Shown here: positions 1 to 64,000 of the stretch, piece after piece
Numbering within the stretch: position 1 is the first letter of the stretch
Layout: the number at the start of each line of letters is the position of its first letter
DNA from: an uncultured Hyphomicrobiales bacterium
Lineage (GTDB): Bacteria; Bacteroidota; Ignavibacteria; Kapaibacteriales; UBA2268
Direction: 5' to 3'
Length of the DNA stretch: 64,000 bases
Assembly (NCBI GenBank): GCA_964454975.1
Contig: CAYVVD010000007.1
Coordinates: 63,074 to 127,073 of the forward strand
Notes under the pieces: model-generated
Told to the model about the DNA's origin: nothing
Database searches by the model: none
The model's input: only the letters and a program-made list of their open reading frames with translations
Translations under genes and position numbers: made by a program

Positions 1-335
1 TCATATAAAATGACACGCGATTTTGGAAAAAGATTAAGTGCTGCTCTTACTGTTTTTAATGCCACTTCCGGCTGGTGAATGGAATTTATCTCTTCAGAAT
101 GTTGCCCTATAAATACTCCGCCTGCTTCATTATCAGCCAGCTTTCTGCTATTTCTGAATGTAAATGCAACAATAAGAATTGAATTAATTAAACCAAAAAC
201 ACATCCTGATATTAATCCAATTATTAACCAATGTTCTGAATCAATTAAATAGTGAAAAACAAGCATAAAGGTAGTGAATGGAATGCAGCTTGTCCAGAAT
301 ATCTTTATAAAAAGCTTTGTTGTTGCTCTCGGCAT
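1..335 (-). CDS. Partial small membrane protein (runs off left edge)
   Basis: Hand-translated from ATG at 335: MPRATTKLFIKIFWTSCIPFTTFMLVFHYLIDSEHWLIIGLISGCVFGLINSILIVAFTF...; two hydrophobic segments, no stop before position 1; not in ORF track. Confidence 0.6.
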   Translation of the reverse strand, partial: MPRATTKLFIKIFWTSCIPFTTFMLVFHYLIDSEHWLIIGLISGCVFGLINSILIVAFTFRNSRKLADNEAGGVFIGQHSEEINSIHQPEVALKTVRAALNLFPKSRVILY

Positions 336-463
336 AGTAATCAATGGTATATATAGAAATTAACTCTGACAGGTTTATCCCAAAGGATGGCTATGCCATT
401 AACATTTCAGAGTTGTAGATAAAATCCGGGAATAATTTAAATCTTGCAGTGCAAAAAGCAAAG

Positions 464-1237
464 CTATTTGTCTTCTTTGAAGCTTCTGAATGCGAACATA
501 TGCTGCTTTATGTAGTTTCTTGGGAAGTCAACGTCATCCAGGCCGTAACGTTCCGGTTTCTTAAGATGTTCGAAATAAGCTGTGCTGAAAATAAAATCCC
601 AGATTGCAAACTTGGTTGCAAAGTTCTTTCCCGCACCGGTGTATATCGCTGAATGATGCCATCTGTGCATCTGGGGGCCGATAATAATTTTCTGAACCCA
701 ACCCATGTTAATATCAAGATTGCTGTGAATAAACATACCCCAAACAGCACTTATCATACCCTTGTATAGCGCTACCTCTGGTGCAGCACCCAGCAGGATG
801 ATCGGGGCAAATTCAATTGTCTGATTAATCATTATCTCAAATGCATGTGAACGGGAACCTGAAAGCCAGTCAACTTCTTTTGTGGAGTGGTGTGCCTCGT
901 GAATACGCCAGAGAAACTTGTTGTGGTGCTGCCATCGGTGGAACCAATAGATATAAAGGTCATGAGTAACAACAAAAAATCCTATCTGGAGCCATAAGGG
1001 CCAATGACCTATGAGTTGGAACCGTGAAAAATTTGTTTCGTTATCCACCCATTCAAGAAACCAGAATATCAGGAGCCCAAGCAGGTAGCTTTGCACAATT
1101 GTGTAAAATATCAGGTCATTCCAGAACTGATCCCGGAAAATCCTTTGACCATGTGTGTAGGGTATGATTCTTTCAACAAGGATGAAAAACAGCGCCGCGC
1201 TGGCAACAACTATCAGAGTAAGTATGTCTTTGTCCAT
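464..1237 (-). CDS. Sterol desaturase / fatty acid hydroxylase family membrane enzyme
   Basis: His boxes HRWQH, HEAHHS, HSN, HRWHHS and KNFA motif with hydrophobic segments. Confidence 0.9.
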   Translation of the reverse strand: MDKDILTLIVVASAALFFILVERIIPYTHGQRIFRDQFWNDLIFYTIVQSYLLGLLIFWFLEWVDNETNFSRFQLIGHWPLWLQIGFFVVTHDLYIYWFHRWQHHNKFLWRIHEAHHSTKEVDWLSGSRSHAFEIMINQTIEFAPIILLGAAPEVALYKGMISAVWGMFIHSNLDINMGWVQKIIIGPQMHRWHHSAIYTGAGKNFATKFAIWDFIFSTAYFEHLKKPERYGLDDVDFPRNYIKQHMFAFRSFKEDK

Positions 1238-1296
1238 TCACAAATAAGAATTAAAATGCGTACCCCAAATCAATTTAAATTACGAAAAAAGAAATA

Positions 1297-2004
1297 TTAA
1301 TTGGAAATGGCTGCTATCAGAGCTTCCCAGTGGGTGGTTTCTACAAGTTTGTAAGTCAGGAATGCGCCGAAACTGATAAGGGTAATACCGGCAAAGCGCT
1401 GGATATTAAATACAAAGCGGTCTGTCATTTTGTGACGGAAGACCATCAGTAGCTTAACAAGAGTAAATATCCAAAGGTAAGTGCCCATGCCAAAGCCGAT
1501 GGAGAAAATAATTAATTCCGAGTAGTTGCCGGGGAAGAAGTCCAGGCTTTGCACCCAGGCAGTCGCAATACCCAGTGAAGGAAGGAATGTCGGGCTTAAT
1601 GTATTGGCAGCGGCGATTGCAATTCCAAGCAGAAAAGGACCTCTCCCTGCAAGCAATTTCAGAAATCCGGGAGTTTCCTTGCCATCTTTGTCGAGGATGT
1701 TTTCTTTCTCTGCCATGTGGGATATTCCGTAAAAAACAATCCCAACTATTGCTGCTAACTTAACTATTAAAATTGGTAATGGATAAGCGTTACTAATTTC
1801 CTCAAGTGCAGAAATCAATTTCGAAGTTGTAAATATAACAGCTATGCAAAAGAACACATCAACTATTCCGGAACCCAGGCCAACAAGAAAACCGGCTGTG
1901 CTGCCCCGGCTGAGGCTGTTGCGGATAGCTGTAACGGCGACAGGACCCGGTGTAAGGGCCATAAGAAAACCAAGAGTAGCTCCCGTAATTAATGCTATCA
2001 ACAT
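1297..2004 (-). CDS. LysE family translocator
   Basis: N-terminal GFLMALTPGPV...GFLVGLG pattern, multiple TM helices, 235 aa. Confidence 0.8.
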   Translation of the reverse strand: MLIALITGATLGFLMALTPGPVAVTAIRNSLSRGSTAGFLVGLGSGIVDVFFCIAVIFTTSKLISALEEISNAYPLPILIVKLAAIVGIVFYGISHMAEKENILDKDGKETPGFLKLLAGRGPFLLGIAIAAANTLSPTFLPSLGIATAWVQSLDFFPGNYSELIIFSIGFGMGTYLWIFTLVKLLMVFRHKMTDRFVFNIQRFAGITLISFGAFLTYKLVETTHWEALIAAISN

Positions 2005-2137
2005 TTTCTAAGGTTTACCGTTAAATTGAGTTTTTTATGCTGCATTTGTAAGTCGTTAGAATGTATAAAAGATACGAAGATATGAATACAAAACAATATT
2101 ATGTGGACAATTTGCACATTCGGGTTTAAATTTTAAT

Positions 2138-3172
2138 TTAAAGCTGGTTCAGCACCCTAACGTCATTTTCATAAAATAACCTGATATCATCTACACCGGT
2201 ACGTAGCATTGCAACCCTTTCAATTCCAAAACCAAAGGCATATCCGCTATATTCTTCCGGGTCAATCCCTCCTGACTTAATGACATTCGGGTGGACCATG
2301 CCGCAGCCAACTATTTCCAGCCAGCCTGTTTGCTTGCAAACTCTGCATCCGGAACCACCGCAGAGGAAACAAGTAATATCCATCTCAGCGCTTGGTTCGG
2401 TAAATGGAAAGAAAGACGGGCGGAAACGGAATTCAATATTCTCGCCGTACATCTTCCGTGCAAAGTTTACTACAGTGCCTTTCAGCTCTGCAAAGCTGAC
2501 ATTCCTGTCAATATACAAGCCTTCTACCTGATGGAACTCTGCAAGAGAGCGGGCATTTATTGCCTCGTTGCGGTAAACTCTTCCCGGCATTATTGCCCTG
2601 ATAGGCGGTTTCATTGAACGCATTACGCGAATCTGCACAGGAGATGTATGCGTCCTTAGAAGCAAGTCCTTTCCGGATTTCAGGAAAAAGGTGTCCTGCA
2701 TATCGCGGGCCGGATGATCAGGCGGGAAGTTCAGTGCATCAAAATTATGAAAATCATCTTCTATATCCGGGCCTTCTGCAATTGAGAAACCCATCTTTAC
2801 GAATATTTCCTTCATCTCATCCAGCACTTTCAATACGGGGTGTCGTGTACCGACAGCACCCCTTCTGCCGGGGAGTGTCAGGTCAATCTCAGGAGTTGAG
2901 TCAGCTTTTGCTGTAAGCGATTCCAGCTTTTCATTGAATTTTTCCTGGACAGTCCTGCGCAGTTCATTCAATTCCTTGCCGACAAGCGGCTTGTCCTGGG
3001 GAAGTACATCCTTCAGCCTGTTGAAAAATCCCTGGATTCTGCCCTTTTTAACAAGATATTTCAGCTTAAAATTTTCAAGAGCATCCGTGGACGCCGCCTG
3101 CGAGAGTTCATTTAACGCTTCTTTAAGTGTCTTTCGGATATCTTCAAGCATAGAACTATTTGTATTTATCAA
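2138..3172 (-). CDS. pheS: Phenylalanyl-tRNA synthetase alpha subunit (true start probably ATG at 3151)
   Basis: [47 protein letters not shown] motifs. Confidence 0.98.
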
Positions 3173-3177
3173 AACCT

Positions 3178-3185
3178 CAAATTTA
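3178..3185 (-). promoter_or_regulatory. Bacteroidota-type -7 promoter element (TAAATTTG) upstream of pheS
   Basis: Matches TAnnTTTG; 27 nt upstream of ATG 3151. Confidence 0.5.
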
Positions 3186-3260
3186 ATTAATATTAGTGAT
3201 TAAACCATTCTCTTCGGATTTGTTACATGACAGTTAAATTTACAATTCACAAAAATAATA

Positions 3261-4691
3261 TTGAATTTGACTCAGTTTAATACAAACTCAGATTTTTCAA
3301 TTTTCGCAGGTATTTCCCCGGCATTTCTTGCCAATGCAATCAGCAGGGGCCGTTGGAGGTATGCTCCACACCTGGGTATTATAGACTCCGCATTAAAAGA
3401 ACTAAGCTTCGGCCAAGATAAACGGATAATTATTAACTTGCCGCCACGGCACGGCAAATCAGAGCTTGTATCGAAATACTTTCCATTCTGGTACCTCGGC
3501 AATTTCCCGGATAAAAAAATTATTCTCGCCTCTTATGCAGCAGACTTTGCGGAATATTGGGGAGCTAATGTACGCGAGCTTATCAATGAATGGGGTATGG
3601 GGCTTTATGGCATTTCACTGTCCGGCAGGGCAACGGGGAACCTGGCTTTAGCTGATTACGGCGGAGGAATGATAAGCATGGGAGCAGGCGGCCAAATAAC
3701 AGGAAGGGGCGCCGATTTGATAATAATTGACGATCCTGTTAAAAACGATGCCGAAGCACACAGCGTAACTTATCGGGACAAGCTGTGGGACTGGTTCCGT
3801 TCAACGCTTCTTACAAGGCTCGAGCCCGGAGCTTCTCTGGTATTAATAATGACCCGCTGGCACAATGACGACCTGGCGTCAAGAATACTTAAGCATGATA
3901 TAGAGCACAGATGGGAGCAAATAAAGTTGCCTGCTGTTGCGGGAGAAAATGATATTCTCGGAAGAAAGCCGGGAGATGCGCTCTGGAAGGAGCGCTACAG
4001 CCGTGAAAGCCTTGATTCAATCAAAGAAAGCATTGGCTCGTATTGGTTTTCGGCGTTATACCAGCAGGAGCCGGAAACAGAAAATTACGGAATATTCAGA
4101 AGGGAATATTTCAAATATTTTGATTTGAAGAGAGATTTGATTGATTATGGAGGTATATATCTGCATCCGGATCAGTACAAAATGTTTTCAGTTGTTGATT
4201 TGGCGATCTCTGAAAAGGAAACAGCAGATTTTACAGTTGTGCTTACTTTTGCCTTAGACAGGTACAACAATGCGTATATCCTCGATATTATCCGGGAACG
4301 CGTGAGCGGTACAAGGCACCTTGAACTCCTAATCAGCGTTTACAAAAAGTGGAAGCCACTGAAAATCGGAATAGAGAGCGTTCAATTCCAGAAGTCGCTT
4401 GCCCGGATGGCTCTGGATAGGGGTCTGCCAGTGATAGAATTAATCCCGGACAAGGACAAAGTTTCCCGTGCATTCCCAATTGCGGCTCGAATGGAATCAG
4501 GGAAGGTATTCTTTCCCCGTAACGCACCCTGGCTGGCAAAATTCGAAGAAGAACTGCTGTTATTCCCGGGAGGGAGGCATGACGATCAGGCAGACGCGCT
4601 TGCGTATATAATGTATTTTATCGGGCAGGACTCTGGTTACAATCTTGTATCAGGCAATCCAAAAAACAGGATGCGGGTTGGTCTGACGTAA
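3261..4691 (+). CDS. terL: Phage terminase large subunit (Terminase_6 ATPase + C-terminal nuclease)
   Basis: Walker A IINLPPRHGKS, Walker B LIIIDDP, IMTRWH coupling region, nuclease VDLA and HDDQADAL; uninterrupted 476-aa ORF. Confidence 0.92.
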   Translation: MNLTQFNTNSDFSIFAGISPAFLANAISRGRWRYAPHLGIIDSALKELSFGQDKRIIINLPPRHGKSELVSKYFPFWYLGNFPDKKIILASYAADFAEYWGANVRELINEWGMGLYGISLSGRATGNLALADYGGGMISMGAGGQITGRGADLIIIDDPVKNDAEAHSVTYRDKLWDWFRSTLLTRLEPGASLVLIMTRWHNDDLASRILKHDIEHRWEQIKLPAVAGENDILGRKPGDALWKERYSRESLDSIKESIGSYWFSALYQQEPETENYGIFRREYFKYFDLKRDLIDYGGIYLHPDQYKMFSVVDLAISEKETADFTVVLTFALDRYNNAYILDIIRERVSGTRHLELLISVYKKWKPLKIGIESVQFQKSLARMALDRGLPVIELIPDKDKVSRAFPIAARMESGKVFFPRNAPWLAKFEEELLLFPGGRHDDQADALAYIMYFIGQDSGYNLVSGNPKNRMRVGLT

Positions 4692-4788
4692 TTAATTGTA
4701 TGATAAAATTCAAATAGTCATTCTGACGAACGAAGTGAGGAAGAATCCAAGAGTCGAAAGTTTGCAAATTTTGTTCTTTTATCTCTCC

Positions 4789-5169
4789 CTACACAGCCCG
4801 TCCCCAAACGTTCCCAGCCCAGACAAGGAAAATCCCTATGGAAATGCTCGCAGCAATATAAATCAATGCCTGTGGTGCGTATCCCCGGTCTATCATGGAA
4901 AATGTCTCAAGTCCGAATGCGGAAAAAGTTGTGAACCCGCCAAGCAAGCCTGTGAAAATCAAGAGCCGTATATGATGAGGTATTGCTTCATTACCCTCAA
5001 ACATGCCACCAAGAAAACCGATTGCAAGGCAGCCAAGCAGGTTTACGGCAAGCGTTCCAAATGGGAAATGCCACTTAACAAATACGCCTTGCACCAATTC
5101 ACCAAGTAAATAACGCAAAATTGCACCTGTAAATCCGCCGAACCCAACCATCAATATATTTACAAGCAA
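4789..5169 (-). CDS. crcB: Fluoride efflux channel Fluc/CrcB
   Basis: GGFTGAILRY, FPFGTLAVNLLGC, GLLGGFTTFSAF motifs; 126 aa. Confidence 0.97.
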   Translation of the reverse strand: MLVNILMVGFGGFTGAILRYLLGELVQGVFVKWHFPFGTLAVNLLGCLAIGFLGGMFEGNEAIPHHIRLLIFTGLLGGFTTFSAFGLETFSMIDRGYAPQALIYIAASISIGIFLVWAGNVWGRAV

Positions 5170-5230
5170 TATACTTCCCGTGTTATTTCAAATTGCCTTG
5201 TTTGAGGCATTACGCTTAAAGCCATAAGTT

Positions 5231-5238
5231 CAAATATA
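5231..5238 (-). promoter_or_regulatory. Bacteroidota-type -7 element (TATATTTG) upstream of crcB
   Basis: Matches TAnnTTTG about 60 nt upstream of the crcB start. Confidence 0.45.
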
Positions 5239-5251
5239 CAGAATAAGAGGA

Positions 5252-5713
5252 TTGCAAATGCAGGTATGGGACAGGCAAAAGGGCGAAGAAGCAGCAGCTT
5301 TTGAATTATTCGCCGAATTCAGGGATAGTGGGAGCAGGAATATAGGCAAAGTGGTAGAGTCACATCCCAGGGCAAAATCATGGATAAAACGCAACAGGTG
5401 GGTGGATCGGGCAGATGCTTATGACAGATTCTTTGCTCATCACAATTGTGAAATAGATGATGACATCCTTAATGCACTGCAGAAGCGGGTACGGGAAGAA
5501 CTTTCGGGCGAAATTTCAACAAAGGATGCTGTGAATCTGCTCTCATCATTTGAAAAGCTAATAAACGAGCGTTCCAGGAGCCGTCAGGAAAAGAATCTGC
5601 AAAATGAAAATCCTGTTCCCAAAATGATAAGGGAATTTGCAGAAAAAATCTGCAAGAATAAAAAAGCTTCGGAACTTGCAGGTATGATATTAACTCTTAT
5701 TGGCAATGAATGA
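5252..5713 (+). CDS. Phage terminase small subunit-like protein (start probably ATG 5258)
   Basis: N-terminus WDRQKGE...AF..F..FRDSG.R...W....WVDRADAYD resembles the W.RQ.GE...AF..F..YRD.G...W...W..RA.AYD pattern of phage proteins found next to terL; recognised by eye. Confidence 0.55.
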   Translation: MQMQVWDRQKGEEAAAFELFAEFRDSGSRNIGKVVESHPRAKSWIKRNRWVDRADAYDRFFAHHNCEIDDDILNALQKRVREELSGEISTKDAVNLLSSFEKLINERSRSRQEKNLQNENPVPKMIREFAEKICKNKKASELAGMILTLIGNE

Positions 5714-5721
5714 GAAATTAC

Positions 5722-5729
5722 TAATTTTG
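5722..5729 (+). promoter_or_regulatory. Bacteroidota-type -7 element (TAATTTTG) upstream of DUF6530 gene
   Basis: Matches TAnnTTTG; AGGAG ribosome-binding site follows before ATG 5758. Confidence 0.45.
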
Positions 5730-5757
5730 TAAATAACTAAATTACAAAAGGAGTAAA

Positions 5758-6240
5758 ATGAAAATTCCTACAGAATTGAAGCACAAGCCGGTAATCGTAT
5801 CAGAAGGTTACGATAAGGTTGACGGCAGGAAGGCGCGAAAGTCAGATGCTAAGGGCTTGTCACTTGGACTGGCGCAGTGGAACGACCGCGGCAACGTGGA
5901 CATCTCCGCCAAAATATGGCGGCATACAGGTGAGAAATGGTCCCGGCAGTCGGAGGAGCTGCCCTTCCACCGTGTGATAGACCTTGCGATATTAATTTGT
6001 AAAGCTAAATATTATTTTCGCGAGCGATACAGGTTTACAGAGAAGGGTTTCCCCGATTTCCCACTGCTGGACAGGATTGGAGTTCAGGGCGGCGCAATGA
6101 ATTTTGCCCTCTGCACAGAAAACGGTCACCTGGATGAGGACCTAAAACTGTTCGACAAATGCCTCCGCAAGGACGACGAGATATTAAGCGAACGCCTCGG
6201 TGTGCTTGCGAAAGTGCTTAAGGAGTTGGAGTTGGTGTAA
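5758..6240 (+). CDS. DUF6530-like protein
   Basis: MKIPTELKHKPVIVSE...SDAKGLSLGLAQWNDRG..DISAK.WR.TGEKWSRQSEELP.HRV.DLAILIC recalled as the conserved DUF6530 signature. Confidence 0.7.
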   Translation: MKIPTELKHKPVIVSEGYDKVDGRKARKSDAKGLSLGLAQWNDRGNVDISAKIWRHTGEKWSRQSEELPFHRVIDLAILICKAKYYFRERYRFTEKGFPDFPLLDRIGVQGGAMNFALCTENGHLDEDLKLFDKCLRKDDEILSERLGVLAKVLKELELV

Positions 6241-6274
6241 GCGTGAGGATGGATGATTGTCCTCTCTTGTTTTC

Positions 6275-7687
6275 CTACTTCTTTATCACAACAAACTCTG
6301 TGCGGCGGTTCTGACGGCGGCCTTCGTCTGTGTCGTTGCTTGCCACAGGCATTAAATCGCCATAGCCTTTAGTTTTGATGCGCTCTTTGGCAATTCCAAG
6401 GTTAATCAGTGCATTTTGAACGGCATCGGCACGCTTTTGCGAGAGCTTTTGGTTGTACCCGGTATCTCCCGTGGAATTGCGGTTGTCCGTATGGCCCTGG
6501 ATTTCTATCATCATAGCCGGGTAAGTCTCCATCAGCTTAGCCACGCTTTTAATTATGGGCAGCGACTCCCGCTTGATGCTTGCTTTGTCGAAATCAAAAT
6601 TAATGCGAAGAAGAGTAATTGTCCCCACATCAGGAATATTGCTGAAATGTGATTTTGCCGATAGCGTATCGCCATTCAGGCAGTAAATCAGCTCAAGCTC
6701 ATACCTGCCGTAATCTTCAAGCTCGAGGGGAATTTCATAGTAATTTGAAAGTCGTGTATATATATCGTCAAAAACATACTTGAATTCATCTGTTTTGTAG
6801 ATGTGATGATACGTGCCGCCTGTATTCCGGGAGAATCCCTTCATATAGGCTGTATCTATATTTGCACCGAAGTCCACACCGCAAACCATGATATTATTAT
6901 TTGCGGCAACAGCTATTACAGAGTCTTTTTTGAATGTAGAGCTATTATCAAATCCATCAGTAAAAACAACTACGGCACGTGAATCATAATCCTTAACCGG
7001 TATTAACTGCTCCAGGCCGGAGCCAACAGCATTAGCTATTGCCGTCATACCACCGTATTTGCCGAGCCCGTCAATAGCAAGCGAGTTGCTTAGTGACTCC
7101 CGCGAAGTAGTGAGCGGAGATTCAACGCCAACAACAGCATCATATTTGATCAGCGAAAAAGCATCCTGACGGCGCTTGGCTTCAATAAGGCTTTTCATAG
7201 CGCGTTGCACGGCAAAAGCCCTGTCGTCGCCCATGGAGCCGCTGTGGTCCATGGCAAATGCAATCGCGTATTTTTCTTTGTCCATGGCATTAACTTCATT
7301 AACATCAAAGAGCTTTACTATTTTTCTCTCACCGTTTACGGTGAGGAATATCCCGCACCAGAAGTCACGGTAAGGCTTTTCGGCAGCGCCTTTCAGGTAG
7401 AACATTCTTTCGTCGCTCAAATGAGCACGGATAATAACTTTGTCCGGCCTGCGTGTGTCAATTGAACTAATTTCCAGCTTTGCATCGTTTATATTATCAG
7501 GGTCGAAGTCTTTTACTTGTGTCATGAAGACGGGGTCATAACCTGTGGGAGGATTAGCGTCATCAAAAATAACAATCTCGCGCTCTTTTAAACCGGTGCA
7601 GGAAGCAAGGAGAACTGTAACAAAAATCAACAACCAGGGTTTCATTTTTTTAACTTTTGGTTGAACAAGTAATTTTTCGAAGCGCAA
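6275..7687 (-). CDS. Lipoprotein with VWA domain and C-terminal OmpA peptidoglycan-binding domain (start possibly ATG 7645)
   Basis: Lipobox LLASC; MIDAS DHSGS, FTDG; OmpA motifs IQGHTD, NQKLSQKRADAV, QNRRTEF. Confidence 0.88.
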   Translation of the reverse strand: MRFEKLLVQPKVKKMKPWLLIFVTVLLASCTGLKEREIVIFDDANPPTGYDPVFMTQVKDFDPDNINDAKLEISSIDTRRPDKVIIRAHLSDERMFYLKGAAEKPYRDFWCGIFLTVNGERKIVKLFDVNEVNAMDKEKYAIAFAMDHSGSMGDDRAFAVQRAMKSLIEAKRRQDAFSLIKYDAVVGVESPLTTSRESLSNSLAIDGLGKYGGMTAIANAVGSGLEQLIPVKDYDSRAVVVFTDGFDNSSTFKKDSVIAVAANNNIMVCGVDFGANIDTAYMKGFSRNTGGTYHHIYKTDEFKYVFDDIYTRLSNYYEIPLELEDYGRYELELIYCLNGDTLSAKSHFSNIPDVGTITLLRINFDFDKASIKRESLPIIKSVAKLMETYPAMMIEIQGHTDNRNSTGDTGYNQKLSQKRADAVQNALINLGIAKERIKTKGYGDLMPVASNDTDEGRRQNRRTEFVVIKK

Positions 7688-7798
7688 TATATGAATAAAT
7701 GTTAATTTTAGGTTGATCTTTAAGGATTGATAAGATTAAATGCTTTATTTTAAAAACGCTTGTAACATTTAAGAAATAATGGTGTTTTAGTTTATAGA

Positions 7799-8368
7799 AT
7801 GAAAAAAGGGTGGGCGGAACATAGCGACCAAGAGTTATTTGACCTGATAGTTGCAGGAAGCAAGAATTCTGAGAACGCCTTCACGGAGCTTTATAACAGG
7901 TATTCGCCCCGTGTTTATGCCTATTGCAGGCGGTTCCTTGGCAACGAAGAGGAAGCGATGGACGTATTCCAGGAGACTTTCATAAAGTTCCACCAGTGTG
8001 CGGACAGGGACAGGGAAATGACTAATGTCCCCGCATTTCTTCTGAAAATAGCACGGAACTTGTGCGTAAACCTGAGAAGGCGCGAAAAGACAATGGTCAC
8101 ATTCGAGGATTATATGATAAATGACCATGTTGTCCAGAGTGATAAGGACGAGCTTCTCGGATTGATAAAATCCGCTCTTGAACTACTGCCTGATGATTAC
8201 AGGGAAGTATTCATCCTGAGGGAATACGACGGGCTTTCGTACCAGGAAATTACGGATGTAACCGGGATAACCCTTGCAACAGTTAAAGTAAGAATCTTCA
8301 GGGCAAAACAGAAAATCAGGGAAATCCTGGCACCGTACCTGAAGGAGCTATCAAAATATGGAGATTAA
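7799..8368 (+). CDS. ECF RNA polymerase sigma factor
   Basis: AFTELYNRY, DVFQETF, region 4 LPDDYREVFILREYDGLSYQEI...TVKVRIFRAK. Confidence 0.95.
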   Translation: MKKGWAEHSDQELFDLIVAGSKNSENAFTELYNRYSPRVYAYCRRFLGNEEEAMDVFQETFIKFHQCADRDREMTNVPAFLLKIARNLCVNLRRREKTMVTFEDYMINDHVVQSDKDELLGLIKSALELLPDDYREVFILREYDGLSYQEITDVTGITLATVKVRIFRAKQKIREILAPYLKELSKYGD

Positions 8369-8393
8369 TTAAATTATATATTGAGACGTTACG

Positions 8394-9563
8394 ATGAACG
8401 AGTACATGGAACATACGCCTTCTGAATTGCTGACGCTATATCTCGACGGGGAGATGCCTCCTGCGGACGAAGCGGCATTTTTCGCTACGGTTTCCGAAAG
8501 CGAAGAGCTCCAGTCCGAAATTAGAGAGATGCTCGCAATCAGAGAATCGGTGAAAAAAGACACCGAAGCTTACACGACACCTGATAAAGCAACAACTGCG
8601 GTATTTTCCAGCCTTGGCTATAAGGCTCCCGGGACACTGGCGCCCGCCGCTACCGGAAGCTTCTGGTCAAAAGTCTGGCTGCCTGCCGCAACAGCAGTAG
8701 TTGCTTCGCTTGTAACAACTTTTGCCGTGCTCTATTTCACAGGCAATACCGAAAGTGAGCCTTCAAGGGCTGCTCTTCCTCTGAAAGTTGAGACTGCACA
8801 AGTACAGGCAAGCGATTATATTGCCGAATCAGGTTCAGGGATTGTAAATAATAAAAAGCAGATTCCCGTTGTTGCTTCATCAGCGCCTGTAAGCAAAGCT
8901 TTACTGCCCATCCTGCAGAAAGAAGATCAAAATGCCCGGGCTGAGGAAGCTGCAACTGCTGAAGAATTTGTCAGTATAAACAATACGCGCCATATAGACA
9001 ACCAGCTTGTGAACTGCATGTCCAGCATTCCTACCCGTACTTTGAATGCACTGTCATCAGATATGCATAGCTCACCAAAGTTGGTGTTTGATTTTGAGAA
9101 TGAACCGAGTAGTGAGAACTTCCAGGTATATATACGAGGCCTTGGGGTATTGAATACTAACACAAATTCCACTACAATGCAGGCTTCAGACAATATTACT
9201 GCAGGAATTACTTTCGCTTCACTTGGCAATTTTAAATTAGGCGGCGAAGGAAATGTTGAGAAAATTTTCTTCGAGAATGATGCTGAATTAGGTAAGTCAT
9301 TTGTCTGGGGTGCTTTTACATGCAAGTATGAAAATCATAACCTTAAACTTTTTGGATTCGTGCAACCTTTCGCACAGGTATCAATTGGTACCGGTACATC
9401 GGGAATGTTATTAAATTCAAGGGAAGTGTTAGGTTTTGACATTTATCCATTTGATTCAAACGTAGGAATTCAATTGGGTTTAGAGAACTCATTAATTGGA
9501 ATAGAAAACACAACAACCTACAGTAGAAATGCCGTTAACTTCGGAATTACTTATAAATTGTAA
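8394..9563 (+). CDS. Putative anti-sigma factor (N-terminal ASD, one TM helix, extracytoplasmic/beta-strand C-terminus)
   Basis: Directly downstream of ECF sigma; ELLTLYLDGEM ASD-like start, TM near aa 95-116, beta-rich tail ending VNFGITYKL. Confidence 0.72.
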   Translation: MNEYMEHTPSELLTLYLDGEMPPADEAAFFATVSESEELQSEIREMLAIRESVKKDTEAYTTPDKATTAVFSSLGYKAPGTLAPAATGSFWSKVWLPAATAVVASLVTTFAVLYFTGNTESEPSRAALPLKVETAQVQASDYIAESGSGIVNNKKQIPVVASSAPVSKALLPILQKEDQNARAEEAATAEEFVSINNTRHIDNQLVNCMSSIPTRTLNALSSDMHSSPKLVFDFENEPSSENFQVYIRGLGVLNTNTNSTTMQASDNITAGITFASLGNFKLGGEGNVEKIFFENDAELGKSFVWGAFTCKYENHNLKLFGFVQPFAQVSIGTGTSGMLLNSREVLGFDIYPFDSNVGIQLGLENSLIGIENTTTYSRNAVNFGITYKL

Positions 9564-9595
9564 TTCTCGTATCTGTTAACTGAATTTTTGTTAAT

Positions 9596-9625
9596 GGCTG
9601 ATCCTTTTTGGATCAGCCTTTTTTT
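9596..9625 (+). terminator. Rho-independent terminator
   Basis: GGCTGATCC-TTTTT-GGATCAGCC followed by 7 T. Confidence 0.9.
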
Positions 9626-9782
9626 AATGAAAAATGAAGAAAGAAAAAAGAGGATAATAAGAAAATTGCATAACTCAATAGTCTATTTGGGGATGGCAAA
9701 TCAGTTGATAGTGTGTGTGGGGGGTAAGTATTTAAGGCATTAGATGCAACTTATTATCCACTGAGGGCACAGAAAATAAAAA

Positions 9783-10469
9783 TTACATCTCAATCATTCT
9801 ATCCAGCAGCTTATAAAGATACTCGTGCATATCATTGGCAAGGTAGCTGTTGGCAATGATTTCGCGGAGGTTCATCACATAAATGTCCTCATTCAGTTCC
9901 ATCAGTCCCTTCTGTGCCATTCTGACAATGTCATCCTGCGGTATTTCTATGTGGAATTGTAAACCGACAGTGTTTCCGAGTACAAATCCCTGGTTGGGAC
10001 AGTTGCCATTTGAAAAGGTGTGGACAGCACCTTCGGGCATGTCAAATGTCTCACCGTGCCAATGGAAAACGGGAATTTCAACAGGAAAGCCGTCAAACAA
10101 TGGGTGTTCATTTTCTTTTTTTACTGGAAAAAAACCTATTTCCTTGAACTCGATTGGATAAACTTTGTTGCCGAGTGCGCTTGCTAACATCTGGGCACCG
10201 AGGCATATTCCGAGTACCGGCCTGCCGCTTGAAATAAATTTACGGATGAACTTTTTCTCTTCCACAAGCCAAGGGAATTTCTCCTCGTCATTTACACTCA
10301 TAAAGCCGCCCATAATAACGAGCATGTCCGGTTCTGTTACGGGAGGAGCTTGCTGATTCTGCCAAAAGTCTGTAGTGCTTAACTTAATGCCACGGCTAAG
10401 GGCCCAGTCAATTATCCTGCCCGGACCCTCGTATTTAATATGCTGAAAAACATGAACGTTTTGGGGCAC
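9783..10469 (-). CDS. Type 1 glutamine amidotransferase (GMP-synthase-like, stand-alone)
   Basis: GG.MSV, LGICLGAQ nucleophile elbow, FHWHGE, GLQFHIE. Confidence 0.9.
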   Translation of the reverse strand: MPQNVHVFQHIKYEGPGRIIDWALSRGIKLSTTDFWQNQQAPPVTEPDMLVIMGGFMSVNDEEKFPWLVEEKKFIRKFISSGRPVLGICLGAQMLASALGNKVYPIEFKEIGFFPVKKENEHPLFDGFPVEIPVFHWHGETFDMPEGAVHTFSNGNCPNQGFVLGNTVGLQFHIEIPQDDIVRMAQKGLMELNEDIYVMNLREIIANSYLANDMHEYLYKLLDRMIEM

Positions 10470-10708
10470 TAATCCTTACCCTTTATCACTTTGATAATGA
10501 ATGACGCCCTGTGCTTTTGAAACTCCGCTTCTATTTCTTTCGAAAGCAGAGCGAAAATCCTGTCATGTTCGCCTTTTATCTGCGTGCTCATCCTGTTTGT
10601 TTCTACTTCGAGTGATTCATCAAAATGAAGCCGGGAAATAAAATCTCTGATTGGTCCTTTGTAGTCCTTAGTAAGAGGATAAAAACTAATTTCTACAAAA
10701 ATTCTCAT
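10469..10708 (-). CDS. YkoF/thiamine-binding protein family
   Basis: EISFYPL...ETNRMSTQIKGE pattern, 79 aa. Confidence 0.65.
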   Translation of the reverse strand: MRIFVEISFYPLTKDYKGPIRDFISRLHFDESLEVETNRMSTQIKGEHDRIFALLSKEIEAEFQKHRASFIIKVIKGKD

Positions 10709-10714
10709 TGTGTT

Positions 10715-13700
10715 TTATTTATTGTGAATAACAGTTCCACCAATATAAGCGCCGGGGGTTTCAATCCGGAAAAAATATGTCCCGTCAGCTAAGCCATGTG
10801 GCTCCCACCTTATTATTCCATCGCCTGAAATATCAATGCCATCCTTGCTGACATCCCTTCCAAAGACATCAAACACCCTGACGGTTTTAATTTCATTAAA
10901 GCTAAAGCCTGTTTCAATAAACAATGCATCCGAGAACGGGTTTGGATAAATCAGCATATCCTTTGTAGTTATATAATCAACTGATGTGATTGTATCGGCA
11001 GTCCTGAAATTCCATGTATCAGACCAGTCATTGCCGGTTTCATCATTGTATGCTTTTGCACGCCAGTAATATGTGGTTTTTGTTTCCAATCCCGATATGT
11101 TGTAACGCAGTAGTTGAAGCTTGTCGTCCTCAAAAAGCAGATTGTCAAAAACATTAGATTTTGAAACCTGCACATGGTATAATTCAGCTCCTTTTGTAGC
11201 ATCCCATTCAAGCCTTACAGCGAGGTTAAGCCCGGTTGAATTATTGTCAGGCTTTGAGAGGAAAGTTGGTCCCATAAGGGTCCGGATGTTCCAGGTTTCT
11301 GACCAGTAGCTATGCCTGTCGTCGATGTTTACCCTTACTCTCCAGTAATAAGTGGTGTAAAAATCAAGATTATCAATTTGAAGTTCATTTATATCAAGGT
11401 CTGTAATTTCAACAATATTATCAGAAAATGAATCATCGGTACCAAATTGCAGGTGGTAGGAATCTGCTCCGTTATAATCTTCCCAGAATAGCTTGATTGA
11501 TAATTCCGCATCAAATGTTCCAGATGGCGGGTCAACAAGCTCAGGTTCGCGAATCGCCGTTTCGAAAGACCATGCTTCGGACCAATCGCTTGTTCCATGC
11601 TCGTTGACGGCTCTCACCCTCCAATAATACTTTGTGTTGTAACCCAACAGTAGGAATCTATGTGTCGAATCAGTAAGTGTTTCACCATCAAAAGCAACCG
11701 GGTTGAACTCAGGATTCTTTGAAAGCTGGATAACATAGTCAATGCCAGTTGGTACTTTGTCCCAAAGGAAGTCGAGGTTGATGTATAATTCCGTAGCTCC
11801 GTTCTCAGGAAGTCTTAGCGAAGGAGCGGGCAGCTTGGTTGTGAAGTTCCAAACTTCCGACCAGTCGCTTTCAGTTTCCTGGCTGTGAGCCATAACACGC
11901 CAGTAGTATGTTGCCAAGTAATCAGTTACATTTATTTCACGGCAAGTTTCAACAAGCGCGCTAATTGTGGTTACACCAGCGGAAAAGTCCGGAGAAGTGG
12001 AATATTCAAGAGTGTAACTTATAGCTCCCTCAACTTCTTCCCAGCAGAGTGTCAATGACAGGTTCGTACCCATAGTATCGCTTTCAGGGGAACTAAGGAC
12101 AGGTGGAGCAAGAAATGTTCTGAAACTCCTAACCTGGGACCAGGCTCCAAGCTCCTGTTCATTTTTTCCACAAACACGCCAGAAATATTCCTTGTTAAAA
12201 TCAAGTTCATCGAAAATCTTCCAGGTAGTATCCGAAAGAGTAATCCTTTCAAAAACACCGGTAAAGATTTTGTTAAAAGAAATTTCCAGAACATACATGT
12301 CAGCATTTTGGGTAGAATTCCAGGTTAATATCGGGTGTCGCCTCAAACCGACTTCTTTGTCATTTGGGCTTATAAGTGAGGGTGTGCCAATATTTGCGCT
12401 GTCGATGCTTCGCTGCAGCGAGCCAACTGAGAAGAAAATATCGCCTTCTTTAGTTAAATTCAAATCGTTAATTTCATGAATATTAAAATCAGCATTAAAA
12501 TTTTCCCACCAGAGAAGGTTGGGCATATCCGTATAATGCAATCCCAGTTTGGCACCAGACCCAACATAAACGCTGTCGTTGGTAGTTACTTCAATGCAGG
12601 ATAAATTAGGAGGCGACTCAAAACCAACATTATTCGGCTGCCAAGAATTACCATTGTTTGCGGAAATGTATAATCCGTTGCTGGTTGATGCCAGCATATC
12701 TCCTGTTGAGCGGAAAGCTAAATCGGTTATCCTGCCGTTCGGCTGGCTTCTAATCCAAAATCCAGTCCCAAAGTCATCGGAATGATAAAACCCGAACGAA
12801 GGATTATACAAGTAAACGTTATTATCCGGGTTGTATTCCAGGATAGTGATTTCGTCGGTAAATACGCCAAGGGTATCAGTGGAAACACCCAAATCGCGTG
12901 TCCTGTATAGCCATGCCTTATTGTCTTCTGCCTCGGGATCGAATGTTGCATATATAATCCCCTTACCCTCAACAGCAATTATAGAGCTGATAATCGCGCC
13001 ATTCTGGGCGATTGTTGTCCAGGTATCACCATAATCGGCCGAATACCTTACACCGCTTGAAGTAGCAGCAAATATTGTATCTCCGGCAATTTCCATATCA
13101 ATTGGGAAAGCGCCTAAGTCTATCTCTTCCCAGGAATTGCCATAGTCGAGAGTTCTGAGTACCCTGCCGTCAGCGTCATTTACTATTAATAATTCGCTGC
13201 TTTCAAGCCAGATGTTCATACTAAAAAATGTATTCCTAAGCCCGATGTATGTCCACAGCCTGCCATTATTAATACTTTTTAAAACTCCATCACGAGGCGA
13301 GCAAGCGTATAAATCACCATTTGATGCCATCGCAATATCATTAATTCCACTATTTTTTATGTTTGATATAATAAATGTCAAACCCAGTAGTTCATCCACA
13401 TACCACAGACCCTTAGACCGCGTTCCGGCAATAAGCTCGCTGTTGTCATTGAAAAGAACAGAAGTTGTATTAAGGTCAGCTATTGTTGTGTCATATTCGC
13501 GCCAGGATACGCCCCAGTCATTAGATAAGACTATACCTCTCCCATTAGAGGATGCGAAAATTTCACCGACAGAATTTTCTGTCATGTTGTGAATGAAATC
13601 ATTAGAAAGCATGCCGCTCGAGCGCTTCCAGGTTTTTGCGGTGTCCTCGGTTCGGAAGAAGCCATCTCCCCAGCTGCTTGCGACAATGTTGCCATTATCA

Positions 13701-14197
13701 GCAAAAATAATGTCGGTTATGTCGAGGTAACGAATCCCTGAGCTTACCCATTCCCAGTTATCACCTCCGTCAGCAGTTCTGAATACTCCCATGCCCCTTG
13801 TCCCGACATAAATATCGCCATTATCATGCTGCCCGATAGTGCTTATTCTCAGATTGGAAAGCCCTGTGTTTTTTTCAGTCCAAGAATCGCCGTTATCATC
13901 GGATTTAAAAATGCCACCGCCATATGTACCGGCATAAAGGTTATTGTCCGAGTCAACAGCAAGAGCGCTGACAAACATATTATCCAGGCCATTATTCACT
14001 TGTGTCCAGTTGCCGCCTCCGTCATTTGAACGGTAGATACCTTTTCCCCATGAACCGGCGAAAATAATATCATTTGAATTTATCGCAATGCAGATTATGT
14101 CACTGCCGGCAGGCCCGGCAACCCTTGCGAATTTATCCTGGGAATAAAGTGTGAAAGAAAAAATTATAAATATTAGAAATGATCTAATGTATGTCAT
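10715..14197 (-). CDS. T9SS cargo: BNR/sortilin-like beta-propellers + fibronectin-III-like repeats + CTD
   Basis: Signal peptide; repeated S.D.G.xW BNR boxes; repeated W..V..A..Y.L/YYWRV.A modules; CTD IYPNPF...GTYFFRI. Confidence 0.88.
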   Translation of the reverse strand: MTYIRSFLIFIIFSFTLYSQDKFARVAGPAGSDIICIAINSNDIIFAGSWGKGIYRSNDGGGNWTQVNNGLDNMFVSALAVDSDNNLYAGTYGGGIFKSDDNGDSWTEKNTGLSNLRISTIGQHDNGDIYVGTRGMGVFRTADGGDNWEWVSSGIRYLDITDIIFADNGNIVASSWGDGFFRTEDTAKTWKRSSGMLSNDFIHNMTENSVGEIFASSNGRGIVLSNDWGVSWREYDTTIADLNTTSVLFNDNSELIAGTRSKGLWYVDELLGLTFIISNIKNSGINDIAMASNGDLYACSPRDGVLKSINNGRLWTYIGLRNTFFSMNIWLESSELLIVNDADGRVLRTLDYGNSWEEIDLGAFPIDMEIAGDTIFAATSSGVRYSADYGDTWTTIAQNGAIISSIIAVEGKGIIYATFDPEAEDNKAWLYRTRDLGVSTDTLGVFTDEITILEYNPDNNVYLYNPSFGFYHSDDFGTGFWIRSQPNGRITDLAFRSTGDMLASTSNGLYISANNGNSWQPNNVGFESPPNLSCIEVTTNDSVYVGSGAKLGLHYTDMPNLLWWENFNADFNIHEINDLNLTKEGDIFFSVGSLQRSIDSANIGTPSLISPNDKEVGLRRHPILTWNSTQNADMYVLEISFNKIFTGVFERITLSDTTWKIFDELDFNKEYFWRVCGKNEQELGAWSQVRSFRTFLAPPVLSSPESDTMGTNLSLTLCWEEVEGAISYTLEYSTSPDFSAGVTTISALVETCREINVTDYLATYYWRVMAHSQETESDWSEVWNFTTKLPAPSLRLPENGATELYINLDFLWDKVPTGIDYVIQLSKNPEFNPVAFDGETLTDSTHRFLLLGYNTKYYWRVRAVNEHGTSDWSEAWSFETAIREPELVDPPSGTFDAELSIKLFWEDYNGADSYHLQFGTDDSFSDNIVEITDLDINELQIDNLDFYTTYYWRVRVNIDDRHSYWSETWNIRTLMGPTFLSKPDNNSTGLNLAVRLEWDATKGAELYHVQVSKSNVFDNLLFEDDKLQLLRYNISGLETKTTYYWRAKAYNDETGNDWSDTWNFRTADTITSVDYITTKDMLIYPNPFSDALFIETGFSFNEIKTVRVFDVFGRDVSKDGIDISGDGIIRWEPHGLADGTYFFRIETPGAYIGGTVIHNK

Positions 14198-14285
14198 ATC
14201 AACCCCTGATTATGCTGATTAAATTCCCGTTAACAATTTCTTAATAATAATCCATTAAATGGCTATTAGTTACATTCAATTTAAG

Positions 14286-14293
14286 TAAGTTTG
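14286..14293 (+). promoter_or_regulatory. Bacteroidota-type -7 element (TAAGTTTG) upstream of ychF
   Basis: Matches TAnnTTTG 30 nt upstream of ATG 14324. Confidence 0.5.
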
Positions 14294-14323
14294 TAATCGT
14301 TTCTATAAAAATGCGGAAAAACT

Positions 14324-15409
14324 ATGCAAATCGGATTAGTAGGATTGCCGTTTTCGGGCAAAACAACTCTTTTTCAGACTCTGACCGAAAGCAGTGTTGA
14401 CGAAGCAAGCCAGGGGAAAAAAGATGCAAACCTGGCAATTGTAAAAGTTCCCGATGCAAGGCTGAACAAACTAACATATATTTATAAACCCAAAAAACAG
14501 GTAAATGGGACAATCGAGATTTATGACCTTGCCGGAGTAGCTAAAAGCGACGGCAGCAAAAGCCCATTTTCAACGCAATTCCTGACAAAAGTAAGGAACA
14601 ACGATGCATTGATCCATGTAGTACGGGGCTTCAAAGATGAAGCCGTACCGCATATCGAAGGAAGTATTGACATAAAAAGAGACATCTCGCTTTTTGACAG
14701 CGAACTTATGTTTGCAGACCTTGCATTTATCGAAGGAAGGTTCGAGAAGCTTGAAAAAGACCTGAGGAAACCTAAAAGCAAGGAAGAGGCACAAAAGGAA
14801 ATTGAAGTGATGAAACGCTGGCAGGATTCACTAGAAAATGAATCTCCACTCAGAGATGTTGAAATGGACGTCGAAGAAATAAAATATATTAAAAACTATC
14901 AGCCCCTGACAGCGAAACCACTGCTTATAGCGTTGAATCTCGACGAAAGCGACGTTGAGCGCAGGGACGAACTCGTTGAAACGGCGCTCAAGGGTGTAAC
15001 CGGAAAAAATGTTGCAGTTGAGCCCTTCTTTGCTAAAATCGAGATGGAACTATCCCAGCTCGAAGGCGAAGAAAAAGAAATGTTCATGTCTGAATACGGA
15101 ATCGAAGAATCAGCGTTGAGCAGGCTTATCAGGACTGCATATAATCTGCTGGGATTGCAGTCATTTTTCACTGTCGGCGAGGACGAATGCCGTGCCTGGA
15201 CGATAAAAAAAGGGATGACCGCACAAGAGGCTGCCGGTGCAATTCATACTGATTTTTACAACAAATTTATCCGTGCTGAGGTTGTTGCATATAATGATTA
15301 TATGGAAAACGGTTCAATGGCGGCATGTAAGGATAAGGGATTAGTGCGTCTGGAAGGTAAGGAGTATATTGTTCATGACGGGGATATTATGAATATAAGG
15401 CATGGCTAA
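14324..15409 (+). CDS. ychF: Redox-regulated ATPase YchF (Obg family)
   Basis: GLVGLPFSGKTT, DLAG, FFTVGEDECRAWTI, AAGAIHTDF, EGKEYIVHDGD. Confidence 0.96.
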   Translation: MQIGLVGLPFSGKTTLFQTLTESSVDEASQGKKDANLAIVKVPDARLNKLTYIYKPKKQVNGTIEIYDLAGVAKSDGSKSPFSTQFLTKVRNNDALIHVVRGFKDEAVPHIEGSIDIKRDISLFDSELMFADLAFIEGRFEKLEKDLRKPKSKEEAQKEIEVMKRWQDSLENESPLRDVEMDVEEIKYIKNYQPLTAKPLLIALNLDESDVERRDELVETALKGVTGKNVAVEPFFAKIEMELSQLEGEEKEMFMSEYGIEESALSRLIRTAYNLLGLQSFFTVGEDECRAWTIKKGMTAQEAAGAIHTDFYNKFIRAEVVAYNDYMENGSMAACKDKGLVRLEGKEYIVHDGDIMNIRHG

Positions 15410-16170
15410 CTTCGCACGCGGCTATAGATTTCCCGTACTTTTTTCAGGTCTTCTCCTGTATCAACGCTTATTAGCTCCTCAGTTGTTTCATGGCAATAAT
15501 ATTTGTATCCGCGTTCCAGAAGCCTTAACTGCTCAAGTTTTTCAGCTTTTTCAAGCTTTGATTGAGAAAATCTTACAAAATCCAACAAGGCGTTTCTACG
15601 GTAGGCATAAACTCCGATGTGCCTGTAAAAGTTGTGATTCTCCAACCAATTCTTTCCGGGAATATCCCTGAGATATGGAACAGCCTGGCGTGAGAAATAT
15701 AATGCCATGCTTTCAAGTCCCGGAACTACTTTAACAACTGATGGATTTTCCAGTTCTTCATTTGTTTTGATTTTTGACATCAGCGTACCGACTTCAGCAT
15801 TGGTTTTTAAAAAAGCTTCCAGCATTTCATCGAGTGTATTCGCTGATAGGAGAGGTTCGTCACCTTGAATGTTGACTACAATTGAAGAACTGTCGCCAGT
15901 TAATTCAAGCACTTTAGCAATCCTGTCCGTACCGCTTGGAATATCCGTGGGAGTTAAAATACATTCAGCGCCAAATTCCTCGCAGACATTCACGATTTTT
16001 TCATTATCGGTAGCAATAAATATTTTTTTTATTAATTCTGACTTTTTGGCATTGTCCCAGACGCGGATGATAAGGGGTTTCCCTTCAATATCCGCCAACA
16101 TTTTTCCGGGTAAACGAGTAGAAGCAAATCGCGCCGGGATTACTGCAATAATATCATTTGCCTGAGTCAA
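15406..16170 (-). CDS. kdsB: 3-deoxy-manno-octulosonate cytidylyltransferase
   Basis: IPARFASTRLPGK, SGTDRI, VNIQGDEP, ALYFSR, HIGVYAY, LEQLRLLE. Confidence 0.96.
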   Translation of the reverse strand: MTQANDIIAVIPARFASTRLPGKMLADIEGKPLIIRVWDNAKKSELIKKIFIATDNEKIVNVCEEFGAECILTPTDIPSGTDRIAKVLELTGDSSSIVVNIQGDEPLLSANTLDEMLEAFLKTNAEVGTLMSKIKTNEELENPSVVKVVPGLESMALYFSRQAVPYLRDIPGKNWLENHNFYRHIGVYAYRRNALLDFVRFSQSKLEKAEKLEQLRLLERGYKYYCHETTEELISVDTGEDLKKVREIYSRVRS

Positions 16171-16190
16171 CGAGAGCTTGGAAGGTTTTA

Positions 16191-16418
16191 TCAGTTGAAG
16201 CCCTTGTTTTCGGAATTTTCGCTGATATTTAAACCCGGGTCATTTGTACTAATTTCTTTATTTCCTGATGAGAATGTTGAGAATTTTTCAATTTCGCTGA
16301 TGAAATTAAGAATTTGGTCAAATGCCGGATTTAAAGTGCTAATGTCTTCGTCACTTAGTTTCAAGCCCGATTGAACAGCAATTTTATTGAATAATTTGTC
16401 TTTTTTAGATGCCTGCAT
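16191..16418 (-). CDS. Small protein, possibly degenerate GatC-like
   Basis: KIAVQSGLKLSDEDISTLNPAFDQILNFISEI aligns by eye to the GatC pattern HIA.LARL.L.EEE.......L..IL.Y...L. Confidence 0.4.
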   Translation of the reverse strand: MQASKKDKLFNKIAVQSGLKLSDEDISTLNPAFDQILNFISEIEKFSTFSSGNKEISTNDPGLNISENSENKGFN

Positions 16419-16576
16419 ATAGCAATATAATAATTCATATTTATTTTATATTCAAAATATTTATGAATTTCGCCATTTTATCACATTGTGGAAAATTAAC
16501 AACAAATTAAACATTATCAATAATTCGTTGAAATTTATTAGATTTTCCGTTTCTAAAGTACAAAGGTCTGGTTTAA

Positions 16577-17854
16577 ATGTTTAATCCCTATGACATACTG
16601 ATTTTTGCAAGCATATTGATTATGCTTTCATATATCTTCAATATAATGTCCAGTCAATGGAAGATACCTTCTGTACTGTTCCTTATTTTCACGGGGATAG
16701 TAATTAAGTATATCGCTGCTCAGTATGACATTAACATAAGCCAGGACTTCTTCTCCGTTCTCGAGCTTTTGGGAATTATAGGCCTGATAATGATTGTGCT
16801 GGAAGCTGCGGTTGACCTTAAGGTTTCACGTTCAAAAATCAATATTATACGCCAGTCCATACTGATTTCTATCATCATTCTTGTTCTTTCGTCAATCGGC
16901 ATAGCATTCACTATAATGTTCTTCAGGGGAGAAGAATTCTTCAAATCGCTTGTATATGCAATCCCGCTTTCAGTTGTTTCAAGCGCTGTTCTAATCCCGA
17001 GCGTTCATGCCCTCACACAGAAGAAAAAGGAATTTTTGATTTACGAATCTACTTTCTCCGATATAATTGGAATAATGTTTTTTAACTATGTGGTATTACA
17101 GGGGAGTACGATATTCTCCATTTCCGGGATATGGATGATAATTTCAACCATTTTTCTGTCGGTATTGATTTCTTATTTCCTTGTTTATCTTTTTTCAAGG
17201 ATTAAAACTGATATAAAGCTCTTTCTAATGATTGCAATTCTTGCGGTTCTCTATGCACTTGGCAAGAAACTGCACCTTTCGCCGCTTCTGATGATATTTA
17301 TTTTCGGGCTTGTGCTAAATAATCCACGGTTGTTCTTCAAAGGTGCGCTCTCCAGATTTCTCGATTTTGAGAAAGCAGAAGAAGTCAGAAAGGATTTTCG
17401 TACTGTAACTGCAGAGTCTGCGTTTGTAATGAGGACATTTTTCTTTGTTGCATTCGGAATGATAATTGACATTGGTGAATTGCTTGACTGGAGAGTATTA
17501 TCAGTAGGCACAGCAATTGTAGTTATTCTTTATATCGTGAGATATATCAATTTCAAAGTGTTTGTAAAATCCGACGTATTCCCGGAAATTTTCCTCGCGC
17601 CAAGGGGTTTAATAACTATCTTACTATTCTTTACGATACCTGTTCAATATCAGATATCAGACTTCAAGGAAGGTATTTTATTCTTTGTGATTCTTGCTAC
17701 CAGTTTAGTAATGTTTATAGCACTGATAAGTTCTAAAGACGTCAAACCTTCTAAGTTCTTTGTAGTAGATTATGGCCTGGAACCTTCTGATTCCGCAACA
17801 GCCCGGGGATATGAAATAGAAATTAAGCGAAACATAAATGATGAACAGGATTAA
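16577..17854 (+). CDS. Cation:proton antiporter (CPA family)
   Basis: About 12 TM segments; YESTFSDIIG and APRGLITILLF motifs. Confidence 0.88.
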   Translation: MFNPYDILIFASILIMLSYIFNIMSSQWKIPSVLFLIFTGIVIKYIAAQYDINISQDFFSVLELLGIIGLIMIVLEAAVDLKVSRSKINIIRQSILISIIILVLSSIGIAFTIMFFRGEEFFKSLVYAIPLSVVSSAVLIPSVHALTQKKKEFLIYESTFSDIIGIMFFNYVVLQGSTIFSISGIWMIISTIFLSVLISYFLVYLFSRIKTDIKLFLMIAILAVLYALGKKLHLSPLLMIFIFGLVLNNPRLFFKGALSRFLDFEKAEEVRKDFRTVTAESAFVMRTFFFVAFGMIIDIGELLDWRVLSVGTAIVVILYIVRYINFKVFVKSDVFPEIFLAPRGLITILLFFTIPVQYQISDFKEGILFFVILATSLVMFIALISSKDVKPSKFFVVDYGLEPSDSATARGYEIEIKRNINDEQD

Positions 17855-17913
17855 TATTTTAGGTTTATTGTCGAAAATAAAAGTAAGGTGGCACATACAT
17901 TGCTAGTAAAAGA

Positions 17914-19353
17914 GTGCTTATGCGAATTACCATAACTATATTGATTACCCTTGCATGGGTTAATTTAAGCGCCCAGAGTATAAGGCTGGTGAGGACGGAC
18001 GTGGATACTTCCCGTTCCTCTTTTATTACAGCCAGCTATATGTTCGGGGTTGATGTTTACGTAGAAGATGTGCCTGCCACAAATAATGTATCATTCGAAC
18101 TTCATTACAACAATTCAGATTTTATAAAGTACTCATCATATAAAATCGGCGATTTTGGAGACGATGGTATTGCTTTTGTAATACCGGGTGATGACGGTTC
18201 AGGCAATGGAATTCTAAAAGTAGGCGTGTTTTCCGGTAAACCTCTTGATTCAACAGGTTTTGACAATCCGATGGTGTTGCATATTGATTTTGCTGTGCTT
18301 CAATCAATTCCTGACGGTGACATTGTCAGCCTCAACTTTGTAAATGCGCTTGCCACGACAAAAGAAGATGGCGAACCTGTAAGCACAACACTCAACAGTG
18401 TATTGGCCGAATACCTTGTCCATGGTTACCGCAATGTCTGGCCCGGCGATGCTGACAATAACGGTATTGTTGACCCTCGCGATTTTAATGTTGTAGGCCT
18501 TTTTATCGGAACTGGTTCGAGGACAAAAGGCAGCCGGAGCTTCAAACGCGAAAATGCTTCCATGCTTTGGTCGGCGCAAAGAGTTTTGGTATGGGACAAT
18601 GCAGATGCTACTTTCGCTGATTGCGACGGTAACGGCGATGTTACTGTGGAGGACGGGCTAACAATTCTACTTAATATGGACAGCTCCCATGCTGATGTGA
18701 ATTCAATTCCAAATGAAGATAAATATGAACCGGCAGTTCAAAGGTACAGTGGAGATGAATACCTGCTTGTTCCACTAAGAGCTGCATACATTGAGGACTA
18801 TGTAGCGGCATTCGGAAGTATTGATATTTCAGGATTAAGAAATGACTTCGAGATTGAAGGTATTATGCCGGGGGAAGGATTTGGAAACACAGGTGTTTTT
18901 GTTTTGGAAGGATTTGAAGACAGATTTAATGCTTTTGAATTCTGCATAGGTTCTTACAGTCCTCAATTCCGGCCTGCGCCGGATGAGATAATTGCCTGGA
19001 TAGCATTAACTCCCAAGAAATCATTCTATGAAATACCTGAGATTGATGCCGATATCTGGGGCATGAACAGGCAGGGAAGAAGGTTCAAAATAGAACAACT
19101 TACTGATGTTTTGATATCTGATAAAGTAAGTGGTATTGAATTTACTACAAATGAAATAATTGTTAATGAATTGCTGAATGACAGTAAGATTGTAATTTAT
19201 GATATTCAGGGCCGGGCCGTGTATGGCTTTGAATCAATCTCTCCTTCTATCAGAATATCCAAACATGCCCTGAACCTGCAGTCTGGTATATATTTCCTTG
19301 CAATTGAAAGCAGCCTTTCCCGCCGAACTGCTAAATTTATAATTAGCGAGTAA
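17914..19353 (+). CDS. T9SS cargo with cohesin-like and dockerin-like domains
   Basis: Signal peptide; cohesin-like beta-sandwich; duplicated Ca-loops GDADNNGIVDPRD and ADCDGNGDVTVED; CTD IYDIQGR...SGIYFL. Confidence 0.7.
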   Translation: MLMRITITILITLAWVNLSAQSIRLVRTDVDTSRSSFITASYMFGVDVYVEDVPATNNVSFELHYNNSDFIKYSSYKIGDFGDDGIAFVIPGDDGSGNGILKVGVFSGKPLDSTGFDNPMVLHIDFAVLQSIPDGDIVSLNFVNALATTKEDGEPVSTTLNSVLAEYLVHGYRNVWPGDADNNGIVDPRDFNVVGLFIGTGSRTKGSRSFKRENASMLWSAQRVLVWDNADATFADCDGNGDVTVEDGLTILLNMDSSHADVNSIPNEDKYEPAVQRYSGDEYLLVPLRAAYIEDYVAAFGSIDISGLRNDFEIEGIMPGEGFGNTGVFVLEGFEDRFNAFEFCIGSYSPQFRPAPDEIIAWIALTPKKSFYEIPEIDADIWGMNRQGRRFKIEQLTDVLISDKVSGIEFTTNEIIVNELLNDSKIVIYDIQGRAVYGFESISPSIRISKHALNLQSGIYFLAIESSLSRRTAKFIISE

Positions 19354-19392
19354 ATAAAAATTCCGGAATCGCTGCAAAGAAATCCCGGAATT
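19352..19392 (-). terminator. Hairpin between converging T9SS gene and tRNA-His (likely terminator)
   Basis: AATTCCGG...CCGGAATT inverted repeat, with a T-tract on the minus strand. Confidence 0.55.
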
Positions 19393-19395
19393 CAG

Positions 19396-19469
19396 GGCGA
19401 GAGACGAGATTTGAACTCGCGACCACCAGAGCCACAATCTGGCGCTCTACCGACTGAGCTACTCCCGCC
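19396..19469 (-). tRNA. trnH: tRNA-His (GTG) with genomic G-1; CCA not encoded
   Basis: GGCGGGAGTAGCTCAGTCGGTAGAGCGCCAGATTGTGGCTCTGGTGGTCGCGAGTTCAAATCTCGTCTCTCGCC: full cloverleaf, anticodon GTG, discriminator C. Confidence 0.97.
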
Positions 19470-19480
19470 ATGTAGAACTA

Positions 19481-19488
19481 CAAATTTA
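19481..19488 (-). promoter_or_regulatory. Bacteroidota-type -7 element (TAAATTTG) for tRNA-His
   Basis: Matches TAnnTTTG, 11 nt upstream of the tRNA 5' end. Confidence 0.6.
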
Positions 19489-19567
19489 AGCAAATTTTAA
19501 ATAAAATCAATTAAGCTTATATTTCATCTTCATTTCCGGTGTCGCAACTCATTCATTATATCATATA

Positions 19568-19600
19568 ATTTCATGAAATATTAATCAATAATTCATGAAA
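19568..19600. promoter_or_regulatory. Tandem TTCATGAA palindromes (candidate operator)
   Basis: ATTTCATGAAAT at 19568-19579 and TTCATGAA at 19592-19599; cores 22 bp apart, upstream of the 12-gene operon. Confidence 0.35.
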
Positions 19601-19762
19601 CTTGATCCAATTTAATAAATTACGTTTATTAAGGTCGCTTAACAATGGGTTATTAAAAATTCATTAAGTTGTATTAATATTTCTTTTGATTATACTTTTA
19701 CTTTTCGATATTTTCCACTACTTAATAAATCCATACCGGTAATTCCACTTCAAGGAGATGAT

Positions 19763-20584
19763 ATGAATAAAATACTGGCAATACTTTCAAACTTCGGTTA
19801 TTGGGGAATTGAGTTTGTCGGTCCAAAGCTTGCCCTCGAGAAAGCGGGCTACTCAATTGAGATATGCACACCCAGGGGCGAAAGGCCAATTGCATTGCCG
19901 CCCAGCTATGACGTAAATTACTGGGACCCGCCGCTCGGCCTTAATGTTACAACCCCCGAAGATGCCGAAGAGGTAAAAAAAGTTGAAGATAGCGACTTTC
20001 TTAATAACCCGAAAAATCTTTCAGAGTGGTTTCCCGAAAGGCCCTATTTCAGCAAAGATAAATTTCTGAGGGAATTTGAAAAATATTATAACGAACTCGA
20101 AGCTGCGGAGAAAGACCTTGAGCAGTATGATGGGGTATTAATCGTAGGCGGAAGCGGGCCGATACTCGACATGGTGAACAATCAGCGTGTTCATGATGTT
20201 ATTCTCGGCTTCCACAAAGCAGACAAGCCGATTGCTGCTATTTGCTACGGGGTTGCCTGCCTCGCCCAGGCACGTGATTTCAACGAAAGGAAATCTATAA
20301 TCCGTGGCAAGCATGTCACGGGGCACTGTATCGAATATGATTACAAGGACGGAACCGGTTTTGTAGGAACTGATTTGAACATAGGCCCACCGCCATATTG
20401 CCTTGAATATATGCTTACTGATGCTGTTGGTCCTGAAGGCGAGTATCACGGTAATTTCGGCAAGCATATATCAGTCATTGTTGACTACCCGTTTATCACA
20501 GCCCGCTCGCTACAGGGTTCTCATGTATTCGGAGAAAAATTTGTTGATATGCTGGACAAAGGTTTAAGGCGCTATGGCTGGTAG
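19763..20584 (+). CDS. DJ-1/PfpI family protein (paralogue 1)
   Basis: GYWGIEF, IVGGSGP, nucleophile elbow AAICYG; AGGAG ribosome-binding site. Confidence 0.85.
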   Translation: MNKILAILSNFGYWGIEFVGPKLALEKAGYSIEICTPRGERPIALPPSYDVNYWDPPLGLNVTTPEDAEEVKKVEDSDFLNNPKNLSEWFPERPYFSKDKFLREFEKYYNELEAAEKDLEQYDGVLIVGGSGPILDMVNNQRVHDVILGFHKADKPIAAICYGVACLAQARDFNERKSIIRGKHVTGHCIEYDYKDGTGFVGTDLNIGPPPYCLEYMLTDAVGPEGEYHGNFGKHISVIVDYPFITARSLQGSHVFGEKFVDMLDKGLRRYGW

Positions 20585-22280
20585 TACAAACAGATTTAAA
20601 ATAATAGAGCAGTTCCTTGCTAATGGTATGAACAGGATGTTTGGCAACCCCGGCACTGTTGAGCAGGGCTTCCTGGATGCTCTTGCCGATTACCCTGAGA
20701 TGAAGTATATCCTTACATTGCAAGAGTCTGTTGCCGTCCTTACCGCTGACGGATATGCCCGCTCTATGAAAAAAAACACGCTTGTTCAGATTCACAGCAC
20801 ACCGGGGCTTGGTAATTCAATAGGCGCTCTTTACCAGGCGATGCGTGGTCATTCCCCGCTTGTTGTTATCGGTGGCGACGCCGGCATAAGGTATATAAAC
20901 ATGGACGCACAGATGGCCGGCGACCTGGTTAGTATTGCAAAGCCTGTCACGAAGTGGGCATCTATGATTTTGGAACCTCAATCCTGCCTGCGCATGATAA
21001 GACGGGCAATCAAAATAGCAGGGACACCGCCGATGGGGCCGGTCTATCTCTGCCTGCCTATGGATGTCCTTGATGCAGAATGCACTGAAGAAATTTACCC
21101 GGTGGGGATTCCTTCAACTCGAGTCCGGCCGGATAGTATTGCAATAGATAATGCAGCAGACATTCTTCTTTCTGCTGAAAAACCAATGATTTTTGTTGGA
21201 GATGGAGTTGCTTATTCCGGGGCTGTAGAAGAACTAACACAAGTAGCAGATTTACTCGGCGCAGAAGTTTATGGCGTGGACTCCGGTGATGTAAACATGG
21301 ACTGGTCGCATCCATTGTGGCAGGGTGCAACAGGACACATGTTCGGCTACCACAGCCTGCCAATTACCCAAAAAGGCGATGTAAACCTTTTGGTGGGAAC
21401 TTACATGGTTCCGGAAGTATTCCCTGAACTTGGTAGTATCTTTGCCTCTAAAGCAAGAAACATACACATCGACCTAAACGCTTATGAAATAGGCAAGAAC
21501 CACAGGGCTGATATTTCTTTTGTTGCGGATCCTAAATTAACTCTGAAAGCTTTATCTGAAGCACTAAATGCAAAGCGAACAAAGGCATACATTACGACCA
21601 TTGAAAGCAGGGTTTCAGAATTATCAAATGCTAAAGAACAAAGTATTGCAGAAGACAAAGAAGCAGATGATAGAATAGCTGATAATGTTCCGATGGATTT
21701 CTCTGTGTTTGCGAAAGAATTGGCGAAAAACCTCCCCGCTGACACTATAATATTTGATGAAGCGCTGACAAGCTCACCTGCTCTGACACGATACATTGTA
21801 CCTAAAAAGGAGGGCTCTTTCTTCCAGACTCGTGGCGGCTCTCTTGGAGTTGGGATCCCAGGGGCAATCGGTTTGAAGGTAGCCAACCCGGACAATACTG
21901 TAATCGGATTTACAGGCGATGGCGGTTCAATGTACACAATACAGGCACTCTGGACTGCTGCCAGGCACAACATTGATGCTAAGTTTGTAATCTGCAACAA
22001 CGGTAGTTACAGGCTGCTCCAGCTAAACATTGATGCTTACTGGCGTGAAAGGAATTTCGGAATACATGCTCATCCGCTTCCATTTGATTTATCCGAACCG
22101 CCTGTTGATTTCGCCGGCCTTGCGGAGGCAATGGGCGTTAAAGCTCTGAAAGTGGAAAAACCTGAAGAAGTTGGCACTGCAATCCGGAAAATGCTGGATC
22201 ACAAGGGGCCTTTTTTAATTGATGTAATTCTCGAAGGGGATAAACATTCGGGGGATGTTGCCCTTCATTGCGGACAATAA
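20574..22280 (+). CDS. Thiamine-diphosphate-dependent enzyme (benzoylformate decarboxylase/acetolactate synthase-like)
   Basis: MFGNPGTVE, LQESVA..ADGYAR, ThDP motif GDGGSMY...NN.SY. Confidence 0.92.
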   Translation: MAGSTNRFKIIEQFLANGMNRMFGNPGTVEQGFLDALADYPEMKYILTLQESVAVLTADGYARSMKKNTLVQIHSTPGLGNSIGALYQAMRGHSPLVVIGGDAGIRYINMDAQMAGDLVSIAKPVTKWASMILEPQSCLRMIRRAIKIAGTPPMGPVYLCLPMDVLDAECTEEIYPVGIPSTRVRPDSIAIDNAADILLSAEKPMIFVGDGVAYSGAVEELTQVADLLGAEVYGVDSGDVNMDWSHPLWQGATGHMFGYHSLPITQKGDVNLLVGTYMVPEVFPELGSIFASKARNIHIDLNAYEIGKNHRADISFVADPKLTLKALSEALNAKRTKAYITTIESRVSELSNAKEQSIAEDKEADDRIADNVPMDFSVFAKELAKNLPADTIIFDEALTSSPALTRYIVPKKEGSFFQTRGGSLGVGIPGAIGLKVANPDNTVIGFTGDGGSMYTIQALWTAARHNIDAKFVICNNGSYRLLQLNIDAYWRERNFGIHAHPLPFDLSEPPVDFAGLAEAMGVKALKVEKPEEVGTAIRKMLDHKGPFLIDVILEGDKHSGDVALHCGQ

Positions 22281-22292
22281 CCAGGAAATCAA

Positions 22293-22985
22293 ATGATACA
22301 CCAGTTAATTTTTGCAAATCCAAAACCCGGTATGAGCGTTAAAGAATTCCAGGACTATTGGCTGAACGTTCATGCTGTTAATTTCGCCAGCAAAATAAAG
22401 CAAATCAAGAAGTACAAAATTGATACAGTCTTTCCGGTTGGCGATGAAAAGCCTCTATTTAATGGTATCGCTGAAATCTGGCTTCACGAAGAAGAACAGA
22501 TTGAATCTCTCCGCTCGGATGAATTTCTTAATGGCGCACGCAGGGATGAACCGAACTGGGCTGCGTTCTGGGAAACTATCGGCCTCGACACAGATGCTCA
22601 CGTAATAGTTGACCCGGGTGAGCTGGAAAGAAATGCTTCAGGCGTGAAACTTGTGTTATTTATTAAGCGAAAAGAGGGCATTAGCCTCGGTGATTTCCGA
22701 AGTAAAAGCTTGGGCGAACATGCCGGAAGAATGCAAGCAATCCCCGGTTTGAAGGGCTATTACCAATGCCATGCGAAAGACGGCCTGTATGCTGTGGGTG
22801 AATCGAGGCTGGATTCTATAGAGTTGCTATGGTTTGAGAATGAAAAAGTCTTAGATGCAACAATTGAATCTGACGAATACAAGAGTTACGTGGAAGGAGA
22901 AATAGCCTCGCTTGTTGAGACTAAATGGCTGTTCAGGATGGCATGCAAAGAGCACTGGGTTATCGGACCGGATTTCAGGGATTGA
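22293..22985 (+). CDS. Tandem EthD-domain protein
   Basis: Two repeats: KPGMS..EF.DYW..VHA and RKEGIS...F.....EHA; FNGIAEIW. Confidence 0.8.
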   Translation: MIHQLIFANPKPGMSVKEFQDYWLNVHAVNFASKIKQIKKYKIDTVFPVGDEKPLFNGIAEIWLHEEEQIESLRSDEFLNGARRDEPNWAAFWETIGLDTDAHVIVDPGELERNASGVKLVLFIKRKEGISLGDFRSKSLGEHAGRMQAIPGLKGYYQCHAKDGLYAVGESRLDSIELLWFENEKVLDATIESDEYKSYVEGEIASLVETKWLFRMACKEHWVIGPDFRD

Positions 22986-22986
22986 T

Positions 22987-23406
22987 TTGAGCCTGGCACA
23001 AAACATATTCAGCCTTTCGGCATGCCTCGCAACATCTGATATTGTAGCAAGCATCAAATGGTATTCTGAATTTTTAGGCTGTAAGGTTGAGGAAAGGCAG
23101 GAGTATCCTGATTATGGCTTCAAGCTTGCTTTTATTTCGCTCGGAACAGTACGTTTCGAGTTAATCGAAATTCCGGGTATTGAACCATTCAAAAGGGAAT
23201 CGCCCCCTAATCATGTTAAAACACAGGGTCTGAGCCAGTTAACATTTTATGTTGAGGACATTGATGCTGCCTGGGAAGAGTTATCGTCAAAAGATATTGC
23301 AATAGCCTCGAAACCGCTCGAATATATCGCTCAGGACACAAAATTCAGAGCATTTATGATTCGCGACAACCAGGGTAATTTACTGGAATTCATTAAAAAA
23401 TATTAA
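22987..23406 (+). CDS. VOC / glyoxalase family protein (ORF open from 22912; TTG 22987 is the likely start)
   Basis: SIKWYSEFLG, FELIE, QLTFYVEDID, IRDNQGNLLEF. Confidence 0.85.
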   Translation: MSLAQNIFSLSACLATSDIVASIKWYSEFLGCKVEERQEYPDYGFKLAFISLGTVRFELIEIPGIEPFKRESPPNHVKTQGLSQLTFYVEDIDAAWEELSSKDIAIASKPLEYIAQDTKFRAFMIRDNQGNLLEFIKKY

Positions 23407-23425
23407 GCCTATAATTATTTCAATT

Positions 23426-24469
23426 ATGAAAGAACTCGATAAAAAGTTAATAAACGCTGTTGACATCCAGGATGTTGAAGCTGTTAAAATGCTTCTTGAT
23501 GAAGGCGCTAACCCAAACACCCGCGATACCGGAAGCGGGCTAACTGTGCTGATGATAGCTGCAGGCCGGGGGAATCCGAAATTAGTCCGGCTGCTAATTG
23601 ATAAAGGTGCCGATGTTTTTGCCTGCGACAGCAAAGCAGGGGCAACAGCTTTGCATAAGGCATGCCAGGGCGGCTCTCTGGAAGTGGTGAAAATCCTTGT
23701 TGATAATGGAGCCTTCATTAATGCTGTTGTTGTTTCAACAGGCCATACAGCATTAATTGAAGCGCTGTGGTTCAAGCAGGCAGATATATGCAAGTATCTG
23801 ATTGAGCAGAACGCCGGAATTAATCTGTCCACTCATTATGGTTTTACAATTCTTCAGCATTTTGAATACGCTATGAATGTAAACCAGGTAGGCAGGGAAA
23901 AGCTTCTCGAAGCTGATAAAGCCCTGAAATCCCGCCAAAGCCATGATGCCGGAATGGTAGAAACTCAGAAACTTATGAAGGCAGTTGTTGAGAATAACCT
24001 TAAAGAAGTACAGGCGCTGATATCCGCAGGCGCTGAAATTGATGAACGCTCGCCTGTATTGAACGGATTCAATGATTACCACACGCCATTGCTTGTTGCC
24101 TGCCGCGACGGGCACACAGAAATTGTAAAAGAACTTATAAACGCCGGTGCAGATATAAACGCTGTTGAGCCGACCTTCGGAGCTGTTCCATTGCACAAAG
24201 CTACATATAACGGCAGGGCTGATATTACACAAATTCTGGTTGAACAGGTTGGCATCAACCTCGATTACCAGGGCCCAACCAACGGTTATGCTCCTCTTCA
24301 TGATGCACTTTGGCATGGTTTTGCTGATTGCAGCGTAATTCTTATCAAAGCCGGAGCAAGTCTCGTGCTTAAAGGGCACGACGGCAAAACACCGCTGCAG
24401 ATAGCAACGGAGATGTTTGGGGAAGGACATGAAATTGTAGAATTGATAAGAGAAAAATCAACAAATTAA
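23426..24469 (+). CDS. Ankyrin-repeat protein
   Basis: Multiple repeats, e.g. GLTVLMIAAGRGN, GATALHKACQGG, HTPLLVACRDGH, GAVPLHKATYNG, GYAPLHDALWHG. Confidence 0.95.
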   Translation: MKELDKKLINAVDIQDVEAVKMLLDEGANPNTRDTGSGLTVLMIAAGRGNPKLVRLLIDKGADVFACDSKAGATALHKACQGGSLEVVKILVDNGAFINAVVVSTGHTALIEALWFKQADICKYLIEQNAGINLSTHYGFTILQHFEYAMNVNQVGREKLLEADKALKSRQSHDAGMVETQKLMKAVVENNLKEVQALISAGAEIDERSPVLNGFNDYHTPLLVACRDGHTEIVKELINAGADINAVEPTFGAVPLHKATYNGRADITQILVEQVGINLDYQGPTNGYAPLHDALWHGFADCSVILIKAGASLVLKGHDGKTPLQIATEMFGEGHEIVELIREKSTN

Positions 24470-24479
24470 GGAGATTGAT

Positions 24480-24890
24480 ATGGATGCAAATGAAGTAGCT
24501 CATAAATGGTTTGATGCACTAAAAAGCGGGGACACTGACACAGCAATGAGCCTGCTCGATGAAAATGTTACCTGGATAAACATGGCTCCTGAGCCGGGTG
24601 TCAGCGACGTCTTGCCATGGATTGGCAGTTACCAGGGCCTGGAAAAATTCCTGAAAGCTTTCGGAGTTTACCAGTCAGTTGTTGATGTAAAATTCATCGA
24701 ACCGACAAACCTGATTGTAGAGGGCAACCAGGCATTTGCAATGGTTCATGAGATCGGTGAAGTTAAGCATAATGGCAGGCAGTTCGATATCGAATTCGGG
24801 CTTTTGATGAAAATCGAAAACGGCAAGATTGTCTGGTGGAAATCACTTACCGATTCATCTCATATTGTCGCTGCATGGCTTGGAATGTAA
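24480..24890 (+). CDS. SnoaL-like / NTF2-family protein
   Basis: WFDAL..GD......LLDENVTW, W.G.Y.G, IENGKIVWWK. Confidence 0.85.
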   Translation: MDANEVAHKWFDALKSGDTDTAMSLLDENVTWINMAPEPGVSDVLPWIGSYQGLEKFLKAFGVYQSVVDVKFIEPTNLIVEGNQAFAMVHEIGEVKHNGRQFDIEFGLLMKIENGKIVWWKSLTDSSHIVAAWLGM

Positions 24891-24914
24891 TATTAAATAT
24901 CAAAGGATAAGAAG

Positions 24915-25535
24915 ATGTTTTTTTATAATAAAATGCGCTGGGAACTGAAAGGCATGACTTTCGACCAGCTTTGGGACATAGAAAAAGTTGAAGCTCAAAC
25001 CGGGGTTGAAACGATTGAAGAAGGTATAGTGCCTCATCTCTACAAAGTGGCTTCAGAGCAGTATGTAATTGCAATTGGGGATGCACCTTCCGCGGAAGAA
25101 CTCGATCGCTTTTCTATGGGAAGGCTGCCAATGCATGAATACCTAATGTTCGAAGCTGTATGGCCGCTTGATGAGATTTATACAATAGACCTTGTAAAAT
25201 ATTTCGATAACAGGAGAGAAAAATTTCCTGATAATCCCTCGTTCCTGATGTACATCGAACTGGCATGGAATGATACAGACAGGTATCTCGATCTGAACTG
25301 GGGCAGGATACGTCATTTTGCCCGTGGATTTGAGAGCAACGATACTCAAATCCTCAGCATATACCGTGTCTCCGGTACTCAGAAAATAATAGCAATTGTT
25401 GACTTTGCCGATTCTATGGCAATCAGCCGTTTTGTAGCAAATGAAGTATTTGACGGCTCCAAGACTGATAAGGTCTGGACATTACGAGACTACGTTGGAT
25501 TTGCTGACGATGTTGTTAAACATTACAAAGTTTGA
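24915..25535 (+). CDS. Internally duplicated muconolactone-delta-isomerase-like protein
   Basis: Halves align: LYKVASEQYVIAIGD...RF...VWPL vs IYRVSGTQKIIAIVD...RF...VWTL; MIase-like ferredoxin pattern recognised by eye. Confidence 0.5.
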   Translation: MFFYNKMRWELKGMTFDQLWDIEKVEAQTGVETIEEGIVPHLYKVASEQYVIAIGDAPSAEELDRFSMGRLPMHEYLMFEAVWPLDEIYTIDLVKYFDNRREKFPDNPSFLMYIELAWNDTDRYLDLNWGRIRHFARGFESNDTQILSIYRVSGTQKIIAIVDFADSMAISRFVANEVFDGSKTDKVWTLRDYVGFADDVVKHYKV

Positions 25536-26396
25536 TTGATGGAATCATTTGTAAAAATCCATTCATTTACATCTGACGCCAAGACCTGGTTTGTAAATCT
25601 TTTTGTCGTTGAGGGTAAAGAGGGTGTTGTCCTTGTTGACGGGGCAATGACTATTAGCTTCGCTGAAAAAGTCAGACATTTTATCAGGGATGAATTAAAA
25701 AAGCCAATCCTCGCTGCAGTGCTTACTCACGGCCATCCGGACCATTACTCGGCTGTCGGTGAAATAATAAAAGGATATGATATCCCCTATTATTCACTCC
25801 CGGGGGCAAAAAAACAGGCAATGGAACGCGAAAAGGAAGAGCTTGAAGGGATGCTCCGGGTATTTGGAGATGATTACCCAAAAGAGAGGATTTTTCCTAA
25901 CACAATAATCAGCGATGGCGATTCAATAGAACACGGCGATATTAAAATGACTGTAAGGGACTTTGGCCCGGGCGAATCGGATTCAGATTCCGCCTGGACT
26001 GTTGAAACCCCAGACGAAAATAAAGTGGTAATCGGTGATTTGATTTATAATCACATGCACTGTTTCCTGCTCGACGGCCATCCGGTTGATTGGCTTAAAA
26101 GCATTGAATTGCTTAAATCAAATTACCACGACGGTTCAACTTTTCACCCTTCTCATGGCATATCCTGCGGGCGTGAAATGCTTTACTGGCAGGAATCATA
26201 CCTGAAAATGTTTATCAACTCCGCCTGGGAGATTTTCGGGGATGACCGAACTATGACAGATACAAAACAACAAGCGATACTAAACAGGTTGAAATCATTC
26301 CTTCCAAATGATAACCTGCTATTCCTTGCAGGATTCAGGATCGATGAAACAATCAGTAAAATTTTAGACCAAACAAAAAACCTCGGAGAGAATTAA
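25536..26396 (+). CDS. Metallo-beta-lactamase-fold hydrolase
   Basis: LVDG, THGHPDH (HxHxDH), GDLIY, PSHG. Confidence 0.9.
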   Translation: MMESFVKIHSFTSDAKTWFVNLFVVEGKEGVVLVDGAMTISFAEKVRHFIRDELKKPILAAVLTHGHPDHYSAVGEIIKGYDIPYYSLPGAKKQAMEREKEELEGMLRVFGDDYPKERIFPNTIISDGDSIEHGDIKMTVRDFGPGESDSDSAWTVETPDENKVVIGDLIYNHMHCFLLDGHPVDWLKSIELLKSNYHDGSTFHPSHGISCGREMLYWQESYLKMFINSAWEIFGDDRTMTDTKQQAILNRLKSFLPNDNLLFLAGFRIDETISKILDQTKNLGEN

Positions 26397-27152
26397 ATGG
26401 GATTCAAGTTACTTGTAATAGCTTCAAACTACGGGCTTTGGGCAGAAGAACTTCAGGCACCGTGGGATGCACTCAAAAAGGCAGGACACGAACTCCGGCT
26501 TGCAACATTTCTAGGCAAAACACCTCTACCATTTAAACTTAGCATGGATACCGAATTTATTGATCCGATGATTAATCAACCCATGAACCCGAAGGAAGTG
26601 GTTGACAGGGTAAACGAAATCCTCGACAATGGTGAATGGGACAACCCGATAAAGACTGCAGACGCTAAAATGATGGACTATGACCATCTTGTTATTGTAG
26701 GCGGACCCGGAGCTGCTCTGGACATTACTGGAAATATGTTCGTGCATAAGCTTATATTTGATGCCTACAAAAGCGGCAAAACTATTGGTACATTATGCTA
26801 TGCAGTGGGAGCACTTGCATTTACACGCGACCCTGATAATGGCAACAAGAGCATCATCTATGGTAAAAACATTGTTGCGCACCCGCATGCGTGGGATTTT
26901 GACGTAGATGTAGTTTACGATGTGGAGCGTGCTACTGAGGAAAATCCAAATATTAAAATGCGCACTGCAGGATTTGTCTTCCCGCTTCAGTATATGGTAC
27001 AGGATGCCGTAGGCCCGGATGGCAAAGTGATTTTCGATTTGAAAGCTAACCGCTTTGCCCCATGTTCAAATTACGATGCACCATTTGTTACGGCGCAATC
27101 AGTAGAATCATCCGCAATATTCGGCGAAAGGCTTGTCGAAGTATTCAGTTAA
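26397..27152 (+). CDS. DJ-1/PfpI family protein (paralogue 2)
   Basis: GLWAEEL, IVGGPGA, elbow TLCYA; similar layout to 19763 paralogue. Confidence 0.82.
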   Translation: MGFKLLVIASNYGLWAEELQAPWDALKKAGHELRLATFLGKTPLPFKLSMDTEFIDPMINQPMNPKEVVDRVNEILDNGEWDNPIKTADAKMMDYDHLVIVGGPGAALDITGNMFVHKLIFDAYKSGKTIGTLCYAVGALAFTRDPDNGNKSIIYGKNIVAHPHAWDFDVDVVYDVERATEENPNIKMRTAGFVFPLQYMVQDAVGPDGKVIFDLKANRFAPCSNYDAPFVTAQSVESSAIFGERLVEVFS

Positions 27153-27161
27153 GGAGGTTCA

Positions 27162-27740
27162 ATGAAATTAACCGGTAAAAAAGTCGGACTGCTTATAGAA
27201 AGTGATTTTTATGAACCGGAGATAGCTTACTACCAGCACCGGTTCATGGAAGAGGAAGTCGATCTCCGATTGCTCACAAGGCTTTGGGGACAGGAATCAA
27301 TTACTTTCACCGGGCATGAAAACAGGTTGAACACAATAACAGCGAATGAATCATTTGAAAATATTTCCGATGATGGGTTAGCGACTTATGAAGCAATAAT
27401 TGTCCCTTCCGGTATGGTTTCCGACAGGTTACGCTATACTGAAGACATTAACAAGATTCCTCCTGCAACAGAATTCCTGGGTCTTGCATTTGCTAATAAG
27501 AGTATAATCAAAGGGATAATATGTCATGGTTTGTGGCTTTGTGCTCCGAATACGGATTTGGTTAAAGGTCGCAATCTCGTTTGTCACAACAACCTGATTG
27601 GCGATGCAAAAGCATACGGCGCAAATTATGTAGATGAAGACTATGTTGTTGACGGCGATCTGGTTACTGCAAGAACCGGCGGCCATTGTCATCTGCTTGC
27701 GAGAACAATCATCGGGTTGATGTATGAAAAAGCGGGGTGA
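27162..27740 (+). CDS. DJ-1/PfpI family protein (paralogue 3, PfpI-like)
   Basis: ESDFYEPE, IICHG elbow, VVDGDLVTAR. Confidence 0.88.
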   Translation: MKLTGKKVGLLIESDFYEPEIAYYQHRFMEEEVDLRLLTRLWGQESITFTGHENRLNTITANESFENISDDGLATYEAIIVPSGMVSDRLRYTEDINKIPPATEFLGLAFANKSIIKGIICHGLWLCAPNTDLVKGRNLVCHNNLIGDAKAYGANYVDEDYVVDGDLVTARTGGHCHLLARTIIGLMYEKAG

Positions 27741-27753
27741 TTTTTTTATATCG

Positions 27754-27834
27754 TGCCAGTCTTCGACTCCGCTCAGACTGAAACTAATTGCATGTGTTGA
27801 TATGTGTCACACTGAGCGAAGTTGAAGTGTGGCA
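27754..27834. repeat. REP-like imperfect inverted repeat (CTTCGACTCCGCTCAG / CTGAGCGAAGTTGAAG type)
   Basis: 28-nt arms 27754-27781 and 27807-27834, 22/28 complementary by hand count. Confidence 0.7.
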
Positions 27835-27876
27835 AATCATTTCAGTTGATGGCTTAACCTAATACCATAAAAATAC

Positions 27877-27896
27877 GGGCGAAAGATTTTTCGCCC
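27877..27896. repeat. REP-like hairpin GGGCGAAA-GATT-TTTCGCCC
   Basis: Perfect 8-bp stem in the intergenic spacer before glgX. Confidence 0.55.
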
Positions 27897-27944
27897 AACA
27901 ATCGAAAGAAAAATGTTTTAATAAAATTATAAAAACTGAAACCA

Positions 27945-30017
27945 ATGCCACTATTTAATGTTACACGAGGAAAACCGCATCCGCAAGGTGCTACGCTGGA
28001 CGATAACGGGGTGAATTTCTCACTCTATTCCGAAAATGCCGATGGTGTAGAACTACTGCTCTTTGATAAAAATGACGATACAGTTCCATTCCAGACAATT
28101 CAGTTCGACCGGATGGAAAACCGCACTTTCCACTTCTGGCACGTATTTGTGGAAGGACTGAAAGCAGGTTGTTATTATAATTACCGTGTTTATGGCCCGT
28201 GGCAGCCGGAAAGAGGGCACATTTTTAACCCTGATAAGGCTTTGCTTGATCCATACGGCAAAGGGACAATTTATAAAATCTTCGACAGAGGGGCTGCCTG
28301 CAATCCTGATGACAATGTTGCTAAGGCGCTAAGGAGTGTTACGGTAGATACCCGTAGATATGACTGGGAGGGAGATAACTATCCCCGGACAGCACTAAAA
28401 GATACAATCATTTATGAGATGCATGTTGGGGGATTCACAAGAAACTCAAACTCCGGGGTAGCCAATCCCGGTACATTCAAAGCGGTTATCGAAAAAATAC
28501 CATACTTGAAATCATTGGGAGTAACGGCTGTGGAATTATTGCCGGTTTTCAGCTTTGATGACCAGACTCCTCTCAGGCACCTGCCAAACGGTACTCCACT
28601 TTTCAATTACTGGGGATATAGCACAGTATCATTCTTTGATCCACATTCATCTTTTTGTGTAAACCCACACGAAGCAGAGCATATTAATGAGTTCAGGGAT
28701 ATGGTGAAAGCTTTGCATAAAGAGGGGATTGAGGTGATTCTTGATGTGGTATTCAATCACACTGACGAAGGGAACCACAAAGGGCCATACCTTAATTTCA
28801 AAGGAATCGACAACACTACATATTATTATCTCGTAGCCGGGAATATGCAATTCTATTACGATTATTCGGGGTGCGGTAACACAGTGAAAGCAAACCACCC
28901 GCTTGTAAGTAAGTTCATCAACGATTGCCTTAAATTCTGGGTAGAGGAAATGCATGTAGATGGTTTTCGTTTTGATGAGGGGTCAATTCTTTCCCGCGGC
29001 GAAGATGGCAGCCCTATGGAACGCCCGCCATTAATCTGGGGGCTGGAGCTATCAGAGACATTCTCAGATACCAAGCTGATTGCTGAAACATGGGAAGCCT
29101 CCGGCCTCAATTTATTGGGCAGGTTCCCGGGCTACCGCTGGTGTGAATGGAATGGCAAATACCGCGATGCAATAAGAAGATTCGTAAAGGGTGATCCAGG
29201 GATTGTTGGCGAAGTTGCTACCCGGATTTCCGGAAGCGCTGACCTTTACCAATATGAACGCCATAAACCCATAAACTCAATCAATTTTATTGCCTGCCAC
29301 GACGGCTTCAATATGATGGATCTTGTTTCTTACAACGTAAAGCACAACGACCCGAACGGAGAGGATAACCGCGATGGTGTTAACGACAATCTTAGCTGGA
29401 ACTCTGGAATCGAAGGTGCTTCAGATAACGAGGATGTTAATAATTTCCGCAAGCGCAGGATTAAAAATTTTATAACAATCCTTATGCTATCGCAGGGTGT
29501 GCCGATGTTCCTTTCGGGGGACGAGGCGGGAAAGTCGCAGGATGGCAATAACAATGTCTATTGCCAGAACAACGAGACTTCCTGGTTCGATTGGGAACTA
29601 ACCGAATCAAATTCTGATCTGATAGAATATTTCAGCCGACTTGTCTCATTCCGGAAAGCAAATTCATTCCTCAGAAAGGATGAATATTTCACCGGAGCTG
29701 AAAATTCCCGCGGACTGAAAGATATTGACTGGCACGGCACAAAGATTTATCAACCCGAATGGAATTTTCCTTTCTCACGGGTTCTGGCATTTACTATGGG
29801 TGCCTTTGCAGAAGGCGAGAACGATATCCATGTGATGATGAACATGCATTACCAGCCCCTGGAATTTGAAGTTCCACAAATTGAAGGGCATAAATGGTAT
29901 CTTTTCTCTGACACATCAAAACCGGGGGGAGAAGAGTTTGACGACAGCTTGTCTGTTCCGGTTGAAGGTAAATTTTTAGTAAGCGATTCATCAATAGTCA
30001 TATTAATTTTGAAATAG
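27945..30017 (+). CDS. glgX: Glycogen debranching enzyme / isoamylase (GH13)
   Basis: GVNFSLYS, IIYEMHVGGFT, NYWGYST, DVVFNHT, DGFRFD, FIACHDGF, SQGVPM. Confidence 0.95.
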   Translation: MPLFNVTRGKPHPQGATLDDNGVNFSLYSENADGVELLLFDKNDDTVPFQTIQFDRMENRTFHFWHVFVEGLKAGCYYNYRVYGPWQPERGHIFNPDKALLDPYGKGTIYKIFDRGAACNPDDNVAKALRSVTVDTRRYDWEGDNYPRTALKDTIIYEMHVGGFTRNSNSGVANPGTFKAVIEKIPYLKSLGVTAVELLPVFSFDDQTPLRHLPNGTPLFNYWGYSTVSFFDPHSSFCVNPHEAEHINEFRDMVKALHKEGIEVILDVVFNHTDEGNHKGPYLNFKGIDNTTYYYLVAGNMQFYYDYSGCGNTVKANHPLVSKFINDCLKFWVEEMHVDGFRFDEGSILSRGEDGSPMERPPLIWGLELSETFSDTKLIAETWEASGLNLLGRFPGYRWCEWNGKYRDAIRRFVKGDPGIVGEVATRISGSADLYQYERHKPINSINFIACHDGFNMMDLVSYNVKHNDPNGEDNRDGVNDNLSWNSGIEGASDNEDVNNFRKRRIKNFITILMLSQGVPMFLSGDEAGKSQDGNNNVYCQNNETSWFDWELTESNSDLIEYFSRLVSFRKANSFLRKDEYFTGAENSRGLKDIDWHGTKIYQPEWNFPFSRVLAFTMGAFAEGENDIHVMMNMHYQPLEFEVPQIEGHKWYLFSDTSKPGGEEFDDSLSVPVEGKFLVSDSSIVILILK

Positions 30018-30025
30018 GAGATTAC

Positions 30026-32149
30026 ATGCAAAACATGCAGTTCACCTTCTCGGATCTGATCGCAGGTTATGTAAAAACCTTTGATTTCGCGAGCAATGTT
30101 TTCAAGCTCGCAACAAGCGACGGCCGTGAATACGATGTGAAAATCACCGAGGATTGCTTTGCGGAAATAGTTCGCAACCTCGGCGAGCCATTTATAGATG
30201 CCACCGGAACAATGCGAGATATGCTCCAGAAAGGGCGCTTCTTATTTGTTTATGGGGTGTTCTTCCCCGAAGGCGATAAGCCATTCGAAGCAAAACACAT
30301 TGTTTTTCTTGGGAGAACAGAAAGAGAATACCGTTTTGAAGACCCCAACTGGTGGGTAAAACAAATTGAACAGCTTGGAGATTTTTATATACAAGGGCAG
30401 TTTGGCGGTGGGGAAAAAATTGATTTTAAAATTTACCGCACAGAGCTTACTCTTGAGGGAACAAAAGAAGGCAAGGCACGCCAGGAAACTGATACTATTT
30501 CCCGACTTGTATATGGTTTTGCCTCGGCATACATGATTACAGGGAAGGATATATTCCTCGAAGCTGCAGAACGGGGTACAGAATACCTCCGCAAGCATTT
30601 CCGTGCTGAGGACCTGAATCAGGACATCGTTTTCTGGTACCATGCAATTGACATCGAAGGCGACACCATTAAAAAAATATTCGCTTCAGAATTTGGCGAT
30701 GATTACGATGCCATTCCATGTTACGAGCAGATTTATGCTCTTGCAGGTCCTGTCCAGACATACCGTGCAACCGGCGATAAAAGAATATACGACGATGCAA
30801 AAAAGACGTTAAACCTATTCAATAAATACTATAAAGACAACAAGTTGGGGGGTTATTTCTCGCATATTGACCCTGTTACATTTGACCCGCGCTCTGAATC
30901 ACTTACCCGCAACCGCGCACGCAAAAACTGGAACTCGGTTGGCGACCATAACCCGGCATATTTGATTAATCTATACCTGGCAACAGGTGAGCAAGAGCTT
31001 GCCGATATGCTCAAATACACATCTGATACAATTGTAGAGCGCTTCGGCGATTATGACCACAGCCCGTTTGTACAGGAAAAATTCCATGAGGACTGGAGCA
31101 AAGACCAGGAGTGGGGATGGCAGCGCAACCGGGCAGTTGTAGGGCACAACCTAAAGATTGCCTGGAACCTGACGCGTGCCTTCAACATGGAGAATAAATC
31201 AAGTTACCAGGATTTCGCTGCGAGGATTGCCGCATTGATGCCGCACAACGGCAGTGACAGGCAGCGCGGGGGTTGGTACGACGTAGTTTACAGGCTACTT
31301 GGCGATGGCGAAGATTTCCACAGGTTCGCATGGCACGACCGTAAAGCCTGGTGGCAGCAGGAACAGGGAATTCTTGCATACCTGATTCTACATGGTACTT
31401 ACGGAAATGCAGAATACCTGAAACATGCCCGTGAATCTACAGCTTTCTATAATGCATGGTTCCTCGACCATGATTCCGGAGCAGTTTACTTCAATGTGCT
31501 TGCTAACGGCATCCCTTACCTGATGGGCACGGAGCGTGAAAAAGGTTCCCACTCGATGAGCGGTTACCATTCTTTCGAGCTTTGCTACCTGGCAGCGATT
31601 TACTCAAATCTGCTAATTACAAAGAATCCGATGAACTTCTATTTCAAACCATACCCTAACCAGTTGCCTGGCAACACTCTCAGAGTAGCGCCTGATTTAT
31701 TGCCTGAAGGAAGCATTAAAATTGAATCGGTTTCTGTTAACGGCCTTCCTTACAAAGATTTCGACGCAGAAGCTCTGACTGTTAACCTGCCGGATTCAGA
31801 AGACAGGGTAAACGTTATTGTAAGAATTGCTCCAACGACAAGAGTTGATCATTTTGCATCCAGGCTTAGCATTGAAAATAATGAGGCAATTATAATTATT
31901 AACGGTGAGTTGGATGTTCGTGCTTTGCCTCATTTCAGAAAAGAGTTGGAAAACGCCTGTAATTGCACAATGCTGACTCTAGATATGTCTGCTCTCACTC
32001 ACTTGTCACCTGAAGGCGCCAGGGCGATTGTATTTGCAAGGCAAAAGATGGGAGTGGATGAAAAAATAACAATTAAGGGAGCTTCCGGGCAAGTTATGGA
32101 GCTTCTGCAATTGGACGAGTTCACCGAAGAAGTTGAATTGGCGAGTTAA
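30026..32149 (+). CDS. AGE-family (N-acylglucosamine/cellobiose 2-epimerase-like) protein fused to C-terminal STAS domain
   Basis: VGHNLKIAW, KAWWQQE, GYHSFE epimerase-like motifs; tail INGELD...LDMSALTHLSPEGARAI...GQVMELL is STAS-like. Confidence 0.8.
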   Translation: MQNMQFTFSDLIAGYVKTFDFASNVFKLATSDGREYDVKITEDCFAEIVRNLGEPFIDATGTMRDMLQKGRFLFVYGVFFPEGDKPFEAKHIVFLGRTEREYRFEDPNWWVKQIEQLGDFYIQGQFGGGEKIDFKIYRTELTLEGTKEGKARQETDTISRLVYGFASAYMITGKDIFLEAAERGTEYLRKHFRAEDLNQDIVFWYHAIDIEGDTIKKIFASEFGDDYDAIPCYEQIYALAGPVQTYRATGDKRIYDDAKKTLNLFNKYYKDNKLGGYFSHIDPVTFDPRSESLTRNRARKNWNSVGDHNPAYLINLYLATGEQELADMLKYTSDTIVERFGDYDHSPFVQEKFHEDWSKDQEWGWQRNRAVVGHNLKIAWNLTRAFNMENKSSYQDFAARIAALMPHNGSDRQRGGWYDVVYRLLGDGEDFHRFAWHDRKAWWQQEQGILAYLILHGTYGNAEYLKHARESTAFYNAWFLDHDSGAVYFNVLANGIPYLMGTEREKGSHSMSGYHSFELCYLAAIYSNLLITKNPMNFYFKPYPNQLPGNTLRVAPDLLPEGSIKIESVSVNGLPYKDFDAEALTVNLPDSEDRVNVIVRIAPTTRVDHFASRLSIENNEAIIIINGELDVRALPHFRKELENACNCTMLTLDMSALTHLSPEGARAIVFARQKMGVDEKITIKGASGQVMELLQLDEFTEEVELAS

Positions 32150-32171
32150 TTCATTTGCTAATCCGGGATTT

Positions 32172-32199
32172 GTAGAGATAAAAAATATTGTTTCTCTAC
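32172..32199. repeat. REP-like hairpin GTAGAGA...TCTCTAC
   Basis: 7-bp terminal inverted repeat directly after the operon. Confidence 0.45.
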
Positions 32200-32212
32200 C
32201 TTCTAAAACATT

Positions 32213-32527
32213 TTGATCAACATGAAAGTACTAATCATAAGAATTGGAAGGTTCCTCAAGAAGCCCGGCTTCACTATGTTTATGGGATTTATGCTCATAA
32301 TTGCCGGGATCATTGAAATTGCGGAAGTTGTAACTGTGGAGTTTATCGGCTTCGATGTGGAAACACACCATATAATAATACTCTTTGGTTTCAACCAGCT
32401 GATTCTTGCAATAAGCCACATGATAGAAGGCATGGAAGATGTCGAATTAATACGTGAAGAAGAGGAAATTGAAGAAGTTCAGAAAATTGAAAAGCAGGAA
32501 CTTGAAGATATAGAAAGAAAGAAGTAA
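32213..32527 (+). CDS. Small two-TM membrane protein with acidic tail
   Basis: Two hydrophobic segments then EEEEIEEVQKIEKQELED; followed by a terminator. Confidence 0.6.
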   Translation: MINMKVLIIRIGRFLKKPGFTMFMGFMLIIAGIIEIAEVVTVEFIGFDVETHHIIILFGFNQLILAISHMIEGMEDVELIREEEEIEEVQKIEKQELEDIERKK

Positions 32528-32545
32528 TATTTTATGCGATTAACT

Positions 32546-32573
32546 AAAGGGGGCTTATTATGCCCCTTTTTTT
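32546..32573 (+). terminator. Rho-independent terminator
   Basis: AAAGGGGGC-TTATTAT-GCCCCTTTTTTT. Confidence 0.8.
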
Positions 32574-32733
32574 GTTTTATTCATGGCTTGATAATTAATA
32601 TTAGGTTAATTTTCCTAAATTTGTTGATAGAATAAAGCTTTTGAATTATTTTCTGTAACTTTAATAGAAGGTGGATTGTCTATTGGGTAAGTAGGGTGCA
32701 AACAAAGAATTATATATTATTTATAACTAATTA

Positions 32734-35160
32734 ATGGGGAACTCTATGAGAAAATCCTTTACTCTTTTACTTGTTCTTGCATTTGTATTCTCAATTTTCA
32801 CATCCTTTTCCGGCTCGCCGAGGGCTAAGGTTGTTGAGGAATTTACAAACGCATCATGCCCTCCGTGCGCTGCTCTCAATCCTGCATTTTTTGATTTCCT
32901 TAATGAAAATATGAGTGACTATATTACTATAGTTTACCGCACATGGTGGCCCGGCTCTGATATTTTTTACAATCAGCACAAACCCATGTATGACCCGAGA
33001 ATTGCATACTACAGTGTTAATGCCGTTCCCCAGTTCTTTATGAATGGCGATGGCCCATACCAGCCTACACCAAATAATGTAATGGCACTTGCCCAGAATT
33101 ACGAAGGAGAAATTTCTCCAATTACGATTGATATTGATGAAACAAGAAATGGTACAAATGTCAGCTTTACAGTTACTGTTTCGAGTGACGAAGCTGTCAA
33201 CGGCAAAATACTGAGAATAGTTGCTATCGAGCAACACCACTATGCTAACAATGCCGGTACCAATGGCGAAAAGGATTTCTACTATCTTGCTCGCCAGATG
33301 TTCCCAAATGTTAATGGCCAGTCCATTAGTGTTCCTGCAGGTGGCTCGATTGAAAAATCATACGATTATACTATCCAGCCCGGATGGAACACTGATAAAA
33401 TGTATGTCGTAGCTTTTGTTCAGGACGACAATACAAAAGAAATCCTCCAGGGGGGAACTTCCCTCGAGCCGATTTCTGTTGAAATGAGTGTTGATAATCC
33501 TTACAATGAAATTGACCCCAACAGCCAGGTAAAACAGACAGTTACATTGACAAACGAAACAGATAATGCTATCACAACCAAGGTTAGTATTGACACAGAT
33601 AACTCGAACATACCACAGGGATGGTCGGCAACCGTAAGCCCGGAAACTGTTTATGTTCCTGCAAACAGCACAGCTACAACTGATGTAACAATCAGGTCAA
33701 ATGGAAATGCAGCCTTTGCAGTTACAGTTATTAAAAATGACCCTCAGAGTGGTGGTTTAGTTTCATCTAAAGATGCAGAGGTCTATGCTCTTGCCACTAA
33801 CACAAAATATGCAATTTGGTATGGTGCAAACGGTAATATTGGCCTGTTTATAAATGAGATGCTCTCTCATCCGAAGTATGGGGGCGAAACTGCTTACATG
33901 CCTATGAATACAGCATTGTATGATAACTATGATACTCAGGCATTCGATGTTTCTTTCTATTCGTTTGATGGTTTTTCACCATTTTGGATTGGCACTGACG
34001 GAACAGTGCAACAGGCTGTCAGGGACGACATCCAAAACAGGATTAATGCCGGAAAAGATGTTTATATCTCTTCGGAAGTTGACCTTACTATTGCACATGA
34101 CCAAAACGGCGGAGCAAATGCACGCGCTTTCTTTACTAATGTATTAGGTGTCGAGCCTGTTGGCATATATACACTTCACGAACAAACTAATGGCCAGATA
34201 ACAGGACTTCGCTATACAACAGTCGGAGGCGTTGCAAACGACCCGATTAGCTCTTCATGGAATGACTTTACAATCAATCAGAATTACAATCAACAGACAC
34301 ATCCATACTTCATTTTATACGGGCAGGCTATGAAAGTTGCTGCGGGCAGTAATGCTGTACCTTTCATTCAGTATGCTACCAGCGGAAATGAAGCAGCAGC
34401 TGTCAGATTGGAAAAGGGTGATGCAAGAGTCGTATTTCTTGGATTTGGAATTGAAGCTATTGGGAACCAGGGCACAAGAACTTCGGTGTTCAACAGCATT
34501 ATGAACTGGCTTACAGCAGCTCCTGCTCAGACAGCTCCTGAGATTGCCCTTACAAAAACATCACTCGACTTCGGCAAAATTAAAATTGACGAAGAAAAAG
34601 AAATGAGTTTCCAGATAAGGAATGAAGGAGACGCAAAGCTTGTTGTAAACGCAATTGAATTGCAGGACCTCAACTTAGTTTTTGAGCTTGCTGACCTACC
34701 TTCATTTCCAATAACTATTGATCCTGCTGAACCCTATACAATCAAAGTTAAGTTCAGCCCGATTGCAGAAGCTGTTTTTGACGGTAAAGTAACTATTACT
34801 TCTAATGATTCAGATGAAAGTTCACTCGAAGTAACATTGAAAGGTGAGGGTGAAAAATTAATCAACAGTGTAGAACCAGGTGTTGCAGGAGATGAGAATG
34901 TTCTCACAATAAGCGCAGGCCCTAATCCTTTTGCAGAATTGACAACAATTACCTATAATGTTGGTTCAAAGGCCGGGAGTTCTATCAACATCTACTTGAT
35001 TGATGCCAGCGGAAGGACTGTTGAAACAATAATCAGCAATGGCACTCCGGTAAGCGGAACTGCTGAATTTAATGCCGGCTTATTACCGTCAGGAGCTTAC
35101 TTTATTGTTGGCGAAACTAACGGTTACAGGACACAGCTTCCGGTTGTGATTAACAAATAA
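32734..35160 (+). CDS. T9SS cargo: Omp28/thioredoxin-like domain + choice-of-anchor D (ASH) domain + CTD
   Basis: VVEEFTNASCPPC, VNAVP, VVAFVQDD..KEILQ, LDFGKI...IRNEGDAKL, CTD GPNPF...SGAYFI. Confidence 0.85.
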   Translation: MGNSMRKSFTLLLVLAFVFSIFTSFSGSPRAKVVEEFTNASCPPCAALNPAFFDFLNENMSDYITIVYRTWWPGSDIFYNQHKPMYDPRIAYYSVNAVPQFFMNGDGPYQPTPNNVMALAQNYEGEISPITIDIDETRNGTNVSFTVTVSSDEAVNGKILRIVAIEQHHYANNAGTNGEKDFYYLARQMFPNVNGQSISVPAGGSIEKSYDYTIQPGWNTDKMYVVAFVQDDNTKEILQGGTSLEPISVEMSVDNPYNEIDPNSQVKQTVTLTNETDNAITTKVSIDTDNSNIPQGWSATVSPETVYVPANSTATTDVTIRSNGNAAFAVTVIKNDPQSGGLVSSKDAEVYALATNTKYAIWYGANGNIGLFINEMLSHPKYGGETAYMPMNTALYDNYDTQAFDVSFYSFDGFSPFWIGTDGTVQQAVRDDIQNRINAGKDVYISSEVDLTIAHDQNGGANARAFFTNVLGVEPVGIYTLHEQTNGQITGLRYTTVGGVANDPISSSWNDFTINQNYNQQTHPYFILYGQAMKVAAGSNAVPFIQYATSGNEAAAVRLEKGDARVVFLGFGIEAIGNQGTRTSVFNSIMNWLTAAPAQTAPEIALTKTSLDFGKIKIDEEKEMSFQIRNEGDAKLVVNAIELQDLNLVFELADLPSFPITIDPAEPYTIKVKFSPIAEAVFDGKVTITSNDSDESSLEVTLKGEGEKLINSVEPGVAGDENVLTISAGPNPFAELTTITYNVGSKAGSSINIYLIDASGRTVETIISNGTPVSGTAEFNAGLLPSGAYFIVGETNGYRTQLPVVINK

Positions 35161-35194
35161 ACGGCATCGCCGAAAGATATTGGTAATTAAAATT

Positions 35195-35220
35195 CAGCCG
35201 GATATAACCCTATCCGGCTG
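35195..35220 (+). terminator. Stem-loop between tandem T9SS genes
   Basis: CAGCCGGATA-TAACCC-TATCCGGCTG perfect 10-bp stem; weak U-tract. Confidence 0.6.
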
Positions 35221-35261
35221 TATTATAAAAGGCAATAAGTATTAATATAAAGGAGATTATA

Positions 35262-37490
35262 ATGAAATATTTATTTACAATTTTACTTACGCTTATCTAC
35301 CTTTCCACTGCATATTCTGCAGACCTGGTGTCCCCCCGTGGAGAAGCAGATATGCAAAAGGTTAAGGATATTCTTGAAAACGGATTAACGGCTAATCCGG
35401 ATGAAATTCCAATGCCGCAGGCAGGAGAGAAATACATCCTGTTTAACAATATGGATCCGGATTATGTTAACGTGTGCTATTACAACCCGGTAAATAACCT
35501 TACTGATTACAAGGGACAGGTGCTTTCTACATCGTTTTCGGATCAGACATTTGCTCAGTACAATATAACAGATTTTGACGTTGCTATCTTCCCAATGGGT
35601 TCCCTTCCCTTAAGCGCCGCAACCACCGGCGGTATCAAAATAATTGACAAAATCAACGAAATGATTGTTGCCGGTAAAGAAGTGATGATAATTGGCTGGC
35701 AGACATTGTCCTTGGAATTTGATGCTTCTTCCGGTGCCCAGGATGAGGGAGTTCGCAATTTGTTTGAAAACATTATGAATATAGATTACCAGGGATTGTT
35801 GCCCCAACATTACAGGGAAGGCAATACTGCATACCTCGATTCATTTCTGATTGTTGGTTCCAGGAATAATAATATTCCTGATTCTGTGTCACGTGGTTTG
35901 ACACTGCACTGCAATGGTGGGCTCGAGGGTTACGCTCCTCTTGCATATGCATTATGGACTGAAACATTCCAGGTTACCGATGAGCAATCAAAGGGTATTT
36001 TTCATTATGATTCACCTAATAATCCAAATCTCGCCGGAATGAGAATAAACCTGGGCGACGCAAGAATTTTACTGCTTACTTTTGGATTTGAGGTAATTTC
36101 AGGTACCTTAAAATACGAGTCCTTGATGGAAGGCTCAATGGACTGGTTGACCGCTCCTGACTATGAACCAGGGGCGCTTTTCGAATATTTGTCCCCGACT
36201 CGCATTGATATGGGAGTAGTTGATCCCGGTGCGTCAAAGGATGGTGAAGTTACTTTTGCGAATATTGGCGCCAAGCCAATGGAAATAAGCAACATTAGCT
36301 TCCTGTGGAACGAGGAAGGCGCATTCAGCATAACTGAAGGCGGTAATTTCCCACTTACTGTAGAACCGGGAGAAACTCACACAATCAAATTCAGATTTCA
36401 ACCGCCCGCAGAAAGTCCTTACACAGTATTCCTACTAATTGAGAACAACTCAGACAATATCACAGGTGCAGAGTTCAGGCTTGACGGTTCCGGTGGTAAA
36501 AAATTCGGTGCTCATTTTTCTACCAATATACCTGATAACATTATTGACTTTGGATATGTAGAGAAATTCTCAAGTAAAAAAGTTACTCTGCTAATCCAAA
36601 ACACAGGCATCAACGACCTCGAAATAAATTATTATGATTTCGACAGGGGGGATGATGAATCATTTGAAATTATTGTGAATGATTTCTTCCCGGTAACTGT
36701 CGGTGGTAATTCAACACACGAGATGGTTGTGCGCTTTGTACCTGTTGTAGAAGGTAAAACATATCGCGGAAGCATAGAATTTAATACAAATGCCAGCAAT
36801 GAAAATATCCACAGAATCGAACTTATTGGGAGGGAAGGAGAACCGCTGGAAGCTTTCCTTACAACTGATCTGGAAAATCAAAATATGATTGATTTTGGTA
36901 GGGCTGAAGTTAATGAAATGATTGAAGTCGAATTCAATATTGGCAATACTGGTTCTATACCCTTGCTTGTTAATGGAATTGAAGCATCAACAGTAGATGG
37001 TGATGTATTCGATGTTGAACATGAGTTTGAAACTCCAATCAACATACCAGTTGATTCAAATGTTACTGTTACAGCTACTTTCACACCGGATGAAGCTTCC
37101 ACACAGTATGGAGGTAAACTAACTATACATTCCAATGCTATAAACGGTAATGTTTATGAAATAACTCTAACAGGCGAAAGCGATGCTGCAAGTAGCGTAG
37201 AGCCCATAGGAAGAAGCAACGACGGTACATTAGTGCTGACAGCTTCACCCAATCCTGCACAGGACTATCTGCGTATAGAAGCAAGATTAAACGGAAACAT
37301 AAGCCGTAGTATTTCTATCAGGATGCTCGATATGAGCGGACGGGAAGTTCATGAGTTCTATAACGGTATATTGAATCCGGGCAGCAGGGATATTGAATTA
37401 AATACGGGAGCAGTTCCCTCGGGAATGTATTTCATCGTTGCCGATTATGGAAATGAAGCAGTAAAACTGCCTGTTATTATTAGCAAGTAA
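35262..37490 (+). CDS. T9SS cargo with three choice-of-anchor D (ASH) domains + CTD
   Basis: Three DFG.V...I.N.G...L modules; CTD SPNPAQD...SGMYFI; shares GDAR...GFE...M.WL segment with upstream gene. Confidence 0.82.
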   Translation: MKYLFTILLTLIYLSTAYSADLVSPRGEADMQKVKDILENGLTANPDEIPMPQAGEKYILFNNMDPDYVNVCYYNPVNNLTDYKGQVLSTSFSDQTFAQYNITDFDVAIFPMGSLPLSAATTGGIKIIDKINEMIVAGKEVMIIGWQTLSLEFDASSGAQDEGVRNLFENIMNIDYQGLLPQHYREGNTAYLDSFLIVGSRNNNIPDSVSRGLTLHCNGGLEGYAPLAYALWTETFQVTDEQSKGIFHYDSPNNPNLAGMRINLGDARILLLTFGFEVISGTLKYESLMEGSMDWLTAPDYEPGALFEYLSPTRIDMGVVDPGASKDGEVTFANIGAKPMEISNISFLWNEEGAFSITEGGNFPLTVEPGETHTIKFRFQPPAESPYTVFLLIENNSDNITGAEFRLDGSGGKKFGAHFSTNIPDNIIDFGYVEKFSSKKVTLLIQNTGINDLEINYYDFDRGDDESFEIIVNDFFPVTVGGNSTHEMVVRFVPVVEGKTYRGSIEFNTNASNENIHRIELIGREGEPLEAFLTTDLENQNMIDFGRAEVNEMIEVEFNIGNTGSIPLLVNGIEASTVDGDVFDVEHEFETPINIPVDSNVTVTATFTPDEASTQYGGKLTIHSNAINGNVYEITLTGESDAASSVEPIGRSNDGTLVLTASPNPAQDYLRIEARLNGNISRSISIRMLDMSGREVHEFYNGILNPGSRDIELNTGAVPSGMYFIVADYGNEAVKLPVIISK

Positions 37491-37504
37491 TTGTATTATT
37501 CTGA

Positions 37505-37528
37505 AGAGCCGCACGGCAGTGCGGCTCT
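37505..37528. repeat. Hairpin AGAGCCGCAC-GGCA-GTGCGGCTCT (same stem as 57896-57919)
   Basis: Perfect 10-bp stem right after the stop codon; terminator or REP-like. Confidence 0.65.
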
Positions 37529-37838
37529 ATGTTAATTATTAAACTCTCAAAATCATAGTATATTAATCAGGTGAAGCTATCCTGCAATAGCAGCTTTCTT
37601 CATTTGGTTATTTATAACCACCTGAATATACCTCGCCAAAGAAACTTCCTGTAATTTAACAACCGACAACTCTCTGTAGTATTCAAGCGAGCCTTTAACT
37701 TATTATAATTCAATACCTTAGAAATTCTCTGATTTGTTGGCACAAAAAGTTAAAGCATAAACATGGAATTAGCATTAATAAAATGCAATGGTTGTAAGTA
37801 TATATATATCAATAGTTTAGCCATGGGTATGGAAAACT

Positions 37839-37854
37839 TGGCACACTACTTGTA
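37839..37854 (+). promoter_or_regulatory. Possible sigma-54 -24/-12 site upstream of flagellins
   Basis: TGGCAC-ACTAC-TTGTA; correct spacing, but GT instead of the canonical GC at -12. Confidence 0.35.
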
Positions 37855-37941
37855 AAATAAGCTGTGAGTTAATTTCATCCCCCTGGTAAAGGGGAGGCAT
37901 TAAATTGAATAAGAATTCAGAATAACACACGGAGGTGAATA

Positions 37942-38877
37942 ATGCCTTTTGCAGTAGGCGGAAATGCCAGAATACGAACAAACATATCGGCTGAAAATGC
38001 CTACAATGCGCTTGATGTATCCAACCGTGATATATCGCTCAGGCAACTAAGGCTTTCGACGGGCAAGAGAATAAACAATGCCGCGGATGATGTTGCCGGT
38101 TATATTACTTCCAGGGCGCTCCAGGCAAGAAACGGTGCATTAAAAGCAGCTCTCAGAGCTGTCGGCGATGCCCAGAATTCATCCTATATCATCATGGACT
38201 CTCTTGATAATATAGGTACACTAATAAATGAAATTAAGGAAGCCACAGCAACCGCTGCATCGGGTGCAATGGGAACAGATGAGATGATTGCTCTTGCAAA
38301 AGCAGCCTACAGGATGGTAGAACAGATACAGACTGTAGTTGATTCAACGGTATTCGGCGGAAGGCAGCTTCTTGACGGTACTTTTTCAGCAGACTTTGTT
38401 ATTGCAACTGATGCGACAAACAACCTGCTGACATTGTCACTCGATATGACAACCGGAAATGCCGACTTTAATGTTGAAAACGGTGACTTTAATATTAATT
38501 CTTTGAATATTTCAAGTTTTGGTGGTATAACAGGACTCGACTTGAGGGAGTTCAACAATGTAAGCTCTACAAATCTGGGTATCTTTGCTGATACTATGAT
38601 GACAGTTACCCTCACGAGCCTTGCCGATGCTATACAGAACGTAAACAAAGTTGCCTCTTACGTTGGCGGTATTGTAAACAGGCTTACTTCGCAGGAAGAC
38701 CTTCTTAAGAGCCAGGTTACAAACTATAATTCGGCAATTTCGAGAATCGAAGATGCCGACGTTGCGATGGAACAGCTTCAGCTTGTTAAATCGCAGTTCC
38801 TGCAGAACGCTTCGCTGGTTTCGCTGGCACAGGCCAATCAGAACCCGCAGGCATTCTTGCAGCTGATACAGGGATAA
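37942..38877 (+). CDS. fliC: Flagellin (copy 1)
   Basis: RIRTN..A.NA, LRLSTGKRINNAADD.AG, FGGRQLLDG, SRIEDADVA.E, SL..AQANQ.P; GGAGG ribosome-binding site. Confidence 0.9.
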   Translation: MPFAVGGNARIRTNISAENAYNALDVSNRDISLRQLRLSTGKRINNAADDVAGYITSRALQARNGALKAALRAVGDAQNSSYIIMDSLDNIGTLINEIKEATATAASGAMGTDEMIALAKAAYRMVEQIQTVVDSTVFGGRQLLDGTFSADFVIATDATNNLLTLSLDMTTGNADFNVENGDFNINSLNISSFGGITGLDLREFNNVSSTNLGIFADTMMTVTLTSLADAIQNVNKVASYVGGIVNRLTSQEDLLKSQVTNYNSAISRIEDADVAMEQLQLVKSQFLQNASLVSLAQANQNPQAFLQLIQG

Positions 38878-38906
38878 TTTAGAATAATGATTGGAAAGAG
38901 GTTGCC

Positions 38907-39842
38907 ATGCCATTTGCAACAGGCGGATCATCAAGGATTAGGACTAATATACCGGCAGAAAATGCCTATAATTCTCTCGAAATATCATCAAGAGATATTT
39001 CTCTCAGGCAGTTAAGGCTTTCGACCGGCAAAAGAATAAACAGCGCTGCCGATGATGTGGCAGGATACATCACTGCCCGGGCGCTCCAGGCAAGGAACGG
39101 GGCTCTCAAAGCTGCGCTCAAAACAATAGGGGATGCCCAGAATGTGTCCAACATTTCACAGGATGCGCTCGCCAACATCAACGACCTTATTAACCTAATT
39201 AGAGAATCTACTGCCACCGCTGCATCCGGCGCAATGGGAACAGATGAAAAAGTAGCTCTTTCTAAAGCAGCCTACAGGATGGCTCAGCAGATACAAACGG
39301 TTGTTGATTCGACAGTTTTTGGCGGACAACAGCTTATGGATGGTAATTTTAGCGAGAATTTCTATATAGCAACAAATGCCCAGAACAGCCTTATTACACT
39401 AAGCATTGACCTAACTACCGACAATGCAGATTTTAATGTTGAAAGCAATAATTTTGATGTGCATTCCTTAGCTTCTTCAAATTTTGCCGGTGTTACAGGA
39501 TTGGATTTAACTGAGTTGAATGATATTAACGCAACTGACTTGGGTATATTTGCCAGTTCTGTTATAGGTATAACGCTTACCAGCCTTGCAGAAGCGCTTA
39601 ACAATGTTAATAAAGTAGCCTCATTCCTCGGTGGAATTTCAAACAGACTGGATTCGCAGGAAGACATTCTGAAGAGCCAAATAACAAATTATAACGCTGC
39701 AATCTCGAGGATTGAAGATGCCGATGTTGCGATTGAGCAGCTCAGCCTGATTAAATCTCAGTTCCTGCAACAGGCCTCACTTGTTTCGCTATCCCAGGCG
39801 AACCAGAATCCAAATGCATTCTTGCAGTTAATAAGCCAATAA
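38907..39842 (+). CDS. fliC: Flagellin (copy 2)
   Basis: Same terminal motifs; ungapped 311-aa alignment to copy 1, 227/311 identical by hand count. Confidence 0.9.
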   Translation: MPFATGGSSRIRTNIPAENAYNSLEISSRDISLRQLRLSTGKRINSAADDVAGYITARALQARNGALKAALKTIGDAQNVSNISQDALANINDLINLIRESTATAASGAMGTDEKVALSKAAYRMAQQIQTVVDSTVFGGQQLMDGNFSENFYIATNAQNSLITLSIDLTTDNADFNVESNNFDVHSLASSNFAGVTGLDLTELNDINATDLGIFASSVIGITLTSLAEALNNVNKVASFLGGISNRLDSQEDILKSQITNYNAAISRIEDADVAIEQLSLIKSQFLQQASLVSLSQANQNPNAFLQLISQ

Positions 39843-39861
39843 TTGACATATTATTTATATT

Positions 39862-39890
39862 AAAGGCGATCAAATGATCGCCTTTTTTTT
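39862..39890 (+). terminator. Rho-independent terminator after flagellin pair
   Basis: AAAGGCGATC-AAAT-GATCGCCTTTTTTTT. Confidence 0.9.
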
Positions 39891-39990
39891 GTTTATAGAG
39901 CAATTTAAAAAAAATAACGTAATTATAATTGCATATTCACTAATAATAATTTAAATTCAGAAGTGTATAGAAATATCTAAGAGGCAAAAA

Positions 39991-40701
39991 ATGAAATACT
40001 TCAAGCTGCTTATTGCCCTCATGTTGTTACTTTGCTTTAATAACAATGCCACATCAATTGGAATCAACACTGCAACATTTCCTGACGAAGAAGAAATCAT
40101 GGAAGAAATGATTGAAGAAGAAGAGATGATGGAAGAAGAAATCATTGAAGAGGAGGTGGTGGAAGAAGAGATTATGGAGAATGATCCTCAAAAGGAAAAA
40201 ATGAAAGCGTTCGAAGAAGACCTGATTGAAATTAAGGAAGAGATTCCGGAAGTTGAAAAGTATTACAGGGAAAAATACGAAGCTACTTACGATGCAGCTT
40301 TCGAAGATGTATGGAAAGCGCTCAAGACAGCCCTTGCTGAAGAAAACTGCATGATTATGATGGAAAAGTTTTCCCAGAACGAAGATGGATATTTTACAGG
40401 AGTGCTTCGATCTGATTTTTGCCTGAAAGCTGAAGGCTCCGACTCCACATACTCAATCATCAAGAGATACAGCAAAAAAGCTCCTTTTATAAGAGGTGCT
40501 ATCTGGGTAACACTTAGAATGCAGTATAAATTTTCTATCAAAGAACAGGACGACGGAATAGTTTACCTGCGGCTTGTGGGTGAATTAAGCGGCAGGGAAG
40601 ACCACGTTACTGAACAGGTACACTTCTGGGAATCCAATGGATACCTGGAGGTAATGATGCTCGAAAAACTTAATATGTTGATTAATCAACAAGGCGGATA
40701 A
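39991..40701 (+). CDS. Exported hypothetical protein with periodic acidic tract
   Basis: Signal peptide; EEEIMEEMIEEEEMMEEEIIEEEVVEEEIME tract; globular C-terminal domain. Confidence 0.7.
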   Translation: MKYFKLLIALMLLLCFNNNATSIGINTATFPDEEEIMEEMIEEEEMMEEEIIEEEVVEEEIMENDPQKEKMKAFEEDLIEIKEEIPEVEKYYREKYEATYDAAFEDVWKALKTALAEENCMIMMEKFSQNEDGYFTGVLRSDFCLKAEGSDSTYSIIKRYSKKAPFIRGAIWVTLRMQYKFSIKEQDDGIVYLRLVGELSGREDHVTEQVHFWESNGYLEVMMLEKLNMLINQQGG

Positions 40702-40721
40702 ACCCAATAATATATCCCTTA

Positions 40722-40751
40722 ATGAAACCCCGGCCCGAACCGGGGTTTCAT
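40722..40751 (+). terminator. Strong stem-loop terminator
   Basis: ATGAAACCCCGG-CCCGAA-CCGGGGTTTCAT perfect 12-bp stem. Confidence 0.8.
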
Positions 40752-40813
40752 TTGTTGCTCCACTTAGGCAAATTGATTCTACCACCTGCCGACTAAAAGA
40801 CTATTTCATATAT

Positions 40814-41593
40814 TTGCATTTACTCTTTTTTGCACATCAGATGATTAACAACAAAAAAACAGTCGTAGTGTTGCCGGCATATAACGCCGAGAAAACACTC
40901 GAAAAAACATACAGGGAAATACCTTTTGATATCGTTGATGAGGTTGTCCTTGTTGATGACGCGAGCAACGATAAAACTATAGAGCTTGCCAAAAAGCTCG
41001 GAATCAAGCACGCACTCAGGCACGAAGAGAATAAAGGTTACGGTGGCAACCAGAAAACATGCTATAACAAGGCTCTCGAACTCGGCGCGGACATAGTTAT
41101 AATGCTTCACCCGGATTACCAGTACACACCCCAGCTTGTCCCGTCAATGGCATACCTGATTGCAAATGATGTTTACCCTGTAGTACTTGGGAGCAGGATT
41201 CTTGGGAAAGGAGCGCTTACCGGTGGGATGCCAAAGTACAAGTACATCGCAAACCGCTTTCTTACTTTGTTCCAGAATGTTCTGATGAGCCAGAAGCTAT
41301 CTGAATATCATACAGGTTACAGGGCATTTTCTGCTGAAGTGCTAAAAAAAATTAACTACGAAACAAATTCAGATGATTTTGTTTTTGATAACCAGATGCT
41401 TGCCCAGATTTTCTGGGAAGGATTTGAAATTGCTGAAATAACCTGCCCGACTAAGTATTTCAAAGAGGCTTCTTCGATTAATTTCAAGAGGAGCGTCAAA
41501 TACGGCTTCGGAGTTTTAAATACTTCAATTCAGTACCGAATGAGTAAATGGGGGATTGCCAAACCTGATATATTTAGTTCAATAAAAAGCTGA
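40814..41593 (+). CDS. Glycosyltransferase family 2 (true start probably ATG 40841; TATATTTG -7 element at 40809-40816)
   Basis: VLPAYNAE, VDDAS.D, NKGYGG, MLHPDYQY, GSR, FVFDNQML. Confidence 0.93.
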   Translation: MHLLFFAHQMINNKKTVVVLPAYNAEKTLEKTYREIPFDIVDEVVLVDDASNDKTIELAKKLGIKHALRHEENKGYGGNQKTCYNKALELGADIVIMLHPDYQYTPQLVPSMAYLIANDVYPVVLGSRILGKGALTGGMPKYKYIANRFLTLFQNVLMSQKLSEYHTGYRAFSAEVLKKINYETNSDDFVFDNQMLAQIFWEGFEIAEITCPTKYFKEASSINFKRSVKYGFGVLNTSIQYRMSKWGIAKPDIFSSIKS

Positions 41594-41615
41594 TAATATG
41601 AAATTTATTGAATAA

Positions 41616-41644
41616 AATCCGGGATTTTAATTTCAGTCCGGATT
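41616..41644. terminator. Hairpin between converging GT2 and trkH
   Basis: AATCCGG...CCGGATT inverted repeat in the convergent spacer. Confidence 0.45.
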
Positions 41645-41717
41645 ATTGCGAGTGATACTTTTGGCTGTAATTTATAATCTCAGATACTGAAATTTGTCAA
41701 TTCCAACTACCGGATCA

Positions 41718-43166
41718 TTATTTTTTCCAATAAGTCGGCGAGAGAAGGATTATCACCGTGAATATTTCAAGCCTGCCTGCGAGCATCAGAAATGAGAGAT
41801 ACCATTTTACGATTTCCGGCATGAACCCGTAATTTTCAGTTGGGCCTACCATGCCTATCCCCGGCCCTATATTATTAATTGTTGCTACGACAGCGCCAAT
41901 GGATGTATTTAAATCAAGCCCGAATAAGGTAAATATCAATACAGAAAATGCAGCAATCATTATAAACACGATAAAAAAACCGGCAATATTAGCCATTGTT
42001 TGCCTGTCCACATCAATATTACCCAATCTTACAGGGACAACTGCATTGGGATGGATAAGCCTCTTAATTTCTGAGTACACAAATTGAACAAGGATAAACA
42101 CACGTAGTACTTTCATACCACCGCCGGTTGAACCTGCACAACCGCCAACAAACATAAGCAGTATTAAAATCACCTGGGAACTAAGAGGCCATTGCTCATA
42201 ATCAGCTGTTCCATAACCTGTGGTCGTGAGCAACGAAACAACCTGGAAGAGGGAATACCGGAGAGTATCAAAAACAGAATCGTAAGCCGAGCCAAAAATA
42301 TCTATAGATATTATAATAGTTGCAATGACAATAATCGATATAAAAAATTTAAATTCATCGTTCTTGTAGATGGAACTGAAATTCCCTTTGAGTATCCTAA
42401 AATGCAACGAAAAGTTTGTTCCGGCGATTATCATGAACACAATTATTATATAGTCAAAATATGCGCTGTTGAATGAAGCAACACTGGTATTTTTTGTAGA
42501 AAAACCGCCTGTAGCAAGAGTACCGAATGTGTGTGTAAGGCTGTCAAAAAGATTCATACCACCCAGCATCAGGAGGCCTGTTTCAGCTATAGTGAAAAGA
42601 AGGTAAACACCCCAGAGAATTTTTGCTGTTTCTGTTACACGCGGGCTTAGCTTGTCGGCAATCGGACCGGGTACTTCGGCTTTGAAAAGCTGCATGCCTC
42701 CGACACCCAGGAATGGAAGAATGGCAACTGAAAGTACGATAATTCCCATACCGCCGAGCCAATGGGTAAAACTTCGCCAAAAAAGGATTCCTTTGGGGAG
42801 TCCTTCTATATCGCTAAGTATCGAAGCGCCGGTAGTGGTAAAACCTGACATTGTTTCGAAAAATGCATCCGTGTAAGAAGGGATTGCACCTGATATTACA
42901 AACGGCAACGCTCCAAACAATGACAGTGACAGCCATCCTAATGTTACTACTGCAAATCCTTCCTTTGGCCTTAAATCCTCATTCTTTTTACGTCTAAAAA
43001 TTAAAAAAGCTAATGCTCCTGTTATAAAGCAAACTCCGGAGCTGATAAAAAACGCCGACTGGTCTCCGCTGTTGTAATAATATGAAAATGGAAGAGGAGT
43101 TAGAAGTGCCCATCCGAGAAAAAGGAGCAAAATACCTATTATCCTGAGTATGAGATTGTAATTCAT
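41718..43166 (-). CDS. trkH: Trk potassium uptake membrane subunit
   Basis: FFETMSGFTTTG, WRSFTHWLGGMG, TLATGGFS, GCAGSTGGG, NNIGPG, LAGRLE. Confidence 0.97.
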   Translation of the reverse strand: MNYNLILRIIGILLLFLGWALLTPLPFSYYYNSGDQSAFFISSGVCFITGALAFLIFRRKKNEDLRPKEGFAVVTLGWLSLSLFGALPFVISGAIPSYTDAFFETMSGFTTTGASILSDIEGLPKGILFWRSFTHWLGGMGIIVLSVAILPFLGVGGMQLFKAEVPGPIADKLSPRVTETAKILWGVYLLFTIAETGLLMLGGMNLFDSLTHTFGTLATGGFSTKNTSVASFNSAYFDYIIIVFMIIAGTNFSLHFRILKGNFSSIYKNDEFKFFISIIVIATIIISIDIFGSAYDSVFDTLRYSLFQVVSLLTTTGYGTADYEQWPLSSQVILILLMFVGGCAGSTGGGMKVLRVFILVQFVYSEIKRLIHPNAVVPVRLGNIDVDRQTMANIAGFFIVFIMIAAFSVLIFTLFGLDLNTSIGAVVATINNIGPGIGMVGPTENYGFMPEIVKWYLSFLMLAGRLEIFTVIILLSPTYWKK

Positions 43167-43170
43167 TCCA

Positions 43171-44520
43171 TCAGAAAAATTTTTCTACAGATGCTTTTGC
43201 TTTTGGGAGCGAAAATACGATCACCTTGTCAGCAGGTTCAATCATTGTTGTTCCTGTGGGGATCACAAGACTGTTGTCAGGCTTAATAATAGCCCCCAGG
43301 ATTGCATTTTGAGGAAATTTAAGTTCCATCACAGGTTTGCGGGTAATCCTCGACCCTTTAACGGCTATATATTCTGTAATCTCAGCATCAACTCCCGGCA
43401 ACTCGGCATAAAATGCCACCTGGCTGCTGCGGATAATCTTCTGCACTTCGTTAACAGTTATCTGCTCCTTGCTTACCACAGCATCCATACCAATCGTATG
43501 TGTTAAGGGCAGATACTCCTGCTTGCGGAGCAGTGTGATTGTGCGGGGGACGCGCATGTGCCTTGCAACAATGCTTGATATAATATTGGTTTCGTCATCG
43601 CCAGTTAAGGCAATAAACTCGTCCATATCCGGCAGGCCTTCAGAAACCAGCAAGTCAACATCCGAACCGTCTCCTTTAAGAACAAGAGATTTCCCAAGAT
43701 TGGATGCTAATTCGATTGATTTCTGTTCATTTTGTTCTATAATTTTGATATTAATCTCTTTTTCGAGTTCCTGTGCAACAAAACGCCCAATTTGTCCTCC
43801 ACCTATTATCATAATGTTTTCAACCCGGGTGTCCTTTTTGCCCAAGTATTCTAGAGCATCTGACATATATTCAGGGGAACTGATCATGAACATCTGGTCT
43901 CCACGGATGAACATGTCATCGCCACGCGGTATAATGGTAAACTGTCCGCGCTTGATTGCAATGATACGAATCGGGGGATTACCATACCTGGTGCCAAGTT
44001 CTTTGAGCGGAGTGTTCAATATTGGAGTTTCCCTGTCGAGTCTGATTCCCACTAATTGAATCTTTCCATCATGAAATTTCACTATATCCGTTGCGCTTGC
44101 CTGCCTGATAAGGCTTACAATGGAATTGGCTGCAAGCAACTCAGGTTGGATATAATAATTGGGAGCAAATTGAGTGTTCCTGAGGATGAAATCATTTGAG
44201 ATAAATTCGGAGTTTCGAACTCTCGCAATCGTTGTTTCAACACCATATTGTTTTGCAATTGCGCAGGTAAGGATATTACCCTCGTCATTGTTTGTCAGTG
44301 CCGCAATTACATCCATTTCCCGGATATTTGCTTCCTCAAGGGTTGATTGGCTAGTTCCTGAACCGGTGATAACATAAGCATCTATATGCTGTTTCACATA
44401 CCGGGCTTTTTCAGGGTCGGATTCTATGATCGTAATGTCGTATTGTTCCTCTGAGAGCCTTCGGGCAAGCTGGTAGCCTATTTCACCTGCTCCTGTAATC
44501 AGTATGTTCAGGTTCTTCAT
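43171..44520 (-). CDS. trkA: Trk potassium uptake RCK subunit
   Basis: Two RCK-N domains (ITGAGEIG; IIGGGQIG) plus RCK-C domains; -7 element TAAATTTG at 44541-44548. Confidence 0.96.
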   Translation of the reverse strand: MKNLNILITGAGEIGYQLARRLSEEQYDITIIESDPEKARYVKQHIDAYVITGSGTSQSTLEEANIREMDVIAALTNNDEGNILTCAIAKQYGVETTIARVRNSEFISNDFILRNTQFAPNYYIQPELLAANSIVSLIRQASATDIVKFHDGKIQLVGIRLDRETPILNTPLKELGTRYGNPPIRIIAIKRGQFTIIPRGDDMFIRGDQMFMISSPEYMSDALEYLGKKDTRVENIMIIGGGQIGRFVAQELEKEINIKIIEQNEQKSIELASNLGKSLVLKGDGSDVDLLVSEGLPDMDEFIALTGDDETNIISSIVARHMRVPRTITLLRKQEYLPLTHTIGMDAVVSKEQITVNEVQKIIRSSQVAFYAELPGVDAEITEYIAVKGSRITRKPVMELKFPQNAILGAIIKPDNSLVIPTGTTMIEPADKVIVFSLPKAKASVEKFF

Positions 44521-45172
44521 AAATTCAGATAAATTAAAATCAAATTTACAATTTTTATAATTGACTGAAACAATGCAATTAATTGAATAAAAAAAATGAT
44601 GTCGTAGTTTCTACTCTTCGCTGTCATTGTTATTACTTAATTGTGTCACAGTTTGTACTACATCAAAATGAATTCAAAGTGAATTTGAGGATAAAAAATT
44701 AGAATGTGAATTCATTAACTGCTAATAATTAAACAAAATTAAGCTGATTTTCTCTTAGAAATCGCATTTTAACAATAACGATTTTATTTAAATCGAGCAA
44801 AATAAAACCCTGAAACAATTGAACTTATCAGGAGTTTCAGAATATTATCTATTAAGTGCCAGAGATGTTAAAACTTCACAACGTGTTCATTTAGCTTATT
44901 CCTTGCAGAAGACGGCCAAAATTCTCCACAAAAAAAATGTTTGTATTTATATAACCGATACGATAAATTGTAAGGTACTAAATGAAAGAACGGAATTACC
45001 TGACAGGAAATTTACGCAATACAAGTGAAAAATGGGTGAGCGATTGTTTGGAATTGATTACGAAACTATCCATGAACCCTTGCAAATACGCAGGAATAAT
45101 GCCCAATACATTCAATCTTACATTTAAATCGAATTTGATTATTATTTATAAGCGCAATATGAGGGATTAATT

Positions 45173-47479
45173 ATGTCGAAAGGTGGCGGAGCCGGAAAGG
45201 TTTACTTCGTACTTTACCTCGCGGTAGTTCTCGAACTGCTGATTATCATTGTAGAGAGGGATGAAGCCGAAGAGAGCCTTCACAAAAAGCAAAAAGAAAC
45301 TATGCGCATAGTCGAGAGCATCCTGTCGCAGTTGCAGGCAGGCTCAGGCTCGGAAGGTATTAACACACGTCCGCAGGACGAAATTACTTTGCCCCCGCCG
45401 GGTATCAATATGAAGGAAGTATTTGGCACTGAAATTAAATCCTTCAGAAAGTATATTGTGGAGGTTGGTGTTACTGATGTTTCAGCTTCTATTAAGAAAA
45501 AGGAAGATGAATCAGAAAAGGAATACCTCCAAAGGATGCAGACGCTTGTCAAACTTGCCAACGTTGCTGAACTTGAGTACCAGGTATTTTACAATGAAAG
45601 CCAGGACCCATCGGAACCACCTACATTCTTATCACCGGACGAGATTGATGATTTGAAAATTGATTTTGTTGAGATTGAACCCGGAGATATTATTGAAAAT
45701 GACATGGGGGATGTCTGGGAATTCCTTGGTGTTAGGAAACTTGTTCTTGATGATGAAGCCACATTTAACAAGCTTGACCTTAATAAAGTATCGCTCGAGG
45801 CTATCGAGCCTGTCTATCCTTCTGAAAAGGTGATTCACAAAGGGCCGGGCTTTTCACCAAAAGATATCAACCCCGACAGTACTTTTTACTATTCTCATGC
45901 AGAAAGCCTTAAAAATACAAAAATAGCTGATGCAGGTATGCAGAAGCGTTCCTTTATTGTCTATTTCCAGCCTCCTGACAAAGCCGGCTGGTATAAGCTG
46001 CGATTCTCTTCCAGGACAAATAAAATCCTCGGCTTAAGAAAAGAAGCAAGCCAGGAAGAATACATTGATGATGAAACAACTGTTAACATTGGTACAGTTC
46101 AATTGACTGTAAAATCACTTGAGCAGGTACGCAAAAGCCTGGAATCTACACTTGAGAAATTTGACCTGCCTGCGCAAGTTGTAATGCTTGAAGAAGACGG
46201 GCTTGAAAAATTTAACCGGCAAATGTCAGAGGCCCGCCAAAGAATTCTTAACGAGGACGAGGCTGTTGACCTGATGAATAAATTCAGCCTTTACAGCTAC
46301 ATTGCCAAGCTTCTGACACCGGGCATGTCCAGGTATTTCGACCAGAATAAAGGCAAAATCGAATTTAATATCCGTGTAACCAAACCAACACCACAGACTG
46401 TTGACCCGATTATTGCTGTTGCAAATGAAATCCACCGCTTCGATGCAATTCAGCCGCAGTTCAGGATTTCGATTGCTCCATTCAGGGAAGGGCAGAACCA
46501 GTTGCAAGGCTTGGTTTATAACGCATCAGAAGGAACTACCAGCGAACCTATTGCACGTGTTGAATTTATAGAAGCCGGCGAATCCGTTGATGTAGAAGGT
46601 AAGGGGAAAGACTTCTTCGCGAGGATTGACCAGATACTGAGCGCTGCGCAGAGCGGCGGGCCGAGAAAATACCTCGTGAAACTTGTGCACTCCCTCCAGG
46701 GTAAAGTAGCCGATACGACAGCTGAACTAACAATCTACCCGGCTATGGTCGAAGATGAAGTTACAAAGCTTGCGAACTTGTTTGAAGCAAGAGCTGCATA
46801 TGGTAACTATTTCATATTCAACTATATACCGCCCTCTGGCAACAAGATTTTGCCTGAGCAATTCTGCTATAAATTTGTGACTGACGGCGATCCACAACCA
46901 AGAGGATGCGAACGTGGTTATTCTGCGGACAGGGATGATAATCTTTTCTTCGGCGTAAACTCCAAGAAAGCATCTCTTGAGATTGTCTGGAAAGACCCGA
47001 TTAGCGACCAGGAAGTTCCAATCTTCCCGAAGAAAGAAGTAAGCATTCGCCAGAATGAACCGAAAATACTTGTCAATCAGGCAAGTGAAAACATTGGCGG
47101 TTCCCAGGACAGGATTAAAGTCAGAATTGTTAATATCAAGATAAAGCCGCCGGACATAGGTGTTCAGGATGATAGTAAAACTGCAAAAATTGATGTTGAA
47201 GTTGACGTAGAAAAAGTACGTGTTTCCAAAAACTACAAATTGGCAGGTAAACCTTCGTTTACTATAAAAGATGAAGTGATGACAATCGAATTTGACCTTG
47301 TTGGCGAACCCGACGAAGAGGGCTGGGCTAAAGGTTCTGTTGATGTAAGTATTGTAGCTTATGCCACGAACCCCGTGAACGGAGTCAGATCAACTATTCC
47401 TGCGAGGAAAACTTTACCGATTTCAATCAGGAAAAAATTCGACTTGTTCCAGAACGATTTTATGAATCCGTACCGTTAA
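45173..47479 (+). CDS. Hypothetical single-pass membrane protein with large periplasmic beta-rich region (GldM/PorM-like topology)
   Basis: MSKGGGAGKVYFVLYLAVVLELLIIIVERDE: N-terminal TM with an embedded Glu, then a helical segment and Ig-like strands; no recognised family. Confidence 0.75.
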   Translation: MSKGGGAGKVYFVLYLAVVLELLIIIVERDEAEESLHKKQKETMRIVESILSQLQAGSGSEGINTRPQDEITLPPPGINMKEVFGTEIKSFRKYIVEVGVTDVSASIKKKEDESEKEYLQRMQTLVKLANVAELEYQVFYNESQDPSEPPTFLSPDEIDDLKIDFVEIEPGDIIENDMGDVWEFLGVRKLVLDDEATFNKLDLNKVSLEAIEPVYPSEKVIHKGPGFSPKDINPDSTFYYSHAESLKNTKIADAGMQKRSFIVYFQPPDKAGWYKLRFSSRTNKILGLRKEASQEEYIDDETTVNIGTVQLTVKSLEQVRKSLESTLEKFDLPAQVVMLEEDGLEKFNRQMSEARQRILNEDEAVDLMNKFSLYSYIAKLLTPGMSRYFDQNKGKIEFNIRVTKPTPQTVDPIIAVANEIHRFDAIQPQFRISIAPFREGQNQLQGLVYNASEGTTSEPIARVEFIEAGESVDVEGKGKDFFARIDQILSAAQSGGPRKYLVKLVHSLQGKVADTTAELTIYPAMVEDEVTKLANLFEARAAYGNYFIFNYIPPSGNKILPEQFCYKFVTDGDPQPRGCERGYSADRDDNLFFGVNSKKASLEIVWKDPISDQEVPIFPKKEVSIRQNEPKILVNQASENIGGSQDRIKVRIVNIKIKPPDIGVQDDSKTAKIDVEVDVEKVRVSKNYKLAGKPSFTIKDEVMTIEFDLVGEPDEEGWAKGSVDVSIVAYATNPVNGVRSTIPARKTLPISIRKKFDLFQNDFMNPYR

Positions 47480-47518
47480 TTCGAAAGTGAAATTGAATAA
47501 TAAATCCGGGAAATAAGG

Positions 47519-49270
47519 ATGAAGAAACCAGCAATATTTATGATGATTTTGGCGCTTTCATTAGCGGCTGTTCCTGCAATATCGCAGAATAACATGCCGA
47601 CTAACGATGAGATTGCTAAAGTTCTTCAAAGTTTTAAGAACTACAGGTTTGGCGCCATAAGCATGTACGAAGTGATTGACGTAACAGAGCTTAAAGAATG
47701 GCGCAAAATAAGGTTCAGTAAATCTGATGCTGTAAGCCAGGAAGAGTCTGCAGAATGTATTAAGCAGCTGGAAACTGGTGTTGACGAATTGATTAGAAAT
47801 GGCGCTGAAGAAGAAAAAACAATGAATGATATCATTGAAAATATCATTACTGAAGGATATGCTTTACCCGAAAGAGATGTTCTGGAGTGTGCATACCAAT
47901 ACTACGTAGAACAATTCCTTGGACCAAAGGAAGAATTAGTTTTAAGAGCTTATATGGTAACTTCGAGGCCCCCAAAAATAGGGACTATTCCTGACACAAT
48001 AGTTGGTCTCCTTTTCTCTGAAAAACCATTTGAAGAATCATCCGGCGAATTGAAGCCAAACCTCGAAACTGTTCCGTCTGAAGACGTTATGTCAGTTGAT
48101 TTCCTAAAAGAAGAGAAACTCGATGAAACAAAGTACGGTTACAGGACACTATATGACCTTCTGTACGCTTACTTCATCCAGGGCAACGTACAGGACAAAT
48201 CGATGGAAGCCAAAGGCATTTCCAGTGATATCCGCTTCTTTGCAGAAAAACCCGGCCAGACACTACCTCTTATCAACGGCGAAATCATCAGCTCGATGGA
48301 TGTTCAGAAGTTCATGAGGATAAGCGAAGGCCAGCCGATAAATTACCATGAAAATACACAGGAACTCCTTATAAGCCCCGACCAGGTGAAATGGACAAAA
48401 TTCTCACCTGTTTATGTCAGGGATGCAACGGGTAAGCTAAGGAAAGATTCGCTCGGCAACCTGCTCATTGACTACCGTTACCCGGCCAATGCATTCCTGC
48501 CTGATTTCGGGCTTGAAATGAAATATGGAATCGATGAGCTTTATTATCCCTCTTTCTGGAGCGAAAGGATGACAATCAGTGCTCTTTGGGATAATGTAAA
48601 ATTTGGTGTAATCCTGCCTACAAACGGCTGGTCGTCTTTCTCAACGGACATCTTTGACCAGCAGCGCATGCTGACACATGCCGGTATCGGAATTGCAGGC
48701 CAACTCGACTTCCCGTTTGTACTAATTCCCGAAAGTGGTATTTTCCACCTTGGTTTCGGCTACGTATTTGGCAATGCTGAAATAAGCGAATACAAAAACA
48801 GAAACCTGGACCCGGATATCTTTGTCACAAACCAGTTCGACAATGATTATTTAATCAGGGCACACGGGCAGTTGCATTATACATTCGGCATTTCTGTTGA
48901 TGATGATTACTACCTTCGTTTTGGCATGGGAGGAACAATTTACACAATGGAACGCTGGTATAATATGCTGGAAACCACTGAAGAAGAAAACAAAGTTGTA
49001 TTCAAGGAACTTGATTCCGAGACTGTTGGGGGAGTTTCAGGAAAAATTGAGTTTATGGCAACAAACACCACGACTCCTTATGGAGGAAGCATACAATACT
49101 TTGATGAATCGCTTGGTATAAATGCCTGGCTCCAGGTGCCGATTATTGAAGATGCACTTGTGCTAAGGCTTGACGCTAATGGATATGTCACAGCATTTAA
49201 AGAAAACTTGCGCGATTGGGAAAGGTCGAGTGTGATTATTCCAATGGCAAGGTTTATTGTGATTTTCTGA
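47519..49270 (+). CDS. Hypothetical outer-membrane beta-barrel protein
   Basis: Signal peptide; alternating-strand C-terminal half; ends MARFIVIF (terminal Phe). Confidence 0.7.
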   Translation: MKKPAIFMMILALSLAAVPAISQNNMPTNDEIAKVLQSFKNYRFGAISMYEVIDVTELKEWRKIRFSKSDAVSQEESAECIKQLETGVDELIRNGAEEEKTMNDIIENIITEGYALPERDVLECAYQYYVEQFLGPKEELVLRAYMVTSRPPKIGTIPDTIVGLLFSEKPFEESSGELKPNLETVPSEDVMSVDFLKEEKLDETKYGYRTLYDLLYAYFIQGNVQDKSMEAKGISSDIRFFAEKPGQTLPLINGEIISSMDVQKFMRISEGQPINYHENTQELLISPDQVKWTKFSPVYVRDATGKLRKDSLGNLLIDYRYPANAFLPDFGLEMKYGIDELYYPSFWSERMTISALWDNVKFGVILPTNGWSSFSTDIFDQQRMLTHAGIGIAGQLDFPFVLIPESGIFHLGFGYVFGNAEISEYKNRNLDPDIFVTNQFDNDYLIRAHGQLHYTFGISVDDDYYLRFGMGGTIYTMERWYNMLETTEEENKVVFKELDSETVGGVSGKIEFMATNTTTPYGGSIQYFDESLGINAWLQVPIIEDALVLRLDANGYVTAFKENLRDWERSSVIIPMARFIVIF

Positions 49271-49318
49271 TTAAATTGTGTACGATTAGGTTGAAATAAT
49301 AATAAAGAAGTTGAGCGT

Positions 49319-50773
49319 ATGAAAAAGACACTCTCGATATTGTTCCTTGCAATTGCGCTGGTATTTGCTCTCGGAATAGAAAAAGTATCAGCCCAAAAAA
49401 TGAGCATAATTGACTCTTTGAACACTATTGATCCGGAATTAAGAAAGATATTCCCCCGCTGGAAAGTATGCGAACCCGATCTCCAATTCCAGATTTACCA
49501 GGCATTTGTATTGCTTGGTTACAACAAAAACAATCTTAATATGCAAAGCGTTGAGGTTCTTTCTGCGCCTCGCAGCTTCAGGGACAGGTATTATGATATC
49601 CTGTTGATTACTTGCGGCGAAGAATCAATGAATGCGAGGATGATAGATGACCAGATAAAAACACTATCTGATTATCTTTCCGGCAAGAAGATTTATGACA
49701 GGCGTAAATTTGGCGACAGGTCTGCCCAGGGCGAAAGGACTTACTGCTTTGTTGACATTCCTCCGGAAATACCCGTTAATAATGACCAGGCTATTGCAAT
49801 ACAGGATTACCTCGAACCTACAGATGTTACACAGGCATTTTCTATTTCTTTGTTCGAGCAATCACTTAAGCTTGGCGAAAGCGGATTCTGGGTAAAGAAC
49901 ATCTACGGCAACGACCAGGTTGGCTATCCATTCTGGGCAGCAGGGGAAGCAAAAGTAATCCTTAAAAGGCCGCTTTACACAAATCTTAATTCTAATACAA
50001 GAGAAAGTTTCCCTTATCTGATTAATGCTTATCTGGGTGGCGGTTACAGGATAACTTCCGGTATCAACGAGGATGGAGGTATATTAAGCTGGCTTCCGGA
50101 AAGAAAGTTGAATAACGGGCCTGGTGGTAAGCTTATTGCCGGACTGGATGTAAATATGCCATTCCATCCGCAGTCAGGTGTCCATTTCAATATCGAAATT
50201 CCTTTCCAAAGTATTGATCAGGACAAGATTGAAGTAAGTAAATACGCAATGATGCCCGCACCTTTCTCTGCAGGAATTCCAATTAATGATCCCAGGTATG
50301 AGACAGACTCAGTTGAGGCAGTTGCTCCTATACTGGGAACTACAGGCCAGTTTACATTTTTCTACCACTGGTGGATTAATAGGGAAGACAACCCCGAAAA
50401 CTACTTCAGGTTTGACCTTGGTGTAAGCTATGCTGAAGTTCAGAACTATGCTGTTATATTCCATGACGACACTACAGAAGGTGTTTTTCATCATTACCTT
50501 GATAAAAAAGGTATTCCCGGCCTTAGGTTCTATCATCCTAAAGAATTCGGTGACTGGGTATTTGCTAAAATGGAATATCGCAACCAGGCTGCATTCCCGT
50601 TTGGGGTAAGCGTCCAGTATTCGAACCAATTGCTCCTTGCAAGAGCTTACATGCCGCTGATTGGCAACTGGTTCCTTCTCGAAGGAAAGTATGCACAGCC
50701 TCTCAGGAGTGCCAGACCTTATGAAACCGAGCATTTCTTCGTGATTTCTCCTATACTGCGAATTACGATATAA
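49319..50773 (+). CDS. Hypothetical outer-membrane beta-barrel protein (paralogue of 47519)
   Basis: Signal peptide; shares YP.FW and P.G.S.QY....L...A...P.I...L tail pattern; ends SPILRITI. Confidence 0.7.
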   Translation: MKKTLSILFLAIALVFALGIEKVSAQKMSIIDSLNTIDPELRKIFPRWKVCEPDLQFQIYQAFVLLGYNKNNLNMQSVEVLSAPRSFRDRYYDILLITCGEESMNARMIDDQIKTLSDYLSGKKIYDRRKFGDRSAQGERTYCFVDIPPEIPVNNDQAIAIQDYLEPTDVTQAFSISLFEQSLKLGESGFWVKNIYGNDQVGYPFWAAGEAKVILKRPLYTNLNSNTRESFPYLINAYLGGGYRITSGINEDGGILSWLPERKLNNGPGGKLIAGLDVNMPFHPQSGVHFNIEIPFQSIDQDKIEVSKYAMMPAPFSAGIPINDPRYETDSVEAVAPILGTTGQFTFFYHWWINREDNPENYFRFDLGVSYAEVQNYAVIFHDDTTEGVFHHYLDKKGIPGLRFYHPKEFGDWVFAKMEYRNQAAFPFGVSVQYSNQLLLARAYMPLIGNWFLLEGKYAQPLRSARPYETEHFFVISPILRITI

Positions 50774-50795
50774 GAGGATAAATAAATTTGGAAAT

Positions 50796-50837
50796 ACCCC
50801 CTAACATTCTTAAAATTGTGTTGGGGGGTTCTTTTTT
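50796..50837 (+). terminator. Stem-loop with T-tract after beta-barrel genes
   Basis: ACCCCCTAACA...TGTTGGGGGGT followed by TCTTTTTT. Confidence 0.55.
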
Positions 50838-50883
50838 TGAACAAAAACAGTTTTAAGCAGCCAGTGGTTGCTATTGCAGGATA

Positions 50884-52242
50884 TTGGGGATGAAATCCGC
50901 AGCTATAAGAGCTATTTTATTGCTTTCAGCTTATCTGTTGCTTGTTCCATACACAGCACTATCTGTTCCAGAATCACAAAAAAATCTCGATTCGCTTCAA
51001 AAAGCACGCAGGCTGATGCAGCAGGCTGTTGTTAAAAGCGACAAAGAGGAAATTAAGATTACAATCAGGAACGTCGATATTTCCAGGTATCCCGAGGTGA
51101 AAATTATTGTAGAGGCATTTAACATCTATGGCGGGCCTCTTGATACTCTTACCCCTGAAAGATTGACAGTGCTTGAGAACAATGAAGAAAGAAAAGTATT
51201 ATCTGTTGAAAAAATATCTATTAATGAGCGTGTCCCGGTTGATTTTGTCTTTGTGATTGACCAGACCGGCTCAATGGATGCGTACATCAACGCTGTGCGT
51301 AAAAAAATCACCGGTTTTACGGAATTTCTTCTTAAGCGTGGGATTGACTATAATATCGGCCTTGTTTTATACTCTGACCGGATTGAAAAGGCTTATGAAC
51401 CTACAGACAATGTCAGGGATTTCCTCAGGTGGTTGTCAATTGTAAATGCATTTGGCGGGGGGGATGCCAAAGAAAACCTGCTCGAAGCGCTTGAAAAAGC
51501 CAGCACGCTTAATTTCAGGCCATCTGCAAACAAGGTGGTTGTTATTATAACTGATGCACCTTACCACCAGCAGGGAGAAGACGGTAAAGGCAAAACCAAG
51601 CATACAACAGAATCAATAATCAAGTTGATGAATGAAAATGATATGCGGGTATTCTCGATTGTGCCGCCACGTTTGGAGCAGTACAAGGATATCTCATATA
51701 ATACCCGCGGAAACGTATATGATATTGATTACCCGTTTTCGGCAATCCTTGATAATTTCTCCAATCAGCTTACAAACCTGTTCGCCCTTAAATACAGGAC
51801 CGACCTTCCGGCAATCCCTGACTCGATAAACATTGCACTTGTTGACCAGCAGAAAAAAAAGATAATACTCACCCGTAAAACTATTCCGATTGTTGAACTT
51901 GGCCGCAAGCTGATTATTGAAAATATGCTCTATGAAACAGCAAGCGCCCGGCTGCCGGATGAAGTTGAAGAGCTCGAAGTACTGACACAATTCATGAACA
52001 ACAAGCCCAATGTTGTAATTCTTGTGGAAGGCCACACTGATGCTGTGGGCAGCTATGCTGTTAACGACAGGCTTTCGCTTGCAAGGGCAGAAAGCGTAAA
52101 GAATTACCTCATTAATAAAGGGATTTCCCCACACAGGATAAAAACAAGAGGATACGGAGAGAGAAAACCAATTGCTTCAAATAACACAGCACTTGGCAGG
52201 AGCCTTAACCGGCGGACTGAAATTGTAATCGTATCAAAATAA
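50884..52242 (+). CDS. VWA domain + OmpA-family peptidoglycan-binding protein
   Basis: MIDAS DQTGS, ITDAP; OmpA motifs VEGHTD, NDRLSLARAESV, LNRRTEI. Confidence 0.9.
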   Translation: MGMKSAAIRAILLLSAYLLLVPYTALSVPESQKNLDSLQKARRLMQQAVVKSDKEEIKITIRNVDISRYPEVKIIVEAFNIYGGPLDTLTPERLTVLENNEERKVLSVEKISINERVPVDFVFVIDQTGSMDAYINAVRKKITGFTEFLLKRGIDYNIGLVLYSDRIEKAYEPTDNVRDFLRWLSIVNAFGGGDAKENLLEALEKASTLNFRPSANKVVVIITDAPYHQQGEDGKGKTKHTTESIIKLMNENDMRVFSIVPPRLEQYKDISYNTRGNVYDIDYPFSAILDNFSNQLTNLFALKYRTDLPAIPDSINIALVDQQKKKIILTRKTIPIVELGRKLIIENMLYETASARLPDEVEELEVLTQFMNNKPNVVILVEGHTDAVGSYAVNDRLSLARAESVKNYLINKGISPHRIKTRGYGERKPIASNNTALGRSLNRRTEIVIVSK

Positions 52243-52295
52243 AAACGCGCCGCAAATCAAGATCACGACGCCTTAAATCCTTTTTGCTTACGCAC

Positions 52296-53009
52296 TTATT
52301 TGCTTACTACTATCTGACCCTGCTCCAGTTGTTCACCGGAACTTGATATAATATAGTAATAAGAGCCGTTACTTATGTTTTCAGTATCTATGCGGTTCAT
52401 TCCGTTATTCAACGAACCGGTATAAACAGATTTTCCTGAGGGTTCATAGATTTCTACAATTATCCTGTCCTCGAATGTTTCCTTTATCTCAAAGAAAATA
52501 TGGCCCCGGGCAGGATTGGGAAATACCTTGAAAGCATTGCTTTCTTTAGATTCAACACTGCTTGTAGAAGTAATGGTGAAGGTAGATTCGCTTACATCTT
52601 GTAAATCCGGGTTTCCGGCATCATAAACTTTAATCAGACAATTGTCAGAATTAAAACCATCGGTATTAGTCCAATTCCAGGAATTAGTGCCATCAGGAGA
52701 ATCAATGCCTTTAAAAGTGTTAAAGTTTGTACCCCCATCAATTGAAATGGCAATTCCAATGGAATCTAACAAAAGCGATTCCCATTCAATCGTTATAGCA
52801 TCTCCGGCATTGAATACTTCGCCGCCGTTAGGTTTATTTAAGTCCAGGGATGCAGAAACTCCGGCAGTGTTAAACTTAACGGAAGCTCCTTCATAATAGA
52901 CTCGGGTTTTTACTGTAGCTTTTGCTTCAGCTTTTACCTGGGCGTTTGCCTGGAATGCAAACGCAAGAAATAGAAACGGTATAATAAGTAATCTCATCAA
53001 TAACTCCAT
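52296..53009 (-). CDS. Small T9SS cargo (Ig-like domain + CTD); start probably ATG 52997
   Basis: Signal peptide; PNGGEVF..G..I.I.W module; CTD VFPNPA...NGSYYY. Confidence 0.8.
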   Translation of the reverse strand: MELLMRLLIIPFLFLAFAFQANAQVKAEAKATVKTRVYYEGASVKFNTAGVSASLDLNKPNGGEVFNAGDAITIEWESLLLDSIGIAISIDGGTNFNTFKGIDSPDGTNSWNWTNTDGFNSDNCLIKVYDAGNPDLQDVSESTFTITSTSSVESKESNAFKVFPNPARGHIFFEIKETFEDRIIVEIYEPSGKSVYTGSLNNGMNRIDTENISNGSYYYIISSSGEQLEQGQIVVSK

Positions 53010-53155
53010 TGCCTGTGAATTTGAATGAATGAAAATTCACTAATACAACCTCTAATATAACAATAAACGTGCGAATTAGGAATTAATTGAAATATGATAC
53101 TTGGATTTACTATAATTTAGAGACGCCCTTTACAGGGGGCTCTCCGTTGAATCCC

Positions 53156-55633
53156 TCACCTTGTTACCTGTATCTTTCCCTTCACCAAAATACCTTTTGC
53201 GGACTTTATCGTATAATAATACGATCCGTTGCCCAAGTTTGCCGTGCTAATGTTATTAATTCCTGCCTTAATTGGATTTTTCATAACACTGCTGCCTGCC
53301 TGGTTGAAAAGCTCAAGTACAATCCTGTCCTCAAAAGTGTCCCGCAATTCAAATACAATAAAATCCCCTGCCGGTTGGGGATAAATTTTAACAATAGATT
53401 CGTTTTCTTCCACAGAATTTGGGTTGCCGATTGTGAATGCATCGTTGCTCTGATCCCAGATACTTGTATCATCCTTATCTGTTATTTTTACTCTGCAGGC
53501 AGTTGAGTGGATGTTGCCAGGTGTCCAAAAGTAAAAGTGTTCACCATCATCGACATTATTTTCCTCCAATAGATTCCAGGCAGAACCATTGTCAGTTGTG
53601 TATTCAAGTATAACGGTCTCAACACCCGAGCATATATATTGAATTGAAATTTTCTGTCCGGCGTTAAATTGTTCCATCCCGTTTGGTGCGACAAGATTCA
53701 ATACCTTCGTTGATTCTCTCTCAATCCGGAATTTATCACTTATTTCAAAAATAGAAGGGTCACCTGCATCGGAGATTTTTAACAGGCAATTATCTGAACT
53801 GATATCAGGCGCATTTACAAGAAGCTCATTTTCTCCCTGTAATGCCTGGTCATATCTCATAAATTCAGACCAATCATCACCGCCGTTAGAAGAGTACTCA
53901 ATTATAAGTTCATCGGGGACTTCACCCCTTAATTCAAATAAGATGGTTTCTTCATTTGTAGCCAGCCATTTGGAATCAAGTACCGGGAGTTTGATTTCTA
54001 TCCCGGTCGGAGTAGTGCTTCCATATAAAATTCCATTCCAGTTGTATTTGCAGATGAATCCACTTGAACTATTTAGTGATGACAAATTGTAAGGAACGCC
54101 ACCAAGAGGATTGAAATCAATATTACCGGAGAATTGCCCGGCTGAAACAATATCGTCTTGCCAGTCGGTGGTTAAGCCTAAAACATAAGTATATGAAGAA
54201 AAATCATCGCCAATTTTTATTGACCATACATAATTACCTTCAAGGGAGTATTTTGCAAGAAATGCATTTTGTATAGAAGGATTTGAGGAAATTAGTTTTA
54301 TATCATCAGTTGGGTCTAAATCAAAATTCCCGTTAAAACTACCTCCAATGTAAACGTTTCCAAATAAATCAAAGGTCATAGAATGGGTGATTAGACGCGA
54401 ATCTTTATTATTTGAAGAGATTTTGAAACCCCAATTATAAGAACCAAGGTAGTCTAATACAGCGATAAAAGGTTGTAATGTATCAAGGTTATTTTCCAGG
54501 TACTCAAATTCGTAAATATCGGGATTGATATCTATGCTGTCCAAGAATTGGCCGGCAATAAACATGTTATAATCAGTTCCTAACTCGAAGCCACCGTTAT
54601 ATATGTATTCATCTTTTTTCCCGCCGATAATGAAATGCTCAAAATAAAATCCATCTTCATCATAGATACTGATGAAGATGTCCGTCCCACCATTGGACCA
54701 TGCCATGTCCTCCGAATCTCCAAGATCCATATAGCTTGCAAAATTTCCTGCGAAATAAAGAAATCCAAAGTCATCTACTTCTATTGAAGAATATGTATCA
54801 GAACCATCTTCCATTCGCGGAATGAATGACTGCGCCCAATAGTTTTCTCCATCGGGATTATATTTTGCAAGGAAATAACCGACAAATCCGGGTTCGTTAT
54901 TTGCATTTTGAATATTCCCCGGGCCCAGAGGGTCGAAATCGGCTTCTTCACTGAATACACCTGTCACGTAAATGTTATTAAGGTAGTCTATATCAAGATC
55001 CCAGGCGTAATCATTATGATCATTTTCGATTGAGCCAATAGCCAAACCCCACAGAATCTCACCTTCAGGTGTATATTTAGCGATGAAACCGTCAAATCCG
55101 CCATCAGCCTGGATTTCGTACTTCCCGGGACCGGGATCTAAGTCCATAATAACCGGGGCGCTTTGTTCAGGGTAAATTTTAAAGGAACCACAGACAATTA
55201 CATTATCTTCCGAGTCTGTTTTAATATTTTCAACTGTGGCCCATATATCCTGCCCTTCAATTACTTTACCCCAAACCAGGTTTCCCTGGGAATCATGTTT
55301 TGTAAGTAATATATTGAATTGTCCCAATGAATATAATTCAAGGAAGGTCCCATCAGGTTTTTCCAGGTCTACTTTATCTGAAAATGTTGATGCTGTAATA
55401 ATATTATTATCAGAGTCAGTTGCAAGGCACTTTGAACTTTGCATTCCCGTCTTTCCAATTAATATTGGAAAATCTGCGTTAAGTTGGACTGATATCAACA
55501 AGGCAAGAATGACTAAAATGCTTTTCATGGCTGCTCCATTAGGTATAATAAAGCTATACACGTGAAAATACGAATTGTTAGCAAAATTCAAAATTGAAAT
55601 TGTCCGATTAAGAGGCATTAACAGTTTTTCCAC
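53156..55633 (-). CDS. T9SS cargo with SBBP-like beta-propeller repeats + Ig-like domains + CTD; start probably ATG 55528
   Basis: Repeats D..NNI.V.G.F...DFDP..G...F.AKY..G...W; GGAG ribosome-binding site before MKSILVIL; CTD IYPQPA...NGSYYY. Confidence 0.85.
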   Translation of the reverse strand: MEKLLMPLNRTISILNFANNSYFHVYSFIIPNGAAMKSILVILALLISVQLNADFPILIGKTGMQSSKCLATDSDNNIITASTFSDKVDLEKPDGTFLELYSLGQFNILLTKHDSQGNLVWGKVIEGQDIWATVENIKTDSEDNVIVCGSFKIYPEQSAPVIMDLDPGPGKYEIQADGGFDGFIAKYTPEGEILWGLAIGSIENDHNDYAWDLDIDYLNNIYVTGVFSEEADFDPLGPGNIQNANNEPGFVGYFLAKYNPDGENYWAQSFIPRMEDGSDTYSSIEVDDFGFLYFAGNFASYMDLGDSEDMAWSNGGTDIFISIYDEDGFYFEHFIIGGKKDEYIYNGGFELGTDYNMFIAGQFLDSIDINPDIYEFEYLENNLDTLQPFIAVLDYLGSYNWGFKISSNNKDSRLITHSMTFDLFGNVYIGGSFNGNFDLDPTDDIKLISSNPSIQNAFLAKYSLEGNYVWSIKIGDDFSSYTYVLGLTTDWQDDIVSAGQFSGNIDFNPLGGVPYNLSSLNSSSGFICKYNWNGILYGSTTPTGIEIKLPVLDSKWLATNEETILFELRGEVPDELIIEYSSNGGDDWSEFMRYDQALQGENELLVNAPDISSDNCLLKISDAGDPSIFEISDKFRIERESTKVLNLVAPNGMEQFNAGQKISIQYICSGVETVILEYTTDNGSAWNLLEENNVDDGEHFYFWTPGNIHSTACRVKITDKDDTSIWDQSNDAFTIGNPNSVEENESIVKIYPQPAGDFIVFELRDTFEDRIVLELFNQAGSSVMKNPIKAGINNISTANLGNGSYYYTIKSAKGILVKGKIQVTR

Positions 55634-55689
55634 AATAAATACATTATTTTTTTGTATAATATTTAGTTAATCATTCCCATTGTACTGAA

Positions 55690-56970
55690 ATGAAATATTC
55701 TGTTGTTATATTATTGCTATTTCTCACTGCACTGCCCTCGCTTGCGGGGAAAGTTGTCGTTATAAATGTTGATGCCGGAATCGGCCCGGGTACAGCGTCA
55801 TACATAGAGAACAGCATCGAATATGCCGAAGAGGTCAACGCCGAAGCACTTATAATTAAGCTTGATACACCCGGCGGGCTGCTGGAATCAACAAGGGACA
55901 TCGTCTCTGATTTGCTGGAATCACCTGTCCCAGTTGTTGTTTATGTTTCGCCCGGCGGTGCAAGGGCCGGCTCGGCAGGTGTTTTTATCACACTGGCTGC
56001 CAATATCGCCGCAATGACACCGGGAACGAACATTGGCGCAGCACATCCTGTAGGGCTGGGCGGAGAGTCGGATTCAACGGCAGCAATGACTGACAAAGTA
56101 GTAAACGATGCCTCAGCCATGGTTCGCTCTATTGCCCAGAAGCGTAATAAAAACCAGGATTGGGCGGAACAGGCGGTACGCGAAAGTGTTTCGGCCACTG
56201 AGAATGAAGCGCTGGAGCTTGGCGTGATTGACTTTGTCTCGCCAAACCTTGATTCACTTCTGAAACAGATACACGGCATGACGGTGGAAACCAGTTCAGG
56301 TGAAAAAACTCTTAAAACTAAAAATGCAAGCCTCGAAATTCATGAAATGAACTGGAAAGAGGCTCTCCTGATGTGGCTTAGCGACCCGAACATAGCCTAT
56401 ATTTTCATACTGCTTGCGATATACGGGGTTTTCTTTGAGCTTTACAGCCCCGGAGCGATTTTCCCCGGAGTTATTGGAGGCATCTCAGCTCTGATTGCAG
56501 CATACTCGCTTCAGATGCTACCGGTCAATTACGCTGGACTTGGCCTCATGCTGCTTGCAATCGTTTTATTTATAATTGAAATTAAAGTAGCCAGCTATGG
56601 GATGCTTACAATAGGAGGTGTCCTTTCATTCCTGCTTGGCTCAATAATGCTAATAGATTCACCATTTGAATTTATGGAAATATCCATGACATTAATTATT
56701 ACTGCCAGCTTATTGACTGCTGCCTTCTTCGCTTTTGTCATCTGGATGGGTATTAAAGCGCAATACAGGAAAAAGGCAAGCGGAACCGATGGTTTTGCTT
56801 ATGAGCACGGAACAGCGCTTTCGTCATTTGATCCAGGTGAATACGGCAAGGTGCATGTACATGGCGAACGTTGGAAGGCAATCAGCGAGGAACAAATTAA
56901 TGAAGGCGACGAAATTGTCGTAATAGAATCTCAAGGATTACTTTTGAAAGTAAAAAAGACAAAAAATTAG
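55690..56970 (+). CDS. nfeD: NfeD nodulation-efficiency family membrane serine protease-like protein
   Basis: LDTPGGL, VSPGGARAGSAG, PGTNIGAAHPV, ELYSPG, C-terminal OB G.VHVHGERW.A. Confidence 0.95.
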   Translation: MKYSVVILLLFLTALPSLAGKVVVINVDAGIGPGTASYIENSIEYAEEVNAEALIIKLDTPGGLLESTRDIVSDLLESPVPVVVYVSPGGARAGSAGVFITLAANIAAMTPGTNIGAAHPVGLGGESDSTAAMTDKVVNDASAMVRSIAQKRNKNQDWAEQAVRESVSATENEALELGVIDFVSPNLDSLLKQIHGMTVETSSGEKTLKTKNASLEIHEMNWKEALLMWLSDPNIAYIFILLAIYGVFFELYSPGAIFPGVIGGISALIAAYSLQMLPVNYAGLGLMLLAIVLFIIEIKVASYGMLTIGGVLSFLLGSIMLIDSPFEFMEISMTLIITASLLTAAFFAFVIWMGIKAQYRKKASGTDGFAYEHGTALSSFDPGEYGKVHVHGERWKAISEEQINEGDEIVVIESQGLLLKVKKTKN

Positions 56971-57062
56971 ATTTTATATTGAAACTCTGAAAGGATATGG
57001 AACCCTGTCAGAGTTGGCCTATGCGAAAAAGAGTTCCTTAATATTTAAACAGGGAGATTAAT

Positions 57063-57875
57063 ATGAGCCCGATTCCAATTGTACTGGTACTATTTGCCAT
57101 AATTTTACTTTCATCCATGCTCAAGGTTCTCAAGGAGTATGAGCGTGGTGTAGTATTCAGGCTTGGCCGCCTGATTGACGTGAAAGGTCCCGGCCTTATT
57201 ATCCTTATTCCGTTTATTGATAAAATCCAGAAAGTAAGCCTGCGGACAATCGCGATGGACATAGAGCCACAGGATATTATCACAAAGGACAACGTTTCCA
57301 TTAAGGTAAATGCCGTGCTTTATTTCCGCGTGGTGGAGCCGGACAAAGCTATTATTGATGTTGAGAACTTCCTATATGCTACCAATCAGATATCGCAGAC
57401 TACGCTCAGGAGCATCCTTGGCCAGAGTGAACTTGATGAACTGCTTTCCGAACGAGATAAGATAAACGATCTCCTCCAGCAGATAATTGACGATCACACG
57501 GAACCTTGGGGCATCAAGGTTTCATCAGTAGAAGTGAAGCAGATTGACCTTCCGATTGAGATGCAGCGTGCAATGGCACGCCAGGCAGAAGCTGAACGTG
57601 AACGACGCTCAAAAGTCATCAACGCTGAAGGTGAATTTCAGGCAGCAAAAAGACTTGCAGATGCAGCGGCATTAATACAGGAGTACCCTGTTGCGTTGCA
57701 ATTGCGCTTCCTGCAGACACTTGCGGACGTAGCAACAGAGAAGAACTCAACAACTATCTTCCCTGTGCCTATTGACCTCTTGACTCCATTCATGAAAAAA
57801 GCAGAAGAAAGCCTTAAGCGGGGGCTTGATGATCTGGATGATAAAATGAAAGGTGAAGGTGGAGAAAAGAGTTAA
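57063..57875 (+). CDS. Slipin / stomatin-like SPFH protein
   Basis: [51 protein letters not shown]; canonical partner of nfeD. Confidence 0.95.
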
Positions 57876-57895
57876 CATTTAAAATTAAAATGTGT

Positions 57896-57919
57896 AGAGC
57901 CGCAAAATATTGCGGCTCT
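57896..57919. repeat. Hairpin AGAGCCGCAA-AATA-TTGCGGCTCT (same stem as 37505-37528)
   Basis: Perfect 10-bp stem just after the stop codon. Confidence 0.65.
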
Positions 57920-57970
57920 TTACTACGTTATCCAAGTCCAGTATATCTTTGGATTATGTTCCATAAAAAT

Positions 57971-58044
57971 AATTCCGAACAACGTGAGGAATCCATAGGG
58001 CTGATGAATACTGGATTCCTGCCGCATATTACGGGACGGGAATA
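57971..58044. repeat. Degenerate REP-like element (ATTCC...GGAATCCA...TGGATTCC...GGAAT type)
   Basis: AGGAATCCA (57987-57995) / TGGATTCCT (58012-58020) stem with outer ATTCC/GGAAT. Confidence 0.45.
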
Positions 58045-58089
58045 AATAAAAAATGATGAACCTTACTTATGGGAAGGCTCTATTTCTCC

Positions 58090-59133
58090 CTACATCTCTT
58101 TCTTTTCAAACTCCTTGCCGGTAAGAGAATTTAGGAAAGTTTTCATCAAATCCACTTCATCTTCAGTTAATTGCTTGCCGAGGTTCATGTCTGCCATTTT
58201 GATAATAGCCTCGTCGAGTGTTTTTATATTGCCGTCGTGGAAGTATGGCGCAGTAAGAGCGACATTCCTTAGCTGTGGCACCTTAAACAGGAATTTATCT
58301 GATTCCTCGCCTGTTACTTCGAACCTTCCGAGGTCTTCGGTGTTTTCATAGGGTTTTACAAGGCCGGCTTTCTGATACATGTTTCCACCAACGAGCGGGC
58401 CGGTATGGCAAGTGATGCATCCCGATTTTATAAATGTATTCAGGCCTGCTTTTTCCTTATCTGTTAGTGCGTCCTGATTGCCATTGCAGTAATCGTCAAA
58501 TCGTGACCTGGATATTAATGTCCTCTCGAATGCAGCAATTGCCTCTGCGAGGTTGTCATAAGTAACCGGGTCGGATTCTCCCGGAAATGCATTTGCAAAC
58601 TTATCTGCATATTCCGGTATTCCTTTCAGAACCTTTACTGCATCTGATTCGCTTTTCATAGCCATTTCAACAGGATTAACAATTGGGCCTTTTGCCTGTT
58701 CCTTCAGGTCGGTTGCGCGTCCGTCCCAGAATTGCACAAACTGGAATCCGGCATTAAAAACTGTGGGAGAGTTTCTTGTGCCGTCCTCACCATGCGCGCC
58801 CGGGGATACCGGAAGGTTGTCAACACCCGGCCTGCCTTCATCTATAAAATGGCAGGAATTGCAAGACTGTGTATTATTATCCGAAAGCAATGTTTCGAAA
58901 TATAGCTTTTTGCCGAGTTCGATTCTTTCGGGAGTGTCTTTGTAAGTGCCTTTCATCGTATCCGGCACAGCGCCGAACATCTGCTTTGCCTGTTTGAAAA
59001 GCTGTGCCGCTTCCAACGGGTTAAGCTTATAATCTGAATCGCCTGTTGGCTTTTTGCTTTCGCCACCGCAGGATATTAAAATTAAAGTTGAGATTAATGA
59101 CAACAGAACTTTCTTCATTATTACTCTCCACAC
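58090..59133 (-). CDS. ccp: Di-haem cytochrome c peroxidase, lipoprotein (start probably ATG 59118)
   Basis: Two CxxCH motifs (CNSCH, CITCH), RNSPTVFNA, QFWDGRA, FKVPQLRNV...PYFHDG; lipobox LISC. Confidence 0.95.
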   Translation of the reverse strand: MWRVIMKKVLLSLISTLILISCGGESKKPTGDSDYKLNPLEAAQLFKQAKQMFGAVPDTMKGTYKDTPERIELGKKLYFETLLSDNNTQSCNSCHFIDEGRPGVDNLPVSPGAHGEDGTRNSPTVFNAGFQFVQFWDGRATDLKEQAKGPIVNPVEMAMKSESDAVKVLKGIPEYADKFANAFPGESDPVTYDNLAEAIAAFERTLISRSRFDDYCNGNQDALTDKEKAGLNTFIKSGCITCHTGPLVGGNMYQKAGLVKPYENTEDLGRFEVTGEESDKFLFKVPQLRNVALTAPYFHDGNIKTLDEAIIKMADMNLGKQLTEDEVDLMKTFLNSLTGKEFEKKEM

Positions 59134-59388
59134 TAATAAGTAAAATTACTCTGCCTAAATAATGGCATTTTCTCAATATTTCCAACTGTACTTAAACTTT
59201 TAATCCAATTTTAAAAAATAATTAATTGTTGTGCTTTTTGCCGGATTTGCCTGTCTTTTAATTGAAATAAGAGAATTTAATTTCAAATCTAAGAATTTCT
59301 ACTTATTTACATTTAGCCGATATTATGCAATATTAATTTGGATTGTAAATAATTTAAGTTATTTTTCCGAAAATTCACAAAATCAGGA

Positions 59389-60999
59389 GTGAACATGGAC
59401 CGCCGGGATTTCTTAAGGCTGAACCTTCGGGAAAAGCCATCTACGCTGACACCCGGGTATGAACCCACCGGAATAACACTTCTGGACGGCCCTCTTACAA
59501 GGAAACAAGCCGTCCACCTCTTGCGGAGGTTCACCTTCGCACCAACTACGGAACTAATCGACGAATTAACAGGACTCGACGTAGCTCAGGCAGTAGTAAG
59601 GCTGCTTGGCGACCAGACCGGCAGCCAGGCAGAGCCCTCAGACCTGTTAAAGGGCTGGATTGACGAACAGGAAGAAGATCCGCTTAGCGTGGGAAGCCAG
59701 GTAATCAGAGGCGAAATTGAAGGCCGCCTGCGGACTCGTTACAGGCAATTCAAAGACTGGTGGCTGGCAACAATGCGGGACGAAGACAAGCCCTTCTACG
59801 AAAAAAACGTACTTTTCTGGTCAACGGTATGGTGTATTGAATTTCCTTACGACACTAATGCTTTGATTCCTCCACCCCTGATTTACCGCAACAACCAAAC
59901 GATACGCAAAAACTGCTATGGCAATTACAAGAATTTTGCACTGGACATTACGCTGGATGGCGCTATGCTCCTCTACCAGAGCATGTACTACAGCACAAAC
60001 GTAGCGCCGAATGAAAACTACCAAAGGGAGCTTCTTGAGTTATTCACCATGGGTACAAACAATCTTTCAAATGGCGACCCGAATTACACCGAAACTGACA
60101 TTCAGGAAGGAACAAGAGCGCTTACTGGCTGGAAGACCGCAGCTTATAAGTTCCAGAATCAGCCAAACGGACCTTTCAATACTTACTTTGAAGCGCCTAA
60201 GCATGATACAGACTCAAAAACATTCATGAAAGAAATTATTCCCTCAAGAGACCCTGTCCTGGACAACACAGAGGAAAAAGTACGGGATGAGGAGATCCTG
60301 GGCGGTATCCTGAAAATCATGTTTGACAATCGTGCCGAAGCAATATCTTTCTTCGTTTGCTCCAAGCTCTACCGCTTCTATATGTTTGCAAGCGAAGCTG
60401 ATATTGACTGGACATTTGTTGCTGAGCTCGCACAGGTACTTAGAAATAATGATTTCAACCTTAAACCTGTTTTTGAAGAATTATTTAAGAGCGACAGGTT
60501 CTACAATGAGGAGTATATCGGCGCACAAATTAAAACACCCGTTGAATACATCGTCGGCCTCGAACGTATGCTGGGTGTTGAATATGCTAAATCCCGCATT
60601 GCTGTTGACGACCTCGAAATGATGCTGTATGATCCGCCAAACGTGGGAAGCTGGAAGGCATACCGTACATGGATCTCAACAAACACATACCCGCTTCGTG
60701 TTAAATACGGACATGAAATAGCCGACCTGCCTTCTGAAGCAATGCTGATTAGCCTCGCTAAAAAGCTGCCGGGATTTGAGAACGCAGATACGATGACAGA
60801 TTCGCTGATAGAATACTTCCTCCCGAGGGCTGTCAGCCAGGAAAGGCATGACAGGTATAAAGCCATACTGCTCCAGAATGCCGGGGTTGACGAGGCAGGC
60901 TGGACAGGCCTTATTAACAACAACGAGACAGAAGCCGGCGTAGGCATCCGCGCCTTGATTAAAGAGTTTATTTTATCACCTGATTTTGAATTAAACTAA
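59389..60999 (+). CDS. DUF1800 family protein (start probably ATG 59395)
   Basis: HLLRRF.F, E...LFW, PNENY.RELLELFTMG, YTETDI....RALTGW, IKTP.EY, PPNV..W. Confidence 0.92.
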   Translation: MNMDRRDFLRLNLREKPSTLTPGYEPTGITLLDGPLTRKQAVHLLRRFTFAPTTELIDELTGLDVAQAVVRLLGDQTGSQAEPSDLLKGWIDEQEEDPLSVGSQVIRGEIEGRLRTRYRQFKDWWLATMRDEDKPFYEKNVLFWSTVWCIEFPYDTNALIPPPLIYRNNQTIRKNCYGNYKNFALDITLDGAMLLYQSMYYSTNVAPNENYQRELLELFTMGTNNLSNGDPNYTETDIQEGTRALTGWKTAAYKFQNQPNGPFNTYFEAPKHDTDSKTFMKEIIPSRDPVLDNTEEKVRDEEILGGILKIMFDNRAEAISFFVCSKLYRFYMFASEADIDWTFVAELAQVLRNNDFNLKPVFEELFKSDRFYNEEYIGAQIKTPVEYIVGLERMLGVEYAKSRIAVDDLEMMLYDPPNVGSWKAYRTWISTNTYPLRVKYGHEIADLPSEAMLISLAKKLPGFENADTMTDSLIEYFLPRAVSQERHDRYKAILLQNAGVDEAGWTGLINNNETEAGVGIRALIKEFILSPDFELN

Positions 61000-61009
61000 G
61001 GGGGCAGAA

Positions 61010-62614
61010 ATGAAAAGACGTGACTTTGTTAAGACATCGGCTGCCGTTGGTGCAGGTGCAATGCTCGCCCCCTATATCGCAAAAGGGGTGCCGTACGAAA
61101 AACTTCCTATGGAAACACTCGGTTTCCTCGAAGCGAATACAATACTGATTATAGTCGAACTATTCGGCGGGAACGACGGGCTAAACACTATCATCCCGCT
61201 GCACATGGAGGACAAGTACAAGGAGCTGCGCCCGAGAATTAACATATCAAGGGCTGACGCACGCAGGTTCGCAGATTCAGATGTTTATTTCCATCCCGCA
61301 ATGGTTGACAGTGTTCACAGGGACGGAATGCTTGGCCTTTTTGAGCGTGGCAATCTTGCCGTCGTTCAGAATGTCGGCTATGAGGATATGACTCTTTCGC
61401 ACTTCCTCTCGCAGCAGATATGGCTGAGCGGAATAAACGTAAAAGACCCACGAGACCCGCGCCTATTCGAGGGCTGGCTCGGCCGTTACTTCCTGAGTAA
61501 ACTGCCGGATTACCCGTCTACGATACCGGAACACCCGCTTGCAATTGCCCTCGACGGAACCGTTCCACTGCTGTTTAAGACAGAATTGGGGCACATGGCA
61601 ATCTCGCTTCTTGACCCCGAGAAGTTCTACGAGCAGGGGGGAGGGTTAAGTCCTAAAGACCCGATAATGCAGGGTGATTCTCTTTATAATACCGAATATA
61701 ATTTTGTGCATACGATAGCTCGCCAGTCGCAGGAATACTCCGAAGCTATTTATAATGCTTACCAGGCAGGCAAGGACAAAATTCAGGTTAATTACACCTC
61801 CGGTTCAGAATTTGCGCCTACTCTTTCTGATAAATTCAAACTTATATCGCAATTGATTGCAGGCGGGCTCAAGACAAAGGTTTATTACATACGCCAGAGC
61901 AACTATGATTCTCATGCCCAGCAGATGAATGATCCCCATAGCGGCCAGCACCCGACGCTGCTGCGAGACTTGTCGAGAGGTATATCCGAGTTCATGGATG
62001 ACGCCATCAAGCAGGGCTGGTCTGACAGGGTTGCAGGCATGACTATCTCCGAGTTCGGCAGGAGAGTCTATGACAATGGCTCGCGCGGCTCAGACCACGG
62101 CACGGCGTCAATGGGATTTGTATTCGCTGCCGACGACTATGTGAACGGCGCTACATACGGCCAGCCGCCGGACCTCGAAGACCTTGACAGCGGTAACCTC
62201 CGCACTGAATACGACTTCCGCCGTGTTTACTCGAATGTACTTAACTCATGGTTCGGAGCAACACAGGATGAAATAGATACTATATTTGGTGATTCATTCC
62301 TGCCGCTGCCTATACTGGCGAATCGAGTGCTTAGCGTCGAGAACCCGCTTGCGGGCTACACAGGCAGGGAGTTGAATGTTTACCCGAACCCGTCAAGGGG
62401 CATGGCAACACTCCGCTTCGAGCTAAAAATGCCGTCAAAGGTAAAAATCGGCATATACAATCATTCAGGGCAGAGAGTGGCATTGCTCGAATCGGGATAC
62501 CTGGGTGCAGGTTACCACGAGTACCCTGTTCACTTAGGACAAAGTGGCACTTATGTTATTAACGTAATAGCCGGCAACAAAACCTACGCTGCACGGCTTA
62601 ATGTAGTTATGTAA
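61010..62614 (+). CDS. DUF1501 family protein with Tat signal and T9SS CTD
   Basis: MKRRDFVK Tat motif; LFGGNDGLN, SHF, YDSH, SEFGRR..DNG.RG.DHG; CTD VYPNPS...SGTYVI. Confidence 0.92.
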   Translation: MKRRDFVKTSAAVGAGAMLAPYIAKGVPYEKLPMETLGFLEANTILIIVELFGGNDGLNTIIPLHMEDKYKELRPRINISRADARRFADSDVYFHPAMVDSVHRDGMLGLFERGNLAVVQNVGYEDMTLSHFLSQQIWLSGINVKDPRDPRLFEGWLGRYFLSKLPDYPSTIPEHPLAIALDGTVPLLFKTELGHMAISLLDPEKFYEQGGGLSPKDPIMQGDSLYNTEYNFVHTIARQSQEYSEAIYNAYQAGKDKIQVNYTSGSEFAPTLSDKFKLISQLIAGGLKTKVYYIRQSNYDSHAQQMNDPHSGQHPTLLRDLSRGISEFMDDAIKQGWSDRVAGMTISEFGRRVYDNGSRGSDHGTASMGFVFAADDYVNGATYGQPPDLEDLDSGNLRTEYDFRRVYSNVLNSWFGATQDEIDTIFGDSFLPLPILANRVLSVENPLAGYTGRELNVYPNPSRGMATLRFELKMPSKVKIGIYNHSGQRVALLESGYLGAGYHEYPVHLGQSGTYVINVIAGNKTYAARLNVVM

Positions 62615-62750
62615 AGCGGTTGTTTGTGTCTCCATAAGCATCATTTCCGTTGTGGAGGCCGTGCAAAAATATAATTACTGGTTGTTCTTCCCCACTCCGG
62701 AGAGGAGGGAGAAAAGGTATAAACGTTTATATCCCAAGCAATTAACAGCG

Positions 62751-62783
62751 CCGCTCTCATTTGGAGAAGAGTCGGGAGTGAGG
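62751..62783. repeat. Degenerate REP-like element (CTCTC..TTGGAGA.G.G..GG.GTGAGG type)
   Basis: Resembles the CCTCTCC/GGAGAGG...GGGTGAGG intergenic repeat family; degenerate. Confidence 0.35.
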
Positions 62784-62844
62784 TAATTAATCACAGAAAA
62801 TTTATTAAACATAATACGAAATCGAGAATTCGATATTAATAAAC

Positions 62845-62866
62845 AGGCTGCTCCGGCAGCCTTTTT
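62845..62866 (+). terminator. Rho-independent terminator
   Basis: AGGCTGC-TCCG-GCAGCCT followed by TTTT. Confidence 0.75.
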
Positions 62867-62944
62867 AATGAAAATAAGATTTCTACTCCACCTTCACAAA
62901 GCGTCTTTGGTAAACTTGCTTGTCGGTTCTGATTCCTTTATTAT

Positions 62945-62970
62945 AGATGCCTGCTTTCGCAGGAACGACA
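62945..62970. repeat. REP-like element AGATGCCTGCTTTCGCAGGAACGACA
   Basis: CCTGC-TTTC-GCAGG hairpin in the context of the GTCATTCC.GCGAAAGC.GGAATC repeat type (reverse strand). Confidence 0.5.
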
Positions 62971-63133
62971 TTCTGTCGGACTGTTCGGCACTTCGAAGAT
63001 CGTACGGCGAACTATGCATTGGGTACTATCCCAACATTTTGGTTAAAAAAAATCCATAAATTATAAAATCAATTAAACGCTTTGTATTTTTGATACTTGC
63101 TCTTTTAACACGGACTTAACTTTACGCCTGGAC

Positions 63134-64000
63134 ATGGATATGAGCGAAAATTTCTACGACTTTGAATTCAAGGCATTTGACGAGATGACTCCGGAAGATT
63201 TTGCCCGCGTAGGCTTTAAATCCGGCCTTGAAGTACACCAGCAATTATTGACCGACAGGAAGCTGTTCTGCCGCTGCCCTGCCGGGAAATATACCCATGA
63301 ATATGATGCGGAAATTCTGCGCCACATGCGCCCGACTCTCTCCGAACTCGGCGAGTACGATGGTACGGCGCTCATGGAATTCAAAACCAAAAAGAATATT
63401 ATATACAGGATACACCACGAGTCGGTCTGTACTTATGAAATGGACGACACACCTCCATTCATGATAAATGACCAGGCCCTGGACATTGCCCTGGAAATCG
63501 GCCTGCTCCAGGATTCTACAATCGTGGATGAACTCCACATTGCCCGCAAGCAGTACCTGGACGGCTCTATCCCTACCGGCTTCCAGCGGACTGCAATCGT
63601 GAGCGTGGGCGGGCGGATTCCCTATAAGGACAGGTATATCAATATGATTCAGATGTCCATAGAGGAAGATTCCTGCCGAGAGGAAAGCGATATAGGCCAC
63701 GACCGTATTTATATAACCGACCGGCTTGGTATGCCGCTCATCGAAACCGTTACGCATCCTGAAATGAAAACTCCGGTGGAAGTTGCCGAGGTATGCGAAA
63801 TTATACGCAGGTTGTCACGTAGCACCGGCAAAGTGCGCACTGGAATCGGAGCAGGAAGAGAGGACGTTAACGTAAGCGTAGAAGGTGGCACAAGGGTTGA
63901 AATCAAAGGTGTGCCCCGCATCAAGGAAATCCCCCTGCTTACTTATAACGAGGCAATGCGCCAGTGGAATCTGCTCAGGCTCCGCGAGGAACTAAAAAGG
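63134..64000 (+). CDS. gatE: Glu-tRNA(Gln) amidotransferase subunit E, archaeal type; partial, runs off right edge (ATG 63134 or 63140)
   Basis: Hand-translated stop-free frame: GLEVHQQL, LFCRCP, RHMRPTLSELGEYD, RKQYLDGSIPTGFQRTA, EEDSCR, DRLGMPLIE, STGKVRTGIG..REDVNVSV.GG.RVEIKGV; missing from ORF track because no stop codon. Confidence 0.88.
   Translation, partial: MDMSENFYDFEFKAFDEMTPEDFARVGFKSGLEVHQQLLTDRKLFCRCPAGKYTHEYDAEILRHMRPTLSELGEYDGTALMEFKTKKNIIYRIHHESVCTYEMDDTPPFMINDQALDIALEIGLLQDSTIVDELHIARKQYLDGSIPTGFQRTAIVSVGGRIPYKDRYINMIQMSIEEDSCREESDIGHDRIYITDRLGMPLIETVTHPEMKTPVEVAEVCEIIRRLSRSTGKVRTGIGAGREDVNVSVEGGTRVEIKGVPRIKEIPLLTYNEAMRQWNLLRLREELKR

Follow-up and report, generated by a model that had tools for sequence, protein, structure and literature searches.

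A solitary, intact large terminase gene in Kapabacteria/Ignavibacteria chromosomes: possible part of a dispersed gene-transfer-agent-like system

The gene at positions 3261..4691 of the window (the whole 64-kb stretch of DNA analyzed here) encodes, as judged from its motifs and predicted fold, an enzymatically intact phage-type large terminase subunit (TerL), for which DNA translocation and cleavage on a portal are inferred. Its clade has descended vertically throughout Kapabacteria/Ignavibacteria, kept by purifying selection, and is no recent remnant, and in some relatives the same TerL family forms the end of a conserved Mu-type head gene cluster. The window gene may thus be the detached terminase of a domesticated, dispersed head-packaging system resembling a gene transfer agent (GTA), an interpretation that we regard as evenly balanced between right and wrong; cluster and solitary TerL have not been shown to occur in one genome, nor have particles been shown.

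An intact terminase among cellular genes

The features referred to below are, in window coordinates:
2138..3172, minus strand: pheS, cellular neighbor that served as species marker, outside the system
3173..3260, no strand: divergent pheS-terL intergenic region, 88 bp (from ORF coordinates)
3261..4691, plus strand: TerL, large terminase subunit, 476 aa, ATPase and nuclease domains intact, stands alone
3441..3464, plus strand: TerL Walker A/P-loop PPRHGKSE (aa 61-68), read from the sequence
3717..3737, plus strand: TerL Walker B LIIIDDP (aa 153-159), aligning with the Walker B region of T7 gp19
3852..3872, plus strand: TerL TRWHNDD motif (aa 198-204), ATPase coupling motif assigned by position
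4197..4595, plus strand: TerL RNase H-like nuclease core with acidic D313, E372, D442 and D445 (Pfam Terminase_6C)
4789..5169, minus strand: crcB fluoride channel (Pfam CRCB, 9.5e-28), cellular, between terL and the TerS-like ORF, outside the system
5252..5713, plus strand: TerS-like ORF, 153 aa (phrog_6299, 1e-7), likely start ATG 5258 after AAGAGGA
7799..8368, plus strand: ECF sigma factor, synteny anchor for the TerS-like gene, outside the system

The first-pass annotation had described a full-length TerL with intact Walker A/B and nuclease acidic motifs, and profile searches, structure prediction and an alignment of 120 relatives all agree with this description. The protein matches Pfam Terminase_6N (7e-12) and Terminase_6C (3e-9, aa 313-451), PHROG_38 TerL (3e-105) and NCBIfam TIGR01630 (2e-17). 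Its AlphaFold2 model (pLDDT 87.9, pTM 0.79) retrieved the PhiV-1 terminase (E 7.6e-19) and T4 gp17 (4e-13) in Foldseek searches, as well as the full-length D6E, HK97 and Sf6 terminases, and the predicted C-terminal fold resembles the nuclease domains of the G20c and RB49 terminases. Seven of the eight Walker A residues are invariant among 48 clade members and E68 is nearly so. TRWHNDD, which we take to be the coupling motif on the basis of the general TerL literature, has T198, R199, W200 and D204 conserved to at least 98% in the 120 relatives, a YQQxP motif lies at aa 267-271, and all motifs including the nuclease acidic residues reach this same level of conservation (at least 98%). The criteria for a large terminase, namely ATPase motifs, an acidic RNase H-like nuclease and a two-domain fold, are all fulfilled. 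According to the ORF analysis, the start codon is TTG, with an alternative TTG at 3267, and base composition is ordinary (GC 0.44). Exact look-up of the TerL sequence returned no record, and PADLOC defence-system models gave no TerL match.

The coordinates bear out the gene arrangement noted earlier, with terL divergent from pheS across 88 bp and convergent on crcB, here with a spacer of 97 bp. Since pheS and terL are divergent, the 88-bp spacer must hold both promoters; promoter and terminator consensus scans at the terL locus nevertheless revealed nothing above chance, including the single weak sigma-70-like match in this spacer (3227-3256). No fluoride riboswitch or other RNA was found near the terL locus at the Rfam gathering threshold, and the only tRNA in the window (His, 19395-19468) lies 15 kb from terL. 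All larger ORFs of the window were compared with Pfam, and those without a Pfam match with PHROGs or NCBIfam. None of these comparisons identified a gene for capsid, portal, tail, integrase or lysis in the 64 kb, the larger ORFs besides the terminase genes all being cellular, and tblastn searches of the window with Mu-type head, portal and lysis proteins gave TerL as the sole match. Profile scans and tblastn hence concur with the first-pass annotation that such prophage genes are lacking, but its inventory had overlooked the TerS-like ORF beyond crcB.

The TerS-like ORF starts 0.56 kb downstream of terL. An exhaustive search of 1.84 billion representatives yielded only 43 weak relatives, and all 30 relatives that were aligned match phrog_6299; a word-index search returned the protein itself alone, pattern scans of genomes added none, its model had no fold match in the PDB, and PADLOC models matched the ORF at chance level only. 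Members of the TerS family lie directly upstream of TerL in five loci (L018, L211, L212, L233 and L275); in L233 the two genes overlap and form a unit flanked by xseA and dnaN. Lone TerS-like genes occur amid cellular genes in L209 and L210. P0137, the likely ortholog of the window's TerS-like protein, adjoins an ECF sigma factor that is 71% identical to the one at 7799-8368; as a synteny anchor, this sigma factor shows vertical inheritance of the TerS-like gene. It evolves very fast, with 26-32% identity where the adjoining sigma factor retains 71%. TerS-like genes are detectable near only 3 of about 81 TerLs, which counts against the GTA-like interpretation. DUF6530 (5758-6240) was considered as a further partner and rejected, given its identity of 65-76% between phyla and its absence from positions next to TerS or TerL.

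Distribution, selection and descent of the TerL clade

The first-pass annotation had inferred from the intactness of the enzyme that it is being maintained, and had named absence from sister genomes, a dN/dS near 1 or nesting among recent temperate phages as findings that would point to a recent remnant instead. TerL is present in sister genomes, as the signature motifs of its clade occur in no fewer than 591 species-level GTDB genomes of Kapabacteria/Ignavibacteria. In neighbor-joining trees, the window TerL groups with chromosomal Kapabacteria/Ignavibacteria genes, apart from the sampled phage and prophage TerLs (bootstrap 192/200, 96%; 72/100 once cluster-attached members were added), and is not nested among the latter. 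Only neighbor-joining was used, and deep branching within the clade is unresolved. The best relatives from phages or IMG/VR are at most 40% identical and reside in classical TerS-TerL-portal modules.

Solitary occurrence is the rule in this clade. No head-cluster gene is found nearby in 76 of the 81 sampled clade TerL loci, and for 45 of these 76 the sequence extends 3 kb or more to either side of TerL; carriers of a solitary TerL include OW818654.1, OW818676.1, JAVSMQ010000001.1 and OY761611.1. The neighborhoods with precomputed Pfam annotation are all of the housekeeping type (six of six, e.g., secG/queA, fmt, ftsA-ftsZ and pyruvate kinase), and the neighbors scanned in six further loci are cellular, save for two phage-family ORFs in L275. 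terL has its own intergenic region, usually common to a divergent cellular gene.

Purifying selection is evident from dN/dS values of 0.05-0.12 between pairs of relatives, far from 1. For the L010/L015 pair, omega is 0.09-0.12 at a dS of 0.77-0.86, equal to that of 17 collinear flanking genes; L012 versus L016 gave 0.08-0.10, and L007, L008 and L022 gave 0.05. TerL distances track those of the species marker and of a chromosomal neighbor. Identity matrices of pheS and TerL are correlated (Mantel r = 0.89, p = 10/5040, seven genomes), and the genome nearest to the window by pheS (72%) is also nearest by TerL (53%). A GT2-TPR glycosyltransferase gene lies beside TerL in 25 of 85 loci across eight deep groups, and its divergence follows that of TerL (r = 0.93 over all pairs; Mantel r = 0.73, p ~0.001 between groups). 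None of the three findings that would have pointed to a recent remnant was made, and the earlier idea of maintenance is supported. The order pheS-terL-crcB, whose conservation had been suggested as a further check, was met neither in 22 loci of clade TerLs nor in 80 loci of pheS. In the closest available genome, pheS is merely 72% identical and the window's other pheS-side genes are not beside pheS either, so the synteny test is uninformative at this distance and the lack of conservation has no bearing on the matter.

A Mu-type head cluster in some relatives

In some relatives, a conserved cluster of Mu type, 5-6 kb in size, ends with a member of the TerL family. Ahead of TerL, the order is scaffold/protease-like protein, Mu gpT-type major capsid protein, gp36-like protein, other small proteins, CHAP-like peptidase, membrane proteins and, last, a portal of Mu gp29 type. 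Such clusters lie beside clade TerLs in L235, L244, L264, L240 and L250, and were also found in 22 metagenome loci, each of at least 9 kb. Its existence and conservation in relatives is an observation. The capsid protein shares 43% identity with its counterpart in the Mu-like Burkholderia phage phiE255, and hhalign assigned probabilities of 100 to Portal_Mu, 98 to Mu Gp36 and 100 to the scaffold of a Mu-like module. Relative to a Mu-type portal of 493 aa, of which it aligns to aa 40-403, the cluster portal has about 100 aa fewer. Omega of the cluster genes is 0.07-0.44.

Eight of the 27 cluster loci include an attached TerL; in about 10 others, 3-7 kb could be read past the portal without encountering a TerL. 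Attached and solitary TerLs interleave, neither being monophyletic in any of 100 bootstraps, and the closest pairs of one attached and one solitary TerL show 52-64% identity. It is hard to see the point of a capsid-portal set that lacks a terminase, unless another locus provides TerL. The L240 and L250 clusters are without a portal. Besides the cluster genes and TerL, any given family recurs in 3 of the 27 loci at most, which means that the cluster has no conserved companion gene for integration, replication or regulation, although family annotation did not extend to the flanks of the metagenome loci. Cluster flanks are unconserved except between close relatives. Two ORFs flanking the L250 cluster were checked, one about 2 kb upstream and the other 4.5 kb downstream, and both are cellular. 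In L235 and L244, cluster genes are 72-86% identical and downstream flanks differ, implying that the cluster may move in some lineages. The L235, L244 and L264 clusters run off contig ends.

No tail family was recognized in or beside the cluster (27 cluster loci, with hhalign on the cluster proteins), nor a receptor-binding or head-tail joining set beyond the gp36-like protein, so that a route of DNA delivery is missing, which argues against a GTA-like system. Genes for a tail might nevertheless be located at another place in the genome. No Mu F homolog was detected by tblastn in the TerL loci searched. The assignment of the CHAP-like peptidase and membrane proteins to lysis rests on one weak tblastn match and invariant Cys and His residues, and the CHAP-like family had no match among PDB sequences. 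A search for an upstream k-mer or motif common to solitary TerL and cluster promoters gave nothing convincing, which likewise speaks against the GTA-like reading. A solitary portal clade was also sought with an Ignavibacteria phage portal as query, but both of the top matches examined (two of two) lie in Mu-like modules with a TerL of their own; what the query had uncovered was another kind of element and not the partner of TerL.

Interpretation in the light of known systems

In the GTA-like interpretation, the terminase is of Mu-like phage origin, was acquired by an ancestor of the Kapabacteria/Ignavibacteria group and has since been passed on vertically under purifying selection. The solitary TerL is orthologous to the terminase that ends the compact chromosomal head cluster, and has become detached from it in most genomes including this one, with the TerS-like protein encoded 0.56 kb downstream as its putative partner. 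TerS and TerL may then cut DNA and translocate it by ATP hydrolysis into procapsids of a head cluster encoded elsewhere, and the CHAP-like peptidase and membrane proteins might lyse the cell and release the particles. The presence of a head cluster in this genome, particle formation and the DNA carried are all inferred. The first-pass annotation had already suggested a dispersed GTA-like system and a search for head genes in relatives. The head-portal-lysis cluster with the same TerL family lends circumstantial support to the suggestion, which remains unproven. The window has no head-cluster gene, and the search in relatives uncovered capsid and portal but no recognizable tail gene. Among GTA hallmarks, vertical inheritance with purifying selection is fulfilled by TerL, and the lack of an integrase/replication module is fulfilled as well (27 cluster loci; flanks of solitary TerLs cellular), whereas a tail or delivery apparatus in or beside the cluster is not.

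With multi-locus GTAs such as that of Rhodobacter capsulatus (RcGTA), the proposed system shares phage-derived packaging and head genes in the host chromosome, vertical inheritance under purifying selection, components split over several loci, the lack of detected integrase or replication genes, and associated lysis genes, although the lysis assignment is weak here. The TerL gene of RcGTA forms part of a 15-kb cluster of head and tail genes, whereas TerL mostly stands by itself in the present case, and the head cluster comprises about 5-6 kb without a recognized tail gene. The Bacteroidota-related Kapabacteria/Ignavibacteria lineage and the Mu-type head differ as well, and particle production and gene transfer are only inferred. 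Compared with the head module of Mu-like phages (gp27/gp28 terminase, gp29 portal, gpI/Z scaffold-protease, gpT capsid, gp36), the cluster has a corresponding portal, gp36-like protein and capsid, and TerL is likewise of the Terminase_6N/6C type. Yet the cluster lacks a conserved tail or transposase family, its order is rearranged, with capsid genes first and the portal followed by TerL at the end, the portal is shortened by the roughly 100 aa mentioned above, and TerL is mostly detached and chromosomal. Full-text literature searches retrieved no work that describes a gene transfer agent or solitary terminase from these bacteria. Only tentatively, and with more doubt than confidence, do we propose that an undescribed ancient Mu-derived viriform is at hand, in which a tail-less or tail-borrowing capsid-portal-lysis cluster and scattered terminase subunits package and release host DNA.

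The first-pass annotation had also offered a repurposed ATPase-nuclease, which cannot be excluded. TerL, with or without the TerS-like protein, would act on DNA without a capsid, for instance in processing, repair or degradation of foreign DNA, and the head cluster of some relatives would be an ancestral leftover lost by most lineages. The lack of nearby head genes in 76 of 81 loci, the conservation of both catalytic centers, the separate intergenic region, which in most cases lies between terL and a divergent cellular gene, and the portal-less L240 and L250 clusters would be in line with this possibility. We nonetheless judge it unlikely, as clusters without an adjoining TerL are common and conserved in metagenomes, cluster genes are under purifying selection, TerL matches no known defence family and, to our knowledge, there is no precedent for a capsid-independent TerL.

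It is quite unlikely, to our judgment, that the host TerS/TerL instead competes for procapsids of Mu-like phages, whether infecting or resident, with a lower phage yield, packaged host DNA or both as the outcome; such packaging interference or enhanced transduction would resemble the action of small terminases encoded by satellites. Sister TerLs (35-41% identical) do reside in Mu-like head modules of the same bacteria, solitary TerL and such a module occur together in four assemblies (HW421, CAZBNQ, CAIWET and OY762428.1), and the TerS families belong to the same PHROG. However, the clade's own capsid-portal cluster represents a more direct partner, and the capsid of the resident modules is different (lambda E-like, without an hhalign match to the cluster capsid).

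Capsid-forming phage-inducible chromosomal islands and other satellites with terminase subunits resemble the cluster in that they harbor a tail-less capsid, portal and terminase set in a bacterial chromosome, and by analogy a helper phage might provide the tails here as well. A mobile satellite of this kind, or an unusual prophage, of which only the TerL end was left after decay, might account for the cluster shared by L235 and L244 with differing downstream flanks, for the clusters reaching contig ends in L235, L244 and L264, and for the two additional phage-family ORFs upstream of TerS-TerL in L275; satellites that form capsids also lack tails. Such islands are mobile, though, and carry integrase, regulation and replication modules, whereas no such conserved gene lies beside the cluster (27 loci, flanks not all annotated). 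Solitary TerLs, in turn, match their neighbors in dS within collinear flanks and co-diverge with pheS and GT2-TPR, and the capsid gene was met in only three short IMG/VR contigs. We therefore consider this explanation very unlikely.

Ordinary prophage TerLs (Firmicutes prophages L023-L026, IMG/VR L031 and L032, Ignavibacteria contig L018) share family, fold and catalytic motifs with the window TerL, but are only 25-41% identical to it and have TerS, portal and head-morphogenesis genes beside them in classical order. Lone phage genes are generally remnants, and a functionless gene of a recently decayed prophage, intact by chance, would at least explain the phage origin of the gene itself, but this reading found no support when tested and is hardly tenable given an omega of 0.05-0.12, retention of every motif in 120 homologs, occurrence in at least 591 species, congruence with pheS, an unremarkable GC of 0.44 and the absence of an integrase or any flanking phage gene in 64 kb besides the TerS-like ORF.

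What is new here is the solitary TerL clade together with a tail-less head cluster carrying the same TerL family in relatives, neither of which is described in the literature searched. TerL is a widely used marker for calling viral contigs and prophages, so that a chromosomal TerL in at least 591 species will give rise to false viral calls; the three short IMG/VR contigs with the cluster capsid gene, the only ones to carry it, may be examples. A terminase kept for a long evolutionary period away from capsid genes shows that a lone phage hallmark gene is not necessarily junk. Only a handful of independent GTA lineages are known to us, none of them in this part of the bacterial tree. If the GTA-like interpretation is true, the system would represent a new GTA family in Bacteroidota-related lineages, the first with a packaging motor routinely unlinked from the head genes, and would widen the view of how often bacteria domesticate phage heads. 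Should the cluster be truly tail-less, the question would be how packaged DNA leaves and enters cells.

An intact terminase gene in a cellular locus

The first-pass annotation had read terL as the gene for an intact, full-length phage enzyme, divergent from pheS and converging on crcB, without a prophage in 64 kb. The coordinates confirm this arrangement, and a small-terminase-like (TerS-like) ORF that had been overlooked lies nearby.

Genes of the terminase locus
2138-3172, minus strand: pheS, divergent from terL, 88-bp spacer
3261-4691, plus strand: terL, 476 aa, TTG start with a second TTG two codons on
4789-5169, minus strand: crcB, convergent with terL, 97-bp spacer
5252-5713, plus strand: TerS-like ORF, 153 aa, phrog_6299 (1e-7), 0.56 kb downstream of terL, past crcB
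5758-6240, plus strand: DUF6530 protein, ~160 aa
6275-7687: VWA-OmpA protein, adjoining the terminase locus

The family models that TerL matches are Terminase_6N and Terminase_6C in Pfam, PHROG_38 'terminase large subunit' (3e-105) and, in NCBIfam, TIGR01630; its AlphaFold2 model (48 homologs; pLDDT 87.9, pTM 0.79) resembles the full-length solved terminases of PhiV-1, T4 (gp17), D6E, HK97 and Sf6. The ORF is intact, and every expected motif is present.

TerL motifs, each conserved at ≥98% in 120 homologs
aa 61-68: Walker A, PPRHGKSE
aa 153-159: Walker B, LIIIDDP
aa 198-204: TRW..D
aa 267-271: YQQxP
D313, E372, D442, D445: nuclease residues

All sizeable ORFs of the window were compared with Pfam, and the Pfam-negative ones with PHROGs or NCBIfam; apart from the terminase genes, matches were solely cellular, e.g. 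flagellins, TrkAH, type IX secretion cargo, glycogen debranching enzyme and GatB. With capsid, scaffold, portal and lysis proteins of Mu type as tblastn queries, TerL was the window's sole match; the absence of a prophage thus holds, the TerS-like ORF being the one exception. Base composition near terL is not atypical, the window's single tRNA lies 15 kb away, and the stretch upstream of crcB (5170-5251) shows neither a fluoride riboswitch nor another Rfam family at the gathering threshold. Elsewhere in the window, tandem flagellin genes (37942-38877 and 38907-39842) lie a few kb from a GT2 glycosyltransferase gene (40814-41593), and type IX secretion cargo proteins are also numerous in this organism. 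Three consecutive large ORFs at 45173-50773 (768, 583 and 484 aa), without Pfam, NCBIfam or PHROG match, are followed by a further VWA-OmpA protein (50884-52242).

As the TerS-like ORF, preceded by a Shine-Dalgarno-like AAGAGGA, lies beyond crcB, TerL precedes TerS, the reverse of the usual order. A search of 1.84 billion representative proteins gave the ORF only 43 weak relatives, which have in common the N-terminal motif W6, E12, F20, R29, W50, R53; all 30 relatives that were aligned match phrog_6299. Members of the family immediately precede TerL in genuine phage modules (contigs L018, L211, L212) and in L275, and L233 carries an overlapping TerS-TerL pair between xseA and dnaN. The two closest relatives (26-32% identity) are lone genes in cellular context, one adjoining pyruvate kinase, the other preceding an ECF sigma factor with 71% identity to that at 7799-8368 of the window; from this setting we conclude that the gene is inherited with the host, yet it evolves very fast. 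The predicted structure is all-helical, with three short N-terminal helices followed by long ones, and found no match in the PDB. DUF6530, with 65-76% identity across Ignavibacteria, Atribacterota, Spirochaetota and Bacillota, is unusually conserved for a 160-aa protein of unknown function; as a terminase partner it was rejected for lack of linkage to terminase genes elsewhere.

Vertical descent and selection of TerL

The best relatives of the window TerL (45-54% identity), several on Mb-scale chromosomes, all derive from Kapabacteria, Ignavibacteria or unclassified Bacteroidota/FCB MAGs. The two signature motifs of the clade, sought in a single genome for each GTDB species, retrieved at least 591 relatives; absence from sister genomes, which would have indicated a recent remnant, is thereby excluded. 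Housekeeping neighbours were found in all six TerL loci with precomputed Pfam annotation (secG/queA, fmt, ftsA-ftsZ, pyruvate kinase and glycosyltransferases, or lnt/coaD, for example), and six further loci had cellular neighbours except for two phage-family ORFs in L275. Phage and IMG/VR relatives (identity ≤40%) show the classical TerS-TerL-portal-head order, as do Firmicutes prophage TerLs (30% identity). Nor are the chromosomal TerLs nested among the phage and prophage TerLs sampled, the second outcome that would have pointed to a remnant: in neighbour-joining trees they form one clade (bootstrap 192/200). TerLs from three genomes titled Methanolobus, Sphaerochaeta and Candidatus Aeolococcus (L263, L265, L271) fall outside it, near IMG/VR phages; they may be contaminants of the bins or genuine phages infecting other hosts. 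Many 'MAG TPA_asm ... binchicken' records (L001, L007, L009, L012 and others) are titled 'uncultured Hyphomicrobiales' and carry Kapabacteria/Ignavibacteria-like genes; these titles look unreliable.

Between L010 and L015, TerL dS (0.77-0.86) equals that of its neighbours. The dN/dS ratio is 0.09-0.12 for this pair, 0.08-0.10 for L012 versus L016 and 0.05 among L007, L008 and L022, which indicates purifying selection rather than the value near 1 anticipated for a recent remnant; in close species pairs, TerL lies inside 21 kb of perfectly collinear genes. In the seven genomes from which both genes were retrieved, the identity matrix of pheS correlates with that of TerL (Pearson 0.89; Mantel p=10/5040), and the window's nearest genome is the same by pheS (72%) and TerL (53%). 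The pheS-terL-crcB arrangement, whose conservation had been proposed as a check, was found in no relative; this is uninformative on TerL, because at ≤72% pheS identity no other window gene of the pheS side adjoins pheS either. A glycosyltransferase with TPR domain (GT2-TPR), not present in the window, adjoins TerL in 25 of 85 loci from eight deep TerL groups: as the immediate divergent upstream gene in 15 (spacer 10-164 bp), within 3 kb in nine and ~5 kb downstream in one. Its divergence follows that of TerL (r=0.93 with all pairs included; between groups, Mantel r=0.73 with p ~0.001), and its position may reflect an ancestral location or a functional link. Taken together, the window TerL is intact, selected and host-inherited.

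Examples of GT2-TPR genes near TerL, by contig (21 further loci)
L009: 914-1882
L012: 8925-9953
L208: 8805-9869
L257: 6900-7958

A Mu-type head cluster in relatives

Immediately upstream of TerL, 5 of 81 clade loci carry Mu-type head genes. With their capsid protein as query, 33 loci were retrieved from metagenome contigs, and all 22 metagenome loci of at least 9 kb contain the same compact array.

Gene families of the array, in order
F2: ~300 aa, scaffold or protease-like, array start
F0: ~315 aa, major capsid protein, 43% identity to the capsid of Mu-like Burkholderia phage phiE255
F3: 114 aa, no assignment
F5: 145 aa, Mu Gp36-like (hhalign probability 98)
F8: ~100 aa, no assignment
F1: ~200 aa, invariant Cys and His, weak match to a phage CHAP-domain protein
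F7: 115 aa, no assignment
F6: 145 aa, both termini hydrophobic
F4: ~350 aa, Mu-type portal (hhalign probability 100)

A variable insert sometimes separates F7 and F6. The array begins with F2 and ends with portal or TerL; outside it, any gene family is common to at most three loci, and flanks are alike solely in close relatives (L313/L314, L296/L299, L264/L305). The two ORFs checked beside the L250 array, one ~2 kb upstream and one ~4.5 kb downstream, are cellular, and no tail, integrase, transposase or replication gene was recognised at cluster loci. Omega values of 0.07-0.44 show purifying selection on the genes of the cluster. As the downstream flanks of L235 and L244 differ, the cluster may be mobile in some lineages. 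Only three IMG/VR contigs (L323, L324, L325; 5-7 kb fragments) carry the cluster capsid gene, and these may be chromosomal head clusters mis-called viral.

TerL is attached in 8 of 27 cluster loci: behind the portal with overlapping frames (L235, L244) or a short gap (L264, L305, L322), after F7 (L240, L250), or divergent upstream (L302). About ten loci extend 3-7 kb past the portal without TerL there. Attached TerLs and solitary ones, which like that of the window have no head gene nearby, are jointly monophyletic in 72/100 bootstraps, each subset alone never, and the nearest attached-solitary pairs share 52-64% identity; the two belong to one family. The attached TerL of L322 (13759-15159) seems to be broken into two ORFs (203 and 263 aa); either pseudogenisation or a sequencing error could account for this. 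In some relatives, a conserved capsid-portal cluster without recognised tail genes, with host genes on its flanks where checked, has a TerL ortholog as its last gene.

A proposed detached terminase and its alternatives

In our view, the window terL is best explained as a large terminase gene that has become detached from a head, packaging and lysis gene set of phage origin, inherited with the chromosome. The cluster, which we infer to lie outside the window in the same genome, would supply capsid, scaffold, portal and lysis proteins, with TerL and TerS encoded elsewhere. The two terminase subunits would fill the cluster capsids by ATP-driven headful packaging, presumably with host DNA as in gene transfer agents, and the CHAP-like peptidase and membrane proteins may release the particles. 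The earlier proposal of domestication is supported by the maintenance of TerL, that of a dispersed packaging system only circumstantially, by the cluster in relatives; a cluster in its own genome and particles are inferred. This reading is weakest where it lacks a delivery apparatus and data on co-occurrence of clusters and solitary TerLs.

Plausibly, a host terminase might instead hijack the capsids of Mu-like phages. A second, different phage-like element of this bacterial group (L211 1404-13743; L212 218-13738; L018 35-6135) encodes a methyltransferase, a PAPS-reductase-like protein, ParB, TerS, TerL, Portal_Mu, Mu_F and tail_S on one strand and a lambda E-type capsid and decoration protein on the other, and at least four assemblies (HW421, CAZBNQ, CAIWET, chromosome OY762428.1) contain both this element and a solitary TerL, which speaks for such a role. 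No tail genes were seen in this element; its right boundary in L211 and L212 is formed by cellular genes, and to its left in L211 lies an ORF without a Pfam match. A capsid-independent ATPase-nuclease remains possible, but does not account for the many capsid-portal clusters without TerL. Against a mobile satellite speak the host-like evolution of TerL and the absence of any conserved integrase or replication gene next to the cluster. Selection, conservation and distribution allow a functionless remnant to be rejected.

In its inferred working, the detached terminase with its cluster comes closest to those gene transfer agents whose genome is spread over several loci. We do not class it as one, because the tail criterion is not met and data on the defining phenotypes are lacking. 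Relative to the Mu-type head modules from which it descends, the cluster is rearranged, reduced and chromosomal. Full-text searching found no description of such a system in the literature. With a chromosomal TerL in hundreds of species, virus calling based on marker genes will be misled.

Follow-up and report, generated by a model that had tools for sequence, protein, structure and literature searches.

The operon that begins at position 19763 of the window (the whole stretch of 64,000 nucleotides that was analysed) is very probably a conserved module of the icfG type. [quoted passage not shown] The original view of it as the best candidate for an undescribed system does not hold as it stands, since the core that never varies corresponds to the enzyme half of icfG; its remark that the genes match no nameable pathway stands, no biochemical pathway being assigned to them. 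The icfG-type enzyme core is spread over hundreds of species in many phyla, beyond the cyanobacteria. The best explanation is that this variant keeps the enzyme module of an icfG-type glycogen/carbon-status cluster but has lost its phospho-relay. Taken as a whole, with a glucan-derived sugar isomerised and carbonyls handled by the accessory enzymes, we would give this explanation a probability of about 0.45.

The grouping of these families far exceeds what chance would give, since they recur in a constant order at more than 100 loci in many phyla. Anchoring on AGE gave 107 places, of which 107 have AGE, 105 STAS, 101 GlgX and 80 the PfpI-type DJ-1 protein (DJc). Around a second anchor, the ThDP-dependent enzyme (80 places), another DJ-1 gene (DJa) adjoins in 74, DJc is present in 51, AGE within 10 kb in 42 and GlgX in 37. 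The AGE anchor matches at least 591 species genomes and the ThDP anchor at least 582; the loci around both number more than 180 and come from at least 15 phyla. These counts bear out the predicted co-conservation across phyla, and the AGE/PfpI/ThDP/GlgX groupings that had been suggested for cyanobacteria and actinobacteria are real, as seen in Streptomyces (L099, L100, L106) and in many cyanobacteria. The invariant core consists of a GlgX-type GH13 enzyme, the highly conserved AGE epimerase/isomerase, STAS and the PfpI-type DJ-1 protein, with GlgX no more than two genes from AGE in 90 of 106 loci. AGE and STAS are fused in 64 loci and split in 42; RsbW is found in 0/64 of the fused loci versus 33/42 of the split, and PP2C in 2/64 versus 35/42. 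Cluster members are also fused to one another as Sno-Ank, CMD-EthD, EthD-DJc and RsbW-PP2C.

Published annotation is available for slr1853, 1855, 1856, 1857, 1859, 1860 and 1861. The order in Synechocystis salina (L074), CMD, DJc, AGE, STAS, GlgX, STAS, PP2C, RsbW, corresponds to the numbering slr1853–1861, and the published slr1857 primer (PMC4911114) differs from the start of the cluster GlgX at 1 position in L084 and at 3 in L074. The window resembles the icfG cluster in its homologous DJ-1 (slr1854 position), Slr1855-like AGE, Slr1857/GlgX2 and Slr1859-like STAS module, and in its neighbourhood logic, many cyanobacterial versions carrying CMD, EthD, VOC, SnoaL and DJa-ThDP as well. It differs in lacking the Slr1856-type STAS, Slr1861-type kinase and IcfG-type PP2C (tblastn found no RsbW, PP2C or free STAS within the window), in having its STAS fused to AGE and devoid of the phospho-serine, and in its order, GlgX then AGE rather than AGE, STAS, GlgX. 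Its accessory set, nine enzyme/ankyrin genes and a membrane protein, is also the largest seen among the loci here. In Synechocystis the operon reacts to changes in N, C and salt status, and phosphorylation of Slr1856 and Slr1859 is maximal early in resuscitation from chlorosis. Work on icfG so far has studied the signalling proteins but not the enzymes, save that GlgX2 is reported to be inactive on glycogen.

The twelve co-directional genes predicted between 19763 and 32149 were all found, on the + strand and with coordinates that agree with the sequence, and Pfam returned for each the domain that had been named. The first two (g1 and g2) overlap by 11 nt and the successive gaps after g2 are 12, ~1, 19, 10, 24, 0–3, 0, 9, 204 and 8 nt, that is, as claimed, tight spacing (0–24 nt) apart from a single 204-bp gap before glgX. 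AGGAG-like sites lie upstream of g1, g6, g10 and g12. The prediction of one operon is upheld but not its count of twelve, as a 13th gene downstream belongs to the same unit. This gene, g13 (32222–32527, + strand), encodes a small two-helix membrane protein of ~101 aa with an acidic tail and has no match in Pfam or NCBIfam; homologues lie directly 3' of AGE::STAS in at least eight other loci (L022, L023, L025, L030, L045, L049, L050, L051). The sole + strand terminator 3' of the operon genes follows g13 and closes the operon, an intrinsic terminator at 32546–32570 with a 9-bp stem containing 5 GC pairs and then a T run. At the other end, an AT-rich leader of 294 bp (19469–19762, + strand), the presumed promoter region, separates g1 from a tRNA-His gene on the minus strand (19395–19468); an Rfam search of the leader found no riboswitch or other Rfam family. 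The 204-nt gap between g10 and g11 (27741–27944, + strand) is a structured RNA with a minimum free energy of −57.3 kcal/mol (z = −5.57; 0/200 shuffles fold as well) and a GC hairpin at 27876–27897, while in a Kapabacteria relative the gap at this position is only 7 nt.

The AGE::STAS fusion is g12 (GlcNAc_2-epim+STAS; 30026–32149, + strand). Its residues 1–605 (30026–31840; Pfam GlcNAc_2-epim, 52.1 bits) form the AGE-superfamily sugar 2-epimerase/isomerase domain, the Slr1855 equivalent, which has a beta domain at its N-terminus and a beta sandwich at its C-terminus. The AF2 model has a pLDDT of 80.8, and the best Foldseek matches of the AGE part are glucose 2-epimerase 8h1n (E 3e-14), cellobiose 2-epimerase 3wkf, mannose isomerase and YihS, at just 17–20% identity to the solved superfamily members. 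R160, H308 and H374 align with three positions of RmCE, which we take to be R66, H200 and H259 in the published RmCE numbering. The conserved active-site loops have a pLDDT below 50 (at 214–226, 411–440 and 481–513), and therefore no substrate can be inferred from the structure. Residues 606–707 (31841–32149; Pfam STAS, 29.7 bits) are the fused, Slr1859-like STAS domain, well folded in the model (pLDDT 82–92) and having an ...FxKQKMG motif in common with the post-GlgX STAS. The phospho-Ser in SAGLR is invariant in the free STAS proteins (39/39 and 32/32); the window has Pro at this position, which varies among 56 fused proteins. The window STAS is not phosphorylatable at the canonical site and is probably a fixed docking or regulatory domain. 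Because g12 carries it, the earlier claim that the operon has no regulator gene needs a caveat.

Of the other two core genes, g10 (DJc; 27162–27740, + strand; 192 aa; Pfam, 58.4 bits) is the PfpI-type DJ-1 equivalent to Slr1854, and the Synechocystis salina gene at the slr1854 position is of the same family. Its I-C121-H122 nucleophile elbow is kept across 67 homologues, and the nucleophile Cys is conserved in each of the three DJ-1 families (DJa, DJb, DJc). The GlgX/isoamylase-type GH13 enzyme, g11 (27945–30017, + strand; 690 aa), is the Slr1857/GlgX2 equivalent and scores 693.9 bits against a TIGR02100 cut-off of 640.9; its catalytic residues, Asp in GFRFDEG, Glu in AETWE and His-Asp in CHDGF, align and are intact. 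GlgX, AGE and the three DJ-1 proteins all retain their catalytic residues. Synechocystis GlgX2 (slr1857) had no glycogen debranching activity in vitro and proved dispensable, its knockout having no phenotype (bioRxiv 10.1101/2022.11.21.517384); therefore the true substrate is perhaps not glycogen at all.

The accessory genes, all on the + strand, include two recurring pairs, DJa-ThDP and DJb-MBL; VOC, EthD, SnoaL, MIase-like and ankyrin genes recur as well. DJa is g1 (19763–20584; DJ-1/ThiJ_like, 273 aa; PF17124, 62.9 bits), whose nucleophile Cys161 is kept across 33 homologues and to which Arabidopsis DJ-1D is the closest solved structure (E 2.5e-12); among the AGE-anchored loci, 28 have it next to the ThDP gene, in addition to the ThDP-anchored ones given above. 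The ThDP-dependent enzyme g2 (20574–22280; 568 aa; Pfam TPP_enzyme N, M and C) is benzoylformate-decarboxylase/acetolactate-synthase-like, with benzoylformate decarboxylase as the closest solved structure (E 1e-58); it scores under all NCBIfam equivalog cut-offs, and at least 582 species genomes encode homologues at 56–65% identity. DJb, g9 (26397–27152; DJ-1/ThiJ_like, 251 aa; DJ-1_PfpI, 34.5 bits), is the partner of the metallo-beta-lactamase-fold hydrolase g8 (25539–26396; 285 aa; Lactamase_B, 57.7 bits), the two adjoining in 6 loci. Cys134 of g9 is kept across 12 homologues, with relatives at 54–55% identity in Balneolales and Salinivirgaceae, and the closest solved structures to g8 are hydroxyacylglutathione hydrolase (E 1.9e-6) and next the VIM enzymes. 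The EthD-domain protein g3 (22293–22985; 230 aa; PF07110, 46.5 bits) has counterparts 3' of the ThDP gene in L001, L026, L030 and L035. The VOC/glyoxalase-fold protein g4 (22987–23406; 139 aa; Glyoxalase, 52.9 bits) has an ambiguous start, TTG 22987 giving a typical 139-aa VOC protein and TTG 22912 a 74-nt overlap with g3; a VOC gene lies beside DJc/AGE in 30 loci. The ankyrin-repeat protein g5 (23426–24469; 347 aa; Ank_2, 200 bits) is 62% identical to that of the Crocosphaera locus L007, and in other loci ankyrin is frequently fused to SnoaL. The SnoaL_2/NTF2-like protein g6 (24480–24890; 136 aa; PF12680, 46.7 bits) has its like in 20 AGE-anchored and 40 ThDP-anchored loci, and g7 (24915–25535; 206 aa) is a tandem muconolactone-isomerase-like protein of dimeric alpha+beta barrel fold (MIase, 34.8 bits, residues 1–86), whose residues 1–85 and 110–206 each match one single-domain gene in L007. 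The accessory set differs by lineage, even between loci with a shared core, a variation that we count against the favoured explanation.

The chemistry that we propose for the module is tentative. The GlgX-type enzyme would free an alpha-glucan-derived oligosaccharide with an unblocked reducing end, the AGE domain would epimerise or isomerise its reducing-end residue via an ene-diol, and reactive products, whether carbonyls or ene-diols, would be scavenged or converted by the DJ-1 proteins with their Cys nucleophiles and by the VOC, MBL and ThDP enzymes. Where AGE and STAS are split, flux or signal would be gated by the RsbW-like kinase and PP2C phosphatase acting on the two free STAS proteins. 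Among characterised proteins, the closest to the products of the DJ-1, VOC and MBL genes are DJ-1D (presumably a glyoxalase III), PfpI/YhbO, lactoylglutathione lyase and hydroxyacylglutathione hydrolase. They are of glyoxalase III, I and II type, which weakly favours the predicted carbonyl-stress role over the predicted metabolite pathway. Aldo-keto reductase and GMC oxidoreductase genes, which recur among relatives, belong to the same theme. Against the carbonyl theme, we know of no role for the ThDP, EthD, SnoaL, MIase-like or ankyrin genes in carbonyl detoxification. Against the favoured explanation more generally, no enzyme of the module has a demonstrated activity on record, and a kinase, phosphorylase or transporter linking the product to central metabolism is absent.

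It is possible, but rather improbable, that the locus is instead a dedicated pathway from an alpha-glucan-derived sugar to a specific small metabolite (for instance an osmolyte, a signal or a redox-active derivative of a sugar). The isomerised sugar would come from GlgX and AGE, to be tailored by the ThDP enzyme (C-C cleavage/ligation), EthD, SnoaL, MIase-like and VOC proteins and by oxidoreductases of the GMC and aldo-keto reductase types, whose genes recur among relatives. The g2-type ThDP enzyme and DJa are conserved as strongly as AGE, a pattern more in keeping with a defined substrate than with generic detoxification. In cyanobacteria, single polypeptides join EthD, SnoaL, VOC and CMD (e.g. 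an 807-aa protein in L010), as is typical of consecutive pathway steps, and the loci of Nostoc contain in addition a GH63/MGH1-like hydrolase, an SDR and an MIP channel. However, accessory content differs widely between loci with the same core, the window has no activating enzyme (kinase, nucleotidyltransferase or ligase) and no exporter, the enzyme set is not that of any known natural-product or osmolyte pathway, and the Synechocystis omics papers tie no metabolite to the icfG cluster.

Less readily, AGE::STAS might be mainly an RsbR-like sensor that binds the sugar released by GlgX and reports glycogen/carbon status to a partner-switching network, whose target would be a sigma factor encoded elsewhere and for which the remaining genes would be stress-regulon cargo; we consider this unlikely. 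Split loci do place AGE beside an RsbW-like kinase, PP2C and two STAS proteins that can be phosphorylated; in Synechocystis the kinase Slr1861 is the anti-SigC factor, and the cluster has a link to carbon signalling (PMC12329169). The fusion of AGE to a Slr1859-like STAS is a Rosetta-stone link between enzyme and signalling proteins, and GlgX2 lacks ordinary debranching activity. But the fused STAS has no conserved Ser and the window and 64 of 106 loci have no nearby kinase/phosphatase, and therefore the canonical switch cannot operate; no sigma or anti-sigma gene adjoins the operon, the nearest ECF sigma being 11 kb away; and the invariance across phyla of the AGE catalytic Arg/His and ~200 other columns argues for catalysis. 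Finally, a chance run of unrelated general-stress genes beside glgX, although DJ-1, VOC, MBL, EthD and SnoaL are each common in stress regulons and the accessory set is variable, is effectively refuted by the synteny at two independent anchors, by the overlapping or translationally coupled starts and by the member-member fusions, AGE::STAS among them, and has a negligible probability.

Several known systems resemble parts of the favoured enzyme module. Like GlgX, TreX and plant isoamylase (GH13_11), g11 clears TIGR02100 and matches the solved GlgX, TreX and ISA1 structures (E 1e-133 to 1e-167), but it is of a cluster-linked paralogue type, and fused-type cluster members have GFRFDEG, not GFRFDLA, after the nucleophile. 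Precedents for the proposed pairing of a glycosidase with an AGE-type enzyme exist in sulfoglycolysis (YihQ with the isomerase YihS) and in Bacteroides mannan catabolism (mannanase and cellobiose 2-epimerase, with mannosylglucose phosphorylase). There, as here, a glycoside hydrolase gene adjoins that of an AGE-fold enzyme, which acts, or in the window would act, on the reducing-end sugar, and the window shares the fold and the aligned catalytic Arg/His/His; it lacks the downstream kinase, aldolase or phosphorylase, and its AGE domain, with the extra beta domain and beta sandwich, is ~200 residues longer and is fused to STAS. The VOC, MBL and Cys-nucleophile DJ-1 folds encoded together recall glyoxalases I, II and III (GloA, GloB, HchA/DJ-1), but scores are far under the cut-offs (GloA 32.8 versus 165, GloB 21.2 versus 200.8, HchA 33 versus 365; g4 reaches just 29–33 bits against lactoylglutathione lyase models with cut-offs of 120–165), there is no sign of a glutathione link, and the linkage of these genes to GlgX/AGE and a ThDP enzyme has no parallel in the glyoxalase system. 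Another established system, that of RsbR-type fusions of a sensor to STAS and of partner switching by RsbV/SpoIIAA, is matched by the N-terminal 'input' domain and C-terminal STAS of the window protein and by split relatives with their two STAS, RsbW-like kinase and PP2C. The window differs from it in a STAS without the phosphorylatable Ser or a cognate kinase nearby, and in an input domain that is a full-size, apparently catalytic sugar epimerase.

The twelve open reading frames originally predicted for the operon were all found on the + strand, and the domains named for them are matched by Pfam assignments. In order, they encode a DJ-1/ThiJ_like protein (g1, 19763–20584; DJa), a three-domain ThDP enzyme (g2, 20574–22280), an EthD protein (g3), a VOC protein (g4, whose start at 22912 or 22987 is ambiguous), an ankyrin protein (g5), a SnoaL_2 protein (g6), a muconolactone-isomerase-like protein (g7), read as a tandem duplication because both halves match the same single-domain homologue, an MBL protein (g8), a second DJ-1/ThiJ_like protein (g9; DJb), a PfpI-type DJ-1 (g10; DJc), GlgX (g11; TIGR02100 score 693.9 bits against a cut-off of 640.9) and a GlcNAc_2-epim domain joined to a STAS domain (g12; AGE::STAS). 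A 13th gene, g13 (32222–32527, + strand), which the original prediction lacked, encodes a small two-helix membrane protein; at eight or more other loci a homologue sits directly 3′ of AGE::STAS. The sole + strand terminator 3′ of the genes (32546–32570) follows g13. The tight spacing claimed for the genes was also borne out, with one 11-nt overlap and then gaps of 0–24 nt, except for 204 nt before glgX, and AGGAG-like sites are present 5′ of g1, g6, g10 and g12. An AT-rich leader of 294 bp separates g1 from an upstream tRNA-His gene on the minus strand. An Rfam scan of 19300–32800 for a riboswitch or leader RNA gave tRNA only.

The 204-nt spacer between the DJc gene and glgX (27741–27944) has an unusually stable predicted RNA fold (MFE −57.3 kcal/mol, z −5.57, 0/200 shuffles), containing a long imperfect hairpin and a GC hairpin (27876–27897); nothing else like it occurs in the window, and Rfam gives no match to it. 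Since the corresponding gap in a Kapabacteria relative is only 7 nt, the spacer is suggestive of an insertion specific to this lineage, or of an element for RNA processing or attenuation. Recent horizontal transfer is not supported by composition (operon GC 0.441, rest of the window 0.419, with GC3 within the spread of the other genes), and insertion as an island is not indicated because the 3′ end of the neighbouring tRNA-His points away from the operon. An anti-phage defence system was likewise rejected, the PADLOC matches being generic ankyrin-repeat and GH13 ones only.

The flanks encode T9SS-sorted proteins (C-terminal sorting domains in the products of 10715–14197, 17914–19353, 32734–35160, 35262–37490 and 53156–55633), a Na+/H+ exchanger, an ECF sigma factor 11 kb away and two flagellins in tandem (37942–38877 and 38907–39842). 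Together with the 71% best match of AGE in Kapabacteria, these flanking genes suggest a host of Ignavibacteria/Kapabacteria type, and the pairing of flagellins with T9SS sorting domains speaks against a classical Bacteroidia. No gene for glycogen synthesis or phosphorylase is present within the window. At E ≤ 1e-4, Pfam matches none of three consecutive large + strand ORFs (45173–47479, 47519–49270 and 49319–50773; 768, 583 and 484 aa), after which comes an OmpA-VWA gene (50884–52242); a similar OmpA-VWA gene is found at 6275–7687.

The operon is real and strongly conserved. A protein search with AGE gave 4634 homologues at E ≤ 1e-10, the best (71% identity) in Kapabacteria, and the protein is ~60% identical in Vibrio, Bacillus, Acidobacteria, Planctomycetes, Nitrospinota, Competibacter, Chlorobi, Chloroflexota, Actinomycetota, Deinococcota and cyanobacteria. 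Scanning one genome per species for AGE gave 21 loci at first and then at least 591 matches, of which 80 were kept. The ORFs of 106 loci and of the window were labelled with iterated HMMs made from the window genes. AGE was present at 107 of the 107 places, STAS at 105, GlgX at 101 and DJc at 80, followed by DJa/DJb (40), ThDP (38), VOC (30), GMC oxidoreductase (28), CMD (26), EthD (24), SnoaL (20) and ankyrin (15). DJa lies immediately 5′ of ThDP in 28 AGE-anchored loci, and DJb beside MBL in six. As a reciprocal anchor, the ThDP enzyme is 56–65% identical in at least 582 species; within 10 kb of it, the counts over 80 loci were 74 for DJa, 51 for DJc, 42 for AGE, 40 for SnoaL, 38 for VOC and 37 for GlgX. 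The called-gene context in Kapabacteria, Bacillus, Vibrio, Luteitalea and Competibacter is consistent with the HMM-labelled loci. Similar groupings in distant phyla, which the original prediction had mentioned, are thus verified by the synteny around both anchors and by the called genes. Hundreds of species in at least 15 phyla carry the enzyme core, at 55–70% identity, and among the loci examined the accessory set is most complete in the window.

Cluster members are also fused to one another in other phyla, as RsbW–PP2C (L109, L137, L141), EthD–DJc (L065) and SnoaL–ankyrin (L111, L135, L138 and others), and such fusions are independent evidence that the proteins work together. An 807-aa multi-domain CMD/EthD protein is encoded at L010:5424–7847.

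The core is not, as had been proposed, an undescribed system: it is the enzyme part of the icfG cluster of Synechocystis (slr1852–1862). The prediction of a conserved operon stands, but its core belongs to a cluster already named, one whose enzymes are nevertheless biochemically unexplained. The icfG cluster has been known as a carbon-signalling locus since the 1990s, and work on it has been limited to its signalling proteins. It is described as one operon, encoding a carboxymuconolactone decarboxylase (slr1853), an "unknown" (slr1854), an "N-acetylglucosamine 2-epimerase" (Slr1855), STAS proteins (Slr1856 and Slr1859), GlgX2 (Slr1857), the PP2C IcfG (Slr1860) and a kinase and anti-SigC factor (Slr1861) (PMC8670252; PMC12329169; PMC3564720). 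It responds to nitrogen, carbon and salt status, and phosphorylation of Slr1856 and Slr1859 is highest early in resuscitation from chlorosis. No published function for Slr1852–1855 was found in the literature searched.

The correspondence is one of gene order as well as sequence. Synechocystis salina (L074) has exactly the order CMD, DJc, AGE, STAS, GlgX, STAS, PP2C, RsbW, and the published slr1857 forward primer (PMC4911114) has one mismatch to the start of the cluster GlgX in Synechocystis sp. L084. The adjoining AGE and GlgX genes of both these loci have their counterparts in the adjacent g12 and g11, which are 55–64% and 42–47% identical, respectively, to the cyanobacterial cluster genes, and the PfpI-type DJ-1 has its counterpart in g10, the L074 gene at the slr1854 position being PfpI-like. 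Most cyanobacteria have the order DJc, AGE, STAS, GlgX, STAS, RsbW-like kinase, PP2C, which is also found in Streptomyces, Cytophagales, Anaerolineae and others. A protein of ~187 aa at the slr1852 position (29 loci, including L027:7055–7618, L074:8364–8975 and L104:8303–8869) is absent from the window. It has no Pfam or NCBIfam match, is extremely conserved, with E ~1e-90 between Competibacter and cyanobacteria, and elsewhere is fused to the C-terminus of EthD–EthD proteins.

The conserved core of GH13 enzyme, AGE enzyme, STAS and PfpI comes in two regulatory architectures. In 42 of the 106 loci it is split, with free STAS proteins beside AGE; in the other 64 a STAS domain is fused to the C-terminus of AGE. 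RsbW accompanies 33/42 of the split loci and 0/64 of the fused, and PP2C 35/42 and 2/64. The fused STAS is like the STAS that follows GlgX (Slr1859 type), the FxKQKMG motif being common to both. In both free STAS families every SAGLR motif keeps its Ser (39/39 and 32/32). At this position the 56 fused proteins have S (15), T (12), P (11), E (5), A (4) or K (3), and the window has Pro.

The split, kinase-bearing form is not confined to cyanobacteria. It is found in cultivated Dyadobacter, Rhabdobacter, Persicitalea, Spirosoma, Nibrella and Streptomyces (Cytophagales isolates L134, L139, L128, L149 and L157; Streptomyces L099, L100 and L106), carriers that would be tractable experimental hosts. 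In Nostocales (L053–L062, L067, L070) genes for a GH63/MGH1-like hydrolase, an SDR, a MIP channel, VOC and a double SnoaL lead up to the fused form, and a conserved trio comes after it, made up of a response-regulator/thioredoxin-reductase-like fusion, a cNMP-binding histidine kinase and LtrA. Two copies occur in Nostoc sp. NIES-4103. A contig labelled "uncultured Klebsiella sp." (L019, CAZJIF010000050.1) bears a split-type cluster whose closest counterparts are picocyanobacterial, and the contig has probably been mis-binned in the public record.

The catalytic residues of GlgX are retained. Besides scoring above the TIGR02100 cut-off, g11 keeps the GH13 Asp/Glu/Asp, its D (GFRFDE), E (AETWE) and HD (CHDGF) aligning to ISA1 and TreX. 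An apparent loss of the region II and III motifs, which would have made GlgX dead, was an artefact of a too-strict regex pattern; alignment shows the catalytic residues intact. Synechocystis GlgX2, the cluster-linked homologue, was reported to lack debranching activity, being inactive in a coupled GlgP assay, and to give no knockout phenotype (bioRxiv 10.1101/2022.11.21.517384).

The AGE domain has the (alpha/alpha)6-barrel fold (PF07221, 52.1 against a cut-off of 23.4). In Foldseek its AlphaFold model (pLDDT 80.8), in which several invariant loops are poorly modelled, hits glucose 2-epimerase, cellobiose 2-epimerase, mannose isomerase and YihS at E 3e-14 to 1e-10; over 8h1n, 3wkf, 5x32, 2rgk and 2gz6, E runs from 3e-14 to 1e-8 and TM (target) from 0.67 to 0.79. 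R160, H308 and H374, which are invariant (among ~200 invariant columns), align with three positions of the cellobiose 2-epimerase RmCE, namely R66, H200 and H259, which together with H390 are the RmCE catalytic residues. The fourth catalytic residue, a His, lies outside the alignment, and the invariant H509 and H515 of AGE are no more than candidates for it. Opposite RmCE E262, AGE has Lys377. AGE is not a cellobiose 2-epimerase, since it scores 23 on the NCBIfam equivalog with a cut-off of 800; NCBIfam has no model for AGE::STAS, g13 or the Slr1852-like protein.

The nucleophile-elbow Cys of the DJ-1/PfpI superfamily is kept in all three DJ-1 proteins (C161 in g1 and 33 homologues, C134 in g9 and 12, C121–H122 in g10 and 67). 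The nearest solved relatives are DJ-1D for DJa, PfpI and YhbO for DJc, hydroxyacylglutathione hydrolase for MBL and benzoylformate decarboxylase (BFD) for the ThDP enzyme, and all four proteins score well under the curated equivalog cut-offs. With its three ThDP-enzyme domains, g2 matches BFD structures at ~E 1e-58, but its best equivalog scores, 287, fall short of the cut-offs of 363 and 493, and it belongs to a subfamily distinct from benzoylformate decarboxylase and acetolactate synthase. The GMC oxidoreductase slot seems to be filled by different subfamilies: the Competibacter protein (L027:7723–9270) is cholesterol-oxidase-like (E 5e-76 to 1coy), and that of Crocosphaera looks to be of the choline-dehydrogenase (BetA-like) type, as read from its N-terminal sequence rather than a database match. 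This heterogeneous group, absent from the window, was rejected as a clue to the substrate.

We propose, with a probability of roughly 0.3, that the AGE::STAS, GlgX and PfpI core with the DJa–ThDP pair forms a pan-bacterial, unrecognised alpha-glucan-sugar route, gated by a partner-switching phospho-relay in the split form and constitutively coupled in the fused form. A debranched oligosaccharide might be isomerised at its reducing end and then undergo oxidative or ThDP-dependent C–C chemistry. In the tentative chemistry that we envisage, the GH13 enzyme would free an oligosaccharide from alpha-glucan, the AGE domain would epimerise or isomerise its reducing end, and the reactive carbonyl or ene-diol products could be processed by the DJ-1, VOC, MBL and ThDP enzymes. 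The reducing-end step follows the logic of other pairs of a glycosidase and an AGE enzyme, YihQ–YihS and mannanase with cellobiose 2-epimerase. If true, this would provide the first biochemical function for Slr1852–1855 and the "inactive" GlgX2, and explain the link made by the icfG cluster between glucose and inorganic-carbon responses.

The very high conservation of DJa–ThDP and the multi-domain fusions favour a rival reading, a dedicated pathway to a sugar-derived metabolite. That AGE::STAS is instead a sensor is suggested by the partner-switching context, but the invariance of the catalytic residues and the degeneracy of the STAS domain argue against it. Chance juxtaposition of the genes is refuted by the synteny.

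The enzyme core is a general bacterial module and no longer a cyanobacterial curiosity, with a natural kinase-less, STAS-fused form and accessory enzymes that make up a defined set. Simpler systems for a substrate search are offered by, for example, Bacillus solimangrovi, Vibrio navarrensis, Streptomyces and the Cytophagales isolates, and the role of the icfG-cluster enzymes is now directly testable in many organisms.

Compared with known systems, the operon differs from glyoxalases I, II and III in missing their family cut-offs (GloA 32.8 against 165, glyox_I 29.4 against 120, GloB 21.2 against 200.8, HchA 33 against 365 and DJ-1 glyoxalase III 21.8 against 131). SpoIIAA/RsbV antagonists have a phosphorylatable Ser and a cognate kinase, whereas the STAS of g12 has the fold (Pfam 29.7 against a cut-off of 22.6; model pLDDT 82–92) without the Ser, and fails TIGR00377 (23.4 against 53.45); tblastn found no kinase, phosphatase or free STAS within the 64-kb window. 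The icfG cluster itself has two free phosphorylatable STAS proteins (Slr1856 and Slr1859), the RsbW-like kinase Slr1861 and the PP2C IcfG. In place of these, the window has one AGE-fused, Slr1859-like STAS in which the Ser is replaced by Pro, and is thus a distinct kinase-less, STAS-fused form of the icfG-type module.

Follow-up and report, generated by a model that had tools for sequence, protein, structure and literature searches.

The 64-kb stretch of DNA analysed here (the window) ends within an open reading frame whose translation resembles GatE, one of the two subunits of the amidotransferase GatDE, and the same stretch encodes proteins of bacterial type. GatDE has been stated to be exclusive to archaea in reviews and primary papers up to 2022, and arguments about the co-evolution of the enzyme with archaeal tRNA(Gln), the lack of transfer of GlnRS into archaea, and the gene content of LUCA all rest on that restriction (PMC2811023, PMC8007984, PMC9499178). 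The locus raises the question of whether a genuine gatE resides in a bacterium, how it came to be there, and what its product does. In the literature, as in the premise of the preliminary description of this DNA, bacteria rely on GatCAB or GlnRS alone; genomes show otherwise.

Identity of the frame and of its host

The frame starts at an ATG at position 63134 (a further ATG lies at 63140) and continues for 289 codons without a stop, remaining open at the window end; it is absent from the list of open reading frames because that list omits frames running off an end. The fragment matches Pfam GatB_N (E = 1.6e-41). With the NCBIfam GatE model PRK04028, of which it covers positions 5-272 out of 630, it reaches 301.7 bits (E = 9.5e-90), and with the GatE model TIGR00134 268 bits, compared with 103 bits for the GatB model TIGR00133, whose equivalog cut-off is 314.8; the margin of GatE over GatB is about 200 bits. 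Such matches lie well outside what chance would produce. The GatE score lies below the whole-protein cut-off solely because the window end cuts the protein. Among solved structures the strongest matches are to the GatE chains 2d6f_C (7.8e-61) and 1zq1_C (3.6e-53), the best GatB chain reaching 7.8e-15. The window protein groups with GatE, apart from four GatB outgroups, and the GatE of the related locus L001 scores 38-44 bits against GatB. A regular-expression search finds none of the GatB motifs CPVCLG.PG, RKNYFYPD and LRCDANVS, as the preliminary description had reported. On these sequence grounds the gene is identified as a gatE and not a gatB.

The GatE-specific motifs on which that description relied are also found. 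DGSIPTGFQRT, DRLGMPLIE and STGKVRTGIGAGREDVNVSVEGGTRVEIKGV (residues 230-260) occur as claimed, and the first motif listed is present as RHMRPTLSELGEYD, albeit with its spacing one residue off, R..RPT in place of R.RPT (Table 1). Core columns were defined as those identical in four GatB proteins and at least 97% invariant in archaeal GatE (n = 24); all 24 are kept in the bacterial clade described below, and the window retains 22 of the 22 that it covers, namely G31, E33, H35, K43, R138, K139, Q151, G160, E177, R197, L202, E204, G239, R242, D244, N246, S248, G252, E256, K258, E273 and Q277. The GLEVH columns, which belong to this set, are kept in 98-99% of the bacterial clade, and VNVSVEGGTRVEIKGV contains the universal N246, S248, G252, E256 and K258. 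Comparison of the window gatE with L001 gives pN of 0.107 and pS of 0.76 (saturated). As judged from these comparisons, the catalytic core is intact and the gene is under strong purifying selection.

Table 1. Features in and upstream of the gatE frame (positions in the window; residues numbered from the ATG at 63134)
Feature	Position	Strand	Remarks
GC-rich terminator-like hairpin, T-runs on both sides	62845..62862		Between the DUF1501/T9SS gene and gatE; putative function
TATTTTTG, TAnnTTTG match	63085..63092	+	Candidate -7 element, weak; 42 nt upstream of the ATG
gatE, 5' part, codons 1-289 of ~640	63134..64000	+	N-terminal part of the GatB/GatE cradle (catalytic) domain
GLEVH (G31, E33, H35)	63224..63238	+	Core residues common to all GatB and GatE
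RHMRPTLSELGEYD, residues 63-76	63320..63361	+	GatE-specific motif; regular expression, alignment to 2d6f_C and 1zq1_C (RPTxSELG conserved)
DGSIPTGFQRT, residues 143-153	63560..63592	+	GatE-type, includes universal Q151; regular expression, column conservation
DRLGMPLIE, residues 196-204	63719..63745	+	Includes universal R197, L202, E204; regular expression, column conservation
KVRTGIGAGRED, residues 233-244	63830..63865	+	Short GatE-type loop at the position of the GatB 3-10 turn; alignment, role from PMC2811023
VNVSVEGGTRVEIKGV, residues 245-260	63866..63913	+	R.D.N.S / E.K core motif common with GatB; regular expression, column conservation

That the host is a bacterium is borne out by the remainder of the window, which encodes two bacterial flagellins, KdsB, an ECF sigma factor, OmpA-family proteins, five T9SS-tailed proteins and a bacterial PheS. 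The best matches of PheS and of GatE come from one and the same MAG, and the sequences suggest a Kapaibacterium- or Ignavibacteria-like host lineage; MAG taxonomic labels are an unreliable guide, some of the loci being labelled 'Hyphomicrobiales'. Within the window GC3 peaks in the gatE fragment (0.588; mean 0.435, sd 0.052), and it is similarly raised in two bacterial genes upstream (0.52-0.55), so that there is no compositional break. Neither the window nor about 1.8 Mb of carrier and related loci, a small fraction of the genomes, contained a gatCAB, glnS or gltX gene.

Spread and architecture of the bacterial relatives

Species-representative genomes contain at least 587 stretches coding for relatives, including a 5.46-Mb chromosome and contigs of more than 1 Mb. 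Among the carriers are the Kapabacteria chromosome OY762428.1 and the contigs CAXXGR010000002.1 and CAVQOH010000002.1. The claim of GatE in a bacterium is sound in itself, but this is no peculiarity of one organism, since hundreds of bacterial species carry relatives. Assignment to the GatE family required a score above the NCBIfam equivalog cut-offs (NF003107 / TIGR00134) and better than that of any GatB model. Full-length relatives that are 87% identical to the window protein over the part it covers score 532, 530 and 523 bits against a cut-off of 456, and 476, 461 and 439 bits with a second GatE model whose cut-off is 319.55. Their GatB_N match extends over residues 26-460 on only 271 model positions, and is therefore split by an insertion of about 125 amino acids; there is a hint of a GAD domain within GatE, and GatB_Yqey follows at 502-636. 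The accompanying GatD (PRK04183, 510-514 bits against a cut-off of 310) consists of GatD_N and the N- and C-terminal asparaginase domains, retains GTGGTIASR and HGTDTM, and is 85% identical among 70 bacterial loci. Both subunits align end to end with their archaeal counterparts (GatE with 1zq1_C, 2.6e-101; GatD with 1zq1_A, 4e-118). Grouping with GatB, truncation, pseudogene formation and a chimeric contig, which the preliminary description had named as grounds for doubt, are not seen in more than 70 relatives.

In all bacterial loci long enough to show both genes, gatE precedes gatD. The latter lies directly downstream in 73-75 of 80 loci, and the gap between the two is within ±20 nt in 60 of 75, the commonest values being -1, +1 and -4. 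No conserved neighbours were found beyond gatD, the other recurrent families being antisense shadow ORFs. The rest of gatE and a gatD would be expected in the window's own genome. The clade is diverse, with about 50 clusters at 50% identity and full-length identity to FCB loci falling to about 41%; it occurs in several phyla, between which the cradle domain is 65-85% identical. Searches of plasmids yielded no copy of the bacterial type, the matches being one haloarchaeal GatE and some GatB genes, and none was found in viral contigs. Annotation pipelines and databases already name these proteins GatE and GatD. A literature search found no paper describing bacterial GatDE, and the clade is apparently undescribed in papers.

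A tail-less form of bacterial GatE, suggested by the first-listed proteins (502 amino acids or fewer, with unrelated C-termini), was considered and rejected: the DNA of more than 70 loci encodes proteins of 635-665 amino acids with the tail, and the short entries stem from genes cut at contig ends or from frameshifts in long-read assemblies (L049, L074, L079). One locus, L180, appears to encode a fusion of GatE and GatD without the tail.

The enzymes of Methanothermobacter thermautotrophicus (2D6F) and Pyrococcus abyssi (1ZQ1) have the same two subunits and the same domain architecture as the bacterial clade: GatE combines a cradle that carries an AspRS-like insertion with a helical domain and a YqeY tail, and GatD is GatD_N joined to an asparaginase fold. 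End-to-end alignments with archaeal GatDE have E values of 1e-92 to 1e-118 and the universal core residues are all kept, but full-length identity is only 28-39% for GatE and about 47% for GatD, and the hosts are bacteria. GatCAB, the enzyme expected in bacteria, carries out the same overall reaction, in which a separate glutaminase feeds a tRNA-dependent kinase/amidotransferase; its GatB subunit (Staphylococcus aureus 3IP4) is a paralogous cradle whose catalytic residues are the same. GatB is, however, only about 22% identical and lacks the insertion domain carried by the GatE relatives, and the partner is the amidase GatA plus GatC instead of an asparaginase-type GatD.

Elements that read the tRNA

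The loop of GatE at the position of the GatB 3-10 turn lies against tRNA base pair 1:72, and is short, conserved and positively charged in GatE (PMC2811023). Its archaeal consensus is KVKRGLGTIRQD, while the bacterial clade has KVRTGIGAARED. In the window the length is GatE-like, two residues shorter than in GatB and without a 3-10 turn insertion before the R.D.N.S motif, but 5-6 of the 12 positions depart from the archaeal consensus, the invariant Arg being replaced by Thr236 and the Gln by Glu243. These substitutions are specific to the clade, at positions at least 90% invariant in archaea, Heimdallarchaeota included. Elsewhere in the protein, the insertion-domain motif H.DE has become H.DS in the bacterial clade, and the GxxAxG motif of the tail (G..A.G) is missing from all 70 bacterial loci and from 32 of 33 deep representatives, the window itself ending before the tail. 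The loop and this motif are the two elements known to confer tRNA specificity on archaeal GatDE. Of 121 ordinary archaeal GatE sequences only 35 carry the motif in its strict form, and it is hence not a strict family criterion. The tail is the least conserved part of the protein, with only 24% identity within the bacterial clade, so that the substrate range could differ.

Bacterial tRNA(Gln) normally has U1-A72, whereas archaeal GatDE reads A1-U72 (PMC2330236). The altered loop and tail motif fit the hypothetical idea, advanced in the preliminary description, of an unusual route of tRNA(Gln) recognition, and the changes in the tRNA-reading elements may represent adaptation to bacterial tRNA(Gln). 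A search of the window, of 81 gatED loci and of 80 PheS loci (about 1.8 Mb of related sequence) yielded no tRNA-Gln gene.

Origin of the operon and competing readings

Phylogenetic trees were built by neighbour-joining only, with 200 bootstraps, for GatE with and without four full-length GatB outgroups and for GatD rooted with asparaginases. The bacterial clade is monophyletic in the GatE trees (193-200 of 200 replicates). Bacteria and Heimdallarchaeota together receive 87-94% in unrooted trees, falling to 43-60% when the distant GatB outgroup is included; adding the Thor, Odin and Hodarchaeales sequences to that group gives 80-94% unrooted; and an arrangement in which all archaeal GatE form the sister clade of the bacteria receives 0-2%. 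The independent GatD tree recovers the bacteria in 200 of 200 replicates, and bacteria plus Heimdallarchaeota in 159 of 200. On this sequence evidence the bacterial clade is monophyletic and lies next to Asgard sequences, and the inter-domain transfer that the preliminary description had suspected gains support from both subunits.

The nearest non-bacterial relatives, for both subunits, are of the Heimdallarchaeota type (TET29438.1; loci L161 and L166-L173), sister in the trees: their GatE scores 435-472 bits against L001, compared with 254-386 for other archaea, and their GatD, of the same length (about 463 amino acids), 487-510 compared with 323-418. They differ in that gatD and gatE are divergent and form no operon, and in keeping the archaeal first-base-pair loop and other GatE-invariant positions. 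The next-closest group in the GatE tree, the Thor, Odin and Hodarchaeales operons (L182-L184), has the same gatE-then-gatD order, abutting or overlapping, although in archaeal contexts and with scores to the bacterial clade (262-360 bits) no higher than those of other archaea. The idea that this order was a bacterial invention was dropped, since these Asgard lineages share it. The nesting in Asgard and the common gene order point to one old transfer from Asgard archaea to bacteria.

The explanation that best accounts for these results is that in this lineage gatE opens an operon of two genes, gatE and gatD, specifying a tRNA-dependent amidotransferase of the GatDE type. On the model of the homologous archaeal enzyme, GatD, an asparaginase-like glutaminase, would free ammonia from glutamine or asparagine; GatE would bind Glu-tRNA(Gln), the likely substrate, supplied by a non-discriminating GluRS, phosphorylate the glutamyl side chain with ATP, and then amidate it to give Gln-tRNA(Gln). 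The operon would have entered bacteria once, from an Asgard archaeon whose nearest sampled kin are the Heimdallarchaeota clade and in which the order was already gatE-gatD, and have gone on to spread and diversify among bacteria of the FCB group and others, the Kapaibacterium/Ignavibacteria-like host inheriting it along with its housekeeping genes. We hold this explanation as a whole, in which the frame at the window end would be the 5' 45% of a functional bacterial gatE, to be probable. A bolder extension, which we put forward as possible though rather unlikely, is that in Ignavibacteria/Kapabacteria, other FCB, PVC, Acidobacteriota and Desulfobacterota-like lineages the decoding of glutamine, and possibly of asparagine, depends on an Asgard-derived GatDE re-tuned to bacterial tRNAs (U1-A72), which has displaced GatCAB and/or GlnRS. 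If true, a core translation enzyme would have been replaced across domains, together with a switch in tRNA identity rules.

Other accounts of the gene's presence have to be set against transfer from Asgard. Descent from a GatDE already present in LUCA, as proposed by Sheppard and Söll (quoted in PMC9499178), and lost in most bacteria would suit the depth and diversity of the clade and its occurrence in several phyla, and the root of an initial tree, whose only outgroup was one partial GatB, did fall inside the bacterial radiation. That root was rejected as an artefact of very short internal branches: with four full-length GatB and a better alignment the root falls in archaea, the archaea-versus-bacteria split all but vanishes, and the clade nests in Asgard, as it does in the asparaginase-rooted GatD tree. 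The gene order common specifically to Thor, Odin and Hodarchaeales, and the high cradle identity across bacterial phyla, which points to later spread, also argue against such a relic, which we consider improbable. Almost no credence can be given to a dead gene or to an archaeal fragment on a bacterial contig through chimerism or mis-binning, even though the gatE fragment tops the window in GC3 and archaeal gatDE contigs binned as bacteria do exist (L092, L148). The sequence is not of archaeal type but falls in a separate clade with 96-100% support; members of this clade have Mur ligases, Lnt, YkuD and PilZ as neighbours, both on the 5.46-Mb chromosome and on long bacterial contigs; and the GC3 of the upstream genes, the common MAG for PheS and GatE, the 289 codons without a stop, and pN far below pS all speak for a resident, living gene.

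The same enzyme might alternatively do a broader job, its tRNA recognition having been re-tuned to a feature such as the U1-A72 pair common to bacterial tRNA(Gln) and tRNA(Asn). The clade-specific loop substitutions and the poorly conserved tail are in keeping with this, as, very weakly, is the lack of a GatB or GatA gene in the roughly 1.8 Mb from carriers and relatives; but the enzyme retains the AspRS-like insertion domain, for which a steric clash with ND-AspRS has been suggested (PMC2330236), and the rarity of strict G..A.G in ordinary archaeal GatE makes its loss weak evidence, leaving the proposal doubtful. Recruitment of a GatE-like kinase/amidotransferase outside translation, for instance for amidating another acyl carrier or a metabolite, would account for the changed tRNA-binding elements, the variable tail and the apparent fusion in L180. 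Against it, essentially all members keep the insertion, helical and YqeY domains and score above the equivalog cut-offs, no conserved neighbours hint at a pathway, and the extreme conservation is typical of translation components; we regard it as very improbable.

With its affinity to Asgard, this large and conserved bacterial clade ends the status of the enzyme as an archaeal signature and adds a well-supported Asgard-to-bacteria transfer of a translation-linked operon. It also offers a natural experiment, in which an amidotransferase adapts to a foreign set of tRNA identities and the altered loop provides a concrete site to mutate. Models of gatD and gatE serve as archaeal marker genes in pipelines for genome quality and taxonomy, and with such use bacterial copies could pass for archaeal contamination.

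Upstream of the frame, the DUF1501/T9SS gene stops at 62614. TAnnTTTG is the consensus of the Bacteroidota-type -7 promoter element; the window holds 70 matches to it compared with 63 expected, that is, no enrichment. Terminator-like sites number three in the region, compared with 0.4 expected.

The gatE fragment and its bacterial host

The reading frame at the end of the window was missed by the ORF track because the ORF tool leaves out frames that run off an end. It had been assigned to GatE in the preliminary description on the strength of several motifs, and a regular-expression check found these to be present, except that the first reads RHMRPTLSELGEYD, that is R..RPT and not R.RPT; the same check bore out the absence of three GatB signatures from the fragment. 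The fragment matches Pfam GatB_N (E = 1.6e-41). Curated profiles and solved structures both side with GatE: two NCBIfam GatE models score 301.7 and 268.1 bits, versus 103 bits for the top GatB model, and the GatE chains 2d6f_C and 1zq1_C in the PDB are matched at 7.8e-61 and 3.6e-53, versus 7.8e-15 for the top GatB chain. By every sequence-level criterion tested, the protein is classed as GatE and not GatB.

Features located in the window and in loci of relatives (L-numbers)
Feature	Position	Strand	Remark
Terminase large-subunit-like ORF (Terminase_6N + Terminase_6C)	3261-4691	+	lone; adjoins pheS; possibly a prophage remnant
DUF6530 gene	5758-6240		near terminase-like ORF
Gene cluster	19763-27740	+	three DJ-1/PfpI proteins, EthD, glyoxalase, ankyrin-repeat protein, thiamine-pyrophosphate enzyme (benzoylformate decarboxylase or acetolactate synthase-like), muconolactone-isomerase-like protein, metallo-beta-lactamase-fold protein
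Bacterial flagellin genes	37942-39842	+	tandem pair
Terminator-like hairpin	62845-62862		parts gatE from upstream gene
TAnnTTTG match	42 nt 5' of gatE ATG		candidate promoter, weak hint only
gatE 5' part	63134-64000	+	unbroken frame, 289 codons, ATG start, open at window end
Antisense ORF, 170 aa	63245-63757	-	within gatE; recurs in 34 related loci; rejected as a gene, being a shadow ORF kept through gatE conservation
gatD divergent from gatE (Heimdallarchaeota)	L161:5939-9488		example
gatE and gatD convergent	L179:2782-6200		Deltaproteobacteria-labelled MAG, edge of clade
943-aa protein	L180:7001-9832		logan DRR333436_18812
tRNA-Glu(UUC) just 3' of pheS	L185:4108-4180; L186:4126-4198; L187:4094-4168		three relatives

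The host is a bacterium, as had been proposed, since alongside gatE the window encodes two bacterial flagellins, KdsB, an ECF sigma factor, YchF, OmpA-family proteins, GlgX, TrkAH, bacterial PheS and tRNA-His, as well as five proteins with a type-IX-secretion sorting tail; the genome also has many type-IX-secretion cargo proteins. No glnS, gltX, gatA/B/C, asnS or aspS lies within the 64-kb window. GC3 climbs across the last three genes (59389-64000), from 0.52 in the DUF1800 gene through 0.55 in the DUF1501/T9SS gene to 0.59 in gatE, whose value (0.588) is the window maximum (mean 0.435, sd 0.052). The pair of bacterial genes immediately before it shares the raised GC3; composition thus marks no junction, and the contig is coherent. 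One and the same MAG, JAJRTW01, is the top genome match for both PheS (72%) and GatE (87%), and the next-nearest PheS relatives are Kapaibacterium/Ignavibacteria MAGs. Comparison of the gatE fragment with its JAJRTW01 relative gave pN 0.107 and pS 0.76 (saturated), and from these values the fragment is under strong purifying selection.

The gatE-gatD pair in relatives

Since the window stops at codon 289, whole-gene features were read from relatives, and on their model the rest of gatE and a gatD are predicted for this genome. When one genome per species was scanned for relatives of the fragment, at least 599 stretches matched, at least 587 of which encode a relative. The best 80 of these stretches (74-87% identity) are all labelled as bacterial, chiefly as Ignavibacteria, Kapa(i)bacteria, Melioribacteraceae, Chlorobiota, Aminicenantes and Bacteroidota; a 5.46-Mb chromosome and contigs of more than 1 Mb are among them. 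Kapaibacterium/Ignavibacteria-like gatED and PheS turn up in many MAGs whose record titles read 'uncultured Hyphomicrobiales', 'Eubacteriales' or 'Chromatiales' (among them L002, L004, L005 and L008 for gatED; L186 and L192 for PheS); those titles look wrong, and are unfit for taxonomy.

Full-length gatE in relatives encodes 635-665 aa, scores above both GatE equivalog cut-offs, has a cradle domain split by an insertion and a YqeY tail, and aligns end to end with GatE of P. abyssi and M. thermautotrophicus. Directly 3' of it lies a gene of 460-470 aa that clears the GatD cut-offs and has GatD_N and asparaginase domains with the motifs GTGGTIASR and HGTDTM. Wherever a locus is long enough to include the two genes, gatE comes first and gatD second; the gap falls within ±20 nt in 60 of 75 loci, most commonly at -1, +1 or -4, a spacing suggestive of translational coupling. 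No conserved neighbour was found around the pair in the relatives' loci.

Apparently truncated bacterial homologues (~480-500 aa) proved to be wrong, stemming from fragmentary or frameshifted protein calls. In L049, L074 and L079, whose contig names suggest long-read assemblers, gatE (around 10000-11900) is broken into two or three ORFs by frameshifts, which accounts for the shortened proteins with spurious C-termini (P0014, P0017) in the protein search. The L180 protein, which contains GatB_N, GatD_N and both asparaginase domains and falls inside the bacterial clade in the tree, looks like a GatE-GatD fusion too short for the YqeY tail, known from one contig only and possibly an assembly or deletion artefact.

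Affinity with Asgard archaea

An exhaustive search through 1.84 billion cluster representatives brought up bacterial-type sequences in a graded series, from 75% down to about 49% identity, followed by a Heimdallarchaeota protein (52%, 278 bits) and then by ordinary archaeal GatE (40-45%). Eight Heimdallarchaeota genomes have the Heimdall-type GatE, and the contigs concerned show the S13-S4-S11 gene order of archaea. Neighbour-joining trees were built from MAFFT L-INS-i alignments with Kimura or gamma distances and 100-200 bootstraps.

Bootstrap support for groupings in the GatE and GatD trees
Grouping	GatE, unrooted	GatE, four GatB outgroups	GatD, asparaginase outgroup
Bacterial clade	99-100%	93-100%	200/200
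Bacteria + Heimdall	87-94%	43-60%	159/200
Bacteria + Heimdall + Thor/Odin/Hodarchaeales	80-94%	15-57%	82/200
All archaea as clade sister to bacteria		0-2%	

Only distance methods were used for these trees, and with the distant outgroup added the exact sister group has moderate support. Rooting the GatD tree places bacteria plus Heimdall within a grade made up of Hod, Thor, Odin and Hermod sequences. Gene order provides a third line of evidence for an Asgard origin: contigs of Thor, Odin and Hodarchaeales have abutting gatE then gatD, as in bacteria. The genes are divergent in all Heimdallarchaeota loci, run gatD then gatE in Methanobacteriales, Methanocellales, Bathy-, Hermod- and Woesearchaeota, and are unlinked in many methanogens. 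Deep members of the bacterial clade are really bacterial, because Mur ligases, Lnt, YkuD and PilZ adjoin.

Trees and gene order together support the inter-domain transfer put forward in the preliminary description. The simplest reading would be a single transfer of the gatE-gatD operon from an Asgard archaeon to bacteria, then diversification and some further spread, the last suggested by the 65-85% identity that cradle domains keep across MAGs placed in different phyla. L092 ('Bacteroidaceae bacterium', with gatD just upstream) and L148 ('Candidatus Thermodesulfobacterium syntrophicum') contain ordinary archaeal gatE, Methanobrevibacter-like in the former and Alkanophaga-like in the latter; both are probably archaeal contigs placed in the wrong bin, and lie outside the bacterial clade.

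GatDE has been stated to be exclusive to archaea (PMC2811023, PMC8007984, PMC9499178), and no account of bacterial GatDE was found in the literature searched. Annotation pipelines already name these bacterial proteins GatE and GatD; as far as can be told, they are visible in databases but have not been analysed. The novelty lies in the host domain and in there being a large, distinct bacterial clade. Profiles, structures and bacterial gene context confirm that a bacterium carries a GatE gene, and the gatED operon is, judging from these comparisons, a widespread, anciently acquired, Asgard-related feature of bacteria and no one-genome oddity.

Catalytic core and tRNA-reading elements

Core columns (n = 24) were those that showed one and the same residue in four full-length GatB and were invariant to 97% or more across 137 archaeal GatE. 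All 24 are kept in the 103-member bacterial clade, as are the 22 of 22 within the span of the fragment, and mean GatD identity across 70 bacterial loci is 85%; such retention and conservation are marks to be expected of a working, constrained enzyme. By analogy, bacterial GatDE would act like its archaeal counterpart: on homology, GatD would provide ammonia, the GatE cradle would bind the acceptor end of Glu-tRNA(Gln), and GatE would phosphorylate and then amidate the glutamyl side chain (PMC2330236).

Archaeal GatDE reads the A1-U72 pair and the D-loop, while bacterial GatCAB reads U1-A72 via a 3-10 turn of GatB, at the position of which GatE has a short, conserved, positively charged loop; a GxxAxGx motif in the GatE tail is implicated in rejection of Asp-tRNA(Asn) (PMC2811023). 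The first-base-pair loop is KVKRGLGTIRQD in archaeal GatE, Heimdall included, but KVRTGIGAARED in the 70 bacterial loci and KVRTGIGAGRED in the fragment (residues 233-244), and deep bacterial representatives have the intermediate kVRRGiGAaRQD. In length the bacterial-clade loop is GatE-like, two residues shorter than that of GatB. The tail is the least conserved GatE domain (24% identity within the bacterial clade), and its strict G..A.G motif is missing from 70/70 bacterial loci and 32/33 deep bacterial representatives; it is present in 35/121 ordinary archaeal GatE, 3/7 other Asgard and 5/9 Heimdall sequences. At the insertion-domain motif the bacterial clade has H.DS in place of H.DE. An intact core with altered loop, tail and insertion motif suggests that the chemistry is conserved and that the tRNA-reading surfaces have moved, which would fit, but does not prove, the earlier idea that tRNA(Gln) is recognised by another route.

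No tRNA-Gln gene was found in the window, the gatED loci or the PheS loci of relatives. No tRNA adjoins pheS in the window; of the three relatives with tRNA-Glu(UUC) at that place, one, CAZWXI01, also has gatED.
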